Assembly: GCA_964431655.1 (NCBI GenBank)
Contig: CAYSKJ010000002.1
Span: forward strand, 10,214 to 70,020
Direction of reading: 5' to 3'
Source: an uncultured bacterium
Lineage (GTDB): Bacteria > CAYMEV01
Length of the DNA: 59,807 nt
Shown: one piece after another, positions 1 to 59,807 of the stretch
How positions within the stretch are numbered: the stretch's first letter is position 1
Layout of the letters: each line of letters begins with the position of its first letter
Notes under the pieces: model-generated
Database searches by the model: none
Told to the model about the DNA's origin: nothing
What the model saw: only the letters and a program-made list of their open reading frames with translations
Made by a program: the position numbers and the translations under genes

Positions 1-2035
1 CAGCGCTTATTGTGTAGAGATGTATGCCGGTTTTTGTGTTGAAGAAGCGGTAGACCGGAGTGGTGTTTTCTGCATGTAATTCAAAAACACTAAACTTGAT
101 CCCCTCATAGTTCCACTGGGGAAGATTCTCCATGATATAGTTCTTCTCTGCTTCGCTTACAGTATAGAGATGCCCTCCCCTTGAGGTGTTGAAGAAGCGG
201 TAGACCGGAACGATTCCCGTTTCCCCCGGCAGGGTGGCAGCCTGGGCTTCATTGGAGTAGGCTGAATTCCCTGCTGTATTGTATGCCCTGATCCTGTAAA
301 AATAGGTTGTTTCAGCCACAAGACCGGTGTTTTCATAGCTTGCTGTATTTACACCTGTGGATGCTATTTCAGACCAGGTACCCCCTGCACCGGTTTTTCT
401 TTCTATTTTAAAGCCCTGTTCATTGTCTGAGTTGTCGGTCCAGGACAGGTTTATCTGGAATGCTGATACTGCGGAGGCTGTGAGATTAGAGGGTGCTTCA
501 GGAGGCTCATTGCCGCCGTCAAGGGTAACATAAAAACTCATTATGTCCCCGTCCTGGTGGATATCTGAAATATTCAGGCCTCCCTTGCTCCCGTCGGAGA
601 AGAAGCTGTAGGGATTGGTGGTGTCGTTTATCTCTGTCCTTCCTGCACTGTCATGGAAAAAGGCAAGGTTGATATTGCCGTTGCTGGTGGTACTGCCGTT
701 GGGCCTGAATACATAGATTTCATCAGGAGGCCCGTCCCCGTTCCCCTGTCCGTCAGCTGAAGTGTTTATCCGGTAGACAATAAGGCCCGTTCCGGGAAGG
801 CTGTTCTCGAAGAAGCCGAGTTTTCTCCGGAATTCAACGAGGAAATGTTCTGTATCTGAACCCGGGGTATCTATCCTGTATACATTGTTTCCGGGCTCCA
901 GGAGAGAGTTTATGGTATAGGTGCCGGAAGATGTGATTTTTGGGATATTGTCTATCCAGTTGCCGTAGCGGTATTTCATAAAAGCACCCATATGCTGGGG
1001 AGGCGATGTATTGGACGCCATGATGTCCCATATACCCACAGGATTGTAGCCGTCACCGTTATAGTGGTAAAGGTCCGGGGCTCCGAGAGAATGAAACATC
1101 TCGTGGGATACCACACCGCTTTCAGTTGTATAGGATTCTATATTAAAATTATAGGTATATACCCTTTTGCCGTGAATCCGGACATCCCAGGAATACAAAT
1201 ACCACATATGGGGCCAGAGGAGCTCATTCCAACCGTCAACCCCGCCCTTTACAATGAAGCATACATTGTCGACATAGCCATCATCATCATAATCAATATC
1301 AAGTCCGGAAGGGATATCGCTCTCTACTGCCTCAACAGCATTTTTGAGCAGTGTGTGCTCCCTTTCTCTTCTCTGGTTGAAATTACTGTAGCCGTCAGGA
1401 TTGGTGGATGCATTATAGGGCCTGTAATAATTCCTGATATGGGAATCCTGGTATGAAACTACGCTTTGAGTGGAAGATTCAGGGTAAAAGTGAGAAATAA
1501 TCGATATATTATTATAGGAGGCTTCAATATAATAGCTGTACATGGAGATGTCTGAACCGGGATTCAATATATTGTCATAATAGGATATATCTTTCTGGAA
1601 CTCGGGGTCATCAGCAAACCTTATAAAGATTACGACATTGTTCAGGGTGCCAATATTGGGGGCCTTAACAATAGTTCGGGACCTGAGCATTTCTTTTCTT
1701 TCCAGGTATTCCTCCCTGCTTATGGTGAGGTTTTTTTCAATACCGAGCTGTCCGGGGTCGGACTCACCCGCAATATAACGGGTCGGAACCAGCCTGCCGT
1801 CTTCTTTTCCCGCATATACGTAAAAACCGTCAACAGGGTCAATCATGATGGTATATCCCTCTATATCATGAATGCGGTTGAAAAACTCATCACCAGATGC
1901 AAAAAGGTCAAGCTTCCGGCCGTCGGGCTGGACTACCATGATTGGGGCATTCTCAATAAGGGCCGGAAAACAAAGGCAGGAAAAGGATAATACCAGTAAA
2001 ATAGAGATATAATACCTGCTGTAAGGATTGTTCAT
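1..2035 (-). CDS. Secreted M6-family (immune-inhibitor-A-like) zinc metalloprotease with an FN3 domain and C-terminal YRFFN..G.HLYT repeats. The C-terminus runs off the left window edge.
   Basis: Absent from the ORF track because it has no stop in the window. My hand translation from the ATG at 2035 gives MNNPYSRYYISILLVLSFSCLCF (signal peptide). The HEMFH zinc motif sits at codons 1105-1091. An FN3-like segment (NLSWTDNSDNEQGFKIERK...YFYRIRAYN) lies at about 480-250. VYRFFNTSRGGHLYTVSE and VYRFFNTKTGIHLYTISA follow at about 215-2. I checked the frame at three points (2035, 1105, 478). Confidence 0.75.
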   Translation of the reverse strand, partial: MNNPYSRYYISILLVLSFSCLCFPALIENAPIMVVQPDGRKLDLFASGDEFFNRIHDIEGYTIMIDPVDGFYVYAGKEDGRLVPTRYIAGESDPGQLGIEKNLTISREEYLERKEMLRSRTIVKAPNIGTLNNVVIFIRFADDPEFQKDISYYDNILNPGSDISMYSYYIEASYNNISIISHFYPESSTQSVVSYQDSHIRNYYRPYNASTNPDGYSNFNQRREREHTLLKNAVEAVESDIPSGLDIDYDDDGYVDNVCFIVKGGVDGWNELLWPHMWYLYSWDVRIHGKRVYTYNFNIESYTTESGVVSHEMFHSLGAPDLYHYNGDGYNPVGIWDIMASNTSPPQHMGAFMKYRYGNWIDNIPKITSSGTYTINSLLEPGNNVYRIDTPGSDTEHFLVEFRRKLGFFENSLPGTGLIVYRINTSADGQGNGDGPPDEIYVFRPNGSTTSNGNINLAFFHDSAGRTEINDTTNPYSFFSDGSKGGLNISDIHQDGDIMSFYVTLDGGNEPPEAPSNLTASAVSAFQINLSWTDNSDNEQGFKIERKTGAGGTWSEIASTGVNTASYENTGLVAETTYFYRIRAYNTAGNSAYSNEAQAATLPGETGIVPVYRFFNTSRGGHLYTVSEAEKNYIMENLPQWNYEGIKFSVFELHAENTTPVYRFFNTKTGIHLYTISA

Positions 2036-2246
2036 GCATCTTTCCTCCGTTTAATATAATCATAAAGCATAATTACTTAAATGATGTAAAAAATGTTTCA
2101 AAATTTATTCAATATAAAATGCAGGGCTTTTTATATTATGTAATATTTTATTATTAAAGCAAAAAATAATATCATGAGATATGAATGATATACGGTTTTT
2201 GCTGATTGCCAGGAAATTATGCAATCCTGATCCGATATATTTATTC

Positions 2247-2274
2247 TTGAATTATCCTGCAAAGCTATTATACT
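2247..2274 (+). promoter_or_regulatory. Candidate sigma70-type promoter for leuS
   Basis: TTGAAT (2247-2252), a 16-nt spacer, then TATACT (2269-2274), about 55 nt upstream of the leuS ATG in an AT-rich divergent intergenic region. Confidence 0.3.
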
Positions 2275-2327
2275 CTCTTTCAGAAAATATGTAAATAATA
2301 TTTAAGAGAAGACAGAGGAAAGAACAG

Positions 2328-4799
2328 ATGACAGAGTACAACTTCAGGCAACTGGAAAATAAATACAAGCCTTACTGGCGGGAGCTTAAGCTTTATAAAA
2401 CCGGGGATAAACCCGGAAAACCAAAGCTCTACTGCCTGGATTTTTTTCCCTATCCCTCCGGATCAGGCCTCAGTGTCGGCCACTGCAGGAACTATATTCC
2501 CTCCGATGTAATAAGCAGGAAGCTGAGGATGGAGGGATACAATGTACTTCACCCCATGGGCTGGGATGCATTCGGCCAGCCTGCTGAGGAATATGCCATA
2601 AAGGTAGGCAGGCATCCCCTGGTAACTACCCGGGAAAATGCGGCTACCTACAAAAAACAGATGAAGCTTATTGAGGCTTCCTATGACTGGGACAGGGAGA
2701 TATTCTCCTGCGACCCGGATTATTATAAATGGACCCAGTATTTTTTCCTTCTCCTGCATAAAAGGGGACTGGCGTACCAGGACTACTCCTACCAGTGGTA
2801 CTGCACGCACTGCAGGATAGTCCTCTCCAATGAGCAGGCATCCAATGGAAAATGCTGGAGGTGTGAGAAGGATGTTTCCAAGGTAAGGCTGAAGCAATGG
2901 TTTTTCCGGATAACCGAATATGCGGAAAGACTGCTGGAAGGCCTTGAAAGGATAGACTGGCCTGAATCAATAAAAGCAATGCAGAGAAACTGGATAGGAA
3001 AATCCGAAGGAAGCAGGCTTATATTCCTGGTGAAGATGCCAGACGGTTCTCAAAAGGAACTGCCCGTTTTCACAACAAGGATAGACACTATCTTTGGAGC
3101 TACCTTCTGTGTTATAGCGCCGGAACATCCCCTGGCCAAAGCCATGGCATCACAGACAGAAGCAGAAAATGTAAACACCTATATTGCAGAATCCATGAAG
3201 AAAAGCAATCTTCAGAGGATAAGCGCTGATGACAAGGAAAAGACAGGGGTATTTACAGGAAGCTTTGCCGTAAACCCGTTTACCGGAAATGATGTACCCG
3301 TATATATTGCGGATTATGTCCTCATGGAGTACGGAACCGGGGCAATAATGGCGGTTCCTGCCCATGATACCAGGGATTTCGCCTTCGCTAAAAGATATAA
3401 TATACCCATAGTTGAAGTCATATCCCCTGACGGCAATCCTAAAAAAGAGCTTCTGGAGGCCTTTAGCAGTGACGGTGTCCTGATTAACAGCGGACAGTTC
3501 TCCGGGATGGCATCCGGCGATGCCATAAGCGCCATGAACAGCTATGCCCGTGACAGAGGTTTCGGCCATGCAGAGATAAACTACCGTTTTCATGACTGGC
3601 TGATATCGAGGCAGAGGTACTGGGGAGCGCCCATACCCATAATCCACTGCAGTAAATGCGGGGCTGTGCCGGTGCCTGAAGATGAGCTCCCTGTTATACT
3701 GCCGGAGATAAGGAGCTTTGTGCCTGATGATTCAGGAACATCCCCCCTGGCAAAGCTTGGTTCTTTTGTCCGCACCCGGTGCCCTGCCTGCAAAGGCCCG
3801 GCAAGAAGGGAAGTGGATACCATGGACGGTTTTGCATGTTCCAGCTGGTATTTCCTGAGATTTGCCTCCCCGGCGCATAAAGAAGGGCCCTTTGATCCTG
3901 AAGCTGTGAAATACTGGCTTCCGGTAGACCTCTATCTCGGAGGTGCGGAACATGCGGTAATGCACCTGCTTTATGCGCGCTTCTGGACAAAGGTAATGTA
4001 TGATGAAGGCCTTATTGGTTTTGATGAGCCCTTTATAAGGCTAAAGAACCAGGGCATGCTCCTGGGATCAGACAACCAGAAGATGTCAAAATCCAAGGGA
4101 AATGTGGTAACCCCGGATGAAATGGTAAAAAAATATGGAGCCGATGCATTGAGGACTTATATCCTGTTTATGGGACCCTTTGAGGCTGAGATAGCCTGGA
4201 GTGAAGAGGGCATAGCCGGCTGCAGCCGTTTTTTACGAAGGCTCTGGAGACTTTATACGGAAACAATGCCCCATATAAGTAAAAAAGCGCCATCGGTTGA
4301 AGATAAGGCAAAAAAAGAGATGGAATACATGATAAATCACACTATCCGGAAGGTAAGCCGTGATATAGACAATTTCCAGTTCAATACCGCAGTGGCTGCC
4401 ATAATGGAATTTACAAACTTTCTCTCTCAACAGCAGTCCGATGCAGGAAAATACGGGAACCTCTGGGAAAGGTCACTGATATCGCTGATAAGGGTGCTGT
4501 CGCCCATAGCCCCCTTTATCTGCGAGGAGCTGTACCAGAAGCTTAAAGGCCAGGGAAGCATACACCAGCTTGAGTGGCCTGGCTGGGATGATGAAAAAAT
4601 AAAGAAGGATACTGTAACCATAGCTGTCCAGGTTAATGGAAAGCTCAGGGACAGCACAGAGACGGATACCGACTCAGAACAGAGCGAGGTTGAAAAAAAG
4701 GTATTTGCAAGCCCCAAAATACAGAAGCATCTGGAGGGAAAACAGGTAATAAAGATTATATATGTTAAAAACAGAATACTGAACATAGTTGTAAAGTAG
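2328..4799 (+). CDS. leuS: Leucine--tRNA ligase
   Basis: 823 aa. HIGH-type motif PYPSGSGLSVGHCRNY, KMSKS motif QKMSKSKGN, and a typical LeuRS N-terminus (YNFRQLENKYKPYW). Confidence 0.95.
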   Translation: MTEYNFRQLENKYKPYWRELKLYKTGDKPGKPKLYCLDFFPYPSGSGLSVGHCRNYIPSDVISRKLRMEGYNVLHPMGWDAFGQPAEEYAIKVGRHPLVTTRENAATYKKQMKLIEASYDWDREIFSCDPDYYKWTQYFFLLLHKRGLAYQDYSYQWYCTHCRIVLSNEQASNGKCWRCEKDVSKVRLKQWFFRITEYAERLLEGLERIDWPESIKAMQRNWIGKSEGSRLIFLVKMPDGSQKELPVFTTRIDTIFGATFCVIAPEHPLAKAMASQTEAENVNTYIAESMKKSNLQRISADDKEKTGVFTGSFAVNPFTGNDVPVYIADYVLMEYGTGAIMAVPAHDTRDFAFAKRYNIPIVEVISPDGNPKKELLEAFSSDGVLINSGQFSGMASGDAISAMNSYARDRGFGHAEINYRFHDWLISRQRYWGAPIPIIHCSKCGAVPVPEDELPVILPEIRSFVPDDSGTSPLAKLGSFVRTRCPACKGPARREVDTMDGFACSSWYFLRFASPAHKEGPFDPEAVKYWLPVDLYLGGAEHAVMHLLYARFWTKVMYDEGLIGFDEPFIRLKNQGMLLGSDNQKMSKSKGNVVTPDEMVKKYGADALRTYILFMGPFEAEIAWSEEGIAGCSRFLRRLWRLYTETMPHISKKAPSVEDKAKKEMEYMINHTIRKVSRDIDNFQFNTAVAAIMEFTNFLSQQQSDAGKYGNLWERSLISLIRVLSPIAPFICEELYQKLKGQGSIHQLEWPGWDDEKIKKDTVTIAVQVNGKLRDSTETDTDSEQSEVEKKVFASPKIQKHLEGKQVIKIIYVKNRILNIVVK

Positions 4800-4806
4800 A
4801 AATAAA

Positions 4807-5949
4807 ATGCATTACAAAAAGGAATACTGGGAAGAAGCGGAAGAAAAGATCCTGGCCCCTTATGCCCTGAAAAGCAGAAATTCCCGGAGGCTCCACCGGG
4901 AGCCCAATCCTGCTGTCAACAGGACCAGCTACCAGAGAGACTGGAACAGGGTCCTGCATTCCCAGTCCTTCAGAAAGCTGGAATTCAAGACCCAGGTATT
5001 TTCTTTCGGTGAAGGGCTGGATATTACCCGCAACAGGCTTACCCACTCCCTTGAGGTTCTGCAGATAGCAGTTTCCATAGCCCACGGCCTTGGCGTCAAT
5101 TCAGACTGCGTTATGGCTATAAGCCTTGCCCACGACATCGGCCACCCCCCCTTCGGCCATACCGGAGAAGACGCCTTAAAGGAGCTTACAACGGATTTCA
5201 ACCATAACCAGCACAGCCTGGACATAGTTATGAATCTGGAGAAGAGATACCCCGATTATGACGGCCTGAACCTGACCACCGATGTGCTGGAGGGCCTTGA
5301 GAAGCACTCCTCCGACTATGACAGACCGCCTCTGAAGGGCCTTATCTTTCCTGATACAAAATTTCCTTCCCTGGAAGGCCAGATAGTTGACTATGCCGAT
5401 ACTATAGCCTACCGCTGCCATGACCTTGAAGACAGCCTGCTGTCCGGCATCATTGACTTTATTGATTTTATCTCAGCCCCCCCTGTAATAATAAAGGATA
5501 TCATGCCGCAAAAATTGCAGGGAGACAGGAACCTGTACCTTTCCCAGCTAACCAGGGCTCTTATAAACCTTTACGTGGGCGACATAATCGAGAACACCAA
5601 TTGCAATCTAAAAAAACATGATATAAAATCCGTTGAGGATGTAAGAAAATGCGATATCAAGCTTGTGGGATTCAGCCATTCACTGAAAACCAGCAATGAC
5701 AGCCTCGGGAACTATCTTTTCGCCAATTTCTACAAGGATTACCGCATCATTAGGATGATGAACAAGGGTAAGGAGATTATAAAAAGGCTTTTTACCTCCT
5801 TCTATGGTAACCAGTACCTTCTGCCGGGAGATGTTCGTGCCAGGATTACAGGAGGAAGCTACTCAAAGGAGAAGATAATAGCTGATTATATTGCAAGCAT
5901 GACCGACAGGGAAGCCTTAAGGGTCTATAACTCCATCTTTACCAATTAG
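4807..5949 (+). CDS. dGTPase-like HD-domain triphosphohydrolase
   Basis: RTSYQRDWNRVLHSQSFRKLEFKTQVF, RNRLTHSLEV and LAHDIGHPPFGHTGE are the dGTP triphosphohydrolase family signatures. It starts 7 nt after leuS. Confidence 0.85.
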   Translation: MHYKKEYWEEAEEKILAPYALKSRNSRRLHREPNPAVNRTSYQRDWNRVLHSQSFRKLEFKTQVFSFGEGLDITRNRLTHSLEVLQIAVSIAHGLGVNSDCVMAISLAHDIGHPPFGHTGEDALKELTTDFNHNQHSLDIVMNLEKRYPDYDGLNLTTDVLEGLEKHSSDYDRPPLKGLIFPDTKFPSLEGQIVDYADTIAYRCHDLEDSLLSGIIDFIDFISAPPVIIKDIMPQKLQGDRNLYLSQLTRALINLYVGDIIENTNCNLKKHDIKSVEDVRKCDIKLVGFSHSLKTSNDSLGNYLFANFYKDYRIIRMMNKGKEIIKRLFTSFYGNQYLLPGDVRARITGGSYSKEKIIADYIASMTDREALRVYNSIFTN

Positions 5950-5959
5950 GGAAAGGCTG

Positions 5960-6676
5960 ATGGATAAAATAAGGTATATATTCTTTGACAGGGATGAAAC
6001 CCTTCTCTACCTTGATAATTCAGCTGTAAAGAGGGCACTGGCGCAGATATCCGATAAAACAGGCCTTGATTTTCCCCATGTGCTGGAGAATTATCAGGCC
6101 TGGTATGAAGAGACCAATGAACGCATAAAAGCACACTGGAGAAGCATAAACACAAAAGAAAAGGAAATCCGCTTCTGGCGCGAGAGCTTTGATATTCTCT
6201 ATATGATGCTTTTTGACGGTAAAACCTGCAATATCGCCCAGAAGCAGGCCATGAGCTTTTTTTACGGCAAGCTTCTATACTACAAGCTCTACAGTGTTTT
6301 TGATGATGTTTTTGATACCCTTGAGAGTCTTAAGGCCATGGGCCTGAAAATGGGCGTTATCAGCGACACGCTTCCTATGCTCAAAGAAAGCCTTGATCAT
6401 TTCGGCCTGGGCAGTTATTTTGATTCATTCACTGCGGCGGCTGATATTGGGGTATTAAAGCCTTCACCCTTAATCTTCGGCAGGGCAGTTGATTCCCTGG
6501 ATGCTGTGTCTGAGCATTCCATTTACATAGATGACCGCCCCGAAAAGATGGAGGGTATTGAGAAGCTTGGCATAAAGGCCTTTCTGATTGACAGGCTCAA
6601 TGCCTACCCTGATTCACCCGACAGGATAGACAGCCTTGCCCGTATCATCGATTATGTCAGGACTCAGAATCAATGA
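5960..6676 (+). CDS. HAD-superfamily hydrolase
   Basis: DxDxT-type motif I (FFDRDETL), motif II (VISDT) and a distal acidic motif (IYIDD). Confidence 0.7.
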   Translation: MDKIRYIFFDRDETLLYLDNSAVKRALAQISDKTGLDFPHVLENYQAWYEETNERIKAHWRSINTKEKEIRFWRESFDILYMMLFDGKTCNIAQKQAMSFFYGKLLYYKLYSVFDDVFDTLESLKAMGLKMGVISDTLPMLKESLDHFGLGSYFDSFTAAADIGVLKPSPLIFGRAVDSLDAVSEHSIYIDDRPEKMEGIEKLGIKAFLIDRLNAYPDSPDRIDSLARIIDYVRTQNQ

Positions 6677-7332
6677 AAATACTTGCCTGCGGAGATATAC
6701 ACAACAGCAGGAAAAACCTTGAGCTGATCCTTAATAATGCGGAAAAATGCGATTATATTATCCTCAACGGCGATATAACCAATTTCGGGAACATTGAGGA
6801 TTACAGGGAAATAGAAAAAACAGCAAAAAATCATGGAAGCCTATATATCAACTGGGGAAACTGCGATACACCTGAAATAATTGCTGAGATAGAAAATAAA
6901 GGCGGTTCCCTTGATGGAAAAGGCTATATGCTTGAGGGCAACAGCACAGGCATATTCGGTCTTTCAGGCTCTAATATAACACCCTTGAACACATGTGCGG
7001 AATATAGCGAACAAGAGCTATATGACAGGCTTGTAAAGGGATTTGAGAACATCAGCGGTGCAGACGCCAGATTGCTGTTCTCTCACGTACCGCCTTACGG
7101 TACCAGGATTGACAGGACATTTTTCGGCCTGCATGCCGGCTCAAAAGCTGTAAGGCGCTTTTTGGAAAATTACAGGGTTGAGCTGGGCATATTCAGCCAT
7201 ATCCATGAGGCTTCGGGAAGCGACAGGCTGGCATCTGTCCCTGTCTACAACATAGGAGCTGTCAGGGATAAAAGGTATGCCATTATCCGCATAGCCGGCA
7301 AAAAGATTGATGTTGAGCTTTACCGCTTATAA
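6673..7332 (+). CDS. Metallophosphoesterase
   Basis: ILACGDIHN, ILNGDITNFG and SHVPP..GSHIHE metal-ligand motifs. 4-nt overlap with the upstream gene. Confidence 0.7.
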   Translation: MKILACGDIHNSRKNLELILNNAEKCDYIILNGDITNFGNIEDYREIEKTAKNHGSLYINWGNCDTPEIIAEIENKGGSLDGKGYMLEGNSTGIFGLSGSNITPLNTCAEYSEQELYDRLVKGFENISGADARLLFSHVPPYGTRIDRTFFGLHAGSKAVRRFLENYRVELGIFSHIHEASGSDRLASVPVYNIGAVRDKRYAIIRIAGKKIDVELYRL

Positions 7333-7338
7333 TCTGTT

Positions 7339-9582
7339 ATGAAGTACTGGAAAAAAATATTAATCAGACTTGCAGTCCTGTTTTTTATCGCAGTTCTTGT
7401 TCTTGCATCTACTGTATTTTTTATCTACCGCAGTTACAGCACGGACCTTCCTGATGTAAAAGACATACCGGATCCGGTTCAGAGCTCCAAGATATATTCC
7501 GACGACGGTTCACTTATTGCTGAGATATTCACCCAGAGGCGGACCGTTGTAAAGGCCAGGGAAATCCCTGAAACCATAATAGATGCTGTTATTGCCATTG
7601 AGGACCAGAGATTTTATTCCCACCACGGAATTGACCCCCTGGCAGTTGTAAGGGCGTTTTTGAAAAACATCCGTGAAGGCGGTATTGCAGAGGGAGCCAG
7701 CACAATTACAATGCAGACGGCAAAGAATATTTTCCTGACTCACTTTAAGAGCATGGACAGGAAAATTAAGGAGGCTATCCTTGCCTTAAGGCTTGAGAGA
7801 GCCTATTCAAAAAGCGATATAATCACCATTTACCTGAACAATATATATTTCGGCATGGGTTCCTACGGCATTTATGAGGCGGCAAAAACCTATTTTTCAA
7901 AGAGCCTGGACAGCCTTACCCTGGAGGAGTGTGCTTTATTAGCCGCACTGCCCAAAGCTCCCTATACCTATAATCCCTTCCGCAACATGGATCTGGCCAA
8001 GAAAAGAAGGGACCTTGTCCTGAAAAGGATGTATGACATGAAGTATATCGATTTTGACCGGTATTACAGTGCTGTATCAACTCCCGTAAGACTGACAGGA
8101 GAGGCAAGGGAGTATTCCGGCTCTTATTTTGTAGATTTTGTAAGGGCAAGCCTTATTGAAACCGTGGGGGAGAAAAACCTTTATGAAGGCGGTTTAAGGA
8201 TCAATACCACTATATCCATGGATTTTCAGAAAAAAGCAGAAGAGGCTGTCCGCAGGGGGCTGGTTTCCTATCAGAGAAGAAAGCCTTTTAATAAAGAAAA
8301 TGTAATATACAGGGAAGAAAAGTCCTATATAACTGATATGCCTGAATATCTCGCGGCTGAAATAAAGCAGGTAAAGAAGGATAAATTGACTCTTTTAATA
8401 AAAGAAAGCGGGAAAACAGCCCTTATAGACGTACGCAGCAGCGGATTCAAGGATATTAAAAACTTTGCAGAACACTTTGAAGCAGGAGAATATATCCTGA
8501 TTTCTCCCCCGGCTGATAATGGATACAGTATCCTGATGCCTGTTCCCGATGCCCAGGCATCCCTGGTGGCGATCAACCTTGAAGATAACAGCATAAAAGC
8601 CATGGTTGGCGGTTTTTCCTACAGGGAAAGCCAGTTCAACAGGGCTGTCCAGGCAAAAAGACAGCCGGGAAGCGCTTTCAAACCATTTGTCTTCCTGTCG
8701 GCCCTGGTAATGGGGTATGGTCCGCTGGACAGCACCTATGACCTTCCATTACTGGTAACCGAATACAGGCCGGGCAGGGGTGACGGACCGGCTGACGGCT
8801 GGAACCCCTCCAATTTCGACGGCAGATACCTTGGCAGCATACCCTTTTCCAGGGCCCTGTTTGAGTCAAGAAATACAGTGGCAGTAAGGCTTGCCCAGGA
8901 AATAACCACCACACCCATAAAGTATCTTGCCAGACTTGCAGGAATAAACAGCCCTATAACCACACAGCTTTCCATGTCGCTGGGTTCCGCCTCCATAAGC
9001 CTTCTTGAACTGTCCCATGCCTACACTGTGTTTCCCAACCTGGGCAGGCTTCTACCTGTGAGGTACATAACTGAAATATGTGATAAAAATAATGAAATAG
9101 CGGATATTTCATCTCCTTTTCCCAGGGATGTCGTCCTTCCCCAGTATGCCTATACTATGGTAAGGCTTCTTACAGGCGTTGCTGACTTTGGAACCGGTAT
9201 CCGCTCAAGGAAGGCTGATTTTGAGAAAGCAGGCAAGACCGGTACCTCAAATGACTTCAGGGATAACTGGTTTATAGGCTTTACCCCCGATATCCTCGTG
9301 GGAGTTTGGATAGGAAAAGATAATTTTGAAAGCCTCGGAAGAAATTTTACCGGGGGCGATACGGCATGCCCCATTTTCACTGATTTTTTAACCAGCCTGG
9401 ATCTAAAGAGCAACAGCTTCTTTTCCGCCCCGAACGGCGTTTATACCTGTCCCCTGGATCTGACCGGGTTAAGTGACTGCTCACCGGGGGAAGACACGTC
9501 CTATCAGGTCTTTCCTGAACCTGGACTTTTTATTGAGAGCATCGAAATGCTGGATGAAGGGGAGGATATGATAAGCTTCTGA
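7339..9582 (+). CDS. Class A penicillin-binding protein (PBP1A-type transglycosylase/transpeptidase)
   Basis: N-terminal TM helix. GT51 motifs EDQRFYSHHGID, GASTITMQTAKN and RKIKEAILALRLE. Transpeptidase motifs SAFK (SxxK), SRN and KTGTS. Confidence 0.9.
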   Translation: MKYWKKILIRLAVLFFIAVLVLASTVFFIYRSYSTDLPDVKDIPDPVQSSKIYSDDGSLIAEIFTQRRTVVKAREIPETIIDAVIAIEDQRFYSHHGIDPLAVVRAFLKNIREGGIAEGASTITMQTAKNIFLTHFKSMDRKIKEAILALRLERAYSKSDIITIYLNNIYFGMGSYGIYEAAKTYFSKSLDSLTLEECALLAALPKAPYTYNPFRNMDLAKKRRDLVLKRMYDMKYIDFDRYYSAVSTPVRLTGEAREYSGSYFVDFVRASLIETVGEKNLYEGGLRINTTISMDFQKKAEEAVRRGLVSYQRRKPFNKENVIYREEKSYITDMPEYLAAEIKQVKKDKLTLLIKESGKTALIDVRSSGFKDIKNFAEHFEAGEYILISPPADNGYSILMPVPDAQASLVAINLEDNSIKAMVGGFSYRESQFNRAVQAKRQPGSAFKPFVFLSALVMGYGPLDSTYDLPLLVTEYRPGRGDGPADGWNPSNFDGRYLGSIPFSRALFESRNTVAVRLAQEITTTPIKYLARLAGINSPITTQLSMSLGSASISLLELSHAYTVFPNLGRLLPVRYITEICDKNNEIADISSPFPRDVVLPQYAYTMVRLLTGVADFGTGIRSRKADFEKAGKTGTSNDFRDNWFIGFTPDILVGVWIGKDNFESLGRNFTGGDTACPIFTDFLTSLDLKSNSFFSAPNGVYTCPLDLTGLSDCSPGEDTSYQVFPEPGLFIESIEMLDEGEDMISF

Positions 9583-9603
9583 GGCCCTTTTCCTGGCCTG
9601 CGG

Positions 9604-10764
9604 CTAAAGTATGAATTCTATCTTAATGGTGGTGCCTTCCCTGTACTCGCTTTTAACATATATCTGGCCCGAATGCAGGGCTGCTATCTCCTGGACAATG
9701 CTTAATCCGAGTCCCAGCCCGTCAGATTTCTGAGCATCATCATCATTGACCATGAAGAATTTTTCAAAGATTCTCTGCAGGTCCTTCTGCTTTATTCCAC
9801 AGCCAGTATCCTTTATGGATATACTCAGTGTCTCGTCGGTCTTAAACAGGACAGCTTCTATCTTGCCGTTCTGTTTATTGAACTTTATGGCATTGCAGAC
9901 AAGATGGTCAAACATTTCGGACATAAGGTTCTTGTCGCCTTTGAACACAATTTTATCATTATTGGATTTGAAGGACACAGAGATATTCTTCTTTGCCAGC
10001 TGATTCTTATAATTCTTGAATGCATCCTTGAGAAGGTCCTTTATCTCGAAGTTCTCAATATAGGGCTTGACTTTGCCCAACTCGAGCTTTGAACAGAGTA
10101 TGATGGAGTGGAGAAGGCTGTGCAGTTTATCGGACTCGCTCTTGATAGTGGTAAGGTATTCCTTGATAATATCTTTCTCAAGCTTTTCTTCCACCATGAG
10201 AAGGTCCACATAACCGCTTATTACAGTAAGAGGGGTCTTAAGATTATAGCTGAACTCCGATATGAAGCTGGATTTTGTCTTGTCAATCTCAGCCAGTCTT
10301 TCATTAAGGTCCTCCAGCTGGACCACATAGCCCTTGAGCTCCTGCATAAGCTTCTGGTTGTTGCGCTTTAAGTTTATCTTCTCTATGGCATTCCTTAGAA
10401 CAATCTTTATCTGCTCCACCACAAGGGGCTTTTTGAGAAAATCATATACCCCCTTTTTAATTGCCTCAATGGCATAATCCATGGATGGGTAGGCAGTCAT
10501 TATAATAATAGCTGAATCAGGGGAAACCTCGTTAATCTCGTCCATTATCTCAAGTCCCGTTTTGCCGGGCATCATGATATCAAGAAAGATAACATCCACC
10601 TTGCCGGGGTCCTGTTTGATAATATCAAGGGCTTCATCCGCATTTGCGGCTGACATAATCTGATAGCCCTCATCCTCCAGAAGGTCATTGAACAGCTCCC
10701 TTATAAGATGCTCATCATCAACAACCAATACATTGCCTCTGTTGGTCTGACTGTTCTCTATCAA
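9604..10764 (-). CDS. Hybrid receiver (REC) - HisKA-like - HATPase_c sensor kinase with a Tyr at the phospho-acceptor position
   Basis: REC: VLVVDDEH, IFLDIMMPG, KKPL. H-box-like FISEFSYNLKTPLTVISGY, with a TAT codon at 10248-10246 where His is expected. N box HLVCNAIKFN, G1 IKDTGCGI, G2 GLGLGLSIV. Confidence 0.8.
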   Translation of the reverse strand: MIENSQTNRGNVLVVDDEHLIRELFNDLLEDEGYQIMSAANADEALDIIKQDPGKVDVIFLDIMMPGKTGLEIMDEINEVSPDSAIIIMTAYPSMDYAIEAIKKGVYDFLKKPLVVEQIKIVLRNAIEKINLKRNNQKLMQELKGYVVQLEDLNERLAEIDKTKSSFISEFSYNLKTPLTVISGYVDLLMVEEKLEKDIIKEYLTTIKSESDKLHSLLHSIILCSKLELGKVKPYIENFEIKDLLKDAFKNYKNQLAKKNISVSFKSNNDKIVFKGDKNLMSEMFDHLVCNAIKFNKQNGKIEAVLFKTDETLSISIKDTGCGIKQKDLQRIFEKFFMVNDDDAQKSDGLGLGLSIVQEIAALHSGQIYVKSEYREGTTIKIEFIL

Positions 10765-10848
10765 TTTAGAAGCTCCTTTTCATTTACTTATGCCCAGGAA
10801 TCTCTCCCCGGAAAATAACATTATTATAAACATAAATCAACTAATTCA

Positions 10849-11223
10849 TCAATTAAAATTATTATCAGAAATGGCTTTAAGGATCTCGGATATCTTGAAA
10901 GGCTTAGGAATGATATTCTTTATTCCTAGGGATTTAAGTATTTTAACATTATCCCTGCTCAGACAGGCTGAAATAACGATAATCTTCTGGGATGGATTAT
11001 TGCCGAGTATTATCCTCGATGCTTCAATACCGTCCATGACTGGCAGCATAAGATCCATGAAAATCACGTCATAGTGCTTGTTTGTAACCATGTTAACTGC
11101 CTGTTCCCCGTTTACAGCCGCATCAACGCTGAAACCGTGTATTTTTAATACATCCGATATAAGATTACGGGTGTCATTATTATCTTCGACTATAAGGATA
11201 AATCTGTTTTCTGCACTGCTCAT
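10849..11223 (-). CDS. Single-domain response regulator (receiver only)
   Basis: ILIVEDNNDTRNL, VIFMDLMLPVMDG, IIPKPF. Confidence 0.85.
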   Translation of the reverse strand: MSSAENRFILIVEDNNDTRNLISDVLKIHGFSVDAAVNGEQAVNMVTNKHYDVIFMDLMLPVMDGIEASRIILGNNPSQKIIVISACLSRDNVKILKSLGIKNIIPKPFKISEILKAISDNNFN

Positions 11224-11429
11224 AACAATGGACTCCGGCCCTCAATGCTTTAAACATATAATATTATTTGGGAAACTCAGATTTGTCAAAATTTATTTTC
11301 CTTTGATGTTGAACGCCTGCTCAGGTTCAAATCTGCAGGGATAAGCCCTCTGGAAATATTTGATATTATTACCCCGCATGGAAAAATATCTATATTTTAT
11401 ATTGATTTATATGATATTATAATTATAAT

Positions 11430-13124
11430 TTGATTATAGTGATATACCCTAATACATTGGAGGGTTGTATGAAGTATTTATATTGCAGGTTCTTTTGTAT
11501 CGTCTTGGCAATGCTTGTTTTTTATTTACCCGGGCTGGCTGTTAATATAGACGATATCACAATAAATACCCAAAGCGAACTTACCATAATCAGCTTTGTT
11601 TTTGACTCAGAAACAGACATCCCCTTCAGAAAATTTACCCTGGCCGATCCGGAGAGGATATACTTTGACCTGTCAGGCACATCCAAAGCCGCCCAGCTTT
11701 CCAGCCTGATAGTCAATGATGACAGGATAGACCAGATAAGGCTTGGAAATCCGGATCCCTCAACTGTACGCATTGTTTTTGAAATAACCGGTTACAGGGC
11801 CGGTGAACTGAATACTGACCACAGGTTTGAAGCAAACAACCTCTATTATGTTATTGCCAACCCTGATCATCAGATAATCATGGATGATATAATCAATAAA
11901 TACATATTGCAGACCATACCGCCTCAAGAAGAGGATGATATGACCGGTACCGCCCCGGAAGATGACTACATAAACGCGGATAAGGAACCAATAGAAGACA
12001 AACAAGAGGAGAGCTCTGATATGAAAATAGAAAGTGATATTCAGTCTTTTCAATCCCTTCCATTTTTACCGGATTCTGTAAATAATTTTCTATTCAATGA
12101 GATATTCCCCGGCTTTTATACCCTGTATGCATTGGGAATTGCCCTGATACTGATACTATTACTGCTTTTCCTTAGAAAAAAACCCAAAAAGAAGCCTGCC
12201 ATGAATCATAGGGATAAATACGCGGAAGCTGATTCCTATGAAGAGGAAACAGCTCCTGAAGAAAGCACTGAAGATCTCTATGGCCTTGAAACTGATGAAC
12301 AGCAGGACGGCGGCGGCAATCTGCTTTTTGATGATACACAGCAGGATTTCACTGCCTCCGAGGAAGATGATGAACTGGATGTTGCAGAAATAGTGGATGA
12401 AGAAAACGGACCAGAAGCAGAATTCAGGGATACTGAGACAGCCGAAGAAGAAGAGTCCGCTCCGCCAGTTTCAGGATACAGTGAAAGCATGGAAGGTTTT
12501 GATGATTCCAGGGGAGAGATTGAGCAGGAGATAGAAAAAAGCCTGGATATCTTTGAAGAAGCAAAAACAAACGTGAACAATGATCAGGACCGGGAGATCC
12601 TGATAAAGCTTGATGAGAAGGAACTAAGCGAAAAGACACTGGAAGAAAGCCTCAATGAGTCCTTCCGCTACTACCCCCTGAAGGTCGGGAACGGCTGGGT
12701 CTGGAGATACAAGAACAGCCTGAGGAAAAGGATGATAATCGGGAAGAAGGAACTCCAGGGCAAGGGAGAAGTGTACAAGATCAAGGAAACAGTCCGCATC
12801 GGTGAACATAAAAAACAGACCATATGGTATATCTACAAATCCAATAAAGGCATTATAGAAAAAGCAGATCAGTATAAGAAAAAAATCCTTGCCTTCCCCA
12901 TAAAGCTTAATAAAAAATGGGAAGATGACAGCAATAATTATGAGATCATAGGTTTAAACGATACAGTGAACAACTTTGACAAATGCCTTAAAATACAGGT
13001 ATCACCCAAAGATATACCTATAAAGAGATACATCTATTTCAAGAAGGATGTCGGCCTTATCATGGATGAGGCAAAGGAAGAGCTTATAAAATACAAGATA
13101 GACGGCGTAGAGTTCAGCATTTAA
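11430..13124 (+). CDS. AMIN-domain membrane protein with a long acidic linker and a conserved C-terminal domain
   Basis: The track start is TTG. The more likely start is the ATG at 11469, preceded by GGAGG. AMIN-like ERIYFDLSGT...IDQIRLGNPDPSTVRIVFEI, TM helix FYTLYALGIALILILLLLFL followed by RKKPKKKP, about 150 aa of D/E-rich sequence, then a beta-rich C-terminal domain. Confidence 0.6.
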   Translation: MIIVIYPNTLEGCMKYLYCRFFCIVLAMLVFYLPGLAVNIDDITINTQSELTIISFVFDSETDIPFRKFTLADPERIYFDLSGTSKAAQLSSLIVNDDRIDQIRLGNPDPSTVRIVFEITGYRAGELNTDHRFEANNLYYVIANPDHQIIMDDIINKYILQTIPPQEEDDMTGTAPEDDYINADKEPIEDKQEESSDMKIESDIQSFQSLPFLPDSVNNFLFNEIFPGFYTLYALGIALILILLLLFLRKKPKKKPAMNHRDKYAEADSYEEETAPEESTEDLYGLETDEQQDGGGNLLFDDTQQDFTASEEDDELDVAEIVDEENGPEAEFRDTETAEEEESAPPVSGYSESMEGFDDSRGEIEQEIEKSLDIFEEAKTNVNNDQDREILIKLDEKELSEKTLEESLNESFRYYPLKVGNGWVWRYKNSLRKRMIIGKKELQGKGEVYKIKETVRIGEHKKQTIWYIYKSNKGIIEKADQYKKKILAFPIKLNKKWEDDSNNYEIIGLNDTVNNFDKCLKIQVSPKDIPIKRYIYFKKDVGLIMDEAKEELIKYKIDGVEFSI

Positions 13125-13138
13125 GCAATATTTTAAAA

Positions 13139-14206
13139 ATGACATCCCATGACCATTATATGCAGACTGCCATTAATCTTTCCCTCAAGGGACTGGGGTA
13201 TGCGCAACCGAACCCTCTCGTGGGCTGTGTTCTCGTCCATAATGACAGAGTTATATCCCGGGGGTATCACCAGAAATACGGAGGCCCTCATGCAGAAAGG
13301 ATCTGCCTTGAAGACATAGATCCTCCGCCGGAATCCACCCTTTATGTCAACCTTGAGCCATGCTCTCACTATGGCAAAACCCCTCCATGCACCGACCTGA
13401 TCATTGAAAAGAAAGTCTCAAGGGTAGTAATTTCAAATATAGACCCTAATCCCCTTGTAAACGGAAAGGGAGTAAAGAAACTTCAGGAAAGGAATATCGA
13501 GGTAATCTGCAGTGTTCTTTCCGAAAAAGGCCTTTACTTAAACAGGGCTTACTTCCACTATATAAAAACCGGCCTTCCCTATATAACATTAAAGCTGGGA
13601 AGTACCCTGGACGGTAAGATTGCTGACAGGGAATACAGCTCACAATGGATAACAAACGAGAAATCAAGAATGAAGGCCCACTGGCTCAGGGGTATAAACA
13701 GGGCTATAATGGTCGGTCTGAATACCTTCATGACTGACCGCCCGAGGCTTGATGCAAGGTTTCCGTACAGGCGGATGCCAAATCCAGTCAGGATTATCCT
13801 TGACAGGAACCTGAAGCTCAGAAGCAGTTTACCCCTTCTAAATGATAAGAGGGATACTCTGCTGTACAGCCATGAAAACCAGGAGGATGTCTCCCTGCCG
13901 GAGAATGTCCTGTTTATTAAGATTGACAGGGAAAGTGATATACTCACAGAAGCCGTAATAGACATGGGAAAGAGGTCTATTTCAACTCTTCTGGTTGAAG
14001 GAGGCGGTCGAATGGCCTTTGAGCTGTTAAAAAGGAAACTGGTAAATGAAATACATATAACCTATGCACCCAAGATTCTGGGGGGTGATGAGAGCATATC
14101 CCTGTTCAGAGGGGACGGCTTCCTCCTTGCAGAATCAGTCAGGCTGAAAAATTACAGGATTTACAGGTTTGATGAAGATTTTGAAATAGAGGGGTATTTC
14201 GAATAA
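13139..14206 (+). CDS. ribD: Bifunctional riboflavin biosynthesis deaminase/reductase
   Basis: Deaminase zinc motifs HAE (HAERICL) and PCSHYGKTPPC. C-terminal reductase domain (LKLGSTLDGKIA). Confidence 0.92.
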   Translation: MTSHDHYMQTAINLSLKGLGYAQPNPLVGCVLVHNDRVISRGYHQKYGGPHAERICLEDIDPPPESTLYVNLEPCSHYGKTPPCTDLIIEKKVSRVVISNIDPNPLVNGKGVKKLQERNIEVICSVLSEKGLYLNRAYFHYIKTGLPYITLKLGSTLDGKIADREYSSQWITNEKSRMKAHWLRGINRAIMVGLNTFMTDRPRLDARFPYRRMPNPVRIILDRNLKLRSSLPLLNDKRDTLLYSHENQEDVSLPENVLFIKIDRESDILTEAVIDMGKRSISTLLVEGGGRMAFELLKRKLVNEIHITYAPKILGGDESISLFRGDGFLLAESVRLKNYRIYRFDEDFEIEGYFE

Positions 14207-14853
14207 TGTTTACAGGCATAATAGGAGAAACGGGTAAAATTGCATCTCTGCAGAGACATGGTGAAGGCTACCGCATTTCCATTAAGTCGGAAAAAATCCT
14301 GAAAGAGCTTGCCCTGGGCGACAGTATTGCCGTAAACGGCATCTGCCTGACGGTAACGTGGATATCAGACAACTCCTTCTCCGCTGATATCTCCAGAGAA
14401 ACATATGAGCGGACCTCAATTCCCTTCAGCAAGGAGGGCTTCATGGTCAACCTGGAGACGCCCTGCAAGCCTGACAGCTTTTTAAGCGGTCACATTGTCT
14501 CAGGGCATATTGACACTACCGCTGTAATAACTGGCATCCATAAAAAAAAGGAATTTTGTGAGATGACCTTTGAGCTTAAAGAGGCCAGAGACCGCAAGTA
14601 TATAATTGAAAAGGGCAGTATAGCTGTAAACGGCGTATCCCTGACAATTTACAATGTCCAGGGCTCCATATTTTCAGTGTCAATCATACCTGAGACATCA
14701 GGCAGGACCAGCCTTCCGCATCTCAGCGAAGGCATGACTGTGAATATTGAATTTGACATAATAGGAAAATATATTATAAAGTGGTTAGAAGAAAGACCTG
14801 AAACCAGAAACAGCAATATCAGCAGTCTTCTTCATAAGTCGGGATTCATCTGA
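14206..14853 (+). CDS. ribE: Riboflavin synthase
   Basis: MFTGIIGETGKI N-terminus and duplicated lumazine-binding half-domains (GDSIAVNGICLTV / GSIAVNGVSLTI). 1-nt overlap with the ribD stop. Confidence 0.92.
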   Translation: MFTGIIGETGKIASLQRHGEGYRISIKSEKILKELALGDSIAVNGICLTVTWISDNSFSADISRETYERTSIPFSKEGFMVNLETPCKPDSFLSGHIVSGHIDTTAVITGIHKKKEFCEMTFELKEARDRKYIIEKGSIAVNGVSLTIYNVQGSIFSVSIIPETSGRTSLPHLSEGMTVNIEFDIIGKYIIKWLEERPETRNSNISSLLHKSGFI

Positions 14854-14910
14854 TCCCCGAATTATTTCAGCGGGTTATTAAAAACCCTCAGAATTTCAGG
14901 AGGATGTATA

Positions 14911-16113
14911 TTGAGTATAATATCAATTGAACAGTCCATAGAAGAATTAAAGCAGGGTAAATTCATAATAATTGTTGACAGCGAAGACAGGGAAAACGAG
15001 GGTGATTTATGCATTGCAGCCGAGATGGTCACCCCGGAGAAAATAAACTTCATGGCAACCCACGGCAGGGGGCTTATCTGCCTTCCCATGCAGGCCGAGA
15101 GGCTTAATGAGCTTAAAATACCAATGATGGTAACGGAAAACACATCAAGGTTTGAGACAGCCTTTACTGTGAGCATAGAGGCAAAAGAGGGAATTTCCAC
15201 GGGTATATCAGCTTTCGATCGCGCCAGGACCATTTTAACGGCAATAGACCCTAAAACCAGACCCCAGGATATCGTTAAACCCGGCCATATCTTTCCCCTG
15301 AGGGCAAAAAAGGGCGGTGTCCTGGTCCGTGCCGGACAGACCGAGGCGAGCATAGACCTGGCCAGACTTGCAGGGCTGTATCCTTCAGCAGTAATATGTG
15401 AAATAATGAAAGATGACGGCACAATGGCAAGGATGCCCGACCTAATTGAATTCAGCAAAATACATAATATAAACATAATCACCATTGAAGAGCTTATCCG
15501 GTACAGGACAAGCAAAGAAAGCCTTGTATCAAGGGTAGCTGAATCAGTTATGCCTACCCGTCACGGAAGGTTCAAAATTATCATCTACAGAAACGAAGTG
15601 GACACCAAGGAGAATATTGCTCTTATATACGGAGATATAGCAAATAAGGACAGTGTCCTGGTCAGGGTACACTCCCAGTGCATAACAGGAGAGGTCTTCC
15701 ATAGCCTGCGCTGTGACTGCGGGCAGCAGCTTGACAACGCCATGAGCCTTATTGCAAAGTCTGGAAGCGGTGTCCTGCTTTACATAAAGCAGGAGGGCAG
15801 AGGGATAGGCCTTGCCAACAAGATTAAGGCCTATCACCTGCAGGATAACGGGCTGGATACTGTGGAAGCCAATATCAAGCTGGGGTTCAAGCCCGATCTC
15901 AGGGATTACGGCATAGGCGCTCAGATACTCAAGGACCTTGGAATAACCAGTATGAACCTGCTGACAAATAATCCCAGGAAGATAATAGGGCTGGAGGGCT
16001 ATGGGATTAAGGTCCTAAAGAGGATACCCCTTGAAATAGAACCCACGAAAGAAAATAAGGACTACCTGAAAATAAAAAAAGAAAAATTAGGCCATTTACT
16101 GGAGAAGGTGTAA
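14911..16113 (+). CDS. ribBA: Bifunctional 3,4-dihydroxy-2-butanone-4-phosphate synthase / GTP cyclohydrolase II
   Basis: TTG start 7 nt after [17 protein letters not shown] (DHBPS). [23 protein letters not shown] (GCH-II zinc site). Confidence 0.92.
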
Positions 16114-16116
16114 AAT

Positions 16117-16602
16117 ATGAAGGAATATCATGGAAAACTGGATGCCAAGGGTCTTAGATTCGCAGTTATCCTGCCCCGCTTTAACGACTTTATAGGTCAG
16201 AAGCTTCTGGAAGGCTGTGTGGACGCCATAAAGCGCCATAATGGAAATGAAGACGATATCAGCCTGTTCAGGGTCCCGGGGGCCTTTGAGATTCCCCAGA
16301 CCGCCAGGCTTCTGCTGAAGAATGGAAGTTATGATGTTATTATAGCCCTGGGAGCTGTTATCAGGGGTTCCACCTATCATTTTGATATAGTCGCCAATGA
16401 AGCGGCAAAGGGTATCGCAAAACTTTCCCTGGACTATGACACCCCTATAATATTCGGTATACTTACAACGGATACCATAGAACAGGCAATTGAAAGGGCA
16501 GGAACAAAATCAGGAAACAAGGGCTTTGATGCAGCTGCTGCAGGCATTGAACTGGCAAACCTTAAAAAGGAAATACTGAAACTCAGCAAAAAACCCCGAT
16601 GA
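16117..16602 (+). CDS. ribH: 6,7-dimethyl-8-ribityllumazine synthase
   Basis: 161 aa. FAVILPRFN, VPGAFEIP, GAVIRGSTYHFD. Confidence 0.92.
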   Translation: MKEYHGKLDAKGLRFAVILPRFNDFIGQKLLEGCVDAIKRHNGNEDDISLFRVPGAFEIPQTARLLLKNGSYDVIIALGAVIRGSTYHFDIVANEAAKGIAKLSLDYDTPIIFGILTTDTIEQAIERAGTKSGNKGFDAAAAGIELANLKKEILKLSKKPR

Positions 16603-17033
16603 GCAGAAAAAAATCAAGGGAATTTGTCCTGCAGATTCTCTACCAGATAGATCTAAGCGATAAATGGGACTCTTATAAAAAGACCATTACAGAATTCTTT
16701 AAAGAAAGAATAACTGAAGAGCCCATAAGGGAATTCAGCGGATATATTATAAACGGCATAATGAAACACAAGGCCTTTATCGATGCCCTTATAGACCAGA
16801 ACACATCCACAAGCTCCATTGAATCCCTGCATTATATTGACAGGAATGTATTGAGGATTGCCCTCTTTGAGCTTTTTTTCTCCGAGCTTGTCCCGATAGA
16901 CGTGGCAATAAACGAGGCTATCAATCTTGCAAAAAAATACGGGGAACAGAAATCGGGAGCCCTCGTGAATGCCATCCTGGACAGCATAAAGAACAAAAAC
17001 CAGGATAAGCTTGAATATAAAAAGGACCTTTAA
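16599..17033 (+). CDS. nusB: Transcription antitermination factor NusB
   Basis: 144 aa. RKKSREFVLQILYQ, DRNVLRIALFEL. Conserved position after ribH. Confidence 0.85.
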   Translation: MSRKKSREFVLQILYQIDLSDKWDSYKKTITEFFKERITEEPIREFSGYIINGIMKHKAFIDALIDQNTSTSSIESLHYIDRNVLRIALFELFFSELVPIDVAINEAINLAKKYGEQKSGALVNAILDSIKNKNQDKLEYKKDL

Positions 17034-17036
17034 CCC

Positions 17037-17786
17037 ATGAAAATTGCTATCATAAGCGACATACACTCCAATCTGGAAGCTCTGGAAAAGGTTATGGAGC
17101 TCTACCAGGCCCGGAAGGCTGAAGCCCTCTTCTTCCTGGGCGATCTTGTCGGCTACGGCCCCTCTCCCTGTGAAGTATGCGAACTTATGAAAGATTTCAT
17201 GCCCAGCTCGGTTATGGGCAATCATGATTATGCTGTCAGCTATGAGAATAACAGCGTTTTGGACACATTCAACCTGTCAGCAAGAGAAATGGTTTTATGG
17301 ACAAGGAACCGGCTGAACGAAAAATCACCTGAATACCTGAAACAGCTGAGAAACCTTCCCCTTTTAAGAGAGTTCTCAAATATGACCTTTGTTCACAGCA
17401 CTCCCTACAGGCCGCATGAATGGAATTATATCTTCAATATCCGGCAGGCCTATTACATGTTTTATGAATTCAAGACCCAGGTCTGCTTTGTAGGCCACTC
17501 TCACCAGCCCTATATCCTTGAGAAGAACCCTAATGACGAGCTGGAGCTCATTGATTCGAATAAAATCAGGATTAAGAAAAACTGCAGGTATATAATTAAC
17601 ATAGGGAGTGTAGGCCAGCCCAGAGACCTGGACAACAGGGCCTGCATAGCTTTTTTGGATATTACATCAGGCACAGGCTCTTATGAGCTTTTCCGCCTTG
17701 AATATGACATCAGCAAAACCCAGCAGAAGATGAAGGAAAGTAACCTTCCCAAATATTTAATTGACAGGCTCAGGGAAGGGAAGTAG
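17037..17786 (+). CDS. Metallophosphoesterase (YfcE/MJ0936-like)
   Basis: IISDIHSNLEAL, FLGDLVGYGP, GNHD, VGHSH, GSVGQPRD. Confidence 0.8.
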   Translation: MKIAIISDIHSNLEALEKVMELYQARKAEALFFLGDLVGYGPSPCEVCELMKDFMPSSVMGNHDYAVSYENNSVLDTFNLSAREMVLWTRNRLNEKSPEYLKQLRNLPLLREFSNMTFVHSTPYRPHEWNYIFNIRQAYYMFYEFKTQVCFVGHSHQPYILEKNPNDELELIDSNKIRIKKNCRYIINIGSVGQPRDLDNRACIAFLDITSGTGSYELFRLEYDISKTQQKMKESNLPKYLIDRLREGK

Positions 17787-17798
17787 ATTATTAACAGT

Positions 17799-18188
17799 AT
17801 GTCTAAGAAGAAGCTTCCTGAAAAGCGTTCCATACTGGTGGTGGAAGACTCCAGCACCATGCGCTCCTTCATTATATCTGCGCTGGAAGAGCTCTCCAAT
17901 ATCACCATACTGGAGTCAGCCAACGGTTTTGAAGCAATTAAGCTCCTTCCCCGCCACAGGATAAACCTTCTCATTACCGATATCAACATGCCCGATATCA
18001 ATGGACTGGAGCTCGTGTCCTTTGTAAGGAAACACCCCCTGTACAAGGATATACCTATTATTATTGTCACCACCGAATCCACCGCCCAGGACCGCAACAG
18101 GGGCCTGTCCCTGGGGGCAAACGAATATATTACCAAACCCTTCCAGAACACCCAGCTGATAACAGCAGTCAAAAGGCTGGTCGGCTGA
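17799..18188 (+). CDS. CheY-like single-domain response regulator
   Basis: ILVVEDSSTMR, LLITDINMPDINGLE, ITKPF. Confidence 0.85.
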   Translation: MSKKKLPEKRSILVVEDSSTMRSFIISALEELSNITILESANGFEAIKLLPRHRINLLITDINMPDINGLELVSFVRKHPLYKDIPIIIVTTESTAQDRNRGLSLGANEYITKPFQNTQLITAVKRLVG

Positions 18189-18241
18189 TAAATACCCCTG
18201 TAATAAATTTCCGCACCCGGGGAAATACCCTTTTAATTCCA

Positions 18242-18493
18242 GTGACAGTCGTGCCCAACAGCAAGTCGCGATCTATCGCCCTGCATGATGGAACACTTAA
18301 AATCCATATAACAAAACCTCCGGTAGAAGGCAGGGCAAATAAGGCGATTATCGAATATTTATCAAAAATCCTGAGGATAAAAAAGAGCTCTATAACCATA
18401 GACAAAGGTGCAGTAAGCAAATCCAAGCTCATTGCCATAGAGGATATGGAAGCCGGGGAATTCCTGAAGGCAATAATAGAACTGACCGGATAG
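18242..18493 (+). CDS. DUF167 (YggU-like) family protein; start codon uncertain
   Basis: VVPNSKSRSI...LKIHITKPPVEGRANKAIIEYLSKIL matches the DUF167 core. The track start is GTG. DUF167-like sequence (RGNTLLIPVTV) continues in frame upstream with no ATG/GTG/TTG. Confidence 0.65.
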   Translation: MTVVPNSKSRSIALHDGTLKIHITKPPVEGRANKAIIEYLSKILRIKKSSITIDKGAVSKSKLIAIEDMEAGEFLKAIIELTG

Positions 18494-18497
18494 TCCG

Positions 18498-19838
18498 TCA
18501 GGATTTCAATACACCTATCTTAAGCTCCGCGGTCGGATTACCAAAGTAGGAAAAGCCGTACAGCCTTTCTTTTTTCAGGTCAAAAAACAGGATATACCTG
18601 CCCTCTTTCTTCGGCAGGGGAACCTTTGCATCGAAGGCCAGGGAAGCCCCTGTTTTTATAAATTCCGGTATTATTATTTCAGAATAATGGTCATCAAGAT
18701 GGTCCCCATTCTCATCCAGAAGCTTGACCCAGATAGCGATTCTATAGCTGTGGCCGTCACAGAACCAGTCAAAATTACTGGTATTCTTTACCCTGACTGT
18801 AACCGGGAGTTCACTCCCTGGCTTGCCTTCAGGAGGTGAAGCACTTACCTCGATCTCTCCCCTGTAATTAAAGGGAACAAAGCTCTGGGGGCCTGTCCAA
18901 TCGCCTTTTTTAACCATATTCCCGGGCTTTACAAGCAGAACAGCAAGGGATGTAAAGAATACCCTGTTGAATTTAAGGTGTATATGGGGGCTTTTAAAGG
19001 TCTCCTCCGGCAGTTTTACCCAGTTGTTAAAAAACCGCTCTTCCAGACGCATATCCATATCCTGCTCCTGAAGCTGAAAACCGCAGGACTTAAAAAGGCT
19101 CATAAGGTCCTCCATCCTGAAGATACGCGTATTGGGGACCTTGCCCCCAAGGCGGTTCAGCTTGACCTCAGTGGTAATAAGACAGCCTCCCCCCGGTTTC
19201 AATACCCGGTACATCTCAAGTAAAGCCCTTCGTATATCAGAAAGCCTTCCAAAATGCTCAATGGATGAAAGGGAAAATATAAAATCAAAAGAATCATCCT
19301 GAAAATCCAGCTCCAGGGCATTCATCCTTAAAAGTTTCAGCTTTTCACCGGGATACTGAAAAGGCCTGTACTTTTCAGGCACCTCGGGTATATCCCTTTC
19401 ATCCTCACCTCCCAGATATTGCCCTTCATACAGGTCTATTCCCGTTATATGGGCTACTTTATGGGCCAGGTAATAGAGTATCTGCTCCCTGCCTGCCCCA
19501 ACAGCCAGCCCTTTGTTTTCAGGAGCGAGATAGCCGCTTTTCATCAGGGCATATACCACATGCACGGATTCCCATATCTTCCTGTGGAAGGAGTGTTCAT
19601 CCAGGGTAAATATATCCTTCATATCATCAATGACCATTTTCCACTCAGGATTCTCCAGATCAGCCACATGGGGAATCTTATTTAAAGGGACAGAGCCTGT
19701 CTTTCTCTCTATTTTCAGTATTTCATGATCTACAAAGGGAAAATAGAGGCGGTCAAAAGGCTTAAAAAAGGTCCGGTAGAATTTGTTGGACCAGAGTATA
19801 TATCTAATTTTTTCATAAATTTTTGTCTTTTTCAGCAT
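18498..19838 (-). CDS. Class I SAM-dependent methyltransferase with an extra C-terminal beta-rich domain
   Basis: Motif I-like GLAVGAGRE, FDFIFSLSSIEHF, VLKPGGGCLITTE. The roughly 130-aa C-terminal segment (VTVRVKNTSNFDW...YILFFDL) looks like an Ig-like beta-sandwich. Confidence 0.7.
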   Translation of the reverse strand: MLKKTKIYEKIRYILWSNKFYRTFFKPFDRLYFPFVDHEILKIERKTGSVPLNKIPHVADLENPEWKMVIDDMKDIFTLDEHSFHRKIWESVHVVYALMKSGYLAPENKGLAVGAGREQILYYLAHKVAHITGIDLYEGQYLGGEDERDIPEVPEKYRPFQYPGEKLKLLRMNALELDFQDDSFDFIFSLSSIEHFGRLSDIRRALLEMYRVLKPGGGCLITTEVKLNRLGGKVPNTRIFRMEDLMSLFKSCGFQLQEQDMDMRLEERFFNNWVKLPEETFKSPHIHLKFNRVFFTSLAVLLVKPGNMVKKGDWTGPQSFVPFNYRGEIEVSASPPEGKPGSELPVTVRVKNTSNFDWFCDGHSYRIAIWVKLLDENGDHLDDHYSEIIIPEFIKTGASLAFDAKVPLPKKEGRYILFFDLKKERLYGFSYFGNPTAELKIGVLKS

Positions 19839-20421
19839 ATTATCCTATCCTCACGGCTATTTGAATGAAACCCTATATTACAGCAAAAATATCTCCCTGA
19901 AAGAAAAAACTGAATATTCTGCTTATGATATTGAATATTAAAATCAGTAATGCATTTCCCCGGCAGGCCTGGCCTGCTTTATGCAACCGCAGCAAGAGCA
20001 TAAATACAATCTTTTGGCAGTTTAGTGGCACCAAGCCCCCTCAGATCTGAAGTTTCAAGTTGCCAAATAATCTTTGCTTATGGTGAAGAAATGTATGCCT
20101 GTCCGGGTATTGAAAAACCTGTAGACAGCACACGTATCAGCTTCCTGATTAGCATGGACATCGAACTTTATGCCTACATAAGTCCAGTGGGGCAAATTCT
20201 CCATTATATATTCCCTCATAATCTCGGATATGGTATGGATGTGACCCCCTCGAACTGTATTAAAAAATGGTATACAGGCACTGATAAATTGAAATTATTA
20301 AGAAACATCTCCGGCACTTTTTCGCTTGATTGATAACCTGTAACCAGGGCTAAATATGCTGAAGGGTATTTTCTGCTCATCCAGGTTCAGAAAGCAATGC
20401 AAAGTTTTTTGATGTACTGCT

Positions 20422-20499
20422 TTTACTTCTGAAGCAAAAAGATCCGTCCCTTTTGCTTCGTTTACTTCTGAAGCAAAAAGATCCGTCCCTTTTGCTTCG
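20422..20499 (-). repeat. Two perfect tandem 39-bp copies of a hairpin-containing element, immediately 3' of the V4R-like gene
   Basis: TTTACTTCTGAAGCAAAAAGATCCGTCCCTTTTGCTTCG occurs at 20422-20460 and again at 20461-20499. Each copy holds a 9-bp stem GAAGCAAAA/TTTTGCTTC. A third, slightly diverged copy is at 49865-49893. Confidence 0.85.
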
Positions 20500-20511
20500 C
20501 TACATGATTTT

Positions 20512-21084
20512 TCATTCAGACCATTTCCCGTAAAATTCGCAGTAAGGGTCTCCTGAAGTAACGCACTTCTGCTGTATCATTCTGATAGTTTTTAAATGGC
20601 AGGCTTCTATTATACCCTCGCAATAGCCCATCATGGAAAAACAGAAGGCAATGTGGGGGGTCTTAAAATCATAAAGCCTTATACAGCCCGAATAAGGTTC
20701 TGCAGAGGATACCTCCAGCCATCCGTGATCATGGATCTGCTTCCACATTCTTGGTGCACGCATCAGGGTAAAAAGAGGATTACCAAGCCGAAGGAAAAGT
20801 GCCAGGGCTTTTGGCACACCTTTTAAGGCTTGATAATGGCCTATACTTCTGCATATTTCATAATTACCTTTTCCCAAAAGTCTGTCTGATGCTATCAGAA
20901 AATCTATATAGGCTTCTTCAGAATACCATGAACCTGATAAAATACTCCTGTCTAAAATCTCTTTTGATTCAGGCTCCAGAAGATCAATTATTCTCTTTAG
21001 AGCGCTTTCATCGTGTTTACAGGAGATATACTCTTTTGCAAGCCTTACAGATAACCCTCTGATATTTGCCTTGATATTTACGAT
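20512..21084 (-). CDS. V4R-like (4-vinyl-reductase / DUF2378-like) small ligand-binding protein; start codon unresolved
   Basis: C-terminal pattern CFSMMGYCEGIIEA...IQQKCVTSGDPYCEF matches V4R. The track starts at TTG 20877, but the frame stays open to 21108 with protein-like sequence (IKANIRGLSVRLAKEYI...GSWYSEEAYIDFL). AAGGAGA (21097-21091) lies 6 nt before an in-frame ATC (21084). There is no in-frame ATG/GTG/TTG upstream of 20877. Confidence 0.5.
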   Translation of the reverse strand: MVNIKANIRGLSVRLAKEYISCKHDESALKRIIDLLEPESKEILDRSILSGSWYSEEAYIDFLIASDRLLGKGNYEICRSIGHYQALKGVPKALALFLRLGNPLFTLMRAPRMWKQIHDHGWLEVSSAEPYSGCIRLYDFKTPHIAFCFSMMGYCEGIIEACHLKTIRMIQQKCVTSGDPYCEFYGKWSE

Positions 21085-21339
21085 TAGACTTCTCCTTCGT
21101 TTAACATTTTATACCAGTGCTTTCTATTTGTCAAAAGCTGGAATTAAAATTTTTGAAGGATATTTTCTGCTGCAATGTGCATTGCCGACAGAATGAAAGA
21201 AAAAATTGCCTTGAATGGTTTAATAGAAACCCGGAAGGAATCATTAAAATTACTTGTACCATGATTTGTTTAATAATTTAGGCTGTCAGATGCTGAGATT
21301 ATGGATCGATTCTATTATTTTCCGGAATCTTATAATTTT

Positions 21340-24300
21340 TTATCTAATATTTATTTTGAGTCTGTCAATCATCAGCTTATACTCATGATTCCTGCTTTTC
21401 GTATAGAGCTCATCAAGGCCTTTTAATGCTTTTGCTCTGCAGTTTTCAGAACCATTGAGAATATAGATTTCATAGTTTGCAAGTGCATTTGCCAGCAGGT
21501 CTTTTCCATGATTTTTAATGAGATTTCTTAAGGTATTCAATGCACTCTTTTTATCACTAAGAGCATTAATCTTTGCAAGGAGTATTTGCGAATCCAGCAG
21601 GAATCTTTCATTTGCCAGCTCCTGCGCAATCTTCTGAGCCTCAGAATTAAAATGGACGGCTGTCTCATAATCCCCGCTTTCAAATGAGATTTTGGCCCTT
21701 TCAATAAATAAAGCACATGTATCATATCTTACATTTACCTTTTTTGAAAGCTTTACTGATTTATCAATATAGCGCGATGCAATTTGAAGGTCATTTATTA
21801 TCCTGTAAATAGAGGCAATATTGCAGTATGCAAAACTTTCGGCCTTATAATCGCCTAATTCCTCTGCAATTCTGGCACTGGCCTTGTATAGCTCAATCGA
21901 TTTCTTATAACTGCCTTTCTGTTTATATAACAGGGCTTTGTACGAACTGATTTCGCATAATGCAGGTCTGTCGCCTATTTCTTCGGCTATTTTCCTGCTT
22001 TCTTCCATATATTCAAGGCTTTTCTTAAAATCGCCTTTTTCAATCAGTGTTTTGCCTATATTTGCTGTCGAAAGTATGATTCCCTTTTTGTTTCCAATCT
22101 CTTTTGCTGTTTTCAGCTGTATCTCAAAGTTTATTAATGCTTCATCAAGCCTGTCCATATCATAATATAATACCCCTATGTTCCCTGTGATAAGACCCAG
22201 GCCCAATTTATCTCCAATCTCAGCAAACAGGGTTTTGGCCTTCTCATAGCGTGCTAATGCTTCTTTCATATAGCCCTGGATATGGTATAGGATTCCAAGG
22301 TTGCCGTTTACCGTGCTTAAATTGCCCTTATCGCCTATCTCTTTGGATATTTCTTCTTTCATAAGATAATATTTTAATGCTTTGCCCATATCGCCGGTGT
22401 TTGAGTAAATGCGCCCTATACTGCCCAGCGCGCTGGCTGAATTCCTTTTATTTGCGTTTTTTAGAGCAGTTTCATAGGATGATTTAAAATACTCCATAGC
22501 CTTATCATATTTTCCCTGCTCAACATAAGCATTACCCATATTGCCTGAAGCTGAACTGACAGCATCCATATCGCCTGCTTCCTGGGCAGAATTAAGCTGA
22601 TTCATGAAGTACTGCCGCGCCTCATCATATTTATTCTGACGGAAATAGAGCTTTCCCATATTTCCGTAGGAGATTGCCATTTCATTTTTATTGCCGGTCT
22701 GCTCAGCAAGCTCAATAGTCTCTCTGCATAGCTTATAGGCCTCTTCCATCTCTCCTTTCATGTGGAGCGAATGGATAAGCTGGTTTTGATACCTTAACTG
22801 ATATATTTTGCTGTTCATGTCTTTCGCTTTTTTTATCAGTACCTTTAAGTCCCGCATGCACTGATCTGTTCTGCCGGTTAGATCAAGTATATCAATCCTG
22901 TAATAATTATATTCAAAGACCTTTTCGTTTTCATCACACATCTGCAGTAATGCATCAAAGCATTCCAGCGCTTTCTGATTCTCAAACCTTTTTTTGAAAT
23001 AGACGGCTGACTTGTTATAATATTCAATTGCTTTGCTCTTTTCTTCTGCATTATAATAATGATATGCAATCTCATAATATTTGTTCTCAGTATCCTTGTA
23101 AGCTCCTTCAATGGCCCTGGCTGCATATGAATGGAATTTTCTCAGCATTGACTTAAGCTGCATTTCATAAGCTGTTTTCTGCAGAAGCGCATGTTTGAAC
23201 ATATATTTGAGCAGGGACAGCTTCATCCATATGTTCTTATTCTCCAGCTGTTCGAGCTTTTCCTGTTCTTGAGCTGTTCCCGGAAACAGACTCAGGTTTT
23301 GTATAATCTCCATGAGTATGGCTATCTCAAACTCCCTTCCAAGTACTGACGCGACCTTCACTATCTGCTTTAAATCTGTTTCAAGCCTGTCAATCCTTGC
23401 AATGATTATCGAATAAATGCTTTCTGGAATTGATATATCCCGCAAGGCTTTGCCCATAAGCCTGTTTTCCTTGATATACTGGATTATCTGCTCAAGATAA
23501 AAGGGATTATTTTCTGCTTTTGAAATAATCAGCTTTTTCAGGGGTTCATCTGCTTTAATATGTTCATTAATCAATGATTCAGCTTCCTTATCGTTAAGCC
23601 TGTCAATGACTATCTCACGCTGTATTATCTCCTTGTCCACATTCAAAACCGGCCTTCCGCCATCATCACTGAAACGGCCTGTTCCTGCAATCATAAAAGG
23701 ATAATCATTTCCCGACCTGCATAAAAGCCTTAATACATCCTGACTGCCTTCATCCAGATACTGAATGTCTTCTATGCATATTATCAGTGGCTTCAGCAGG
23801 CTTAATCCCTTTAACAGTTCATTATAGGCTGTCACAGTGTTTTCATACCTGCCCCTGGAGTCAAGGGATGAATAATAGGAATCATGGATGTCCAGACCCA
23901 GCTGTGCTGATATTACTGGCTTCAGCCTGACAAGCTCGCTCAGTATATTATCAGCCCTGGCATCCTTCAGTTTTTTAAGGCCTTTCAGTAAACGGCCATA
24001 GATCAGATTGAACTGCTCTGGATCTGATTTTCCTGACTGCCTGAAATAGTTCAGGGCAAAATACCTTAAAGGGTTGAAGCTTGTTTTTAGCAGACTATCC
24101 GACTGCATGACTGCAGAATATGCATTTTCGTTCCTGGAAAATTCCTCAAGCAGACGGCTTTTGCCAATTCCAGCTTCTCCGTAGATGATTGTAATGCCTC
24201 CGAATCTTCCGGCATATATCATTTCTGCGCTTTCTTTCAAGATTTTTAATTCGTCCTGCCTGCCTATCATTTTGTTCCTGCAGAGGGCCGGGCCCTGACC

Positions 24301-25560
24301 GCGGTTTTGTTCCATAAGCCTGTAAACCGGAATTGGCGTGCTTTTCCCCTTGAAAATCATTCTGCCTATATACCTGCTTTTGTAATCATTACTGACAGCC
24401 CCCGCCATAGACCGGGAAACCCATATCTCTCCCGCAGGCGCCCTGGACATAAACCTGGCTGCCTGGTTCACAGTGTCACTTAATGCTGTATACTCACATC
24501 TTTCATCTGTCCCGGTGAAACCTGTAAAGGCCATCCCAGAAGTCATGCCTGCTTTTATAGCCTCTCCCCAGGACGCTTTTACAGCTTTAATAAAATCAAC
24601 TGACCTTCTTATATTCCCCTCATAGTATACTGGTGCCCCGAAGATAATAAGTATTACGCCTCCTTTGTCTCCAAACTCTATCCGGTTAAAATAACCCCCG
24701 AAATCATCGCAGTATCCTATTATATCCTTTACCAGTCTATCAAGCTCAGCATGCTTTAATAAAGGAATTATTGATATAAAAACAGCTACCACCTTTCTGA
24801 ATTCACCGATCTGCTCACCCCGAAATATCTGTTCAGGAAAAAAGATGGATGCAATCTCCCCAGAAATAAAGGCAGGACTGAAGGGAACCTGAGGTATAAT
24901 CCTTCGCCATGAAGTTAATCTGTATCTTCTATCCCTTATAATTTCGGCTTTAACCTCTCCTTCTGAAAGCATGGTATCATCTATGACAATTTCTGAACCC
25001 TCGCAGAATTTCTGGTTTTCAATGCAGTTCTTTATTGCCTCGCCCCTGAAATAATAGACCCTGTGTCTGTCTCCAAGAATACCCCAATCCACATTACCCG
25101 ATGAGAGGCTTATTTTAAAGGAAAGCTCATAGGTTCCGAACCTGGTATTCTGGACTGCTATCTGTCCCAGCGTCTCTCTGATCTTTGATGAGCAGGATAA
25201 GGCCTCAAGAATCCCGATACCCTTAAAGATCACTGTAAATGCATCCCCGGCAAAACCGGACACAAATCCTCCAAAAAGGTGTATTGTGTTTATGAGTGGA
25301 TCAAAGACACGATTCAGGATCTTTGCAAGTATCTCAGCTCCCTCATTCCCTTTCTCCATAAGCTTCTCTGTCATGGGAGTAAAACCGGTAATGTCAAGAT
25401 GCATTACCACTGCATTGAAATCGCCCTCAAATTTTCCCGAAGAGAGCATTTCAGCTATAAAATGGGGAAGGAGATTCTTCATATCCTGTATTTTATTATG
25501 AAAAAGAAATATTATCAAGAACTCTGAATAAAGAATCCCATCTGTATTTATCACCGTCAT
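21340..25560 (-). CDS. Giant signalling protein: tandem class-III nucleotide-cyclase homology domains, a STAND/AAA_16 P-loop NTPase and about 12 TPR units
   Basis: CHD1 HLDITGFT / FAGDAFTVIF. CHD2 EYTALSDTVNQAARF / FKGKSTPIPVYRL. Walker A GEAGIGKS, Walker B LIICIEDIQYLDE. Long array of 40-aa TPRs (GNMGNAYVEQGKYDKAMEYF and similar). An alternative start at 25482 (MKNLLPHF) aligns with the paralogue's N-terminus, but 25560 has the better GGAG spacing. Confidence 0.85.
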   Translation of the reverse strand: MTVINTDGILYSEFLIIFLFHNKIQDMKNLLPHFIAEMLSSGKFEGDFNAVVMHLDITGFTPMTEKLMEKGNEGAEILAKILNRVFDPLINTIHLFGGFVSGFAGDAFTVIFKGIGILEALSCSSKIRETLGQIAVQNTRFGTYELSFKISLSSGNVDWGILGDRHRVYYFRGEAIKNCIENQKFCEGSEIVIDDTMLSEGEVKAEIIRDRRYRLTSWRRIIPQVPFSPAFISGEIASIFFPEQIFRGEQIGEFRKVVAVFISIIPLLKHAELDRLVKDIIGYCDDFGGYFNRIEFGDKGGVILIIFGAPVYYEGNIRRSVDFIKAVKASWGEAIKAGMTSGMAFTGFTGTDERCEYTALSDTVNQAARFMSRAPAGEIWVSRSMAGAVSNDYKSRYIGRMIFKGKSTPIPVYRLMEQNRGQGPALCRNKMIGRQDELKILKESAEMIYAGRFGGITIIYGEAGIGKSRLLEEFSRNENAYSAVMQSDSLLKTSFNPLRYFALNYFRQSGKSDPEQFNLIYGRLLKGLKKLKDARADNILSELVRLKPVISAQLGLDIHDSYYSSLDSRGRYENTVTAYNELLKGLSLLKPLIICIEDIQYLDEGSQDVLRLLCRSGNDYPFMIAGTGRFSDDGGRPVLNVDKEIIQREIVIDRLNDKEAESLINEHIKADEPLKKLIISKAENNPFYLEQIIQYIKENRLMGKALRDISIPESIYSIIIARIDRLETDLKQIVKVASVLGREFEIAILMEIIQNLSLFPGTAQEQEKLEQLENKNIWMKLSLLKYMFKHALLQKTAYEMQLKSMLRKFHSYAARAIEGAYKDTENKYYEIAYHYYNAEEKSKAIEYYNKSAVYFKKRFENQKALECFDALLQMCDENEKVFEYNYYRIDILDLTGRTDQCMRDLKVLIKKAKDMNSKIYQLRYQNQLIHSLHMKGEMEEAYKLCRETIELAEQTGNKNEMAISYGNMGKLYFRQNKYDEARQYFMNQLNSAQEAGDMDAVSSASGNMGNAYVEQGKYDKAMEYFKSSYETALKNANKRNSASALGSIGRIYSNTGDMGKALKYYLMKEEISKEIGDKGNLSTVNGNLGILYHIQGYMKEALARYEKAKTLFAEIGDKLGLGLITGNIGVLYYDMDRLDEALINFEIQLKTAKEIGNKKGIILSTANIGKTLIEKGDFKKSLEYMEESRKIAEEIGDRPALCEISSYKALLYKQKGSYKKSIELYKASARIAEELGDYKAESFAYCNIASIYRIINDLQIASRYIDKSVKLSKKVNVRYDTCALFIERAKISFESGDYETAVHFNSEAQKIAQELANERFLLDSQILLAKINALSDKKSALNTLRNLIKNHGKDLLANALANYEIYILNGSENCRAKALKGLDELYTKSRNHEYKLMIDRLKINIR

Positions 25561-25674
25561 TCAGCAGACTCCAGAACAGAGGAGATCAAACCTTAAGGTT
25601 AATCATCTCTTATGAAATACCGCTTTTGCAGTTAAATGAGTGTAAATGGAAAGCCTTTCAGAGAAATAAGAACC

Positions 25675-28600
25675 CTATTTTGCTCTGCCTTTTTTTATGG
25701 CTTCCTGGCATTCTTTAAGATCTTCCCTGTATCTCAAGGTGGCAGAATTATTACTGCCGAGCACAGACTCTGCAGTTTGAACGGCCTGCACAAATAAGGG
25801 TTCAGCATCTGAAAATCTACTCTGCTCCTTATACAGATTTGCCATATTGTTCAGGCTTTGTATAACATCCGGATGATTTTTACCCAGGACTGATTCTCTT
25901 ATCCTAAAAGAACGTTTATACATAGGTTCTGCCTCTGCATACCTGCCCTGCTCCTTATACAGATTTGCCAGGTTATGCAGGGCCCCTGCCACATAGGGAT
26001 GGTCTTTTCCTAAAGCAATTTCCCATATCTGCAGGGCGCGTTTATACATAGGCTCAGCTTCTGCATATTTTCCCTGATCCGCATAGAGAAGCGCCAGATT
26101 GTTCAGAGATTGTGCCACGCTTGAATGCTTTGTTCCCAGTACCTTCTCTCTTATCTGCAGGGAACGCATATAAAGAGATTCTGCTTCTGCATACCTGCCC
26201 TGTTCCCTATACAGGCCTGCCAGATTGTTCAGGGATCCTGCCACGTTTGGATGGCATTTTCCCAATGACTTTTCTCTTATCTCCAGGGAACGCTTATACA
26301 ATGACTCGGATTCTTCATATTTGCCCTGGTCCTTACAGAGATTTGCCAGACCATTCAGAGAACCTGTCACCAGTGGATGATATTTTCCCAATGACTTTTC
26401 TCTTATCCGCAGAGAACGCCTGAAAAGGGGCTCTGCTTCTTTATATCGGGCCTGTTCATGATAAAGGCTTGCCAGATTGCCCAAAACAACTGCCACATGT
26501 GGATGGTATTTTCCCAATGACTTTTCCCATATCTTAAGAGAGCGATAAAAAAGGGGCTCTGCTTCCCTGTATTTGCCCTGATCCTTATACAGGCTTGCCA
26601 GATTGTTCAGCGAAATTGCCACATCCGGATGCTTTTTCCCTAATGCCCTTTCAAATATCTGCAGAGAGCGATTATACAGAGGCTCTGCTTCTGCATGCCT
26701 GCCCTGGTGCCTGTACAGTTCAGCAAGGCTGTTCAGAGATCGTGCCACACTCGGATGATCTTTTCCCATTGTATCTTCTCTTATCTTCAGCGCACGCTTA
26801 TGAGGGAGTTCTGCTTTTTCATATTTACCCTGCCAGTAATATATTACTGCCAGGCTGTGCAGGGATGATGCCACTTCTGCATGGTCCTTGCCCAATACCT
26901 TTTCTCTAATCCTCAGTGCATGTTTATACAGCGGCTCTGCATCAGAATATTTTGCCTGACTCCTGTAAAGGTCTGCCAGGTTGGTAAGGGCTTGCGCTGT
27001 GTCAGGATGCTCAATCCCAAACAGCTTTTCCCGGATTTTCAGGGCCTTTTTTAAGAAAGTTTCTCCCTCGGTGAAGTTATATTTATCTCTGAACCAGCAG
27101 CCGGCTTTATCATAATAGAGCGCACACTTATCCATAATATCTGCCCTCTCATAGTGAAAAGCAATCTCCTGCGCATGTTCATCCATATTACCCCTATAAA
27201 CAGTCTGCATGGCTTCTGCAGCCAGATTATGCAGATTCTTCAGCCTACTGTACATTATTCTTAAATAGGCTGTGTCCTTGATCATGATATGGCTGAAGAT
27301 ATAGTGAAGCTCCTCCAGGTCTCTCCATATCATACTGGATTTTCCATATTCCAGATCACTGACCAGGGGCCTTTTAAGCATCTTTGAAAGTATATTCACG
27401 TTAAACTCCATTCCCAGAACAGATGCATTATATACACATTCACGGACATTCGCCGTTAACCGGTCTATACGGGAGCCTATAATATCGCTTATCCTGAAGG
27501 ATGCTACCGGGCCTGGCTCTCCTGCCATCATGCCTTCTCTATCTATCTTTTCAATCTCTGTAAGGTAGGCACAGAGCTGTTCTATGAAAAAAGGATTGCC
27601 CATCGCCCGTGAATTGATTATTCTGAAAGTATCCTGAGGCACCGTATCCAGCTTTAATATTTGCCTTATCATTTCTCTGCTGCTTTCCTCATCAAGCATG
27701 CCAAGGTTCCTGTCCATTTTTATGTGATTTTTTAAGCCCAGGTCAGGCTTGCTGCCATCATCGTGATACCGGCAGGAGCATATTATCTGCACCGGCTTTA
27801 TATCAGCCTGGCTAAGAGCCTGAAAATGTTCTTTGCTTTCTTCATCGATCCATTGTGAATCATCAAGGTGAATGACCACAGGCTTTTTTGCAGCAATCTG
27901 GGCCATGAAACGCAGAAAGGCCGTCCTTTGCTGTTTGGGCTTTTCAGGGGCAGGCAGTACGCTCCAGATGGATTTCTCCCATTCATAACCTATAATGGAT
28001 GCTATTATGGATTCAATGCGTAAAAGTTCCTCATTTTGCCCTGCAAGCAATTTCCATCGCATACGAAAGGAAATTATCCCCGACTGCTGGTCCTTTTCAG
28101 AATCAACAGAGAAATACTGACGGATAATCTGTTTAACAGGCTCCAGGGGTTTGCGGATAACGGAGTCGCAATAAAGAAAGAACCTGTAAAATTCCTGTTC
28201 TGGAAAGCTGCTGGTCAGCTCATGGCCCAGGCGGCTTTTGCCTATACCGGCATTACCATATATATAAACAGCCAGATTACTGTACCTGCCTAATGCTTCA
28301 TTTAAAGAATGCCTTAATTCTGTCAGGAACTTATCTCTCCCGGTAAAATTTGTCTGCCTTCCGATTTTTCTTTCAACCAGCTGTTTCTGCAGACTGTAGA
28401 CAGTTATGGCCTGTTTAATGCCTTTAAGCTGTACTGATCCTATTTTTTCAAAAAGGAACTTGTCCATCAGTTCCCCATATAAAAGACTGTCGGCTATAGC
28501 CTCACCGGGTCTTGCTATACTCATCAGACGCGCAGCCAGGTTGACAGGATCTCCCAGGGCTGTATATTCTTTTATATCGCCGCTTCCGGTATAACCGGCA

Positions 28601-29649
28601 TAGACATTACCCTTCGCCAGCCCTAAAGCCAACAGAGGAACATTAGTTACTGCCTCAATAGAGAAGCGGCAGATACGCTCCAGGGTTTTCTCCTCGCTTA
28701 TGGGCATGCCGAAAAGTATCAGGGCTACCATCCCTTTATCCGTAGCATCATATCTCGCGACAAATCCGCCGTATTTATCAGCCAGCTCCTGTATAGTTCC
28801 GATAGCTTCCTGCCTGTCTTTAACAGCTATCCTGCCCAGATTGGCAAAACAGAAGGCAGCGGGGCGGATCTCAGGCTGGGGACTCTCTATCTGGTATTTC
28901 GGGTTAATAAAACCTGACATGGCGGTGCTGTATCCTGAACATGCATATTTTTTTTCTGCAGCTCCATATTCTTTGATTTTTGTGTTTCCAGAGTAGATAT
29001 ATCCGTTTTTTTTGATTTTCAAGAAGCATTTTAACCCGATCTGACCTGCTGCATCTTTTGAAAAGACAAGGTCCTTTTTCAGGCCTGAAAGCTTTGCCAG
29101 GTCTTTTAAGGGTTTGCCATAAAAGACATATTCATTCTGCAGGCTGTTTTTGAATATCTTCCATTTAATCTCTCCATAGGATACGGTCTGCCTTATTTTT
29201 AATCTGATATCAGTAATAGAACTGCGATACTGACATACTGCTTTATCCCTGGAAAAGTTTGTAATCTTTATAACAGCATTAAGTATCCTGTTTTTATCGC
29301 TCATCATACCACTGTTATGACAGGATTCTGTTTTTTCCGCTTTTCCAGGTTCTGAATCCTGACTCCCGGATCCGGCTTCACCTGTGTTGGGAAAGACGGC
29401 ACAGAAGGCATCGCCTGCGAAGAGCGTCACAAAACCTCCATAAGATTCAACGATCCGGATAGGCTCGCCAAAGGCATGGTCAAGAAAAGCCCTTAGTTCC
29501 TCTGCACCCTGTTTGCCATGCTTGCTGAGCTGATTTGTTATAGGTGTAAAATCAGCAATGTCAAAAAACAGTGCAAAGCCGGAGAATTTGCCCTTAAGGA
29601 TATTGGCTTCATATTGCCGTAGAATAAACCTGGGTATATAACGCATCAT
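25675..29649 (-). CDS. Paralogous giant: tandem cyclase homology domains, a STAND/AAA_16 NTPase and about 10-11 kinesin-light-chain-type 42-aa TPR units
   Basis: CHD1 FFDIADFT / FAGDAFCAVF. CHD2 EYTALGDPVNLAARL / LKGIKQAITVYSL. Walker A GNAGIGKS, Walker B VVIHLDDSQWIDE. Repeats such as LNNLALLYADQGKYAEAEPMYKRALQIWEIALGKDHPYVA. AGGAGG precedes the ATG. Confidence 0.88.
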   Translation of the reverse strand: MMRYIPRFILRQYEANILKGKFSGFALFFDIADFTPITNQLSKHGKQGAEELRAFLDHAFGEPIRIVESYGGFVTLFAGDAFCAVFPNTGEAGSGSQDSEPGKAEKTESCHNSGMMSDKNRILNAVIKITNFSRDKAVCQYRSSITDIRLKIRQTVSYGEIKWKIFKNSLQNEYVFYGKPLKDLAKLSGLKKDLVFSKDAAGQIGLKCFLKIKKNGYIYSGNTKIKEYGAAEKKYACSGYSTAMSGFINPKYQIESPQPEIRPAAFCFANLGRIAVKDRQEAIGTIQELADKYGGFVARYDATDKGMVALILFGMPISEEKTLERICRFSIEAVTNVPLLALGLAKGNVYAGYTGSGDIKEYTALGDPVNLAARLMSIARPGEAIADSLLYGELMDKFLFEKIGSVQLKGIKQAITVYSLQKQLVERKIGRQTNFTGRDKFLTELRHSLNEALGRYSNLAVYIYGNAGIGKSRLGHELTSSFPEQEFYRFFLYCDSVIRKPLEPVKQIIRQYFSVDSEKDQQSGIISFRMRWKLLAGQNEELLRIESIIASIIGYEWEKSIWSVLPAPEKPKQQRTAFLRFMAQIAAKKPVVIHLDDSQWIDEESKEHFQALSQADIKPVQIICSCRYHDDGSKPDLGLKNHIKMDRNLGMLDEESSREMIRQILKLDTVPQDTFRIINSRAMGNPFFIEQLCAYLTEIEKIDREGMMAGEPGPVASFRISDIIGSRIDRLTANVRECVYNASVLGMEFNVNILSKMLKRPLVSDLEYGKSSMIWRDLEELHYIFSHIMIKDTAYLRIMYSRLKNLHNLAAEAMQTVYRGNMDEHAQEIAFHYERADIMDKCALYYDKAGCWFRDKYNFTEGETFLKKALKIREKLFGIEHPDTAQALTNLADLYRSQAKYSDAEPLYKHALRIREKVLGKDHAEVASSLHSLAVIYYWQGKYEKAELPHKRALKIREDTMGKDHPSVARSLNSLAELYRHQGRHAEAEPLYNRSLQIFERALGKKHPDVAISLNNLASLYKDQGKYREAEPLFYRSLKIWEKSLGKYHPHVAVVLGNLASLYHEQARYKEAEPLFRRSLRIREKSLGKYHPLVTGSLNGLANLCKDQGKYEESESLYKRSLEIREKSLGKCHPNVAGSLNNLAGLYREQGRYAEAESLYMRSLQIREKVLGTKHSSVAQSLNNLALLYADQGKYAEAEPMYKRALQIWEIALGKDHPYVAGALHNLANLYKEQGRYAEAEPMYKRSFRIRESVLGKNHPDVIQSLNNMANLYKEQSRFSDAEPLFVQAVQTAESVLGSNNSATLRYREDLKECQEAIKKGRAK
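25760..27070 (-). repeat. About ten or eleven tandem 126-bp (42-codon) coding repeats, the TPR array of the 1324-aa protein
   Basis: Periodic protein repeat ...GK.HP.VA.SLNNLA.LY..QG.Y.EAEPLY.RSL.I.EK.L... The antisense track ORFs at 26112-26423 and 26595-26909 are themselves internally repetitive. Boundaries are approximate. Confidence 0.8.
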
Positions 29650-29959
29650 AGCCCCTCCTGTTCAGGAACTGGATCCAAACAATATATATAATGGCGAATT
29701 CCGCAAGCCTAATAAAATGCATTAAAAATTACATTGCATTTTAGAAAAATTATACAGGCCTGAGCTTTTTTAATGCTGCAAAAACAAAAGAATCACAGAG
29801 CAAAACTTCCATATTTTATCATATCAAAGCTTTTCAGAAAAAGTCAATGGATGGTTAAAGGTTTTAGCCAAATTTTTATAAAGGGTTATTAAGACCTTTC
29901 CTATATTAAGATTCAGCTGAAATTAAATAACCATCAGGACTAATGTGATATTAGACTAA

Positions 29960-30094
29960 ATAGATGTTTACCGGATATTTAAGGAAAATTACCCTGACCA
30001 TTTTTCGGACGAATGCCACTTTGACTACAGAGGCAGTAAGGTAATGGCGGATATTCTGCATGATTATCTTGAAGGGTATATACTGCCGGATTAA
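29960..30094 (+). pseudogene. Possible relic of the C-terminal end of an SGNH/GDSL-type hydrolase gene
   Basis: A 44-codon open stretch bounded by TAA at 29957 and TAA at 30092. It reads IDVYRIFKENYPDHFSDECHFDYRGSKVMADILHDYLEGYILPD*. The D-x-x-H...G...MA pattern resembles SGNH block V. There is no upstream coding body and no start codon apart from an internal ATG at 30044. Confidence 0.25.
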
Positions 30095-30112
30095 TCCCGG
30101 CTGTACAGTCAA

Positions 30113-30148
30113 TGAGAAAAAAGGGTGCTGATCCTGATCGGCACCCTT
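30113..30148 (-). terminator. Rho-independent terminator closing the nqr-like operon
   Basis: The minus strand reads AAGGGTGC-CGATCAGGATCA-GCACCCTT followed by TTTTCTCA. That is a perfect 8-bp GC-rich stem followed by a T run, 25 nt after the stop of the 145-aa ORF. Confidence 0.75.
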
Positions 30149-30172
30149 GATATAAGGCGGAATTTTTTGTTA

Positions 30173-30610
30173 CTATTTTTCCCCTTTTACCCTTTTCAGT
30201 GTTGAGATGGCGGCAGCCTTGGAGTCCTTCCCGCTGTGCAGGTAGATATACTCTATGGTGTCCGGGTCTATTATGGTTCCTATGCTGTAACCGTCATCAT
30301 CGGAAAAGTAGATGGTTTTTTTGTCCCTGGACATTACCCCGACAAATTCTTCGGTATGATTCTCTGATATCTTTTTGCCGTGAAAAAGATGTCCCTGGGG
30401 TTTTTCAAAGATAAATTTTATCCCGAGCCCGGAAAAGTATTCCGTCTCCTGGGTGGTCTTGTTTCTGTGCTTGACATTTCCGCTTAAGACAGCTCCGCTC
30501 TCTGTTCCTTCCCATATCCCCTCAAGAGCGCACTCATCGGCAAAAAGAAAGCCGGTGCAGATAAATAAAAAGGCAAGAAATGCAATGACCTGGAAATTTT
30601 TCCTGAACAT
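30173..30610 (-). CDS. Small secreted protein of unknown function, last gene of the nqr-like operon
   Basis: Signal peptide MFRKNFQVIAFLAFLFICTGFLFA. The 145-aa body looks beta-rich. I recognise no motif. Confidence 0.6.
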   Translation of the reverse strand: MFRKNFQVIAFLAFLFICTGFLFADECALEGIWEGTESGAVLSGNVKHRNKTTQETEYFSGLGIKFIFEKPQGHLFHGKKISENHTEEFVGVMSRDKKTIYFSDDDGYSIGTIIDPDTIEYIYLHSGKDSKAAAISTLKRVKGEK

Positions 30611-30643
30611 TTGAAATCCTCCTTTATTTTTAAGATTTATAAT

Positions 30644-31135
30644 TCAAATTTCACTTTTATTTTCGGGTTTTTCTACCTCGAGTATGTCAATCAGGTCCCG
30701 GGGCTCGATACGGTACTGGCTCTGTTTTCCCTGATAGAACCCGTGATACATGATGAGGTGTATCTGAATATCGGAAAATACCAGCTCTCTGCCAAGCCTT
30801 TTATTCTTAACGGTGGTGATACTCTTGGGAAGTATCTTCCTGCACTCAAAGGGGCAGGGAAGCTTGCCCCTGAAGGTCTCCACGCTGACGCTGAAATAAG
30901 GGGATATGTCTATAAAGTCTCCCAGACCCTTTTCACCCGTATCCCTGAAATATTTCATTTTACCGGCTATGGCTGTATGGTCATAACCCAGTCTCTTTAC
31001 CTCAGAATCATCCTCTGTAAGGATATCCACCAGTTTCCTCCGGTCTTTGCCCAGAAAGCCGTCCCTGGTAATTTTGCCTGGTCCCAGCCTATTCTGTATC
31101 TCCTGCATTTTAACCGTCTGTTTCATAAAAACCAC
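30644..31135 (-). CDS. Hypothetical cytoplasmic protein co-transcribed with nqrF
   Basis: 163-aa ORF starting 8 nt after the nqrF stop; internal Met codons are alternative starts. It contains LPCPFEC. I recognise no family. The overlapping + strand ORF 30611-31147 is judged spurious. Confidence 0.6.
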   Translation of the reverse strand: MVFMKQTVKMQEIQNRLGPGKITRDGFLGKDRRKLVDILTEDDSEVKRLGYDHTAIAGKMKYFRDTGEKGLGDFIDISPYFSVSVETFRGKLPCPFECRKILPKSITTVKNKRLGRELVFSDIQIHLIMYHGFYQGKQSQYRIEPRDLIDILEVEKPENKSEI

Positions 31136-31143
31136 CTGTATTT

Positions 31144-32250
31144 TTAACTGAATTTATCATAGAATATCAGGTCTTTCTTTACGCCGCACCTGTTTGTAAG
31201 GACATCAACACAGGCATTTATCATGCCCGGGCTTCCGCAAAGGTAGGCCTCCGCATTCTCTCCGTTTTTTACATGCTTTTCCACACATTCGGTTATAAGG
31301 CCGGTCTCTCCCTCCCAGCTGTCCGATTCCTCCGGCTGGGAAAGGGATGGAATAAAGCGGAAGTCAGGAAGCTCTTTTTCCAGCCTCTGCATCTCCTCAA
31401 CCAGGAATAAATCCCTTTTGCTCCTTGCTCCGAAGAAATAGACAGCCTTCCTGTTTATCTTCTTTTCATTCATGTCAAGAAGTATGGATTTTATTGGGGC
31501 CATGCCCGAACCGCCGGCAATGCATACAATATCTCTTTGGCTGTCCCTCAGGAAGAAATCACCGTAGGGACCGTTAATCATTACTTTCTGACCCTCTTTA
31601 AGGTATTTGTGGACATAGGTGGTGCACAGCCCGTCGGGCACATACCTTATTTCAAGCTCCACGGCATCTTTCCTGGAGGGTGGGGAAGATATTGAGTAGG
31701 CCCGGTATACCGGTTCATCGGTCATTTCATAAAGAGGCACTTCAAACTGTATGAACTGCCCTGCCTTGAAGCTGATTCCCTCACTGTTCTCCAGCTTCAG
31801 GGTAACCTGCTTAATATCATGAGTAAGATCAACCAGGGACTCCACCGCTGTCTTATACTGCTTTATATTGAAGAGTTCACGCGGTATGGTTATATCAAAG
31901 GGTTTTTTCACCTTAACCTGGCATGAAAGCCTGATGTTTTTTTCCCTCTCCCGAGGGTCTATCCATGGAAGCTCTGTCGGGAGGTATTCGCCCGCACCGC
32001 TGTTTACCTGTATTTTGCACAGGCCGCAGGAACCTTTGCCCCCGCAGGCTGAAGGAATAAAAATCTGCTTTTCCTTCAGGCTGGATAAAAGGGGCTTACC
32101 GCCATCAACCACAATCTTTTTCTCACCGTTTATGGTTATTTCCTGCTGGCCGTAGTTGGCTATGGTCCTGTCGGCAATTACCATTATTAATGCAAGAAAG
32201 GTGGTAAGGGCGGTTATTATGATTACTGTGATCAGCAGTTCAGAAAGCAT
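31144..32250 (-). CDS. nqrF: NqrF-type NADH oxidoreductase subunit (TM anchor, 2Fe-2S ferredoxin, FAD/NAD-binding domain)
   Basis: N-terminal TM helix. CGGKGSCGLCK...LSCQV (2Fe-2S), RAYSISS (FAD), GGSGMAP (NAD). Confidence 0.88.
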   Translation of the reverse strand: MLSELLITVIIITALTTFLALIMVIADRTIANYGQQEITINGEKKIVVDGGKPLLSSLKEKQIFIPSACGGKGSCGLCKIQVNSGAGEYLPTELPWIDPREREKNIRLSCQVKVKKPFDITIPRELFNIKQYKTAVESLVDLTHDIKQVTLKLENSEGISFKAGQFIQFEVPLYEMTDEPVYRAYSISSPPSRKDAVELEIRYVPDGLCTTYVHKYLKEGQKVMINGPYGDFFLRDSQRDIVCIAGGSGMAPIKSILLDMNEKKINRKAVYFFGARSKRDLFLVEEMQRLEKELPDFRFIPSLSQPEESDSWEGETGLITECVEKHVKNGENAEAYLCGSPGMINACVDVLTNRCGVKKDLIFYDKFS

Positions 32251-32261
32251 AGAATCTCCTG

Positions 32262-32855
32262 TCAGTTAATATCAATCATTCCTGAAAATCCCATGAAGGC
32301 AAGAGCCATGATACCGGCTATTATCAGGGCAATGCCTGCTCCTTCCAGCCCCCTGGGTATCCTTGCCCTGCTTGTTTTCTGCCTTATCCCTGCCATTGCC
32401 AGTATGGCAAGAAACCAGCCTATGCCTGAACCAAAGCCATAGGCAAAGGAGGAGAGAAGGCTGTATTCCCTTATAACCATGAACAGGCTCACTCCGAGAA
32501 TAGCGCAGTTGACCGTTATCAGGGGCAGGAATATGCCCAGGGAAAGGTAAAGGGTATCCGACACCCTCTCAATTATCATTTCCACTATCTGCACGAAGGC
32601 CGCTATAATGACAATAAATACAATATAGCGCAGATATTCTATATTGAAGGGTACAAGTATGTAATAATAGGCAAGGTAGTTAAGCACGCTGGTCACAGCC
32701 ATTACAAAGGTAACTGCAAACCCGAGTCCCACAGAGGTCTTAACCTCGCGGGAGACGGAAAGGAAGGAGCACATGCCGAGATAATTGGTAAGCAGGATAT
32801 TATTGGTGAATATGGCTGCAAAGAATATGGCAAAAGAAAGCATACCCTCGCTCAT
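32262..32855 (-). CDS. nqrE: NqrE/RnfA-family membrane subunit
   Basis: 197 aa, polytopic. TNNILLTNYLGMCSFLSVS signature. Confidence 0.85.
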   Translation of the reverse strand: MSEGMLSFAIFFAAIFTNNILLTNYLGMCSFLSVSREVKTSVGLGFAVTFVMAVTSVLNYLAYYYILVPFNIEYLRYIVFIVIIAAFVQIVEMIIERVSDTLYLSLGIFLPLITVNCAILGVSLFMVIREYSLLSSFAYGFGSGIGWFLAILAMAGIRQKTSRARIPRGLEGAGIALIIAGIMALAFMGFSGMIDIN

Positions 32856-33460
32856 TTCTTATCCTCCTTTATAATCACTCCCTTTATAATCCAGATAAAT
32901 ACGGCCAGCATGAAGAAGGCTCCGGGAGCCATGACCATTATGGACCAGTTTGTCCACCAGTCCCCCATCACCCTGAAACCCAGCAGGGTACCGGAACCCA
33001 TAAGCTCCCTGAATACAGATATGGTCAGAAGGACATAGGAATAGCCCAGGCCCGAGGCAAGGCCGTCAAAGAGGGAAAGCCCGGGGGGGTTGTTCAGGGC
33101 GAAGGCCTCTGCCCTTCCCATGACAATGCAGTTGGTAATGATCAGGCCCACATAAGGGCCCAGCTCGGAGGATATCTCGGGGACATAGGCCTTGAAAATG
33201 ATATCAACAATGATTACATAGCATGATATGACAAGCACCTCGACCATCATCCTTATCCGCGAGGGGATGAGCTTTCTCAGCACTGATACAGTCAGGTTGG
33301 AAAGGGAAAGGGTAAAGATAAGGCCGAAGCACATTACAAGGGTGTTTTTTACCAGGTTGGTGACTGCAAGGGTGGAGCAAATGCCAAGTATCTGGTAAAA
33401 AACAGGGTTATCCCTTAGAAGGCCCTCATAAAATATTTTGTTAATTTTCCTTTTATTCAT
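32852..33460 (-). CDS. nqrD: NqrD/RnfE-family membrane subunit
   Basis: 202 aa. RDNPVFYQILGICSTLAVT signature. 4-nt overlap with the next gene. Confidence 0.85.
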   Translation of the reverse strand: MNKRKINKIFYEGLLRDNPVFYQILGICSTLAVTNLVKNTLVMCFGLIFTLSLSNLTVSVLRKLIPSRIRMMVEVLVISCYVIIVDIIFKAYVPEISSELGPYVGLIITNCIVMGRAEAFALNNPPGLSLFDGLASGLGYSYVLLTISVFRELMGSGTLLGFRVMGDWWTNWSIMVMAPGAFFMLAVFIWIIKGVIIKEDKK

Positions 33461-34079
33461 TATTCCGGGTTTTTCCTAATTTTTCCTTCAGTTCCCGGGA
33501 TGCGCTGTTTATCATGTTCTTTACCGCCCCGGTGGTAAAGGTGGCTCCCGTAACTGCTTCAAACTGACCTTTGCCGGCATCGGTGCCCTCAGGAACAAAA
33601 TCAAGGGGTATCTGTTTACCCTCAAACTGCCTTCTGAACCACTGCTCCGTAATCCTTGCCCCAAGCCCCGGTGTCTCATTCTGGGATACAAAATCTATGC
33701 CGAGCAGGGTCTCTGCATCGGTGCCAAAGCTTATAAAGGCATCAATACTGCCCCACAGGCCCCTGCCGCGGAAAAATGTCGCATACCCCTGAAGAACCCT
33801 GCTGTCTGATTCCCGGCTGTATATCTCATAATACAGTATATTACCTTCGCTGTCAGCTTTCTCGACAATGGCTTCCCGGTAGACCCGGTCTATATCCCGG
33901 CTGGTTTCAGGGATTTGGATACCTGCGGATGAAAAAAGTCTCTGTTTTTTTACGGCTGACTCGTTTACCCTTATGGTTTCCTTTGTTAAAAGATAAACTG
34001 AGCTTACCAGGGTTATGGAGATAACAGTTATTACCGCCATAAAGCCTATGATATATGCGCTGTTCTTATCCCTGTCCAT
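33453..34079 (-). CDS. nqrC: NqrC/RnfG-family FMN-binding subunit
   Basis: 208 aa (RnfG-sized). N-terminal TM helix. Covalent-FMN motif VTGATFTT. Confidence 0.82.
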   Translation of the reverse strand: MDRDKNSAYIIGFMAVITVISITLVSSVYLLTKETIRVNESAVKKQRLFSSAGIQIPETSRDIDRVYREAIVEKADSEGNILYYEIYSRESDSRVLQGYATFFRGRGLWGSIDAFISFGTDAETLLGIDFVSQNETPGLGARITEQWFRRQFEGKQIPLDFVPEGTDAGKGQFEAVTGATFTTGAVKNMINSASRELKEKLGKTRNNE

Positions 34080-35013
34080 TCTTCTTCTTCAATGATTTTA
34101 ATCCGTAATCAATTATGGGTATGAACATATTTGCAAAAAGGATGGCAAACATTATACCCTCCGGCCATGCTGAAAACACCCTTATAAGGGTGGTCAGCAG
34201 GCCTATAATAAGGCCGTAGATGAGCTTTCCCTCCTTCAGCGATGATGCGGATACGGGGTCCGTAGCCATGAAGAATATACCCAGCATAAACCCTCCGGAG
34301 AACAATGCATGTATACAGGGTATGGAACCTGCAATGCCGGCAAGGTTAAGAGCAAAATTCATCGCCAGCATTCCGAATATGCCTGATATAACTATCCTGT
34401 AGTCGGCTACCCTCCTGTATATCAGGAATACCCCCCCGAGCAGGAGGAGAAGGGCGCTGGTCTCACCGAGACAGCCGGAAATATTACCGGTAAAAACCCT
34501 GAGAAGGGAGACGGATTCGCCCTTTTCAAGCATTGCAAGTGGAGTAGCCTGGGTCAGTGCATCACTGCTGTACCGGATAAATCCCCCAAAACCATGGCTG
34601 AAGGGCTCAACCCACCTGTTGGTCAGGAAATTGCCGAAGGATACATATATAAAAGCCCTGCCGACCAGGGCAGGGTTAAATGCATTCTTCCCGAACCCCC
34701 CGAAGACCATCTTGCCGAAAACAACCCCTGCCGCTATGCCGACTGCGGCCATCCAGAAGGGTATGGTAGGGGGCAGGGTCATGACATATAAGAGGCATGT
34801 AACAAATACGGAGGAATGGACAGGCTCTCTGTATTGCCGGGCAAACATGTACTCGCTGATATAGCCTGCTGTTACCACCACAGCAAGAAGTGCAAGGCCC
34901 CTCAGGCCGAAAAAGTATATGCCTGAGATAAATGCAGGGACAAGGGAATAAAGGACAAGCTTCATAGGCCTGACCCATTTTATATTAAACAGTCTCAGGT
35001 AAAGCTCGCTCAT
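34066..35013 (-). CDS. nqrB: NqrB/RnfD-family membrane subunit
   Basis: 315 aa (RnfD-sized). GGFGKNAFNPALVGRAF, DALTQATPL (FMN-threonine region), FFMATDPVS. Confidence 0.82.
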   Translation of the reverse strand: MSELYLRLFNIKWVRPMKLVLYSLVPAFISGIYFFGLRGLALLAVVVTAGYISEYMFARQYREPVHSSVFVTCLLYVMTLPPTIPFWMAAVGIAAGVVFGKMVFGGFGKNAFNPALVGRAFIYVSFGNFLTNRWVEPFSHGFGGFIRYSSDALTQATPLAMLEKGESVSLLRVFTGNISGCLGETSALLLLLGGVFLIYRRVADYRIVISGIFGMLAMNFALNLAGIAGSIPCIHALFSGGFMLGIFFMATDPVSASSLKEGKLIYGLIIGLLTTLIRVFSAWPEGIMFAILFANMFIPIIDYGLKSLKKKNGQG

Positions 35014-35089
35014 AACAATAATTATAGATTCAAAGCCTTAAGGGTCAAGAATATAATGCCGGCTATTTTATTTGCCTTTTTCAGCATAA

Positions 35090-35815
35090 TTGTTAATATC
35101 CTTGAATATGGAAGAGAGACCGGTCGCAACATTCGGGATTCTTATGTACAATGAACAGGAATCCATAATGGACATGTATCAGGACCTTAAAAAAGCCCTG
35201 AAAAATTTCCCTTTCTCCTATGAAATCCTTTATATAGATAACGGCTCCGCCGACAGCTCTTCCGATACGGTAAAGAGTCTTATGAAGACTGATGAAAGCG
35301 TATCCCTTTTCCGGATAGAGAAAAACCAGGGTTACGGGAACGGCATAATAGAGGGCCTGAAGCAGGCCAGGGGCAGTTATATAGGGTACATATGGGGGGA
35401 TAACCAGGTTAAGGCCGATGATATAATCAGGGTTTATAAAACAGCAGTGGCAAACCCCGGGTCTCTCGCCAAGATCTGCAGGATAAAGAGAGAGGACGGT
35501 GGAATGAGGGTTTTCGGCTCATATATTTACAATAAACTCTACTCTTTTCTTTTCCGGCTGGAGACAAGGGATGCCAACGGCTGTCCGAAGGTGTTTGAAA
35601 AGAAGCTGTTTGACAGGATGAATCTGAGGAAAAAAGACTGGCTAATTGACCCGGAAATACTTTATAAGGCAAAGAAACAGAAAATCAGCATTATTGAAAT
35701 GCCCATAGTGTTCTACAAGAGGGAGAAGGGTAAGTCCTACGTTAATTTAGGCACCTTTGCATCCTTCTTTTTGAAGCTTTTAATATCATATATAAAAAGG
35801 GATTTTGACCATTGA
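35090..35815 (+). CDS. Family-2 glycosyltransferase (dolichyl/polyprenyl-phosphate sugar transferase-like)
   Basis: FGILMYNEQESI, YIDNGSADSS, IWGDNQ. The track start is TTG; an ATG at 35108 is an alternative. Confidence 0.8.
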   Translation: MLISLNMEERPVATFGILMYNEQESIMDMYQDLKKALKNFPFSYEILYIDNGSADSSSDTVKSLMKTDESVSLFRIEKNQGYGNGIIEGLKQARGSYIGYIWGDNQVKADDIIRVYKTAVANPGSLAKICRIKREDGGMRVFGSYIYNKLYSFLFRLETRDANGCPKVFEKKLFDRMNLRKKDWLIDPEILYKAKKQKISIIEMPIVFYKREKGKSYVNLGTFASFFLKLLISYIKRDFDH

Positions 35816-38358
35816 GCAAAGAATTCAAAAGCATAGAAGAAATATTTACGAAAAAAGCCCTGGATGTGATGGTCAGAAACATTCAGGACTGCGGGGAAAA
35901 AGAGGTTCTTTTTTTAGGCAATATTGATCCCGGCGGTATGGTTGACATAGTCATACCCTATGCCTGGGGTAATAAATACAGCGTTCCGGCCTTAAAGAAG
36001 ACCCTTCCGGATTTTGATATTGTCGTCCATAACCACCCATCGGGGAACCTGGAACCTTCGGAAGCCGACATAGCCATTGCCTCAGACCTTTCAGGCAGCT
36101 ACGGTACAGGATTCTACATCATTAACAATAATGCAACTGAGGTCTACACGGTTGTCAAGTTTCTGAAAAAGACGAGTATCAGCAGTATAGAACCCTCATC
36201 CATCATACCCTATTTCGAGAAGGACGGGTATTTAAGAGATCTCATTGACAATTTTGAATACCGGATCGAACAGAAACAGATGGTCATGGATATAATCAGG
36301 GCCTTTAATGACAGCAAGTTCGCATTAATAGAGGCTGGAACGGGTATAGGCAAGAGTTTTGCCTATCTGGTGCCCTCCATAATCTGGGCAAAGACCAACA
36401 AGGAGAGGGTGGTTATATCCACAAAGACTATCAATCTTCAGCAGCAGCTCATTCAGAGCGACCTCCCCAAGCTTATGAAAGACCCGAGGCTGAAAGCTGA
36501 ATACGCCCTGGCCCTGGGAAGGGGTAACTTTGTATGTCTAAGGAAGCTTACCTATATCACCCAGGAAGATAATATCATGTTTGATGCGGACTTTGATCTG
36601 AAATCCATGGAAAGCCTGTTAAGCTGGGCAAAAAAGACAAAGACCGGGCTAAAAAGCGATTATATGTCCCAGCTTGATAACAATATCTGGAACCTTGTCT
36701 CCTCCGATTATGAAAAATGCCACAAGATAAAATGCCCCTTTTACGAGGCATGCTTTTATTTTGAGCATAAAAGGAGGCTTTCTTCATGCGACCTGATAAT
36801 CGTTAATCACTATCTCCTGGCTTATGACATATTCTTGAAGAACAGCTTAATATCCTTTGACGAAAATGCCCTGCTTCCTCCTTTCAAGCACATAATAATG
36901 GATGAAGCCCACCATATCGAGGATATAATGAGCAAATGCTTCACCCTGGAGGCATCCAATACACAGATCTACCACCTTTTACGGGAACTTCACAACCCTG
37001 TGAAGAACAGGGGAATACTTCTCAAGATGATGGTAAGGCACAACCATCTGGATGTTCTTCGGCTTGAAAGTGAAATTCAGGACAGGCTCAGGGAAATAAG
37101 AGATAAGGTAATGGAAATTACAGGTTATATCCATGATACCTATATGAAGATAGAGATAGAATATGAAAGCCTGCTGAAAAATACCTCCTGTTTTTTTAAG
37201 GACAGCTATATGAGGAATGGAGAGATAAGGCACAGGATCGAGAATGAAGAATCGGATTATTACATGATTATTAAGGACAGCCTTCAGAATATATTTAATA
37301 TACTAAGCAGTCTCTACCTTGACCTGAAGACTGTATTCAAGGGATATGCCTGTTTACCCCAGCAGATACTGGACATAATGGACATGGATTTCATCATACT
37401 GAAAAGCATTTACAGAAAAATGACCTATCTGATCTCAGTTTTTGAATCCTTTTTCAGCATCGAGGATGACCGGGTTTACTGGATTGAATTTTCCCAGAAG
37501 TATAAAACCCCCGTCTACAGGATACTTAATGCACCGGTACTGGTGGGTGATTTTATGAATGATGCCCTTTACAGCAAACTAAGCAGTTTTGTTGCATCCT
37601 CAGCGACCCTTAATGTTGAGGATGAATTCAGATTCTTCGAGGAGAGGACCGGCCTGATTAATCTTCCTGAAGACCAGAAGATAAAAAGCGTGTATAAAAG
37701 CTCCTTCCTGACCAGCAAGCAGGCCCTTCTGCTTATACCCCAGGGGCTTAGCTCCCCTTCGGAGGAGATATTCTACCGGGAAGAGGTAATTACAGCCATA
37801 CACCGCTATATGAGTTACCTTGACGGTGGCGTGCTGATATTGTTCACATCAAGGCTTTTTCTGGAAGAAGCCTACGACAGGCTCAAGGACGTTATCCCCG
37901 CCACAGGCAAGATACCCATGAAGCAGGGTGACATGCCCAGGGACCGCCAGCTCATGGAGTTCAAATCCAGGGGTAACGGAGTCCTTTTTGCCCTGGATTC
38001 TTTCTGGGAGGGGATTGATGTACCCGGAAAAGCTCTTCAAAGTGTAATAATAACCCGCCTGCCGTTTAAGTCCCCATCCGACCCCATTGAGCAGGCTAGA
38101 TACCAGTATATTGAAAAACAGGGAAGAAACCCTTTTTATGAATATGCCCTCCCGAAGGCCATTCTTCTGCTCAAACAGGGCTTCGGACGTCTAATAAGGA
38201 ACAAAACTGACAGGGGAGTTGTCTTTATACTGGACAACAGGATAGTGCAGAAAAGGTACGGCAGGCGATTCCTCAAAGCCCTGCCCGAGTGCCCTGTCAT
38301 ACACGGGAGTTTCAGCGCGATTACCGACAGCCTCAATGAGCATTTCAGAAAAAAATAA
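35812..38358 (+). CDS. Fusion of a RadC-type JAB/JAMM domain to a DinG/XPD-family Fe-S DNA helicase
   Basis: Exact JAMM motif HNHPSGNLEPSEAD (HxHx7Sx2D, 36028-36069). Walker A AGTGIGKSFAYL, DEAH box MDEAHHIED. Four Cys between them (NFVCLRK, YEKCHKIKCPFYEACFY) match the DinG/XPD 4Fe-4S insert. C-terminal helicase motifs SATL, FWEGIDV, QGFGRLIR. TTG start overlaps the GT2 stop. Confidence 0.85.
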   Translation: MSKEFKSIEEIFTKKALDVMVRNIQDCGEKEVLFLGNIDPGGMVDIVIPYAWGNKYSVPALKKTLPDFDIVVHNHPSGNLEPSEADIAIASDLSGSYGTGFYIINNNATEVYTVVKFLKKTSISSIEPSSIIPYFEKDGYLRDLIDNFEYRIEQKQMVMDIIRAFNDSKFALIEAGTGIGKSFAYLVPSIIWAKTNKERVVISTKTINLQQQLIQSDLPKLMKDPRLKAEYALALGRGNFVCLRKLTYITQEDNIMFDADFDLKSMESLLSWAKKTKTGLKSDYMSQLDNNIWNLVSSDYEKCHKIKCPFYEACFYFEHKRRLSSCDLIIVNHYLLAYDIFLKNSLISFDENALLPPFKHIIMDEAHHIEDIMSKCFTLEASNTQIYHLLRELHNPVKNRGILLKMMVRHNHLDVLRLESEIQDRLREIRDKVMEITGYIHDTYMKIEIEYESLLKNTSCFFKDSYMRNGEIRHRIENEESDYYMIIKDSLQNIFNILSSLYLDLKTVFKGYACLPQQILDIMDMDFIILKSIYRKMTYLISVFESFFSIEDDRVYWIEFSQKYKTPVYRILNAPVLVGDFMNDALYSKLSSFVASSATLNVEDEFRFFEERTGLINLPEDQKIKSVYKSSFLTSKQALLLIPQGLSSPSEEIFYREEVITAIHRYMSYLDGGVLILFTSRLFLEEAYDRLKDVIPATGKIPMKQGDMPRDRQLMEFKSRGNGVLFALDSFWEGIDVPGKALQSVIITRLPFKSPSDPIEQARYQYIEKQGRNPFYEYALPKAILLLKQGFGRLIRNKTDRGVVFILDNRIVQKRYGRRFLKALPECPVIHGSFSAITDSLNEHFRKK

Positions 38359-38375
38359 AAATAAGGAGTTCAAAA

Positions 38376-38906
38376 ATGGAGATCACCAGGCACATTCCGG
38401 AGATTAATGAAATCAAGGATGAAGAGCTTAAAGCCAGGGTTGCAAGGGTATTTGAAAAAGCCATGGATCTTGGTAAATGGTCTTATGATGATCTTTACAG
38501 GATGCCTTTCACCCTTTTGATTGAAGGATGCCCCATGAATATGATCGAACATATAAGGGGCGTTACCAATGTATGCATACAAAGCTACGGGGTTTTCGAA
38601 AAGATTTACGGGGAAAGGAATCCACTGAACAGGGATATACTCATTGCTTCAGCACTGCTTCACGATATCGGCAAGCTGGTGGAATACGAGGTTGATAATA
38701 ATGGAAAATTCTATTCAAGCCATCTCGGCAAGCTTCTAAGGCATCCCTTTTCCGGAGTAGGCTTATGTTATGAATTCGGCCTTGACCCGAAGATACTGAA
38801 TGCCATTGCTTATCACAGCAAGGAGGGCAATGTGAATAAACGCTGTCCTGAGGGAGTAGTGGTATTCCATGCTGATTTTATGAATTTTGAACCATTCCAT
38901 AATTAA
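38376..38906 (+). CDS. HDIG-type HD-domain phosphohydrolase
   Basis: LLHDIGK, AYHSKEG, FHADF. Starts 17 nt after the helicase gene. Confidence 0.75.
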   Translation: MEITRHIPEINEIKDEELKARVARVFEKAMDLGKWSYDDLYRMPFTLLIEGCPMNMIEHIRGVTNVCIQSYGVFEKIYGERNPLNRDILIASALLHDIGKLVEYEVDNNGKFYSSHLGKLLRHPFSGVGLCYEFGLDPKILNAIAYHSKEGNVNKRCPEGVVVFHADFMNFEPFHN

Positions 38907-38920
38907 TAAGGAGTTGTGAT

Positions 38921-40168
38921 ATGGGAAAGACTTTTTCTGAAAAGATTTTAGCGCTTAAAAGCTCGAAAGATTCAGTAACGGCAGGTGAAATTGTCGTCGC
39001 AAGACCCGATTATGTCATGTCCCACGACAATGCTGCTGCTATTTCAAAGACCTTCGGCAAAATAGGCACTGATAAGGTTGTAATACCCTCAAAAATCGTA
39101 ATTATACTGGATCATGTCATACCTGCATCTGATGCAAAGAATGCCGAGAACCACAAAACTATCAGGGCTTTTGTAAAAAAACACGGGATAAATAACTTCT
39201 ATGACATTAACCATGGTATCTGCCATCAGGTTCTGCCGGAGAAGGGTTTTGCCCTGCCGGGAAAGCTCATTCTCGGAAGTGACAGCCATACCAACACATA
39301 TGGAGCTTTTGGGGCATTTGCCGCAGGCATAGGCAGAACTGAGGTTGCTGCCCTGTGGGCTACGGGTAAAATCTGGCTCAGGGTACCTGAAACAATTAAA
39401 ATCGTCCTTAAAGGCAGGTTCCGCAAGGGTGTCGGGGCAAAGGACCTGGCCCTCAGGATAATAGGCGAAATCGGAGCTGACGGCGCACTTTACTCGGCTG
39501 TTGAATTCACAGGTCCTCTGGCAGAATCTTTTTCGGTTTCGGACAGGATGGTGCTCTGTAACCTTTCGGCAGAAATGGGCGCCAAGAATGGTTATTTCGC
39601 GCCCAGTGAAGAGGTTCTCAGATATGTTGAGAACATCAAAAAAGACAGCTTTGAAATAATTAAAAGCGACGAGGATGCAGAATACCAGAAAGAGCTCGTC
39701 TTTGATGTAAGCAGTTTGAGACCCCAGGTAGCAAAACCCCATACGGTGGATAATGTCGTATCCATTGATGAACTGGAGCATACGGGAATTGACCAGGTCC
39801 TGCTGGGTACCTGCACCAACGGCCGCATCGAGGACCTGGAAAAGGCAGCGGAGATACTAAAGGGTAAAACAATAGCCAGTGGTGTAAGGATGCTTGTTTT
39901 CCCGGCTTCCTGGAATATATACAGGCAGGCTTTGAAAAACGGAACGCTAAGCATACTGGCTGATGCCGGAGCTGTTATAATGAATCCCGGGTGCGGACCC
40001 TGCCTGGGAGCCCACGAGGGCGCACTGGCAGATGATGAAGTATGCCTCAGCACCGCAAACAGGAATTTTAAGGGCAGGATGGGCAACCCGAAGGCTCATG
40101 TCTATCTTGCAAGCCCCGAAACTGCTGCAGCATCAGCATTGGCTGGCTATATCACCAGCGCTTACTAA
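38921..40168 (+). CDS. leuC: Aconitase-family dehydratase large subunit (3-isopropylmalate / homoaconitate / citramalate isomerase type)
   Basis: 415 aa. LGSDSHT, GTCTNGRIEDL, NPGCGPCLG (Fe-S cysteines), NRNFKGRMG. Confidence 0.8.
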   Translation: MGKTFSEKILALKSSKDSVTAGEIVVARPDYVMSHDNAAAISKTFGKIGTDKVVIPSKIVIILDHVIPASDAKNAENHKTIRAFVKKHGINNFYDINHGICHQVLPEKGFALPGKLILGSDSHTNTYGAFGAFAAGIGRTEVAALWATGKIWLRVPETIKIVLKGRFRKGVGAKDLALRIIGEIGADGALYSAVEFTGPLAESFSVSDRMVLCNLSAEMGAKNGYFAPSEEVLRYVENIKKDSFEIIKSDEDAEYQKELVFDVSSLRPQVAKPHTVDNVVSIDELEHTGIDQVLLGTCTNGRIEDLEKAAEILKGKTIASGVRMLVFPASWNIYRQALKNGTLSILADAGAVIMNPGCGPCLGAHEGALADDEVCLSTANRNFKGRMGNPKAHVYLASPETAAASALAGYITSAY

Positions 40169-40182
40169 AAGGAGGTAATAAA

Positions 40183-40677
40183 ATGGGAATTATAAGAGGA
40201 AGAGTTTTCAAATACGGTGATAATGTAAATACCGATGTAATATTCCCCGGCAAATACACCTATACGGTTACAGAGCCTGAGGAGATAGCAAAGCACGCTC
40301 TGGAAGACCTGGACCCCGATTTCATAAAGAAGGTAAAACCCAATGATATAATTGTTGCCGGCAATAACTTCGGGTGCGGCTCATCCCGCGAGCAGGCGGC
40401 CTTCTGCCTGAAATATGCCAGGGTCGGAGCTGTAATTGCCAAATCCTTCGCCAGGATATATTTCCGCAACTGCATAAATGCGGGTCTTCCTATCCTCATG
40501 AGCAGTGAAATAGTGGATAATATAGAAAACGATGAAGAGATAGAGATTGACTTTGAAAAGGGCATTGTAAAGACAAAACAGGGCATATTTAATTTCCCTC
40601 CCCTTCCTCCGGAGGTGCTTCAGATACTCAATGCCGGAGGTCTGATTGAATACATAAAGCAGGACAGGGCAGAATAA
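40183..40677 (+). CDS. leuD: Aconitase-family dehydratase small subunit
   Basis: 164 aa. YGDNVNTDVIFPGKY, NFGCGSSREQA. Confidence 0.8.
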   Translation: MGIIRGRVFKYGDNVNTDVIFPGKYTYTVTEPEEIAKHALEDLDPDFIKKVKPNDIIVAGNNFGCGSSREQAAFCLKYARVGAVIAKSFARIYFRNCINAGLPILMSSEIVDNIENDEEIEIDFEKGIVKTKQGIFNFPPLPPEVLQILNAGGLIEYIKQDRAE

Positions 40678-40726
40678 CAGGGCCGGGGGCAGGGGGTTCC
40701 TGTCCCCGGTATATTCCTGCTAAGAC

Positions 40727-43033
40727 TTAGACCCCGTCCAGGGGAAAGACATAAAAGCAAATTCCCTCATAGTTCCATTGAGGAAGCTGCATTACCGTAT
40801 CCCTCTCGATCTCGCTTATGGTATAAAGATGGCCTCCCCTTGCTGTGTTGAAAAAGCGGTATACAGGGATTGCAGATTCCGCTGTATTCTGGTGGACATA
40901 GAACTTTATACCTTCATAGTTATACTGGGGAAGTTCCATAACGGCATCCCTCTCATCTTCGTTTATTGTATAGAAGTGAATGCCGGTATTGGTATTGAAA
41001 AACCTGTAGGCTGGCACAGTGTTTTCAGCATAATTTTCATAGACTTCAAATTTGGAACCTTCATAATTCCACTGGGGAAGATTTTCCATAATATAGTCCC
41101 TTTCTATCTCGCTTACGGTATAGAGATGACCGCCGCGTAGGGTATTGAAAAAGCGGTATACCGGAACCCTGGTATAATCAGGAATATTATTATATAATCC
41201 TCCCATATAGGTCCCAGTAAATAGCCTCGTGCCGATGATTCCAAAAGACCGTATATTTGTATTCAGCATTCCATCGCTATGCCTTGTCCAGCCGGTTTCA
41301 TCCGCTGATAAAACATATACCCCGCCGGGTTCGGTCTGACTGCTGGCAGTTCCTGCAAAGAAATTTCCCTGATAATTAATAAAATTATATACCGTCGTGC
41401 TTGTAAGGCCTTCATTTACTGCCTGCCAGCTGTCACCCGCATCTGCACTTATAAATGCCCCTCCAAGGGTTCCGGCAAACAGCTTGCTGCCTTTTACACA
41501 CAGAATATTTGCATAGGTGTTCTGCATCCCTGCTGAGGCCTGACTCCAGCTTGAACCCATATTATCGGAGCGGAATGCCCCGCTTCCCCATGAGGAGGCA
41601 AACAGATAACCGCCATGATATACAACTGAGCTAATCAATGGAGTCCCGGGAACCATTGAATTGCTCCAGGTCTCACCGAAATCATCAGAATAAATAACCC
41701 CCCCTCCCCAGGTACCTCCTAAAATTCTCAGGCCATTACCGGTATCCACAGATGACAGCCACCATATCAAGGGGACATTAATGCCTGAGCTGGAAGGCGT
41801 CCATGTCTGTCCTAAATCATCGGATACAAATACTCCCTCACCCATGGTCCCGGCTAGAAGTATTATATCGTCCATATCATTGCTGACAGCCAGCAGAGAG
41901 TATACCCAGTGGTTGACCAGTCCGATATTTGTCCAGTTCAGGCCATTGTCATTGCTATGGTATATACCCGCTCCCCCGGTGCTTATAAAATAATCATCGC
42001 CTTCCCGGGCAAAAAACCTTATATCGCCTGCATTCATACCGTTGGCAGACCATTCCCACAGGGTCCCATTGTTATCTGTCACATAGACTCCTGCACCGAA
42101 GGTCCCGGCATACAGGCTTTCTTCAGATACTTTAAGGCAGTAAACATAGAGATTTTCCAGACCATTGCCGGCAGGGGCCCAGGAATTGCCGCCATTCGCA
42201 GAAGCGAAAACTCCTCCGCCATAGGTTCCTGCAAAAATATGGGTATCAGTCGCCGAAAGTGCCTGAACATCCATATTTGTCAGTCCGATGTTTTTCTCAA
42301 CCCATGCATCCTCTTCCTCATCCAGGAAATAAACCCCTCCTCCCCCGGTGCCAGCAATCAGTGTATTATTCACCGCAAAAAGGCTGTTCACGACCAGATT
42401 GCCAAGGCCGTCATTAAAAGCCTCCCAGCTCACGCCGTTGTTGAGGGACAGAAAAACGCCATTTCCCGGTGTACCGGCATAGATGCCTGAACCATGAAAT
42501 GCTACAGCATGAACTTCATTACCTTCAAGGCCATTACTTGCCGGTGTCCAGACTGAACCTTCATTGTCTGAAATAAATATTCCGTTCCCGGTGCCTGCAA
42601 AGACAGTACTCCCGCTGGCTGACAGGCAGTAAATCTGAATTTCAGCAAGACCTGTACCTGAAAGAACCCAGGTCTCTCCGCCGTCTGAAGACCGGTATAC
42701 GCCTCCGCCACTGCCTCCGTAAGTGGTTGTTGTTCCGGCAAGGATATAGTTATCCGAAACTGCCAGGGATATTACATATGGGTTGCTGAGCCCAGTAGTC
42801 AAAGGGCTCCAGGTTTCTCCGCTGTTCTCAGACTTAAAAACCCCTGCTCCCCTTGTCGCCGCATATAGAATGCCCGATTTTGATTCCATATCCTTTACAA
42901 CGCCTCCCCATACACCATCAGCGCTCTGCCACTGGGAACCGGAAAAGGATGCTGTGGAAATCAGCAGAATAAAAACAACAGATAAAAATTGCATCCTTAT
43001 TTTGTAAAATCCTCTTTCCTTGAAAATACTCAT
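40727..43033 (-). CDS. Secreted multi-BNR/Asp-box beta-propeller protein with three C-terminal YRFFN..G.HLYT repeats
   Basis: Signal peptide. More than 10 Asp-box units (SENSGETWSP, SSDGGETWVL, SDNEGSVWTP, SANGGNSWAP, SDDLGQTWTP, SDDFGETWSN, SADAGDSWQA and others). Three roughly 48-aa C-terminal repeats of the form VYRFFNT.RGGHLYT.SE.ERD..M..LPQWNYEG. Confidence 0.8.
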   Translation of the reverse strand: MSIFKERGFYKIRMQFLSVVFILLISTASFSGSQWQSADGVWGGVVKDMESKSGILYAATRGAGVFKSENSGETWSPLTTGLSNPYVISLAVSDNYILAGTTTTYGGSGGGVYRSSDGGETWVLSGTGLAEIQIYCLSASGSTVFAGTGNGIFISDNEGSVWTPASNGLEGNEVHAVAFHGSGIYAGTPGNGVFLSLNNGVSWEAFNDGLGNLVVNSLFAVNNTLIAGTGGGGVYFLDEEEDAWVEKNIGLTNMDVQALSATDTHIFAGTYGGGVFASANGGNSWAPAGNGLENLYVYCLKVSEESLYAGTFGAGVYVTDNNGTLWEWSANGMNAGDIRFFAREGDDYFISTGGAGIYHSNDNGLNWTNIGLVNHWVYSLLAVSNDMDDIILLAGTMGEGVFVSDDLGQTWTPSSSGINVPLIWWLSSVDTGNGLRILGGTWGGGVIYSDDFGETWSNSMVPGTPLISSVVYHGGYLFASSWGSGAFRSDNMGSSWSQASAGMQNTYANILCVKGSKLFAGTLGGAFISADAGDSWQAVNEGLTSTTVYNFINYQGNFFAGTASSQTEPGGVYVLSADETGWTRHSDGMLNTNIRSFGIIGTRLFTGTYMGGLYNNIPDYTRVPVYRFFNTLRGGHLYTVSEIERDYIMENLPQWNYEGSKFEVYENYAENTVPAYRFFNTNTGIHFYTINEDERDAVMELPQYNYEGIKFYVHQNTAESAIPVYRFFNTARGGHLYTISEIERDTVMQLPQWNYEGICFYVFPLDGV

Positions 43034-43307
43034 ATAATCCTCCTTTTTTATTCAGTTTATGATTCTAAAAACCATTTATCATGCAAATAATGAAATATTT
43101 ATCAATGAGGAAGTTTTATTTTACTATAATAATATTTACTATAATAATAACCATATTTATAGATATATTATTTTTATAAATTTAATCAATAAAATATTAA
43201 TGCTTTTATTCAGGCATAAGAAAGTGGTGCAGAACAGCCTTATGGATCTTGAACTGATTTTATCCTGATTTATTAAATTCTGGATTATTGTGCTGAAATG
43301 ATTAATA

Positions 43308-44309
43308 ATGGTCCTGGTAATATTAAAGGAGGTATACAGCTTTATGGAAGAGTTGAATTCTTTTCTCCCTCTGCTTGGTTTTTTCGCAGGGTTCCAGGTA
43401 AATACGCCGCCTCAGCCCTCCGTTCATATTACTCATGCAACGAACTGGCTTACAAAGGCAGAGCGGCTCTATGGAATGAACAGCCCTAAGCTGGTGCCCT
43501 TTTTATATGAACTGAGCCAGAGGCTTATAGACTATGGCCCCAACAACTACAAAGGCGCTCTTCCTTTGCTGGAGCGCGCATATGAAATACAGTCCGGGAA
43601 GACCAACAAAGATGAACCCGGGTCAGCAGAGGCCATGGCAAAGCTTGGGGAATGTGTTTTGTTCGCCGGAGAAACCGGACGGGCTGAAGACCTGCTGAAA
43701 CTGTCTGTTTCAATGATGGAGGAGATTCCCGGAGTGCAAGACCATTTCAAAGGCCTGGGCTATGCAGCAATGGCTTTCCTGGAGACAGCAAAGGCCAATC
43801 CCGGTACAAACCCTGTAATGCTTAAATTACAGCTTTCAGCCAATCCAGCGCCCCTGAATTCTTTGCCCCCTGGTGCTCAAGACAGTGCTGCCAAAGCCCT
43901 GGATATTTATAATGCAGTTCAGTCAAGAAAGTATGCTGATAGCACCTTCCAGACCGTTAACAGCTTTAATTACGAGGCAATGGCAAGGGCTTTCAACCTG
44001 GAAGAAACCATGAAGGGGTCTTTCAGCGATGCAGTGAAAGGCCTTAAGAACTCTCCCGCAGGCAGTGCAGGAAGGGAGGGCTGTTTTATTGCAACACAGG
44101 TGTATGGCTCCTATGACTGCTTTGAAGTAAAGACTCTCCGGAAATTCAGGGATGAAAAGCTTAAAAAGAGTTTTGCAGGAAAAGTTTTTATTGACATTTA
44201 TTATAAAACAGGGCCCTATATCGCTATTCTAATTTCAAGGAGTCCGATAATCAGCAATTTATTCCGTTCTGTCCTTGACAGATTTATCAGACGCCGGCCA
44301 GAAAAATAG
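43308..44309 (+). CDS. Hypothetical protein ending in a CFI-box-like C-terminal motif
   Basis: The likely start is the ATG at 43344 (MEELNS), downstream of AAGGAGG. The C-terminus CFIATQVYGSYDCFEVKTLRKFRDEKL...YYKTGPYIA resembles the recurrent C(F/L)IATAAYGS...LRxFRD motif. Confidence 0.6.
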   Translation: MVLVILKEVYSFMEELNSFLPLLGFFAGFQVNTPPQPSVHITHATNWLTKAERLYGMNSPKLVPFLYELSQRLIDYGPNNYKGALPLLERAYEIQSGKTNKDEPGSAEAMAKLGECVLFAGETGRAEDLLKLSVSMMEEIPGVQDHFKGLGYAAMAFLETAKANPGTNPVMLKLQLSANPAPLNSLPPGAQDSAAKALDIYNAVQSRKYADSTFQTVNSFNYEAMARAFNLEETMKGSFSDAVKGLKNSPAGSAGREGCFIATQVYGSYDCFEVKTLRKFRDEKLKKSFAGKVFIDIYYKTGPYIAILISRSPIISNLFRSVLDRFIRRRPEK

Positions 44310-44433
44310 CTTTTACCCTGATTGCCTTGGTACTTTTATTTCGCCCTTCACCAACAGATTCTTGACTAAGTTTAATAATTTGATAATAAATAGGTTTGAG
44401 CATTAATTAAAATACAAATAAAGGATAGCTGTC

Positions 44434-46404
44434 ATGAGCGGAAACGAAAGGCCTGAATTCCCAAAGAAGGCCGTTATAACCGGAGGGATGCCCTATGGCA
44501 ATAAAGAGCTGCACTTTGGTCATGTCGGCGGCATGTATGTCCATGCGGATTTTTTTGCACGCTTTTTGAGGGACAGGATCGGAAGGGACAATGTAATATT
44601 CGTGTCAGGAACAGACTGCTACGGTTCACCCATTCTTGAAGACTGGAGGCTCCAGGTTGAAAACGGTTTGTTTTCTGGGACTATACAGGAATTTGTAGAA
44701 ATAAATCATATTAAGCAGTCCGATGTCCTGAACAAATACCAGATATCCCTTAATCTTTTCGGGGCATCGGGTATAGGACGGCCAGGGGAAATACACGCCG
44801 GACTTTGTTCAGAGTTCTTCATCAGGCTTAAAGAGAAAGGCTGGCTGATCAAGAAAGAAATGCCCCAGTTCTATGATCCTGAAAAGGAATGCTTCCTTAA
44901 CGGCAGGCAGGTTATCGGGCAGTGCCCTATTGATGGATGCCGGTCAGAAAGGGGTTATGCAGACGAATGTTCCCTGGGTCACCAGTATGACCCATCGGAG
45001 CTCATAAATCCAAAAAGCACGCTCTCCGGGAAAACGCCCATAATGAAAAACTCTGTCAACTACTACCTTGACCTGTTCAGGTTCCGCGATGAGCTTGAGA
45101 AATTCATCCAGAGGGAAAACGACAAACCCGGGGCAAGAGTTTTTTACATATCAGCCCTGAGAGAATTTTTTGAACCCCCTGCAATCCATGTAAAAAAGAA
45201 CTACCTGGAGGACCTTGAAAAGATAAGGGAAAAACTCCCCTGCCACAGTTTCCAGGAGGGCACAAAAAAATCCTTCAAGCTTGTTTTTGACAGGCTGGAA
45301 GACCGGGAAAAGGCCTGCTCAATACTTACTGAAAACAGGATATTCTTCAGGAACAGCAAAACCCTGGTGCCCTTCAGGCTTACAGGGAACATAGAGTGGG
45401 GCGTTCCGGTCCCCGGCGAGGAAAACCTTACCTTCTGGGTCTGGCCGGAATCCATCTGGGCTCCCATTTCTTTCACAGCCGCATATCTTGAAAGCATGGG
45501 AATAAACGGCAAAGAGTGGGAAAAATGGTGGAAGGCCAGGGATGTTAAGATATACCAGTTCATCGGGGAAGATAATATATATTTTTACGGCATAGCAGGC
45601 ATGGCCATGTTCATGGGCGATCACAGCAATTCACCCTCCTTTGATCCAGAGGATAATGAGCTTCAGATTCCCCGGCTCATTGCAAACAACCACATACTGT
45701 TTCTCGATAAAAAGGCCAGCAGTTCAGGAAAGATAAAGCCTCCCATGGCCGGAGACCTGCTCAGCTATTATACCTCGGACCAGCTGAGGGCTCATTTCCT
45801 TTCCCTGGGGCTCGGAATAAGAAGCATTGGCTTCAGGCCCAAGCCCTTCAATCCTTCAGCACAGGAAAATGACGGTGATCCGGTCCTGAAAGAGGGCAAT
45901 CTTCTCAGCAATGTCCTTAACAAGGCTGTAAGATCATGCTTTTATTCAATACAGAAGTATTTTGGCAATAAAATCCCTGTGGGTAAAATCAGCCCCGGGA
46001 TAAAACAAGAATCCGACCAGGCCATACTGGACTTCGAGCAGGCTGTATACCGGCATGAATTCCACCAGGCTGTGGCAGTATTGGACGGCTATATCAGGAA
46101 TATAACAAGGTTCTGGGCCCATAATACCAGAGATATTGACAGGGCCCTGGAGGACAGCACCCTGCGGCAGACAGTCATAGATACCTTCCACATGGTCAGG
46201 GTATCGGCAGTCCTGGTTCATCCCATTGCTCCCTCAGGCTCGGAGATGATAAGGGAATACCTAAATTTCGGGGATGATTTCTTCAGCTGGGACCATATAT
46301 TTCAGGATTTATACTTCTTCATGCCCGACCCGGAAAACCATGAAGTAAAATTCCTGGAACCCAGGGTTGATTTTTTTGAAAAACACCCGAGTCAGCTGAA
46401 ATAA
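44434..46404 (+). CDS. metG: Methionyl-tRNA-synthetase-like class I aminoacyl-tRNA ligase with an atypical KMSKS loop
   Basis: MPYGNKELHFGHVGG (HIGH region), GTDCYGSPI, zinc-knuckle-like GQCPIDGCRSERGYADECSLGH. KKASSSG (45709-45729) sits where KMSKS is expected. The C-terminal helical part looks like an anticodon-binding domain. Confidence 0.6.
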   Translation: MSGNERPEFPKKAVITGGMPYGNKELHFGHVGGMYVHADFFARFLRDRIGRDNVIFVSGTDCYGSPILEDWRLQVENGLFSGTIQEFVEINHIKQSDVLNKYQISLNLFGASGIGRPGEIHAGLCSEFFIRLKEKGWLIKKEMPQFYDPEKECFLNGRQVIGQCPIDGCRSERGYADECSLGHQYDPSELINPKSTLSGKTPIMKNSVNYYLDLFRFRDELEKFIQRENDKPGARVFYISALREFFEPPAIHVKKNYLEDLEKIREKLPCHSFQEGTKKSFKLVFDRLEDREKACSILTENRIFFRNSKTLVPFRLTGNIEWGVPVPGEENLTFWVWPESIWAPISFTAAYLESMGINGKEWEKWWKARDVKIYQFIGEDNIYFYGIAGMAMFMGDHSNSPSFDPEDNELQIPRLIANNHILFLDKKASSSGKIKPPMAGDLLSYYTSDQLRAHFLSLGLGIRSIGFRPKPFNPSAQENDGDPVLKEGNLLSNVLNKAVRSCFYSIQKYFGNKIPVGKISPGIKQESDQAILDFEQAVYRHEFHQAVAVLDGYIRNITRFWAHNTRDIDRALEDSTLRQTVIDTFHMVRVSAVLVHPIAPSGSEMIREYLNFGDDFFSWDHIFQDLYFFMPDPENHEVKFLEPRVDFFEKHPSQLK

Positions 46405-46553
46405 CCTTGAACAACTGAATCATGGAAAATTTAAGTTCAAGTATTGCATGGATTTTATTCTTCACGGCTTTTTCCTTTTTATTCTGAGCTTTTATGGTAT
46501 CCTGGTAAAGGCTTTCTGCATGACCTTAAATATTTAAAGCCGGAGGAATAACA

Positions 46554-47864
46554 TTGAGAAAGACTGTTATTATATTTGCTGTCCTATTTTTATCTGCCAT
46601 AGCAATATATAAATTCCTTTTTTATGAAAATAAGCCGAACATGAATATCATATACATTGTATCCGACTGCCTGAGGGCTGACCGCCTCGGCCAAAACACC
46701 TACCAAAGAGATATTACTCCCTTCCTTGATAAAATCGCCCTCAAAGGAACCAGTATTAAAAACACCTATGCCCACAGTTCATGGACTCTTCCCTCAATGG
46801 TCTCACACCTGACAGGAATAAACCCGACAGCTGCATACAAGCTGTCTTATGGGGTTTCTTCCGATCTGAATTTTATTTCTGAGATACTGTCCGATAAAGG
46901 CTATAACACCTATATGATATCCGCAAGCCCTTTGCTGACCAGAAAGTGGAATTTTATCCAGGGCTTTGATGTTTATGAGTACATAGACAGCCGTGACGGC
47001 AGGGATGTCAACGCTATGATAAGCGAACTGCTTAGCAAGGGTATTGAAGAGCCGTTTTTCCTTTATATCCATTATATGGATCCCCACACACCCTATTACC
47101 CTCCCGAAGAATTCCTTGAAAAAATTAATCCTTCAGCCCAAGACATCAGCATCAGGTTTGACAACCTTAAAAACCACGGTCTTTCCCAGGATGAACTCCA
47201 GGCCGGCATAGACAGTTATGACGGTGAGGTTCTATATCAGGACCACCTCATATCCCAGATATATAACCTGATTAACAGGAATACTGATAATAAAAATTTA
47301 TATGTAATTACTGCCGACCACGGCGATGAGTTTTCAGAGCACGGCGGTACCGGACATGGAGTCACCCTCTACAATGAGGTAATAAAAGTACCCCTGGTAA
47401 TTCACAGCCCGGGAATTGTACCGGAAGGCCTTGAGATTGAACGCCCGGCCCAGGTTATTGACATTGTGCCTACAATACTGGATATTTGCAGCATAGGCTA
47501 CGATGAGCATAAATATGAGGGCTCTTCTATTTTTTCAGATAGCAGGGGCAGTTTTGAGTCCTTCGCTGTTCTGTGGAAAACCGCCGATCCCTGCGCGAGC
47601 ATAATCAGCGAAGACTGGAAGTACATACACATCTTTGAAGGCGAAGACCATGAGCTTTACAATCTGAAGGATGACCCCGGGGAACAGGACAATCTGATTG
47701 AAGTTTTCCCCGGTATTGCAGAAAATCTAAAAGGCCGTCTGCTGGACTACAACGAAGAGAATGCAGGAATTTATGATTACCCGGATCCTTTGGGGGCACA
47801 TAAAAAAGGCAGTGATGAAACCAGGCTGGAGGAAAGGATAAAAGCCCTGGGATATATACTGTAA
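46554..47864 (+). CDS. Sulfatase-like hydrolase/transferase (alkaline-phosphatase superfamily), exported
   Basis: N-terminal TM/signal segment. IVSDCLRADRLG, TADHGDEFSEHGGTGHGVTLYNE, PLVIHSPG. Confidence 0.75.
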   Translation: MRKTVIIFAVLFLSAIAIYKFLFYENKPNMNIIYIVSDCLRADRLGQNTYQRDITPFLDKIALKGTSIKNTYAHSSWTLPSMVSHLTGINPTAAYKLSYGVSSDLNFISEILSDKGYNTYMISASPLLTRKWNFIQGFDVYEYIDSRDGRDVNAMISELLSKGIEEPFFLYIHYMDPHTPYYPPEEFLEKINPSAQDISIRFDNLKNHGLSQDELQAGIDSYDGEVLYQDHLISQIYNLINRNTDNKNLYVITADHGDEFSEHGGTGHGVTLYNEVIKVPLVIHSPGIVPEGLEIERPAQVIDIVPTILDICSIGYDEHKYEGSSIFSDSRGSFESFAVLWKTADPCASIISEDWKYIHIFEGEDHELYNLKDDPGEQDNLIEVFPGIAENLKGRLLDYNEENAGIYDYPDPLGAHKKGSDETRLEERIKALGYIL

Positions 47865-48063
47865 ATCCTTATGCTCCAGGGAACAAAAATCTATTAATGC
47901 CTAATCTGCAATACCTGGTGAAGATATATATGATGGCTTTGCAACAGAAAGGGCAGAAATCTCTGAGTCCCTGACTGTTATTACCTATACGTTTTTCCCC
48001 GGTATTTTCTGGCCCGGCCTATAGCTTATGACACCGGTGATGCCCTTAAAATACCAAAATCTG

Positions 48064-48603
48064 TCATTTGACTGTTTCCCATGCCCTTATACCGCCTTTA
48101 AGACGTACAGGCTTCATATCATATACCTGTCTGAGCATTTCAAGGTAGGGATATTTGCCATCGTAGGCATACCATCCGTCATTGGTGTAATTATAGTGTA
48201 TATATTCCCAGACTGCAGTCCGGTCAATCACCCAGCCTTCCGGTATCCTGAAGAGAAAAACCGGCCCCAGTGAGCTGTCCTCAGGGAAATACACTATTGC
48301 CAGGTCAGAAACAATAAAGGTTCTGGTTTTTGTATCAAATTTGTCTGCGGTATCTTTGTACCTTTCTGACCTTTTAATCTCAGAACCCCTTTCCCTCCAT
48401 CTTTTGTCAAAAATAGGCAGGTCATAGCAGTAGAGGCCCTGCTTCATAAGGTCAAGCTCAAGCCTTACTGACTTCTCAGGGGAAGGCTGGGGGACAAATA
48501 TCCCCTGCATCTCCTCTATACTGCAGATGCTGTTTCCCTTGCTGTCCAGACACCCGGAGGCAAGAAGAATCAAAGCCATTATCAGTATATATTTATTTAT
48601 CAT
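48064..48603 (-). CDS. Lipoprotein of unknown function
   Basis: Lipobox LLASGC after a short hydrophobic leader. No recognised domain. Confidence 0.6.
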   Translation of the reverse strand: MINKYILIMALILLASGCLDSKGNSICSIEEMQGIFVPQPSPEKSVRLELDLMKQGLYCYDLPIFDKRWRERGSEIKRSERYKDTADKFDTKTRTFIVSDLAIVYFPEDSSLGPVFLFRIPEGWVIDRTAVWEYIHYNYTNDGWYAYDGKYPYLEMLRQVYDMKPVRLKGGIRAWETVK

Positions 48604-48630
48604 CCATCTTTTAGGCAGGCTGAATGAAGC

Positions 48631-49836
48631 CTACCACTCAACCTCATCATTATTTCTGACAATGCCTTCAGGAAACGGGTTATCCTTGCCAAAACAGTAT
48701 AGAGTGTCCATTTCTTCAATGATAACAGTGTTTTCATTTAAGGTGCCTTCAGCATTCAGAGCTTTTTTAATATCCAGGCCCAGATGCTCTGCAAGAAATG
48801 GATAAACGGCAGTTCTGCTGCTGAGTCCATAGCCGTGAATATCCTCATAAAGGTGAACATTTTTAATATTGTCTTCTTTATTGTACAGGCTGTAGATATA
48901 CTTTATATGAGGGCATTCTACAGCTGGGGTATTTTTTGTCCAGTCCCCAGAGACTGATACCAGGAGCATAGGTCTCGGGGCTGCACATGCGGCTATTTCT
49001 ACATTATTCGTCTGGAAATGTTCTGATTTATGAACCGGCATACCGCTTTCACATATACAGCCTCCAAAAAAATATGCTGAAACCATATCCACAGGTACTG
49101 AAACTGATACACGTTCATCCACTGCGGCAAGAAAGATTGCCTGGGTCGCTCCGCCTGAGGCACCGGTAATACCGATTCTTTCAGGGTCAGCACCCATGTA
49201 CAGGAGAAAGTCCAGACAGCGTATGCTGTTCCATAGCTGAAGTTTCAGCGTATCCGGATGCTCATGGCGCCATCCCAGCTCCTTCATCTGGCCGTACCCA
49301 ACCATATCATAGGATAACACCATAGCTCCCATCCTTGCAATAACTGCACAGCGCTTTTGGACATCCGGATGATAGCGTCCATACTCCCCGGGTTTTGTCC
49401 AGTGCCCGTGGGGGCTTAAAACCCCTGCCATCCGGCCTTCATGATCAATGGGAACATAGAGGCTTCCTGTTACATAAACCCCAGGCAGGCTCTGAAAAGC
49501 CACATTCTGAACATAATAACCGTAATAATTCATCCTATCGCTGAATACAGGCTTAAAAGGGCATTTATCAGGAAATATTTCAAGGCCGGCCCCCTTAAGG
49601 ATATGGTTCCGTATATCCTCCGATCGCCTTTCCCATTCACTGGAAGTGGTATAGGCTGTTTTCATACAGGAAAGGAATTCCCTGCCCTGGTCCTCGGTGA
49701 AGTAAAAGCCTGAACAGAGATCAGGATTGTCCGTTTCTAACGGGTTTCTGGCGGTTTTAATGCAGCATGCAAACATCAGGACCGCCGAAAGGCATATAAA
49801 AAGGAGAGTTATATCTTTCCCCAAGCCTTCCTCCAT
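48631..49836 (-). CDS. Exported alpha/beta-hydrolase (esterase-like)
   Basis: Signal/lipobox-like LMFACC. Nucleophile elbow ITGASGGATQA (GxSxG). PHGHW and the GDW..N region are typical of acetyl-esterase-like folds. Confidence 0.65.
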   Translation of the reverse strand: MEEGLGKDITLLFICLSAVLMFACCIKTARNPLETDNPDLCSGFYFTEDQGREFLSCMKTAYTTSSEWERRSEDIRNHILKGAGLEIFPDKCPFKPVFSDRMNYYGYYVQNVAFQSLPGVYVTGSLYVPIDHEGRMAGVLSPHGHWTKPGEYGRYHPDVQKRCAVIARMGAMVLSYDMVGYGQMKELGWRHEHPDTLKLQLWNSIRCLDFLLYMGADPERIGITGASGGATQAIFLAAVDERVSVSVPVDMVSAYFFGGCICESGMPVHKSEHFQTNNVEIAACAAPRPMLLVSVSGDWTKNTPAVECPHIKYIYSLYNKEDNIKNVHLYEDIHGYGLSSRTAVYPFLAEHLGLDIKKALNAEGTLNENTVIIEEMDTLYCFGKDNPFPEGIVRNNDEVEW

Positions 49837-49864
49837 GGCTCAAAATCGGAAAAATGACGGGAGT

Positions 49865-49893
49865 GAAGCAAAAAGAACCGTCCCTTCTGCTTC
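49865..49893 (-). repeat. Third copy of the GAAGCA-type hairpin element, overlapping the etfA stop codon
   Basis: Plus strand GAAGCAAAAAGAACCGTCCCTTCTGCTTC, compared with GAAGCAAAAAGATCCGTCCCTTTTGCTTC at 20430-20458 and 20469-20497 (2 mismatches in 29). Confidence 0.8.
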
Positions 49894-50872
49894 ACTGCCT
49901 GAGCTTTTTCAGCTCCTCTATGAATACCGGGAGAAACTCGAACAAGTCATCTACGATGCCGTAGTCGCATATCTCAAAGATGGGCGCTTCGGGATCTTTG
50001 TTTACTGCAAGGATATACCTGGAAGGATTCATTCCGACCTGATGCTGGACAGCACCGCTTATCCCCAGGGCGATATAAAGGGTAGGAGCCACTATCTTTC
50101 CTGTCTGGCCTACCTGGTTTGAAAAGGATGCCCATCCCTGGTCTACTACCACCCTCGAAGCTCCAAGGCATGCCCTGCCATCAAAGAGGTCAATAAGCTC
50201 CCTGACCCTGGAGATATTCTCCCTCTCCTGGATGCCCCTTCCTACAGAAACCACTATATCTGCATCCTTGATATCAATACCCTTTGGCAGGCCTCCGTCA
50301 TGATCATCCAGGCCTTCGAATATCCAGTCTATGGAAGGGTTGACAAGCTCATACCCGGTTATCTGTATTTCTGATACACCGTCCCGGGCAGGCTTTACAG
50401 GAAAAGTCTTCTGCCTGAAGGATGCTGCAAAGGGTTTTTCAGCATTGATACCGGCAATGACTTTGTCGCCGTAGAAGGGCTTTTTTAAAATTATTTCATC
50501 ATCTATGCTGATACCCGTACAGTTTTCATAGAATTCACATCCCTTTTCAAAGGCTATGGAAGACAGTATACTATTGTTCCAGTCCGACGCTGTTCCGAAG
50601 TAGCTGTCATATTCCCGGTCCTTTACCAGTTCAGCCACTGTTGCCATGTGGTGTTCCGCCTGGCTGATATCCATCGGCACCTTCGGGATATAAAGACTGG
50701 CAACAGAATAGCCCTTAAGCATTTCTATCTGGTCATCATCCAGGATATCAGGGGAGTATGCAGTTACAGCCGTCTCCTTTCCGAAGGTATCCCTGATATG
50801 ACTTAAAATCTCAAAAACAGACTTTTTAATCTTTTTATCCGCGGTATCAATCAATAAAAATATTTCTTTCAT
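49892..50872 (-). CDS. etfA: Electron transfer flavoprotein alpha subunit
   Basis: PTLYIALGISGAVQHQVGM FAD motif, ILAVNKDPEAPIF, DYGIVDDLFE. Confidence 0.9.
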   Translation of the reverse strand: MKEIFLLIDTADKKIKKSVFEILSHIRDTFGKETAVTAYSPDILDDDQIEMLKGYSVASLYIPKVPMDISQAEHHMATVAELVKDREYDSYFGTASDWNNSILSSIAFEKGCEFYENCTGISIDDEIILKKPFYGDKVIAGINAEKPFAASFRQKTFPVKPARDGVSEIQITGYELVNPSIDWIFEGLDDHDGGLPKGIDIKDADIVVSVGRGIQERENISRVRELIDLFDGRACLGASRVVVDQGWASFSNQVGQTGKIVAPTLYIALGISGAVQHQVGMNPSRYILAVNKDPEAPIFEICDYGIVDDLFEFLPVFIEELKKLRQ

Positions 50873-50885
50873 CTGATTTTTCCCC

Positions 50886-51653
50886 CTACATTACCTTGAT
50901 TTCTTCAGATATGATCCGGGCTATCCTCCTGGCAATATCGGGTCTTTCACCCTTAATCACCTCGGATTTCCTGCTGACGGAAGGCACTGAAAGGCTGTTG
51001 ACGCTGACAAGGGAGTTCATAAAGCTGTCATTGCCGACAGGTATTATATTCACCTGCTTTTTCTTTGCCTTCATGATATTCTTGAGCGACGGGTAGCGGG
51101 GTTCATTAAGACCCTTTTCACAGCATACAATAATAGGGGGCTTCCCCTTCCGAACTAACCTGCAGTTTTCAAATATTGATTTCATCTCGGCTGTACCGGT
51201 CTCCGGGTCATATTCAAAGGACACTGCCGACGGCATAACCCTGCAGTTAAGCTGTAAACCGAGGTAAAGGGGAAGAGAAGAGACATCATAATCAATGCTC
51301 TTCTTGCCTGTGAAGATAAATTCATAACCCTTATCCCCCATATTATCAGCAAATATCCTGGCAGAAGCTGTTTCTGATACATTATGCCAGCTGTTTGTTG
51401 AAAGCCTGAAGGCTTCATCAGCCCCTATACTAAGAGCCCATTTAAGCTGTTTGTCTGCTGTTTCAGGTCCGAGGCAGTAGACATCAACGGTTGAATCAGC
51501 TGTTTTTTCCTTCAGCCTCATGGCTTCTTCCACTGCATACTCGTCATAGGGGTTGACTATAAAATCTATGTCCCCCCGGTTTATATCCTTGTCCTGTATC
51601 CTCAGCCTGGCCTCTGTATCAGGCACACTCCTGATAATTGCCGCAATTTTCAT
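50886..51653 (-). CDS. etfB: Electron transfer flavoprotein beta subunit
   Basis: MKIAAIIRSVPD, VNPYDEYAVEEAMRLKE. The ATG overlaps the TGA of the upstream gene (ATGA), and AGGAGGA lies inside the upstream gene's last codons. Confidence 0.9.
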   Translation of the reverse strand: MKIAAIIRSVPDTEARLRIQDKDINRGDIDFIVNPYDEYAVEEAMRLKEKTADSTVDVYCLGPETADKQLKWALSIGADEAFRLSTNSWHNVSETASARIFADNMGDKGYEFIFTGKKSIDYDVSSLPLYLGLQLNCRVMPSAVSFEYDPETGTAEMKSIFENCRLVRKGKPPIIVCCEKGLNEPRYPSLKNIMKAKKKQVNIIPVGNDSFMNSLVSVNSLSVPSVSRKSEVIKGERPDIARRIARIISEEIKVM

Positions 51654-54600
51654 AATATCCTCCTTATCTGCCTGAGTTTATATTTTTTTATAAATTCATC
51701 CATTTTTACCTTCAATGTATTTGTCTGGTATATTTCCCTGGCCTGAATACCGCAGTCCTCAGATTCCAGCGGGCTTTCATCAGCCTGCTTGCCCTTTTCC
51801 AGCTCATCAAGAAGCATTTTGAGAATTTCTGTCCTGCTGTAGGAGGGCCGGTGGAAGGGAATACTTTCCAGCTTAAGACTGCTTTTGTCAAAAAGGGTAA
51901 AACTGCCGCTGTTATGGAAAAAGGGAGGCAGTTTTACATAAGGGTCCGGGGTGCCGGGATTAAACTCATCCAGGAAGAACCTGGCCTGAAGGCTGTCGGC
52001 AAAATCTTTAAGCCTGCTGTCAAGATAGGGATTTTCCCCGTAAAAAATCCCTGCAGAAATATCCCTGTCCAGCGGACTGTAAAATCCTGCATCATACAGC
52101 CCCTTTAAGTTTATGCCGTCGTCAAAAAGGTGAAGCCTGGCTTCTTTTGTACCCTCAAGAGCCATGCGGAGCATGTCGAGGAGAATAACAGCATTGACAC
52201 TGCAGTAATTGGCTGCCAGGGAAATCCTGCTGTGTTTTTCCAGGGCTTCTAGTATTTTCCCGGCATCCTGCTGTATCTTCCCGGAAACAGCCTTTGAGCC
52301 TGTATCCCTTATTGTCTGGTACCCGGGATGCAATGCAACTGACTCTTCAGCTCCAAGCTTCCTTAAAACGGTGTAGATCAGGATCTCCAGGTCTTTATCA
52401 CTTTCTGCATCCACAGTGTCAAAACCAGAGTTCCATATCCTTTCTGCATCTCCGCAAAGGACGATAATGTCCTTCTGCTGTGCTTTCATCCCCCTGAGAA
52501 TTACATCCATAACTGGATTGCCCTGATTCCTGTCGGGATTCAAAGCTATAACCAGGTCAGCCTCCTTTATGAGTTCAGGTTTCTGAGCATGGGCAAGGAC
52601 CTCCTTTGGTAAATAGGCACTAAGTATACCCGGTGACCTTATCCCCAGAGCGCGTGCGAGTTTTCTTAGGAGAACTCCTTCCTCATTGGTGGTGTAAGGA
52701 GAAAGATACAGGCCTGTCTTTTTACCCTTGATGGCTTTAATTTTATAAGCCATTTCTTTTATCTGCTCTTTCTGAATATCCCTTATATCCTGCTGTGTAT
52801 AATCTTCATGAAGCCTTGTAAGGCCGAACCTTCCCTTTAAGCACAGACTCCGGGGAGTGAGGGCATGATCTTCGGCCCGGATGCTTAAGGGGGTACCTGC
52901 CTTTGAAAGGTAGCTTATATTGCACAGGTTGGAGCATAATATGCAGTTGCTTTTATGGCTTTCAAAAACGAAGGGTCCGGGCATCCGGCTGGGATACTGC
53001 TCGCTGAGGGCTCCAACCGGGCAAATATCCAGACATTCTCCGCAGCTTATGCAGTCTGATTCAAGCAGAGGCCTGTCAAGTACCGGCTGTATCTCTGCAT
53101 TGAAGCCTCTTTTTGTAAAGCTTATAGCCCACACGCCCCTCACTTCATCGCAGACTCTAACGCATTTACCGCATAGTATGCATTTATTAAGCTCATAGTT
53201 TATAAATGGATGAACTTCTTTTAGGGGCTGGTCACGGAATTCAGCCCTGTTTTTGAAATCGCTCAGGTTAATTTTATGCTCGCCGGCATACTTCTTAAGA
53301 TCGCAGTCAAATACTGCCAGGCATCCGCAGCTAAGGCACCTGCCTGTTTCCTTAAAGATGTCTTCGGCCTTGAGTCCCAGCTCCACCTCCTGAAAAGAGC
53401 CTTCCCTGTCATTTAAGGGCAGTTCAGGCATAACAGCGCGTTTCCCTGCATTTTCAACCTCTGGTACATATTCTTTGTCAGAAAGGTTCTTTCGCAGGGA
53501 ATAGAAATCTCCCCTGTTTTCAATGAAGGCTTTTCCTGAAAGAAAGAGGGATATGCCGTTTGCTGCCTTTCTGCCTTCCGCGATAGCATTTATGGCTATC
53601 CACGGGCCTGTAACTATGTCCCCTCCCGCAAAGATTCCCGGGAGACTGGTCTGCAGGTTGTGCTCGTCAGCTTCAAAGGTATTCCATTTTGTATAAGCAA
53701 GCTTTTCCTCCAGTGGCTCATCTTCTTTCTGCCTGGCCAGCTTCAGAAAGGCCAGGTCTGTCTGCTGGCCTATGGCTGAGATAACCATATCGCATGCCAA
53801 AAGGTGTTCGCTGTTTTCCACAGGCACAGGCCTTCTTCTGCCTGAGGCATCAGGTTCTCCAAGCTCCATTTTTATGCAGTTCAGACCCAGGAATATGCCC
53901 TTGCTGTCAATTTCAGCTGAAACAGGTGCGGAAAGAAAATGCATCTCTACACCCTCTTTTTCAGCCTCTGCTATTTCCATATCATTAGCCGGCATCTCTT
54001 TTCTTGTCCTCCTGTAAAGAAGGATAACCTTGTCAGCGCCGAGCCTTAAAGCAGTTCTGGAACAGTCTATGGCAGTATTTCCTCCTCCGATTATCACCAC
54101 TTTTTTGCCCATGATTTCATAAACACCTTTTTCAAAATCCCGGAGAAATATTATCCCTTCCAGTATATCGGGATGCTCTTCGCCCTTTATCCTCATGGAT
54201 GTGCTTTTCTGGCTCCCTATGCCAATAAATACCGCATCAAAATCCCTTTTTAGGCTTTTCAGGGTAAAATCCCTGCCCCATTCCCGGCCGGTATGTATTT
54301 TCACACCCATATCGGTAATAAAAGATATTTCCTTTGCCAGTACATCCCTGGGAAGCCTGTAGGCGGGTATACCCCATCTGAGCATGCCCCCGGGCTCCGG
54401 CAGTCTTTCAAAAATCTCGCATTCAAAACCCTGCAGGCTGAGGTAATAGCCAGCAGAAAGGCCGGCAGGCCCTGCGCCGATAATAGCCACCCTTTTTCCA
54501 TTGGGCTTTTCAGGCTCTTTAATCTTTCTGTATCTGGATACCATGTCAATATCAGCGCAGTATCTTTTCAGGAAGTCTATTGCCAGGCCCTCATCCACAT

Positions 54601-55084
54601 TATTCCTCCTGCAGGCAAGCTCACAGGGCCTGGTACAGACCCTTCCGCATACCAGGGGCAATGGGTTTGTCTCCTTGATCAGTTCAATCGCCTCCTCATA
54701 TTTGCCCATGGAAGCAAGGGCGATATAGCCCTGGATATCAACCCCGGCAGGGCATTCCTGTGTGCAGGGGGCAATACAGTCCGCATAATGGTTTGACAAT
54801 ATCAGTTCAAGGGCTGTTTTCCTCGCTTCCATAACCTTCGGGGTATTAGTCCTTATAACCATGTTATCGGCCACCGGGGTTGCACAGGAGGGTTTAAGGG
54901 TACGGAAACCTTCGATTTCCACTACGCATAAAAAACAGCTGCCGTAGGGTTTCAGCCTTTCATCATGGCACAGGGTCGGGATATCATCAATATTATTTTC
55001 CCTGATAACCTCAAGAACTGTTTTACCTGGGAGGGATGTATATTCTTTCTGGTTTATATTGAGTTTTATTTTATTCATTGTCAT
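51650..55084 (-). CDS. 1144-aa fusion: 2Fe-2S ferredoxin, GltD/NfnB-like FAD/NAD(P)H oxidoreductase, NuoG-type 4Fe-4S clusters and a formate-dehydrogenase-alpha-like domain
   Basis: LCHDERLKPYGSCFLCVVEI (2Fe-2S). CIAPCTQECPAGVDIQGYI and CGRVCTRPCELACRR (GltD clusters). VAIIGAGPAGLSAGYYL and VVIIGGGNTAIDCSR (two dinucleotide folds). CILCGKCVRVCDEV and CISCGECLDICPVGAL. CILCSNLCNISY...SLCLKGRFG (Mo-bisPGD-type 4Fe-4S). The roughly 380-aa tail has no motifs I recognise. Confidence 0.8.
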   Translation of the reverse strand: MTMNKIKLNINQKEYTSLPGKTVLEVIRENNIDDIPTLCHDERLKPYGSCFLCVVEIEGFRTLKPSCATPVADNMVIRTNTPKVMEARKTALELILSNHYADCIAPCTQECPAGVDIQGYIALASMGKYEEAIELIKETNPLPLVCGRVCTRPCELACRRNNVDEGLAIDFLKRYCADIDMVSRYRKIKEPEKPNGKRVAIIGAGPAGLSAGYYLSLQGFECEIFERLPEPGGMLRWGIPAYRLPRDVLAKEISFITDMGVKIHTGREWGRDFTLKSLKRDFDAVFIGIGSQKSTSMRIKGEEHPDILEGIIFLRDFEKGVYEIMGKKVVIIGGGNTAIDCSRTALRLGADKVILLYRRTRKEMPANDMEIAEAEKEGVEMHFLSAPVSAEIDSKGIFLGLNCIKMELGEPDASGRRRPVPVENSEHLLACDMVISAIGQQTDLAFLKLARQKEDEPLEEKLAYTKWNTFEADEHNLQTSLPGIFAGGDIVTGPWIAINAIAEGRKAANGISLFLSGKAFIENRGDFYSLRKNLSDKEYVPEVENAGKRAVMPELPLNDREGSFQEVELGLKAEDIFKETGRCLSCGCLAVFDCDLKKYAGEHKINLSDFKNRAEFRDQPLKEVHPFINYELNKCILCGKCVRVCDEVRGVWAISFTKRGFNAEIQPVLDRPLLESDCISCGECLDICPVGALSEQYPSRMPGPFVFESHKSNCILCSNLCNISYLSKAGTPLSIRAEDHALTPRSLCLKGRFGLTRLHEDYTQQDIRDIQKEQIKEMAYKIKAIKGKKTGLYLSPYTTNEEGVLLRKLARALGIRSPGILSAYLPKEVLAHAQKPELIKEADLVIALNPDRNQGNPVMDVILRGMKAQQKDIIVLCGDAERIWNSGFDTVDAESDKDLEILIYTVLRKLGAEESVALHPGYQTIRDTGSKAVSGKIQQDAGKILEALEKHSRISLAANYCSVNAVILLDMLRMALEGTKEARLHLFDDGINLKGLYDAGFYSPLDRDISAGIFYGENPYLDSRLKDFADSLQARFFLDEFNPGTPDPYVKLPPFFHNSGSFTLFDKSSLKLESIPFHRPSYSRTEILKMLLDELEKGKQADESPLESEDCGIQAREIYQTNTLKVKMDEFIKKYKLRQIRRIL

Positions 55085-55090
55085 ATCCCC

Positions 55091-56896
55091 TTATTCTTTT
55101 ATAATTGCAGAAAACCTGCAGCTATCAAGGCATTTACCGCACTTGATGCAACTGGACTGGTCAATCATGTGAAGTTTTTTTACCTCTCCGCTTATTGCGT
55201 CAACCGGGCATACCTTTGAGCACAGCGTGCATCCCACGCACCGGTCTGCAACTATTTTGAAAGTTATAAGGCTTTTGCAGGATTTAGCCGGGCATTTCTT
55301 ATTATATATATGTTCCTCGTATTCCTCTCTGAAATATCTGAGGGTGGTGAGTACAGGGTTCGGCGCAGTCTGTCCCAGACCGCACAGGCTGTTTTCCTTT
55401 ATCTGGGATGCCAGTTTCTCAAGGATTTCCAGATCCTGCTCTTCCCCACGGCCTTCGGTAATCCTCTGAAGTATCTCCTCCATCCTCTTGGTGCCTATTC
55501 TGCAGAAGGTGCATTTCCCGCAGCTCTCCTTCTGAGTAAAGCTCAGAAAATACTTGGCTACCTCCACCATGCATGTATCCTCATCCATAACGATGAGTCC
55601 GCCGGACCCCATAATAGCACCGGTAGCTGTTATTGACTCATAATCTATGGTAGTATCCCCCAGGCGTGCCGGAATACAGCCCCCGGACGGACCTCCCATC
55701 TGCACAGCCTTGAACTTCCGGTCTCCAGCAATGCCGTCGCAAATATCATATACAATTTCATTTATGGTAATACCCATGGGTACTTCAACCAGACCGCTTC
55801 TCTTTATCTTGCCGGCCATGGCAAATACCTTGGTTCCCCTGCTCTTTTCTGTTCCGTATTTAGCATACTCACGGGCGCCATTAAGGATTATCCAGGGTAT
55901 GTTTGCGTAGGTCTCGACATTATTTATATTTGTGGGTTTTCCCCACAGGCCCTTTTCCGCCGGGAAGGGAGGCCTTATAACCGGCATTCCCCTTTTACCC
56001 TCAATAGATGCAATAAGGGCAGTCTCCTCACCGCAGACAAAAGCACCGGCGCCTTCCTTTATATGTATGTCAAAATTAAAATCTGTTCCAAGAATGCCCT
56101 GCCCCAGAAAACCCCTTTCTCTGGAGTCTTCCAGCGCTTTTCTCAGCCTCTGGACTGCCTTGGGGTATTCGGCCCTGACATAAATGTACCCTTCATCCGC
56201 CCCTATGGCATAGGCACATATCGTCATGCCCTCCAGTATGCTGTGGGGGTCCCCTTCCAGGGTGCTCCTGTCCATGAATGCTCCGGGATCACCTTCATCC
56301 GCATTGCAGATTACATATTTTTTGTCGCCCTGGTTTTTTCTGGCAAGGCTCCATTTAAGACCTGTGGGAAAACCCCCGCCTCCCCTGCCCCGCAGGCCGG
56401 ATTCTTTTACCTCCGTTATAACCGATTCCCAGGACATATTCTTTAGAGCCTTTTCCAGGGCTTTATAACCATTATCCCCGATATAATCATCTATGGATTC
56501 CGGATTTATAGTTCCTGCCCTTCCCAAAACTATTTTTACCTGCTTTTTAAAGAAACTGTCGTGGGCAGTCTCGAAACTACCGGAACTGACAATATATTGT
56601 TCAACAGGTATGCTGTTTACCAGGTGGCTTTCTATTATATTGTCCAGTTTTTTCTCATCAAGATTTCCGTAAAGATAGTTCCCGTTCTGGTCAATAACCT
56701 CCACCAGGGGTTCATTGTAGCACATGCCTATGCATCCTGTAGGTATGAGCCGGACTTTGCCCTCCGTCACCAGGGGATGGAGGGAAAGCTTTTCATAAAG
56801 AACCTGTGCGCCTGCTGATACCCCGCAGCTTGATAAGCCTACTTTAACTTGCATTTCTGTCACCTGACCTTTCTTTGTCTTCATAATAGCTGTCAA
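55091..56896 (-). CDS. NuoF/HydB-like NADH-binding FMN Fe-S subunit (bifurcating Bfu B-type)
   Basis: N-terminal thioredoxin-like 2Fe-2S (SSCGVSAG...GCIGMC), GLRGRGGGGFPTGLKW, GEETALIASIEG, ESCGKCTFCRIG, and a C-terminal 2x[4Fe-4S] (CVGCTLCSKVCP, CIKCGKCLDSC). The likely true start is the ATG at 56854, after AGGTGA. Confidence 0.88.
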   Translation of the reverse strand: MTAIMKTKKGQVTEMQVKVGLSSCGVSAGAQVLYEKLSLHPLVTEGKVRLIPTGCIGMCYNEPLVEVIDQNGNYLYGNLDEKKLDNIIESHLVNSIPVEQYIVSSGSFETAHDSFFKKQVKIVLGRAGTINPESIDDYIGDNGYKALEKALKNMSWESVITEVKESGLRGRGGGGFPTGLKWSLARKNQGDKKYVICNADEGDPGAFMDRSTLEGDPHSILEGMTICAYAIGADEGYIYVRAEYPKAVQRLRKALEDSRERGFLGQGILGTDFNFDIHIKEGAGAFVCGEETALIASIEGKRGMPVIRPPFPAEKGLWGKPTNINNVETYANIPWIILNGAREYAKYGTEKSRGTKVFAMAGKIKRSGLVEVPMGITINEIVYDICDGIAGDRKFKAVQMGGPSGGCIPARLGDTTIDYESITATGAIMGSGGLIVMDEDTCMVEVAKYFLSFTQKESCGKCTFCRIGTKRMEEILQRITEGRGEEQDLEILEKLASQIKENSLCGLGQTAPNPVLTTLRYFREEYEEHIYNKKCPAKSCKSLITFKIVADRCVGCTLCSKVCPVDAISGEVKKLHMIDQSSCIKCGKCLDSCRFSAIIKE

Positions 56897-57347
56897 TAAT
56901 CTTTTTCAGCTGTTTCGGGGTAAGCCGGCCATATGTCCTGTCATTTATCATTATTACCGGCGCAAGAGAACAGCATCCGAGACAGGCCACGGTAAGGAGG
57001 GTAAACATGCCGTCCTGGGTTGTTTCTCCGTCCTTTGCCTTCAGAAGACCTGACAATTCTTCATAGATCTGCTCCGAGCTGTTTATATGACAGGCGGTAC
57101 CGTCACATACCCTTATAACATTTTTCCCGAGGGGAATAAGCCTGAACTGGCTGTAAAATGTTATAACACCATAGATATGGCTACGGGATACCCGGGTCCA
57201 TTCTGATATCTCTTCAATTGCCTTTTCAGGAATATAGCTGAAGCTTTCCTGAACGTGCTGAAGAAGGGGTATGACGGACTTAGGGCTTTTTTCATAACCT
57301 GAGCTGGCGATGCACTCAGCTATGCTGTCTGTTTTAGCATGGTTCAT
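56844..57347 (-). CDS. NuoE/HydC-like 2Fe-2S subunit
   Basis: 167 aa. CDGTACH...VACLGCCSLAPV thioredoxin-like 2Fe-2S motif. Confidence 0.88.
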   Translation of the reverse strand: MNHAKTDSIAECIASSGYEKSPKSVIPLLQHVQESFSYIPEKAIEEISEWTRVSRSHIYGVITFYSQFRLIPLGKNVIRVCDGTACHINSSEQIYEELSGLLKAKDGETTQDGMFTLLTVACLGCCSLAPVIMINDRTYGRLTPKQLKKIIDSYYEDKERSGDRNAS

Positions 57348-57425
57348 TGCATAAAACCTCCGATTCAGGGTTAATAATCAATACAGGTTTTGCTATGGAT
57401 TTTTATAGCATTTATTTGGGATCAT

Positions 57426-58709
57426 TCAAAAATAAATCATTGAAATAAGGTCGAAAAGATTGTTTTTTATATTTGCTTTTGAACTTTTCATTGATTTATC
57501 CAGTTCAGATATCCTGATTACTATATCCTGAAGCCTTTCTGCATTGTGCTTCCGGGCCCATCGGAAGACCTGATAGGCACGGTAGGGGTGGGATGCAAGA
57601 ATATTTACGCCTGCACTGCTGATCCATCTGCCCTCTTTTTTCATCTGCTCCGCAATACCTGGATAGGTATTGGCCTTAAAATAATTATAGCCCCTTTTTT
57701 CTATGTCTTTCAGATTATACCTGGAAATAATCTCATTTGAAAAAAGGGCATGGTGCAGGAAGGATGTCATCTGGGGAAGCAGTACAAATATGAAACTTTC
57801 CCTGTCTATTCCTTCAATAATAAGGCTCCCCCGGTAGATGTCCATTATAATACCGAAGGATGTATTAAAATCCGAATCGAATATCTGGTTTATTACATGA
57901 AATATATCTGCAGTGGATTCCTTTTTGACATTTTCTAATATGCATTCGTCATCAATAATACTGTCTTTTACCAGTGATTTAAGCTTGCCAAGCTCATTTT
58001 TGATTGCATCTATCTTGTTGGAGGTGAATTCGCAGAGCAGAGAAAGCGCATGGTCAGTGATCCTGATACCATTAGTCCTGGCATATTCAGAGATAAAACT
58101 CTTTACCGAAAGGTTGACCGGCTGATAACCGAACCCCTTTTTCCCCTTTACCAGGTCAAGCCTTACGGATATTTTCAGCATATTTTCCATTCTGCCTTTA
58201 TCATCCCTTTCAGACGCGACAATAAATACCAGATTGTATTCATTGGTGCGGGCCAGGAGAAACTTTTCAACATCCACCGTGCTTTCCGAAATATCCATGT
58301 CAAGAAGGTCCTGGAGCCTTTGCCTTTTGGAAAAAACCACAATCTTATCAAGCCCCAGCTCTGAATACGTCTTTTTATCCATTCTGTTTACAGCTTCATC
58401 GATGAATTCCTGGATATCTGTATCCCCTGCAAGGTTATACAGGTATTTAACAGCTCCCCGGGGATTTTTATCCAGGGACAGGCTTTTTGATTCCCTCTTC
58501 TTTTCCGCAGTAAACAGGTTCTCGACAATAAAAGCCCTTTTTACCCTTACCAGAGGGTTTGATGATATTTCGAATAAAAGCTTTTTTGTCCCGGTCTGAT
58601 TTATATCATATTCAAGAATCTGTTTTATATCAGGGTACATTGCCTCTATCTTGTTCTTCAAGAGATCAATGCTGTCAGTTTCGACAATATGTAGAAAGCT
58701 ATTCTTCAT
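57426..58709 (-). CDS. holA: Probable DNA polymerase III delta subunit (HolA-like) with N-terminal extension
   Basis: IDAIKNELGKLKSLV, ADIFHVINQIFDSDFNTSFGIIMDIY and SHPYRAYQVFRWARKHNAERLQDIVIRISELDKSMKS resemble HolA domain II/III signatures. At 427 aa it is longer than typical. Confidence 0.5.
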   Translation of the reverse strand: MKNSFLHIVETDSIDLLKNKIEAMYPDIKQILEYDINQTGTKKLLFEISSNPLVRVKRAFIVENLFTAEKKRESKSLSLDKNPRGAVKYLYNLAGDTDIQEFIDEAVNRMDKKTYSELGLDKIVVFSKRQRLQDLLDMDISESTVDVEKFLLARTNEYNLVFIVASERDDKGRMENMLKISVRLDLVKGKKGFGYQPVNLSVKSFISEYARTNGIRITDHALSLLCEFTSNKIDAIKNELGKLKSLVKDSIIDDECILENVKKESTADIFHVINQIFDSDFNTSFGIIMDIYRGSLIIEGIDRESFIFVLLPQMTSFLHHALFSNEIISRYNLKDIEKRGYNYFKANTYPGIAEQMKKEGRWISSAGVNILASHPYRAYQVFRWARKHNAERLQDIVIRISELDKSMKSSKANIKNNLFDLISMIYF

Positions 58710-59703
58710 CTTGCATTTTGTTTACTTCTTTTAGTTTCAGGTTTTCCTTGTTAAAAAACAGGAAACCCACAAGAATCATAGGCAGCATCTGAGAAATATG
58801 CAGGACTATGGCAAAGCTCCCAATGCTTGATATATTAGGGGAATATACCTTCAGGGCAAACTTCGCTGCTGCATGGTAGGGACCTATATAACCAGGGCTT
58901 GATGGCAGGGTGATGCCTATGGCAATCAGTATTACAGTCAGCATCGCTGCCCTTAAAGGCAGTTCCTTCAGGTCTTCAAAGCAGAAAAAGGCATAATAGA
59001 CATTAAGTATTACAGGAAGCCACACCCAGACGGAAAGCCACATCAGCTTCAAAAGGAATCTGGGGCTTTTAATGCAGTGGGATGCTTCCAGAAAGCGCTT
59101 CAGGATATTCTCTGCCTTTTCTCTGCCGTTTTCGTTCAGAAAAAAGAGCATCTTTCTGAAAATCCTGCTGAAAAAGTCTTCCTTAATCAGAATTATGAAG
59201 AAAAGCACAAAGGGAATGGTCGCCGCTACAGAGCCCAGGAGGAGGGTATTTCTGAGCTGTGCAGACACTGAATCATTCTTTATTAGAGTAATTATGAAAA
59301 ATGCAATAAAAATTACCAGCATGAAAAATAGATCCAGTATCCTTTCCAGAAAAACCAGGCCTATGGATATTGAGAAACTGGATCTGGTCTTCTGATTGAT
59401 AGTCCTTGCCTTGAGAAACTCACCCAGTCTTGCGGGAAGGACGCCGTTTCCGAAATAGCCTATCATAATTGCTGAGAAGGAATCCCAGAACCGCAGGGAG
59501 ACCTTCTTCTGCGCCATTACCCTGAAACGGTATGCCCTTATGAACAGTCCAAGCCACATTACCGCCTGGCTGGGGACCAGCCACCAGTAATTGGCTTCTT
59601 TAAGCGCATTTTTTATTTCTCCGAAGTCCATGTTGTGAAAGGTTATATACAGGAAAAAAGCGCTTATAACCAGTCCGAGAATTAGTTTTATATAATTTTT
59701 CAT
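58699..59703 (-). CDS. Flippase-like / lysylphosphatidylglycerol-synthase-TM-region family (UPF0104) membrane protein
   Basis: About 8 TM helices. GNGVLPARLGEFLKA signature. Confidence 0.7.
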   Translation of the reverse strand: MKNYIKLILGLVISAFFLYITFHNMDFGEIKNALKEANYWWLVPSQAVMWLGLFIRAYRFRVMAQKKVSLRFWDSFSAIMIGYFGNGVLPARLGEFLKARTINQKTRSSFSISIGLVFLERILDLFFMLVIFIAFFIITLIKNDSVSAQLRNTLLLGSVAATIPFVLFFIILIKEDFFSRIFRKMLFFLNENGREKAENILKRFLEASHCIKSPRFLLKLMWLSVWVWLPVILNVYYAFFCFEDLKELPLRAAMLTVILIAIGITLPSSPGYIGPYHAAAKFALKVYSPNISSIGSFAIVLHISQMLPMILVGFLFFNKENLKLKEVNKMQDEE

Positions 59704-59807
59704 ATTTCAAAAATCTTGCCCGGATTCATTATACCCCTGGGGTCAAAAATCCTTTTAATTTGTTTCATGATATCTATGACTCTGCAGTCCAGCTGATATT
59801 TTAAAAA
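59700..59807 (-). CDS. C-terminal 35 codons of an FAD-linked oxidase (GlcD / D-lactate dehydrogenase-like); N-terminus lies outside the window
   Basis: Hand translation gives ...IDIMKQIKRIFDPRGIMNPGKIFEI*, the typical FAD-oxidase C-terminal FDP.GI.NPGK motif. Its TGA overlaps the ATG of the next gene. Confidence 0.65.
   Translation of the reverse strand, partial: FLKYQLDCRVIDIMKQIKRIFDPRGIMNPGKIFEI

Follow-up and report, generated by a model that had tools for sequence, protein, structure and literature searches.

An NqrA-less Nqr/Rnf-family operon with a conserved sixth gene as a candidate ion-translocating NADH:rubredoxin-type oxidoreductase

Clusters encoding NqrB to NqrF with no NqrA have been noted in Thermotoga thermarum (Theth_1137-1141) and Pseudothermotoga (T.) lettingae (Tlet_0865-0869) (PMC4148951), in Clostridium ultunense (CUESP_0375-0379) (PMC5924567), and in Salinispira pacifica (L21SP2_2184-2188) (PMC4511686), and the view that the arrangement described below is unreported was rejected on the strength of these notices. 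Their authors concluded that the electron acceptor either is not known or has a potential below that of quinone (PMC4148951, PMC5924567, PMC4511686). The clusters, likened here to the present locus by their published descriptions, comprise the same five genes in Rnf-bearing anaerobes, and the notices are annotation remarks with no sixth gene, phylogenetic placement, or rubredoxin/rubrerythrin link (PMC4148951, PMC5924567, PMC4511686). New here are the sixth gene, termed X, the finding that none of 33 host genomes shows a menaquinone pathway, and the linkage to rubredoxin, rubrerythrin, and desulfoferrodoxin together with fusions of X. NqrA, the subunit missing from all of these operons, is a cofactor-less homologue of RnfC (PMC12174285, PMC4014512), and the premise of the original prediction for this DNA, that Nqr lost RnfC and recruited NqrA, is wrong. 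Nor is NqrA still regarded as the quinone-side subunit, as had also been supposed; a 2025 review assigns ubiquinone to NqrB and lists no direct function for NqrA (PMC12174285).

The window analyzed here is a stretch of 59,807 nucleotides from an uncultured bacterium. Its minus strand carries the five genes in the order B-C-D-E-F, encoding an NqrB/RnfD-like subunit of 315 amino acids (34066-35013; PF03116, E = 2.5e-90), an NqrC/RnfG-like subunit of 208 amino acids (33453-34079; PF04205, E = 1e-14), an NqrD-like subunit of 202 amino acids (32852-33460; Cys ligands C28 and C111), an NqrE/RnfA-like subunit of 197 amino acids (32262-32855; Cys ligands in LGMCSFL and ITVNCAILG), and a short NqrF of 368 amino acids (31144-32250; 298 bits against TIGR01941, cutoff 295). 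The B, C, D, and E genes overlap by 14, 8, and 4 nt, a gap of 11 nt separates E from F, and a 76-bp spacer lies between the B gene and a divergent GT2 glycosyltransferase gene at 35090-35815, with gene order and spacings all as originally predicted. Just upstream of the B gene a promoter-like site on the minus strand (35021-35048; TTGACC-16 nt-TATAAT), with 11 of 12 positions matching, is no more than a resemblance to the consensus, such sites being no commoner in the region than in shuffled sequence. A misassembly at 35.0 kb was rejected because the divergent glycosyltransferase/B gene junction recurs in a congeneric genome that was assembled independently. The operon had been described as a five-gene unit without nqrA, rnfC, or rnfB; the absence of these three genes holds, but its extent does not, as X follows F on the same strand (30644-31126, 160 amino acids from the ATG at 31126, with the ribosome-binding site AGGTGG at 31137-31132). 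A further minus-strand gene, Y (30173-30610), starts 33 nt after X with a strong ribosome-binding site and encodes a signal-peptide protein of 145 amino acids. The layout of colinear B-C-D-E-F genes with short B, C, and F, no A/RnfC, and X next is termed type I.

The B subunit is a membrane protein with a very short N terminus that passes the rnfD cutoff (253 bits, cutoff 207) and fails that for nqrB (259 bits, cutoff 414). Its only domain match is PF03116, B and F being separate genes, and within the PDB it best matches residues 130-400 of V. cholerae NqrB (E = 2e-53). The flavinylation motif SDALTQATPL with the covalent-FMN threonine aligns with the known site, and the residues corresponding to NqrB D346 and D397 are retained in the alignment to the V. 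cholerae protein. The C subunit fails the nqrC cutoff (87 bits, cutoff 144) and consists of one N-terminal transmembrane helix and an extracytoplasmic FMN-binding domain (FMN_bind) with a GAT flavinylation site, the VTGAT of its motif VTGATFTT aligning with ITGST of A. woodii RnfG. The earlier description of B and C as Rnf-sized proteins with FMN-attachment motifs (DALTQATPL and VTGATFTT) is borne out by these alignments. In the D subunit, which falls short of the nqrD cutoff (233 bits, cutoff 235), C28 and C111 align with V. cholerae NqrD C29 and C112, ligands of the intramembrane 2Fe-2S cluster, and the equivalent of NqrD D133 is conserved in the same alignment. The E subunit scores 223 bits with rnfA and 220 bits with nqrE (nqrE cutoff 248), both just under cutoff, and in the PDB it is closest to A. 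woodii RnfA (E = 2e-55), with V. cholerae NqrE next (E = 1e-53). The F subunit is the only one to pass its Nqr equivalog cutoff and is the bona fide NqrF that had been predicted, with a transmembrane helix, a 2Fe-2S ferredoxin domain with four cysteines, FAD and NADH domains (Fer2, FAD_binding_6, and NAD_binding_1), and a C-terminal Phe; the four cysteines and the Phe align with V. cholerae NqrF, and loop deletions in the FAD domain leave it ∼40 amino acids shorter than canonical NqrF. Judged from the alignments, all cofactor ligands of B to F are intact. In V. cholerae the acidic residues NqrB D346 and D397 and NqrD D133 have been linked to the handling of Na+, and Na+ or H+ translocation by the B-F complex, as well as its ion specificity, is assumed by homology.

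The search of the rest of the 3.3-Mb, 91%-complete genome suggested with the original prediction gives no NqrA (TIGR01936), and no NqrA over cutoff is present in any of the 33 genomes carrying the NqrA-less operon type. RnfC and RnfB are encoded solely in a separate complete rnfBCDGEA operon (contig C77, positions 54-5318), and ApbE is encoded in the genome. The window is thereby confirmed to carry an authentic operon of the Nqr/Rnf family in which NADH enters through NqrF and in which NqrA, RnfC, and RnfB are lacking, and the NqrA-less variant of the NADH-driven sodium pump carried by this anaerobe is real and widespread.

X lies directly after nqrF in 75 of 80 related loci (63 complete and 12 end-truncated), follows F in all ten matches of an independent domain-wide sample and in three of three long contigs, and is known from at least 339 species. 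X has ∼156 amino acids and is soluble, with no signal peptide and no match in Pfam, and the protein of the window carries the motifs RGKLPCPF and HLIMYHGFYQG. The predicted structure (pLDDT 94) has no neighbor in a fold search of the PDB, and comparison with RnfC and NqrA shows X to be unrelated to them. None of the 33 type II, type III, L107, canonical Nqr, and Rnf operons compared contains X and all 33 have A/RnfC, the presence of A and of X being mutually exclusive among these operons. Fusion proteins of X with rubredoxin, with a rubrerythrin-like protein, and with nitroreductase are encoded directly after E-F, and X is proposed to be a cytoplasmic output or adaptor subunit. X has no recognizable cofactor motif, its single Cys is a Ser in ∼8% of the family, and neither H50 nor D119 is conserved; it may be only a structural cap or assembly factor; the fusions are compatible with no direct electron transfer, as adjacent-gene fusions can arise without it. 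Y has no Pfam or NCBIfam match and is absent from 79 of the 80 related loci, and its confinement to the genus of the window makes its membership of the system doubtful.

Genes for rubredoxin, rubrerythrin, or desulfoferrodoxin are placed within 5 kb of 26 of the 59 evaluable type I operons (44%) in at least five arrangements, and these loci are not phylogenetically independent because the signal comes largely from Spirochaetota. At least seven changes of the neighbor state are required on the tree. Control Nqr, Rnf, type II, and type III loci amounting to 430 kb gave no match to such genes, the exception among comparison loci being a rubrerythrin gene beside L106, a deep A-less relative. In C. 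ultunense a rubrerythrin gene is located 7 locus tags from the A-less operon (PMC5924567). Rubredoxin is encoded in 42 of 43 X-bearing genomes, a count that discriminates weakly since rubredoxin is common in anaerobes generally. Neither rubredoxin nor rubrerythrin genes adjoin the operon in the window or in the Sumerlaeota, Krumholzibacteriota, Mcinerneyibacteriota, and Bacillota members. The genome of the window encodes rubredoxin, rubrerythrin, desulfoferrodoxin, ferritin, and PerR on another contig, and the acceptor of its complex is therefore assigned from the family and not from local context.

The favored reading, with a probability of roughly 0.45, is that B-C-D-E-F-X form a six-protein ion-translocating NADH:rubredoxin-type oxidoreductase with X as the cytoplasmic output module. 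NADH would enter via NqrF with its FAD and 2Fe-2S cluster, and electrons would pass from F to D/E, on to the FMN of C, and then to the FMN and riboflavin of B. They would exit on the cytoplasmic side, by way of X or next to it, and be taken up by a soluble high-potential acceptor. This acceptor would most likely be rubredoxin, from which rubrerythrin, superoxide reductase, and related enzymes would receive electrons, and the drop of ∼300 mV from NADH to rubredoxin would drive the export of Na+ (or H+). Somewhat more tentatively, the complex could be a Na+-translocating NADH:rubredoxin oxidoreductase constituting a third functional class of the Rnf/Nqr family, with X replacing RnfC/NqrA and feeding rubredoxin, rubrerythrin, and superoxide reductase. 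Such a mechanism would let an anaerobe conserve energy while detoxifying oxygen species and, if true, the reduction of these species would supply ion-motive force to strict anaerobes such as spirochaetes, Sumerlaeota, and some clostridia.

A non-quinone acceptor for the window complex is likely, in line with the original prediction of a different acceptor, as none of the 33 host genomes of the type I operon has MenB over cutoff or a convincing MqnA. A UbiA-family gene is present in 26 of these genomes and none in the other 7, and the genus of the window has a diverged MenA-like prenyltransferase (67 bits, cutoff 102) encoded outside any men cluster. It is unlikely that the complex is still a quinone reductase in which X is a structural cap replacing NqrA on NqrB, and which reduces either an exogenous quinone or an unusual one synthesized by way of the MenA-like prenyltransferase. 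The location of the V. cholerae quinone site in NqrB, with NqrA free of cofactors (PMC12174285), would permit this, and the UbiA-family genes of the 26 hosts and the MenA-like protein are consistent with it. The quinone reductase reading is opposed by the missing MenB and MqnA, by the 7 hosts without a UbiA-family gene, and by the low score and isolated position of the MenA-like gene. In addition, B is without the N-terminal region of canonical NqrB, and the fusions of X to rubredoxin, rubrerythrin, and nitroreductase are left unexplained.

Rather improbable is an outward conduit in which electrons from NADH pass from the extracytoplasmic FMN of C (or B) to an acceptor in the periplasm or outside the cell. 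X would then be an assembly or regulatory factor, and within the genus of the window the secreted Y could act as the partner. Flavinylated extracytosolic systems are widespread (PMC8238504) and the signal-peptide protein Y does follow X in the window, but Y is restricted to one genus, the 80 loci show no conserved secreted partner, and X is soluble, without a signal peptide, and fused to cytoplasmic redox proteins; B, the return-path subunit, is moreover kept with its FMN site and acidic residues conserved. A gradient-driven NADH:ferredoxin or NADH:flavodoxin reductase, in effect a second Rnf-like enzyme in which X docks the low-potential carrier, is similarly hard to credit. It would suit hosts that are fermentative anaerobes needing reduced ferredoxin and a membrane core common with Rnf, which runs reversibly (PMC12174285), but a complete Rnf already exists in the same genomes, the linked or fused partners are high-potential or peroxide/superoxide-related proteins and not ferredoxins, and no ferredoxin or flavodoxin recurs in the neighborhoods.

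The tree of the B+D+E subunits, rooted on Rnf, shows 22 type I operons (NqrA-less B-C-D-E-F-X) in one clade with 99% support, or 100% with L106 included, in which the window pairs with a Sumerlaeota MAG. This clade is sister to type II plus canonical Nqr (97-100% SH-aLRT), so that the window operon, in a genome without NqrA, does not branch within canonical Nqr; ten Rnf operons form a separate clade (100% SH-aLRT) with the window operon outside it. Type I is nested among operons that have NqrF and in which an RnfC-like subunit with two 4Fe-4S motifs is retained, a topology with type I basal is rejected (ΔlnL 46.6, AU p = 0.008), and the A/C subunit has therefore been lost in type I. The phylogeny shows that the type I lineage descends from NqrF-bearing complexes with a redox-active RnfC-like output subunit, lost that subunit, and acquired X, an unrelated small soluble protein of new fold. 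The originally predicted Rnf-to-Nqr evolutionary intermediate predating NqrA recruitment, suggested by the Rnf-like length of B and C and by family scores between the Nqr and Rnf models, is very improbable given the nesting among A'/RnfC-containing NqrF operons, the rejected basal placement, the derivation of NqrA from RnfC (PMC4014512), and the existence of real transitional forms, with NqrF and an Fe-S RnfC-like subunit, as separate operon types.

Compared with V. cholerae NqrABCDEF (PDB codes 7XK3 and 8A1T), the window operon has the B-C-D-E-F order in common, and B, D, and F find their best PDB match in that complex. Both also have the Cys ligands of D and E, the flavinylation sites of C and B, and the acidic residues of B and D. 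The window operon differs in having no NqrA and the extra subunit X, in a B subunit ∼90 N-terminal residues, a C subunit ∼50 amino acids, and an F subunit ∼40 amino acids shorter, and in belonging to a sister clade rather than to canonical Nqr itself. The Rnf complexes of A. woodii and Clostridium tetanomorphum (RnfABCDGE; PDB codes 9ERI and 7ZC6) have a homologous membrane core with B and C counterparts of similar size, and only the B subunit of the window passes an Rnf subfamily cutoff. In a difference from Rnf, RnfB and RnfC are missing, NADH entry is by NqrF, and the operon lies outside the Rnf clade. In clostridia and Pyrococcus a soluble NADH:rubredoxin oxidoreductase (NROR), a flavoprotein from the pyridine-nucleotide-disulfide oxidoreductase family, supplies rubrerythrin and superoxide reductase with electrons through rubredoxin, and no energy is conserved. 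Its net reaction equals that proposed for the window complex with unrelated sequences, and the window complex is, unlike NROR, membrane-bound and presumed to be an ion pump. The NQR/RNF-like systems of Meheust et al. (2021) are partial Nqr/Rnf systems found by genome mining, mainly in Actinobacteria and CPR, in which an NqrB/RnfD membrane domain and an NqrF-type NAD-binding domain are joined in one protein (PMC8238504), whereas the window encodes B and F as separate proteins along with D, E, and C.

The six-frame ORF list shows five genes on the minus strand, encoding the NqrB/RnfD-like subunit B (35013-34066, 315 amino acids), the NqrC/RnfG-like subunit C (34079-33453, 208 amino acids), the NqrD-like subunit D (33460-32852, 202 amino acids), the NqrE/RnfA-like subunit E (32855-32262, 197 amino acids) and NqrF (subunit F, 32250-31144, 368 amino acids). 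B-C, C-D and D-E overlap by 14, 8 and 4 nucleotides, E and F are separated by 11 nucleotides, and a divergent GT2 glycosyltransferase gene lies 76 bp from B, so that the original prediction of this arrangement is confirmed in all its positions and spacings. A near-consensus promoter-like site is located upstream of B. NCBIfam and Pfam scores place the five proteins between Nqr and Rnf, with B scoring 253 bits against rnfD (cutoff 207) and 259 bits against nqrB (cutoff 414), C matching both nqrC and rnfG weakly, D being NqrD-like (233 versus a cutoff of 235), E scoring 223 for rnfA and 220 for nqrE, and F being a true NqrF (298 versus a cutoff of 295) with Fer2, FAD_binding_6 and NAD_binding_1 domains. 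All cofactor ligands are kept, as seen both in alignments with solved structures and in our own alignment. Residues C28 and C111 of D and both cysteines of E are present, and the intramembrane 2Fe-2S cluster can therefore form; F retains the four 2Fe-2S cysteines and the C-terminal phenylalanine, the flavinylation threonines are in place in C (VTGAT) and B (DALTQATP), and the equivalents of Vibrio cholerae NqrB D346, NqrB D397 and NqrD D133 are conserved.

The host genome is a metagenome-assembled genome of 3.3 Mb (91% complete) with the window on contig C2, and its closest relative carries the label Candidatus Sumerlaeota. Misassembly at 35.0 kb is ruled out since another genome of the genus, assembled independently, has the same glycosyltransferase/B junction followed by the same operon. 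A search of the 3.3-Mb assembly for nqrA elsewhere found none, and a complete rnfB-C-D-G-E-A operon and an ApbE gene are present on contigs C77 and C95. Sub-threshold NqrA-like ORFs in other host genomes are parts of separate paralogous operons. Three genomes (loci L126, L127 and L130) carry nqrA above the cutoff with no B-F genes in the 9 kb downstream, where the operon may be split.

Directly after nqrF is a 163-codon ORF, termed X, whose true start codon is the ATG at 31126, preceded by the ribosome-binding site AGGTGG. X belongs to a family of conserved "hypothetical" proteins of about 156 amino acids with no match in Pfam or NCBIfam. When 185,579 species genomes were scanned with a sequence pattern, X turned up in at least 339, mostly Spirochaetota, with further hosts among Sumerlaeota, Krumholzibacteriota, Mcinerneyibacteriota, Bacillota and Lentisphaerota, and 1,766 X-family clusters emerged when 1.84 billion representative proteins were searched with a profile. 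Among the best 80 loci, colinear B-C-D-E-F genes lie directly upstream of X in 63; 12 more are cut by a contig end but consistent, two have no room, and one has X clearly alone. An independent domain-wide sample places X after E-F in all 10 matches, including diverged members in which F is about 50% and X 33-41% identical. The sole clear stand-alone homologue (L072:6311-6778) has HEAT-repeat and FG-GAP proteins as neighbors and no BCDEF genes within 6 kb. Three long proteins, P0225 (885 amino acids), P0255 (2506 amino acids) and P0356 (945 amino acids), each contain three or four X-like stretches and no Pfam domain.

The AlphaFold2 model of X is confident (pLDDT 94.3, pTM 0.89), and Foldseek against the PDB returned no fold neighbor (best E = 0.25, TM-scores of 0.24 or lower). 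Near-invariant residues across 112 diverse members are D28, R30, D39, G87, C91-P92, K101, H123, H128, F130, G133 and R139, a pattern compatible with a small metal/cofactor site or a docking surface and diagnostic of neither. A Cys/His3 metal site is weakened as a candidate, as H50 and D119 are unconserved in the broad family and C91 is serine in 8% of members. X as a remnant of RnfC or NqrA was rejected, having no profile similarity and an hhalign probability of 0.1%. The next gene, Y (30173-30610, minus strand), encodes 145 amino acids with a signal peptide and a strong ribosome-binding site; it has no family match and is not a conserved partner because it is confined to the window's genus.

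Clustering of flanking ORFs with Pfam checks shows rubredoxin, rubrerythrin, desulfoferrodoxin, ferritin, a Fur/PerR regulator and nitroreductase recurring downstream of X in at least five different arrangements, rubredoxin often being co-oriented with X and 10-350 bp behind it. Rubredoxin, rubrerythrin or desulfoferrodoxin lies within 5 kb in 26 of 59 evaluable operons, a state that requires at least seven changes on the tree of type I, the A-less B-C-D-E-F-X operon of the window (A being the NqrA/RnfC-type subunit). The same queries over 430 kb of Nqr, Rnf and type II and type III loci (the latter two described below) gave one match, a co-oriented rubrerythrin gene immediately preceding B in L106, itself the deep A-less relative. 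X is fused to a complete rubredoxin in P0296, to a rubrerythrin-like domain in P0238 and to a nitroreductase in P0281, and the gene for each fusion immediately follows E-F or a fragment of F. A rubredoxin gene is present in 42 of 43 X-bearing genomes; the remaining one (G029, the host of L106) has no PF00301 rubredoxin, a split X and the adjacent rubrerythrin. In Clostridium ultunense the rubrerythrin gene CUESP_0386 is seven locus tags from the operon CUESP_0375-0379. The window's own genome carries PerR-rubrerythrin-desulfoferrodoxin-ferritin and rubredoxin-nitroreductase clusters outside the window (C23:14888-16749 and 25414-26206), unlinked to the operon, and the rubredoxin link of this particular window rests on family-level evidence. 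The gene pairs in these clusters are the same pairs that adjoin X in spirochetes.

Rnf and Nqr pumps are central to anaerobic bioenergetics and are not known to catalyze reactions other than ferredoxin:NAD+ and NADH:quinone. The type I operon appears to encode a functionally distinct variant of the Nqr/Rnf pump, in which one subunit and probably also the electron acceptor are new. Its predicted proteins retain the NADH/FAD/2Fe-2S entry in F and all ligands of the D/E cluster and of the two covalent FMNs, with ApbE encoded in the genome, and X was gained as the RnfC-like output was lost. From B, electrons would exit at the cytoplasmic face through X, or across a surface organized by X, and would then pass to rubredoxin or related soluble redox proteins. 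With NADH at about -320 mV and rubredoxin near 0 mV, about 300 mV would be available, comparable with the step from NADH to menaquinone, making ion pumping energetically plausible. If so, detoxification of O2 and peroxide would conserve energy in many strict anaerobes, rather than only costing it, and the physiological reductant of rubredoxin in spirochetes and other anaerobes would be identified.

Less likely is a quinone reductase in which X takes the structural place of NqrA. The window's genus has a MenA-like gene only, diverged and standing alone; because this blurs a test based on UbiA/MenA, MenB and MqnA were used as quinone markers instead. Neither MenB above cutoff nor a convincing MqnA is found in any of the 33 host genomes, the window's included, and a UbiA-family gene is absent from seven of them, which together make quinone look unlikely as the type I acceptor. 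An outward electron conduit is also less likely than the cytoplasmic exit to rubredoxin, as is a second, gradient-driven NADH:ferredoxin reductase alongside the complete rnf operon on C77.

The possibility that the operon is an evolutionary intermediate between Rnf and Nqr, as originally proposed, is not supported, type I being nested and derived in the tree below. NqrF-bearing reference operons are of several kinds besides type I and canonical NqrABCDEF. Type II (L110, L111, L112, L114, L115, L131) has an RnfC-like A' of 467-531 amino acids followed by B-C-D-E and a short F, type III (L113, L116, L117) has an RnfC-like protein followed by D-G-E-A and a 150-amino acid F with TM and ferredoxin parts only, and L107 is arranged D-G-E-A-RnfC'-F. 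Both CxxCxxCxxxC motifs of RnfC are kept by A' of types II and III, L107 and the basal Nqr locus L108 and are gone from mainstream NqrA. The RnfC-like subunit of type II carries two 4Fe-4S motifs, and the type III NqrF is reduced to its TM and 2Fe-2S domains. One spirochete chromosome (CP070696) holds types I, II and III and Rnf.

The tree of concatenated B+D+E (56 operons, 720 columns, LG+C20 PMSF, rooted on ten Rnf operons) places all NqrF-bearing operons in one clade (support 100), with L107 branching first, then type III with L115, followed by a split (97) of type II plus canonical Nqr from L106 plus type I (100). Constraining all A-containing NqrF operons to a single group, and type I thereby to a basal position, lowers the log-likelihood by 46.6 (p-AU 0.008), the constrained group having been chosen after the tree was seen. 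The type I lineage is therefore derived, having lost a redox-active RnfC-like output subunit and gained X. A and X are mutually exclusive across 23 type I and 33 other operons. Phyla are intermixed within type I, which indicates horizontal transfer. L106 is the deepest A-less relative; its X (G029:C1:436969-437435) is found some 800 bp beyond F, split into two ORFs of residues 1-101 and 106-154. Types II and III and L107, with NqrF and an Fe-S RnfC-like subunit together, are the real Rnf-to-Nqr transitional forms; they appear to be undescribed so far and make that transition directly testable. A UbiA-family prenyltransferase gene adjoins A' in two type II operons (G048:C7:80503-81249 next to L110 and G043:C4:156349-157098 next to L111), hinting that type II, unlike type I, may have a link to a prenylated quinone-like acceptor.

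The premises that Nqr arose from Rnf by loss of RnfB/C and recruitment of NqrF and NqrA, and that NqrA is the quinone-side subunit, are both inaccurate, as NqrA is a cofactor-less homologue of RnfC and ubiquinone binds in NqrB (PMC4014512, PMC12174285). The NqrA-less form is untreated in this 2014 evolutionary study and 2025 review. NqrA-less "Nqr" operons have been pointed out in genome papers since 2014 without an acceptor being found, and a literature search for a functional proposal returned annotation remarks only, among them a five-gene Nqr-like complex in Salinispira pacifica (PMC4511686), an NqrBCDEF cluster without NqrA in Candidatus Izimaplasma (PMC6256511) and, for the cluster of C. 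ultunense and Pseudothermotoga lettingae, a proposed acceptor of potential below quinone (PMC5924567). The architecture is thus known and so far unexplained; toward the acceptor puzzle the present analysis offers a conserved sixth subunit, a phylogenetic origin in which a redox-active RnfC-like module was lost, and rubredoxin as a specific acceptor that can be tested. The "NQR/RNF-like" systems of PMC8238504, in which NqrB is fused to the NAD domain of NqrF, are different from the operon in the window.

Follow-up and report, generated by a model that had tools for sequence, protein, structure and literature searches.

Transhydrogenases of the StnABC type (Sporomusa ovata, 8oh5) and NfnABC type (Caldicellulosiruptor saccharolyticus, 9bov), here together termed Nfn-Bfu, have been characterised as three-subunit enzymes, and a side branch of clusters in their large subunit NfnA/StnC forms a dead end (PMC10482914; PMC11829005). 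In type 2/3 Bfu enzymes (Wor-, Por-, Codh-, Bam-, and Mbh-Bfu), the BfuABC cluster also codes for additional subunits, which are proposed to pass the electrons of a further substrate on to BfuA, and none of the listed types uses an Etf (Schut et al. 2022). Bifurcating Etf complexes (Bcd-EtfAB, CarCDE, Ldh-EtfAB/LctBCD, EtfABCX) have EtfBA encoded with NAD(P)H/ferredoxin partners, while non-bifurcating EtfAB of the Desulfobacterales/syntroph type is encoded beside its presumed electron acceptor, a Fer4/CCG Fe-S oxidoreductase. Here, we analyzed a cluster in which the first three genes, by sequence and predicted fold, clearly encode an NfnABC/StnABC homologue, directly followed by etfB and etfA. 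The transhydrogenase type is known; its pairing with a non-bifurcating Etf in one cluster is not described, and in agreement with the preliminary description of this DNA no publication on such an arrangement was found in the literature.

The cluster is located in a stretch of 59,807 nt (hereafter the window) from an uncultured Sumerlaeota-like bacterium and consists of five minus-strand genes in the order nuoE-like, nuoF-like, GltD/NuoG fusion, etfB, and etfA (Table 1). Gene order, overlaps, and gaps had been described before and were found correct in every detail when ORF coordinates and junctions were re-read. With the ATG as start codon, nuoF overlaps nuoE by 11 nt, and this start is supported by the nuoF orthologues at the related loci L001 and L171, which also encode 587 aa. 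The nuoF stop codon TAA is separated by 6 nt from the ATG of the fusion gene, the fusion and etfB overlap in an ATGA at 51650-51653 with AGGAGG 6 nt ahead, and etfB and etfA are separated by a 13-nt gap with GGGGGA. As the ORFs are long and the family matches very strong, chance can be ruled out as their source. In a promoter consensus scan of the region upstream of nuoE, shuffled sequences scored equally well; L001 and L171 have a gap of 80-89 nt at the corresponding position. The hairpin downstream of etfA was not called in the terminator search, and the genes beyond it are not the same in the window, L001, L004, and L171.

Table 1. Features of the five-gene cluster and its surroundings (window positions)
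Feature	Position	Strand	Remarks
NuoE-like thioredoxin-type [2Fe-2S] subunit, BfuC (= StnA/NfnC)	56844..57347	minus	167 aa; PF01257 and NF005722
NuoF-like FMN/NAD(H) subunit, BfuB (= StnB/NfnB)	55091..56854 (56896 from TTG)	minus	587 aa from ATG (56854), 601 aa from TTG (56896)
NfnA/StnC-like subunit (fusion), BfuA	51650..55084	minus	1144 aa; Pfam, PDB sequence matches, AF2/Foldseek
GltD-like module, fusion residues 103-519	53528..54778	minus	Fer4_20 and Pyr_redox_2
FAD motif GxGxxG, GltD-like module	54461-54478	minus	
NADPH motif YRRTRKEMPA, GltD-like module	53987-54016	minus	
Four Cys motifs, NuoG-type [4Fe-4S] clusters	52823..53338	minus	C583-C594, C635-C645, C678-C688, C714/717/721/748
Fdh-like C-terminal domain, fusion residues ~760-1144	51653..52806	minus	no Pfam molybdopterin match
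EtfB, non-bifurcating type by sequence	50886..51653	minus	255 aa; PF01012 ETF
DYDVSSLPL at place of b-FAD motif, EtfB	51267-51293	minus	
Recognition loop, EtfB	51057-51110	minus	LNEPRYPSLKNIMKAKKK
EtfA	49892..50872	minus	326 aa; ETF_alpha
Alpha-FAD site, intact, EtfA	50033-50086	minus	PTLYIALGISGAVQHQVG; alignment to human ETFA
Intergenic region 5′ of nuoE	57348..57425	minus	78 nt; sole neighbourhood gap big enough for a promoter
Region 3′ of etfA	49837..49891	minus	55 nt; weak hairpin GAAGCA...TGCTTC
LctD/GlcD-like FAD-dependent 2-hydroxyacid dehydrogenase, 3′ end of gene	59700..59807	minus	candidate Etf client, outside conserved cluster

The first three genes agree with StnABC/NfnABC in subunit number and order, and their products share the domain set and the cofactor-binding motifs. 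In Pfam and NCBIfam searches, the NuoE-like protein matched 2Fe-2S_thioredx (E 2.6e-50) and the NuoE model (163 bits); its L001 counterpart is 76% identical. The NuoF-like protein (family match E 5e-50) carries an N-terminal 2Fe-2S domain, Complex1_51K, NADH_4Fe-4S, and a C-terminal 2x[4Fe-4S] domain (Fer4, residues 545-599), and phmmer matched it over its full length to 9bov_B (861 bits), 8oh5_B (856 bits), and also 9n5u_B. The fusion comprises, from N- to C-terminus, a [2Fe-2S] domain, the GltD-like FAD/NADPH module, the NuoG-type clusters, and a sequence-degenerate Fdh-like domain (Pfam: Fer2_4, Fer4_20, Pyr_redox_2, Fer4_Nqo3, and weak Molybdop_Fe4S4). Its residues 4-815 match 9bov_A (664 bits) and 8oh5_C (611 bits), and its AF2 model (pLDDT 82.9) matches both over the full length by fold, including the Fdh-like domain and the side-branch clusters (Foldseek TMq 0.86 and 0.82, respectively). 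The assignment of these genes to the Bfu family was thereby upheld. The FAD and NADPH motif residues did not vary across 44 homologues, and all Cys of the four NuoG-type motifs, the last of which are the counterparts of the side-branch clusters, are invariant (alignments A2 and A3). The Fdh-like domain has a confident predicted fold that superposes on NfnA/StnC, whereas by sequence it shows no recognisable similarity to them, and the search against PDB sequences returned nothing except Nqo3 at E 0.81. No other part of the fusion evolves as fast: in blocks of 60 aa, identity to P0125 is just 15-40%. The domain also has some 100 aa fewer than its counterparts in other NfnA/StnC proteins. The large subunit as a whole falls short of StnC/NfnA by about 30 aa and of its nearest database homologues by about 100 aa; fusions of its clade have 1131-1144 aa and lack PF00384, whereas the other homologues listed have about 1240-1260 aa.

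The Etf, judged by its motifs, is of the ordinary, non-bifurcating (group-1) type. Alignments to 1efp_B, 1efv_B, and 5ol2_B place DYDVSSLPL of EtfB where bifurcating Etfs carry DGDTAQVGP, the b-FAD motif (PMC9232219). Among 82 loci compared, DGDTAQVGP is missing from EtfB of all clade members and present in many outgroup EtfBs. EtfB retains the group-1 recognition loop, and in an NJ tree its clade joins human and Paracoccus EtfB, both non-bifurcating references. EtfA matched ETF_alpha (E 1.7e-30) and, with just 24 bits, the ETF domain (Pfam); its domain I is divergent, it aligns to human ETFA with 126 bits, and the domain search revealed no ferredoxin domain. The nearest outgroup EtfA (locus L006, 39-40% identity) belongs to the Desulfobacterales/syntroph type, in which EtfB also has the non-bifurcating motif. 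There, the Fer4/CCG oxidoreductase is encoded downstream of the Etf genes, whereas the redox neighbour in the window is a soluble NfnABC-type complex upstream; an Etf encoded next to its redox partner thus follows the usual pattern.

The fusion-etfB(-etfA) junction, with gaps below 20 nt, was found in six sequence-distinct lineages of one narrow clade (fusion identity 51-100%), in which only one relative, a Candidatus Sumerlaeota MAG, bears a name. In L001, L004, L171/L005, L173, and L174 (fusion identity 51-67%), the fusion-etfB gap is 9-17 nt and the junction stays while the flanking genes change. The exception among seven informative lineages is L175, where clade-type etfBA (EtfB 59%, EtfA 51% identical to the window proteins) stands alone, preceded by a 558-nt intergenic region and by divergent genes but not by Bfu genes; the linkage proposed in the preliminary description therefore held in 6/7. 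The Etf clade forms 7 clusters among 5.8 billion proteins, and the clade of shortened fusions forms 5 clusters; both have derived, clade-specific features, co-occur, and are almost never found apart, and no protein joining Etf and Bfu parts in one chain came up. Within 10 kb of 79 outgroup Etf loci there is no gene for NuoE, NuoF, or the fusion, and there is no Etf gene at the outgroup NfnABC loci L088, L089, and L172, while L090 is uninformative because it ends about 100 nt past the fusion match. A directly following etfBA is thus unseen in outgroup loci, as it is unreported for Stn/Nfn-Bfu clusters.

Functional coupling, with the Etf as a high-potential electron carrier of the Bfu complex, is plausible from these sequence data, and the cluster hints at a new electron route. 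In our tentatively favoured reading, to which we assign a probability of about 0.4, the five genes would form one operon and the Etf, whose one redox-active FAD would sit in EtfA while EtfB is devoid of a b-FAD site, would be a lineage-specific, dedicated one-electron carrier plugged into a Stn/NfnABC-type transhydrogenase. NADPH would react at the FAD in the GltD-like module of the large subunit, and an Fe-S chain would connect it to the NuoF/NuoE core, where an FMN-plus-cluster site would couple NAD(H) with ferredoxin. We infer that a complex forms in which the Etf would bind to the large subunit, perhaps where the Fdh-like domain holds the dead-end [4Fe-4S] side branch. Since BfuA has its own NADPH module, the Etf would provide a second site for electrons to enter or leave, unlike the accessory subunits of type 2/3 Bfu enzymes. 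Thereby, the pools of NAD(P)H and ferredoxin could be connected with flavoprotein dehydrogenases (the upstream LctD-like enzyme or acyl-CoA dehydrogenases elsewhere). Couples linked to Etf are far more positive than NAD(P)H, so the Bfu core would supply the bifurcation or confurcation. Direction and stoichiometry would be: substrate-H2 + reduced ferredoxin + 2 NAD(P)+ <-> product + oxidised ferredoxin + 2 NAD(P)H. AGGAGG/ATGA, the kept junction, the co-restriction to one clade, and the dead-end cluster branch count for this coupling; the stand-alone etfBA of L175, regional synteny, the compact genome, and the missing Etf-Bfu fusion count against it, and the fast evolution of the Fdh-like domain speaks against it as docking site.

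Nearly as probable, although likewise below even odds, is that two independent enzymes share a transcript and that their genes became neighbours by chance in this lineage and stayed so in a compact genome. NfnABC would then keep NADPH, NADH, and ferredoxin in balance, as its counterparts in Sporomusa and Caldicellulosiruptor do with three subunits, while EtfAB would serve ordinary flavoprotein dehydrogenases and deliver to an acceptor elsewhere, e.g. ETF:quinone oxidoreductase and the quinone pool. A group-1-type recognition loop is typical of promiscuous Etfs (PMC9232219), and the L175 etfBA does without Bfu genes. The translational coupling that had been taken to suggest a combined complex was confirmed as AGGAGG/ATGA; functionally unrelated, heterogeneous genes just upstream overlap too, by 4-14 nt, so that tight spacing is a habit of this genome and the overlap weak evidence for a complex. 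Also, rpsT, thyX, trxB-like, holA-like, aconitase, helicase, and NQR genes are syntenic among relatives, so the conserved gene order may in part reflect shared ancestry. Na+-NQR-type genes are present in the window; they suggest quinone-linked respiration and make a quinone-linked Etf route elsewhere in the genome possible, which counts against Etf-Bfu coupling. Against two separate enzymes stand the retention of the junction in six lineages despite variable flanks, the nearly constant co-occurrence of the clade-specific Etf and fusion variants, and the lack of a nearby Etf acceptor gene, whereas the nearest outgroup EtfA adjoins its own.

As had been noted, the usual Etf partners are not adjacent: acyl-CoA dehydrogenase, FixCX, and Fe-S oxidoreductase are also absent among window ORFs of at least 200 aa. 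The GlcD-like sequence at the window edge, correctly described as separated by two genes (flippase-like and holA-like), had been dismissed as a fragment and belongs to a full gene of 459 aa (L168, 8625-10004), whose best PDB match is LctD of the Acetobacterium woodii Ldh-EtfAB complex (7qh2_C, 285 bits, E 1e-83). An LctD-like enzyme, the Etf, and the Bfu complex might thus replace the confurcating Ldh-EtfAB complex in a lactate/2-hydroxyacid system (hydroxyacid + reduced ferredoxin + 2 NAD(P)+ -> oxoacid + 2 NAD(P)H), and in the window lineage and L001 the gene precedes the cluster by 2.4 kb in the same orientation, with no GlcE or GlcF genes beside it. We consider this improbable, as the gene is packed with aspartate aminotransferase and missing at the corresponding locus of L171, a 51%-identity relative with an intact five-gene cluster, and as EtfA lacks the LctC ferredoxin domain and EtfB the b-FAD motif. 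That the Bfu core and a bifurcating EtfAB oxidising NADH at a b-FAD form one complex, the strongest reading of the preliminary description and one favoured by the tight linkage of two gene sets whose families both include bifurcating members, is very improbable, and two bifurcating modules in one operon are not supported, because DYDVSSLPL replaces the b-FAD motif in a group-1 EtfB clustering with non-bifurcating references and EtfA has no ferredoxin domain.

Compared with bifurcating Etf complexes, the cluster therefore has neither the b-FAD motif nor the ferredoxin domain, nor an adjacent or co-conserved dehydrogenase, although an LctD-like gene is near it in some lineages of the clade, and any bifurcation would need to come from the Bfu core. 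If the Etf is indeed a dedicated carrier of the Bfu complex, this core would stand in for the missing b-FAD, at which bifurcating Etfs carry out bifurcation or confurcation themselves, and the same net chemistry would be achieved.

By every sequence feature examined, the first three genes of the five-gene cluster are those of an NfnABC/StnABC (Nfn-Bfu) enzyme, and their assignment to the Bfu family in the preliminary description is upheld by the subunit domains, a full-length match of the NuoF-like protein, invariant motifs and a fold match. The NuoE-like protein (167 aa) is a thioredoxin-fold [2Fe-2S] protein (PF01257, E 2.6e-50; NF005722, 163 bits at a cut-off of 141). Bifurcating BfuB subunits are marked by an additional [2Fe-2S] domain at the N-terminus and by 2x[4Fe-4S] at the C-terminus. 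A family scan of the NuoF-like protein found Complex1_51K, NADH_4Fe-4S and the C-terminal 2x[4Fe-4S]; the additional N-terminal [2Fe-2S] domain is also present, with the Cys motifs visible in the translation. Over residues 1-584 it aligns end to end with the Caldicellulosiruptor saccharolyticus subunit NfnB (9bov_B, 861 bits) and the Sporomusa ovata subunit StnB (8oh5_B, 856 bits). The activity predicted for such an enzyme is an NAD+-requiring reduction of ferredoxin by NADPH.

For the large subunit, a GltD/NuoG-type fusion of 1144 aa, the family scan found an N-terminal Fer2_4 domain, a GltD-like Fer4_20/Pyr_redox_2 module, Fer4_Nqo3 and, weakly, Molybdop_Fe4S4. Its residues 4-815 match NfnA (9bov_A) and StnC (8oh5_C) by sequence, and in an alignment of 44 sequences all cluster-binding cysteines, the FAD motif GxGxxG and the NADPH motif YRRTxxEMPA are invariant. 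The last ~380 residues, used as a 384-aa query against PDB sequences, gave only a marginal Nqo3 match (E 0.81). The C-terminal 445 aa, used alone as query in a homologue search, returned no match, the parent protein included; negatives from fragment queries in this search are not trustworthy, and the full-length query, which recovers the parent protein, was used instead. An AlphaFold2 model of the fusion from 44 homologues (pLDDT 82.9) fits NfnA (TMq 0.86, TMt 0.83) and StnC (TMq 0.82, TMt 0.80) over their full lengths, so the C-terminal region is Fdh-like and has kept the fold of these proteins. Conservation within the fusion is lowest in the Fdh-like domain. [quoted passage not shown]

The five minus-strand ORFs have exactly the coordinates at which they were originally placed, and the junctions read from the sequence agree with the preliminary description. 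The nuoE-like and nuoF-like genes overlap by 11 nt with the favoured ATG start of the latter, chosen because the orthologues in L001 (a locus of a Candidatus Sumerlaeota MAG) and in the relative L171 are 587 aa long. A 6-nt gap leads to the fusion, AGGAGG and then an ATGA overlap join the fusion to etfB, and a 13-nt gap carrying GGGGGA precedes etfA. The order nuoE-like, nuoF-like, large subunit is contiguous and the same in L001, L171 and the outgroup loci L088 and L172. When 47900-59807 was scanned for promoter and terminator consensus sites, the counts did not exceed those of shuffles, and none of the sites lay usefully at the borders of the operon. Coordinates of further features are collected in the table.

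Features of the window and of related loci
Locus	Coordinates	Strand	Feature	Remark
Window	13139-16113		Riboflavin biosynthesis cluster	RibD, lumazine-binding riboflavin synthase, RibBA
Window	21340-29649	-	Two giant tandem paralogues	1406 and 1324 aa
Window	31144-35013	-	Na+-NQR/Rnf-type run	NQR2_RnfD_RnfE, FMN_bind, Rnf-Nqr, NqrF-like Fer2+FAD_binding_6+NAD_binding_1; syntenic in L001
Window	48064-49836		179-aa protein and, between it and etfA, an alpha/beta-hydrolase-like ORF	Hydrolase-like ORF 401 aa; weak glucuronyl esterase match
Window	56854	-	ATG start of nuoF-like gene	Favoured
Window	57426-59703	-	Aminotransferase, LctD-like, flippase-like (LPG_synthase_TM) and 427-aa holA-like genes	Mutual overlaps 4-14 nt
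L168	8625-12278		Same four genes	Longer stretch covering the upstream flank
L168	4121-6482		Unusually long ThyX	491 aa; two matched stretches; overlaps DUF4438 gene; pair kept in L171
L001	11126-11668		179-aa protein directly 3' of etfA	61% identity; no family match
L001			Fusion-etfB junction	Fusion 67% identical
L173			Fusion-etfB junction	Fusion 62% identical
L174			Fusion-etfB junction	Fusion 58% identical
L171/L005			Fusion-etfB junction	Fusion 51% identical
L004			Fusion-etfB junction	Fusion cut by contig end; EtfA 61% identical
L175 (also L176)	1409-3712		Clade-type etfBA alone	EtfB 59%, EtfA 51% identical; same motif

The Etf had been framed as a second bifurcating module, and its classification by group-specific motifs had been proposed; this classification gave the opposite outcome. 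Bifurcating (group 2) Etfs have two FAD per heterodimer and NADH dehydrogenase activity. They carry in EtfB the b-FAD recognition motif DGDTAQVGP, which non-bifurcating Etfs lack (PMC9232219, as quoted there and used here). At the aligned position, residues 121-129 of the window's EtfB (255 aa) read DYDVSSLPL, and every EtfB of the clade of close relatives has DYD[IVM]SS[LF]P[LF] or DHDSSALPF. DGDT[AG]QVGP was present in dozens of outgroup EtfBs in the same scan and alignment, so the method is able to detect the motif where it occurs. In EtfBs of the non-bifurcating type the nucleotide site binds AMP rather than FAD; this site in the window, which lacks the FAD motif, is also unlike the D[DN]D[CM]N[QA]TGQ of human and Paracoccus. 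The recognition loop, of the LNEPRY-x-[ST]L-x-NIMKAKKK type, is nearly identical in the window (LNEPRYPSLKNIMKAKKK), human (LNEPRYATLPNIMKAKKK) and Paracoccus (LNEPRYASLPNIMKAKKK), and an NJ tree, a simple distance method, placed the clade EtfB beside the group-1 references, human and Paracoccus. EtfA (326 aa) shows a strong ETF_alpha and a weak N-terminal ETF domain. Its domain II FAD site is kept, with GASRVVVDQGW, VGQTGKIV and PTLYIALGISGAVQHQVG aligning with human ETFA (126 bits), and its full translation holds no ferredoxin domain or Cys motif. From these motifs we conclude that the window's Etf is of the non-bifurcating type and would carry one redox-active FAD.

No partner of the Bcd, CarC, LctD or FixCX type directly adjoins etfBA in the window, as had been claimed. 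No window ORF of at least 200 aa encodes an acyl-CoA dehydrogenase, and these ORFs together with the flanks hold no ETF:quinone oxidoreductase or Fe-S/CCG oxidoreductase. The claim that a partner is missing needs amendment in one respect: the GlcD-like fragment is part of a 459-aa LctD-like gene, present in the window and in L001. Among solved structures its closest match is LctD from the Ldh-EtfAB complex (285 bits), which makes this GlcD-family dehydrogenase a credible Etf client. A role as alkyl-DHAP synthase, considered because a lipid-flippase-like gene is its neighbour, was rejected at 98 bits versus 218-285 for LctD, glycolate oxidase and D-LDH. The gene lies 2.4 kb upstream, two genes from the cluster; L171 has the intact five-gene cluster but lacks both this gene and the aminotransferase gene at the corresponding position.

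Upstream of the cluster, on the same strand, lie thyX, DUF4438, thioredoxin reductase, aspartate aminotransferase, the GlcD-family dehydrogenase, flippase-like and holA-like genes, the last separated from nuoE by 78 nt. The holA-like protein, at 75.9 bits, falls short of the cut-off of 80; an additional region at its N-terminus weakly matches a lipase. Downstream, the 179-aa protein was not found after etfA in L171 and L004. Each giant paralogue combines long TPR arrays with an AAA_16 ATPase domain and a degenerate segment of adenylate/guanylate cyclase. The NQR/Rnf-type run suggests that the organism has an ion pump in its membrane, linked to NADH or ferredoxin, and the riboflavin cluster probably shares the window with several flavoenzyme genes by coincidence.

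We give a probability of roughly 0.4 to the reading that the Etf is a dedicated one-electron carrier of the NfnABC-type complex. In this role the Etf would link flavoprotein dehydrogenases with the pools of NAD(P)H and ferredoxin, and the BfuBC core would supply the bifurcating site absent from the window's EtfB. The Etf-linked couples lactate/pyruvate (about -190 mV) and acyl-CoA/enoyl-CoA (about -10 mV) lie far above NAD(P)H (values summarised in PMC5861303 and PMC9304861), and their oxidation would therefore need reduced ferredoxin to be co-oxidised. The overall chemistry would be that of the Ldh-EtfAB reaction, or of Bcd-EtfAB in reverse. In Ldh-EtfAB (LctBCD), however, LctC carries an N-terminal [4Fe-4S] ferredoxin domain and lctD is contiguous with etfBA, whereas the window has neither. 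Docking of the Etf at the dead-end cluster branch of the fusion is speculative, if attractive.

The main rival, almost as likely, is that NfnABC and the Etf are two independent enzymes merely on one transcript. The overlaps among functionally unrelated upstream genes speak for it, as tight spacing is therefore nothing special in this genome. A further point in its favour is the stand-alone clade etfBA of L175, preceded by 558 nt of AT-rich intergenic sequence that contains a TTGACA-17-TATTAT match and then by divergent genes (Sm_multidrug_ex and DUF1847). This etfBA comes from the same sample as L173 (SRR32456884); it may be one of two copies within one organism or belong to a different strain. 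Against independence stands the fusion-etfB junction, kept with gaps of 9-17 nt in the five sets of relatives listed in the table, while the genes downstream of etfA differ in each of these loci. The expected linkage of etfBA to the Bfu genes in related genomes was thus found at the clade loci with this junction and not at L175. Two further contigs, L002 and L003, were rejected as stand-alone etfBA: their heads overlap the tails of L173 and L174 by 26-30 nt at 100% identity, and because these ends are identical they are continuations, the assembly breaks lying inside etfB. All four ends break at one identical stretch in the FIVNPYD region of etfB, whose sequence is common to several co-occurring strains; related-sample assemblies fragment there.

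Dedication of the Etf to the complex would concern a narrow set of organisms. Of 5.8 billion protein clusters, only six are close to EtfA (45-68% identity), all others being at 40% or less. The fusion has four close relatives (51-67% identity, 1131-1142 aa, no molybdopterin Pfam match), beyond which identity drops sharply to ~46% in proteins mostly of ~1240-1260 aa that keep PF00384 and PF04879. The clade Etf occurred in one of 185,579 species-representative genomes, a Candidatus Sumerlaeota MAG with the complete five-gene arrangement. No NuoE, NuoF or fusion gene lay within 10 kb of any of 79 outgroup Etf loci, and no Etf was found at the outgroup NfnABC loci L088, L089 and L172; L090, which ends some 100 nt beyond the fusion match, is uninformative for this comparison. 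A metagenome scan with the fusion alignment gave 80 loci, 77 of them GltD-only relatives, and none of the three true NfnABC loci had an Etf.

The 2022 Bfu catalogue names hydrogenase, Nfn, Fdh, F420, Codh, Wor, Bam, Rub, Por, Mbh and Nuo partners, with Etf absent, and the Stn papers describe clusters of three genes. Literature searches on an NfnABC and Etf operon, nuoEF with etfAB, and Sumerlaeota with Etf yielded no description of the arrangement; the closest published idea sets etfAB beside hydB-hdrAC genes in another candidate phylum. The NfnABC-etfBA arrangement is narrow in distribution and, as judged from genomic evidence, interesting as a hypothesis. Its fullest form, an "Etf-Bfu" in which a non-bifurcating Etf is a bound subunit or dedicated partner tapping the StnC/NfnA dead-end branch and BfuBC bifurcates or confurcates for Etf-linked substrates such as 2-hydroxyacids or acyl-CoAs, seems rather unlikely.

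If the two enzymes are independent, the cluster would be a usual NfnABC operon that carries etfBA as a passenger, in a candidate phylum on which little work has been done. If the Etf exchanges electrons with the complex, Bfu cores could serve high-potential Etf-borne substrates besides H2, formate, NADPH and the other substrates of the catalogue, and the unexplained StnC/NfnA dead-end clusters would gain a possible function. Such an exchange would also provide a route for Etf reoxidation in an anaerobe or facultative anaerobe without ETF:quinone oxidoreductase, and would amount to a natural experiment, another bifurcating site having taken the place of the Etf b-FAD. An Etf-Bfu, if true, would for the first time physically join two of the four known flavin-based electron-bifurcating families.
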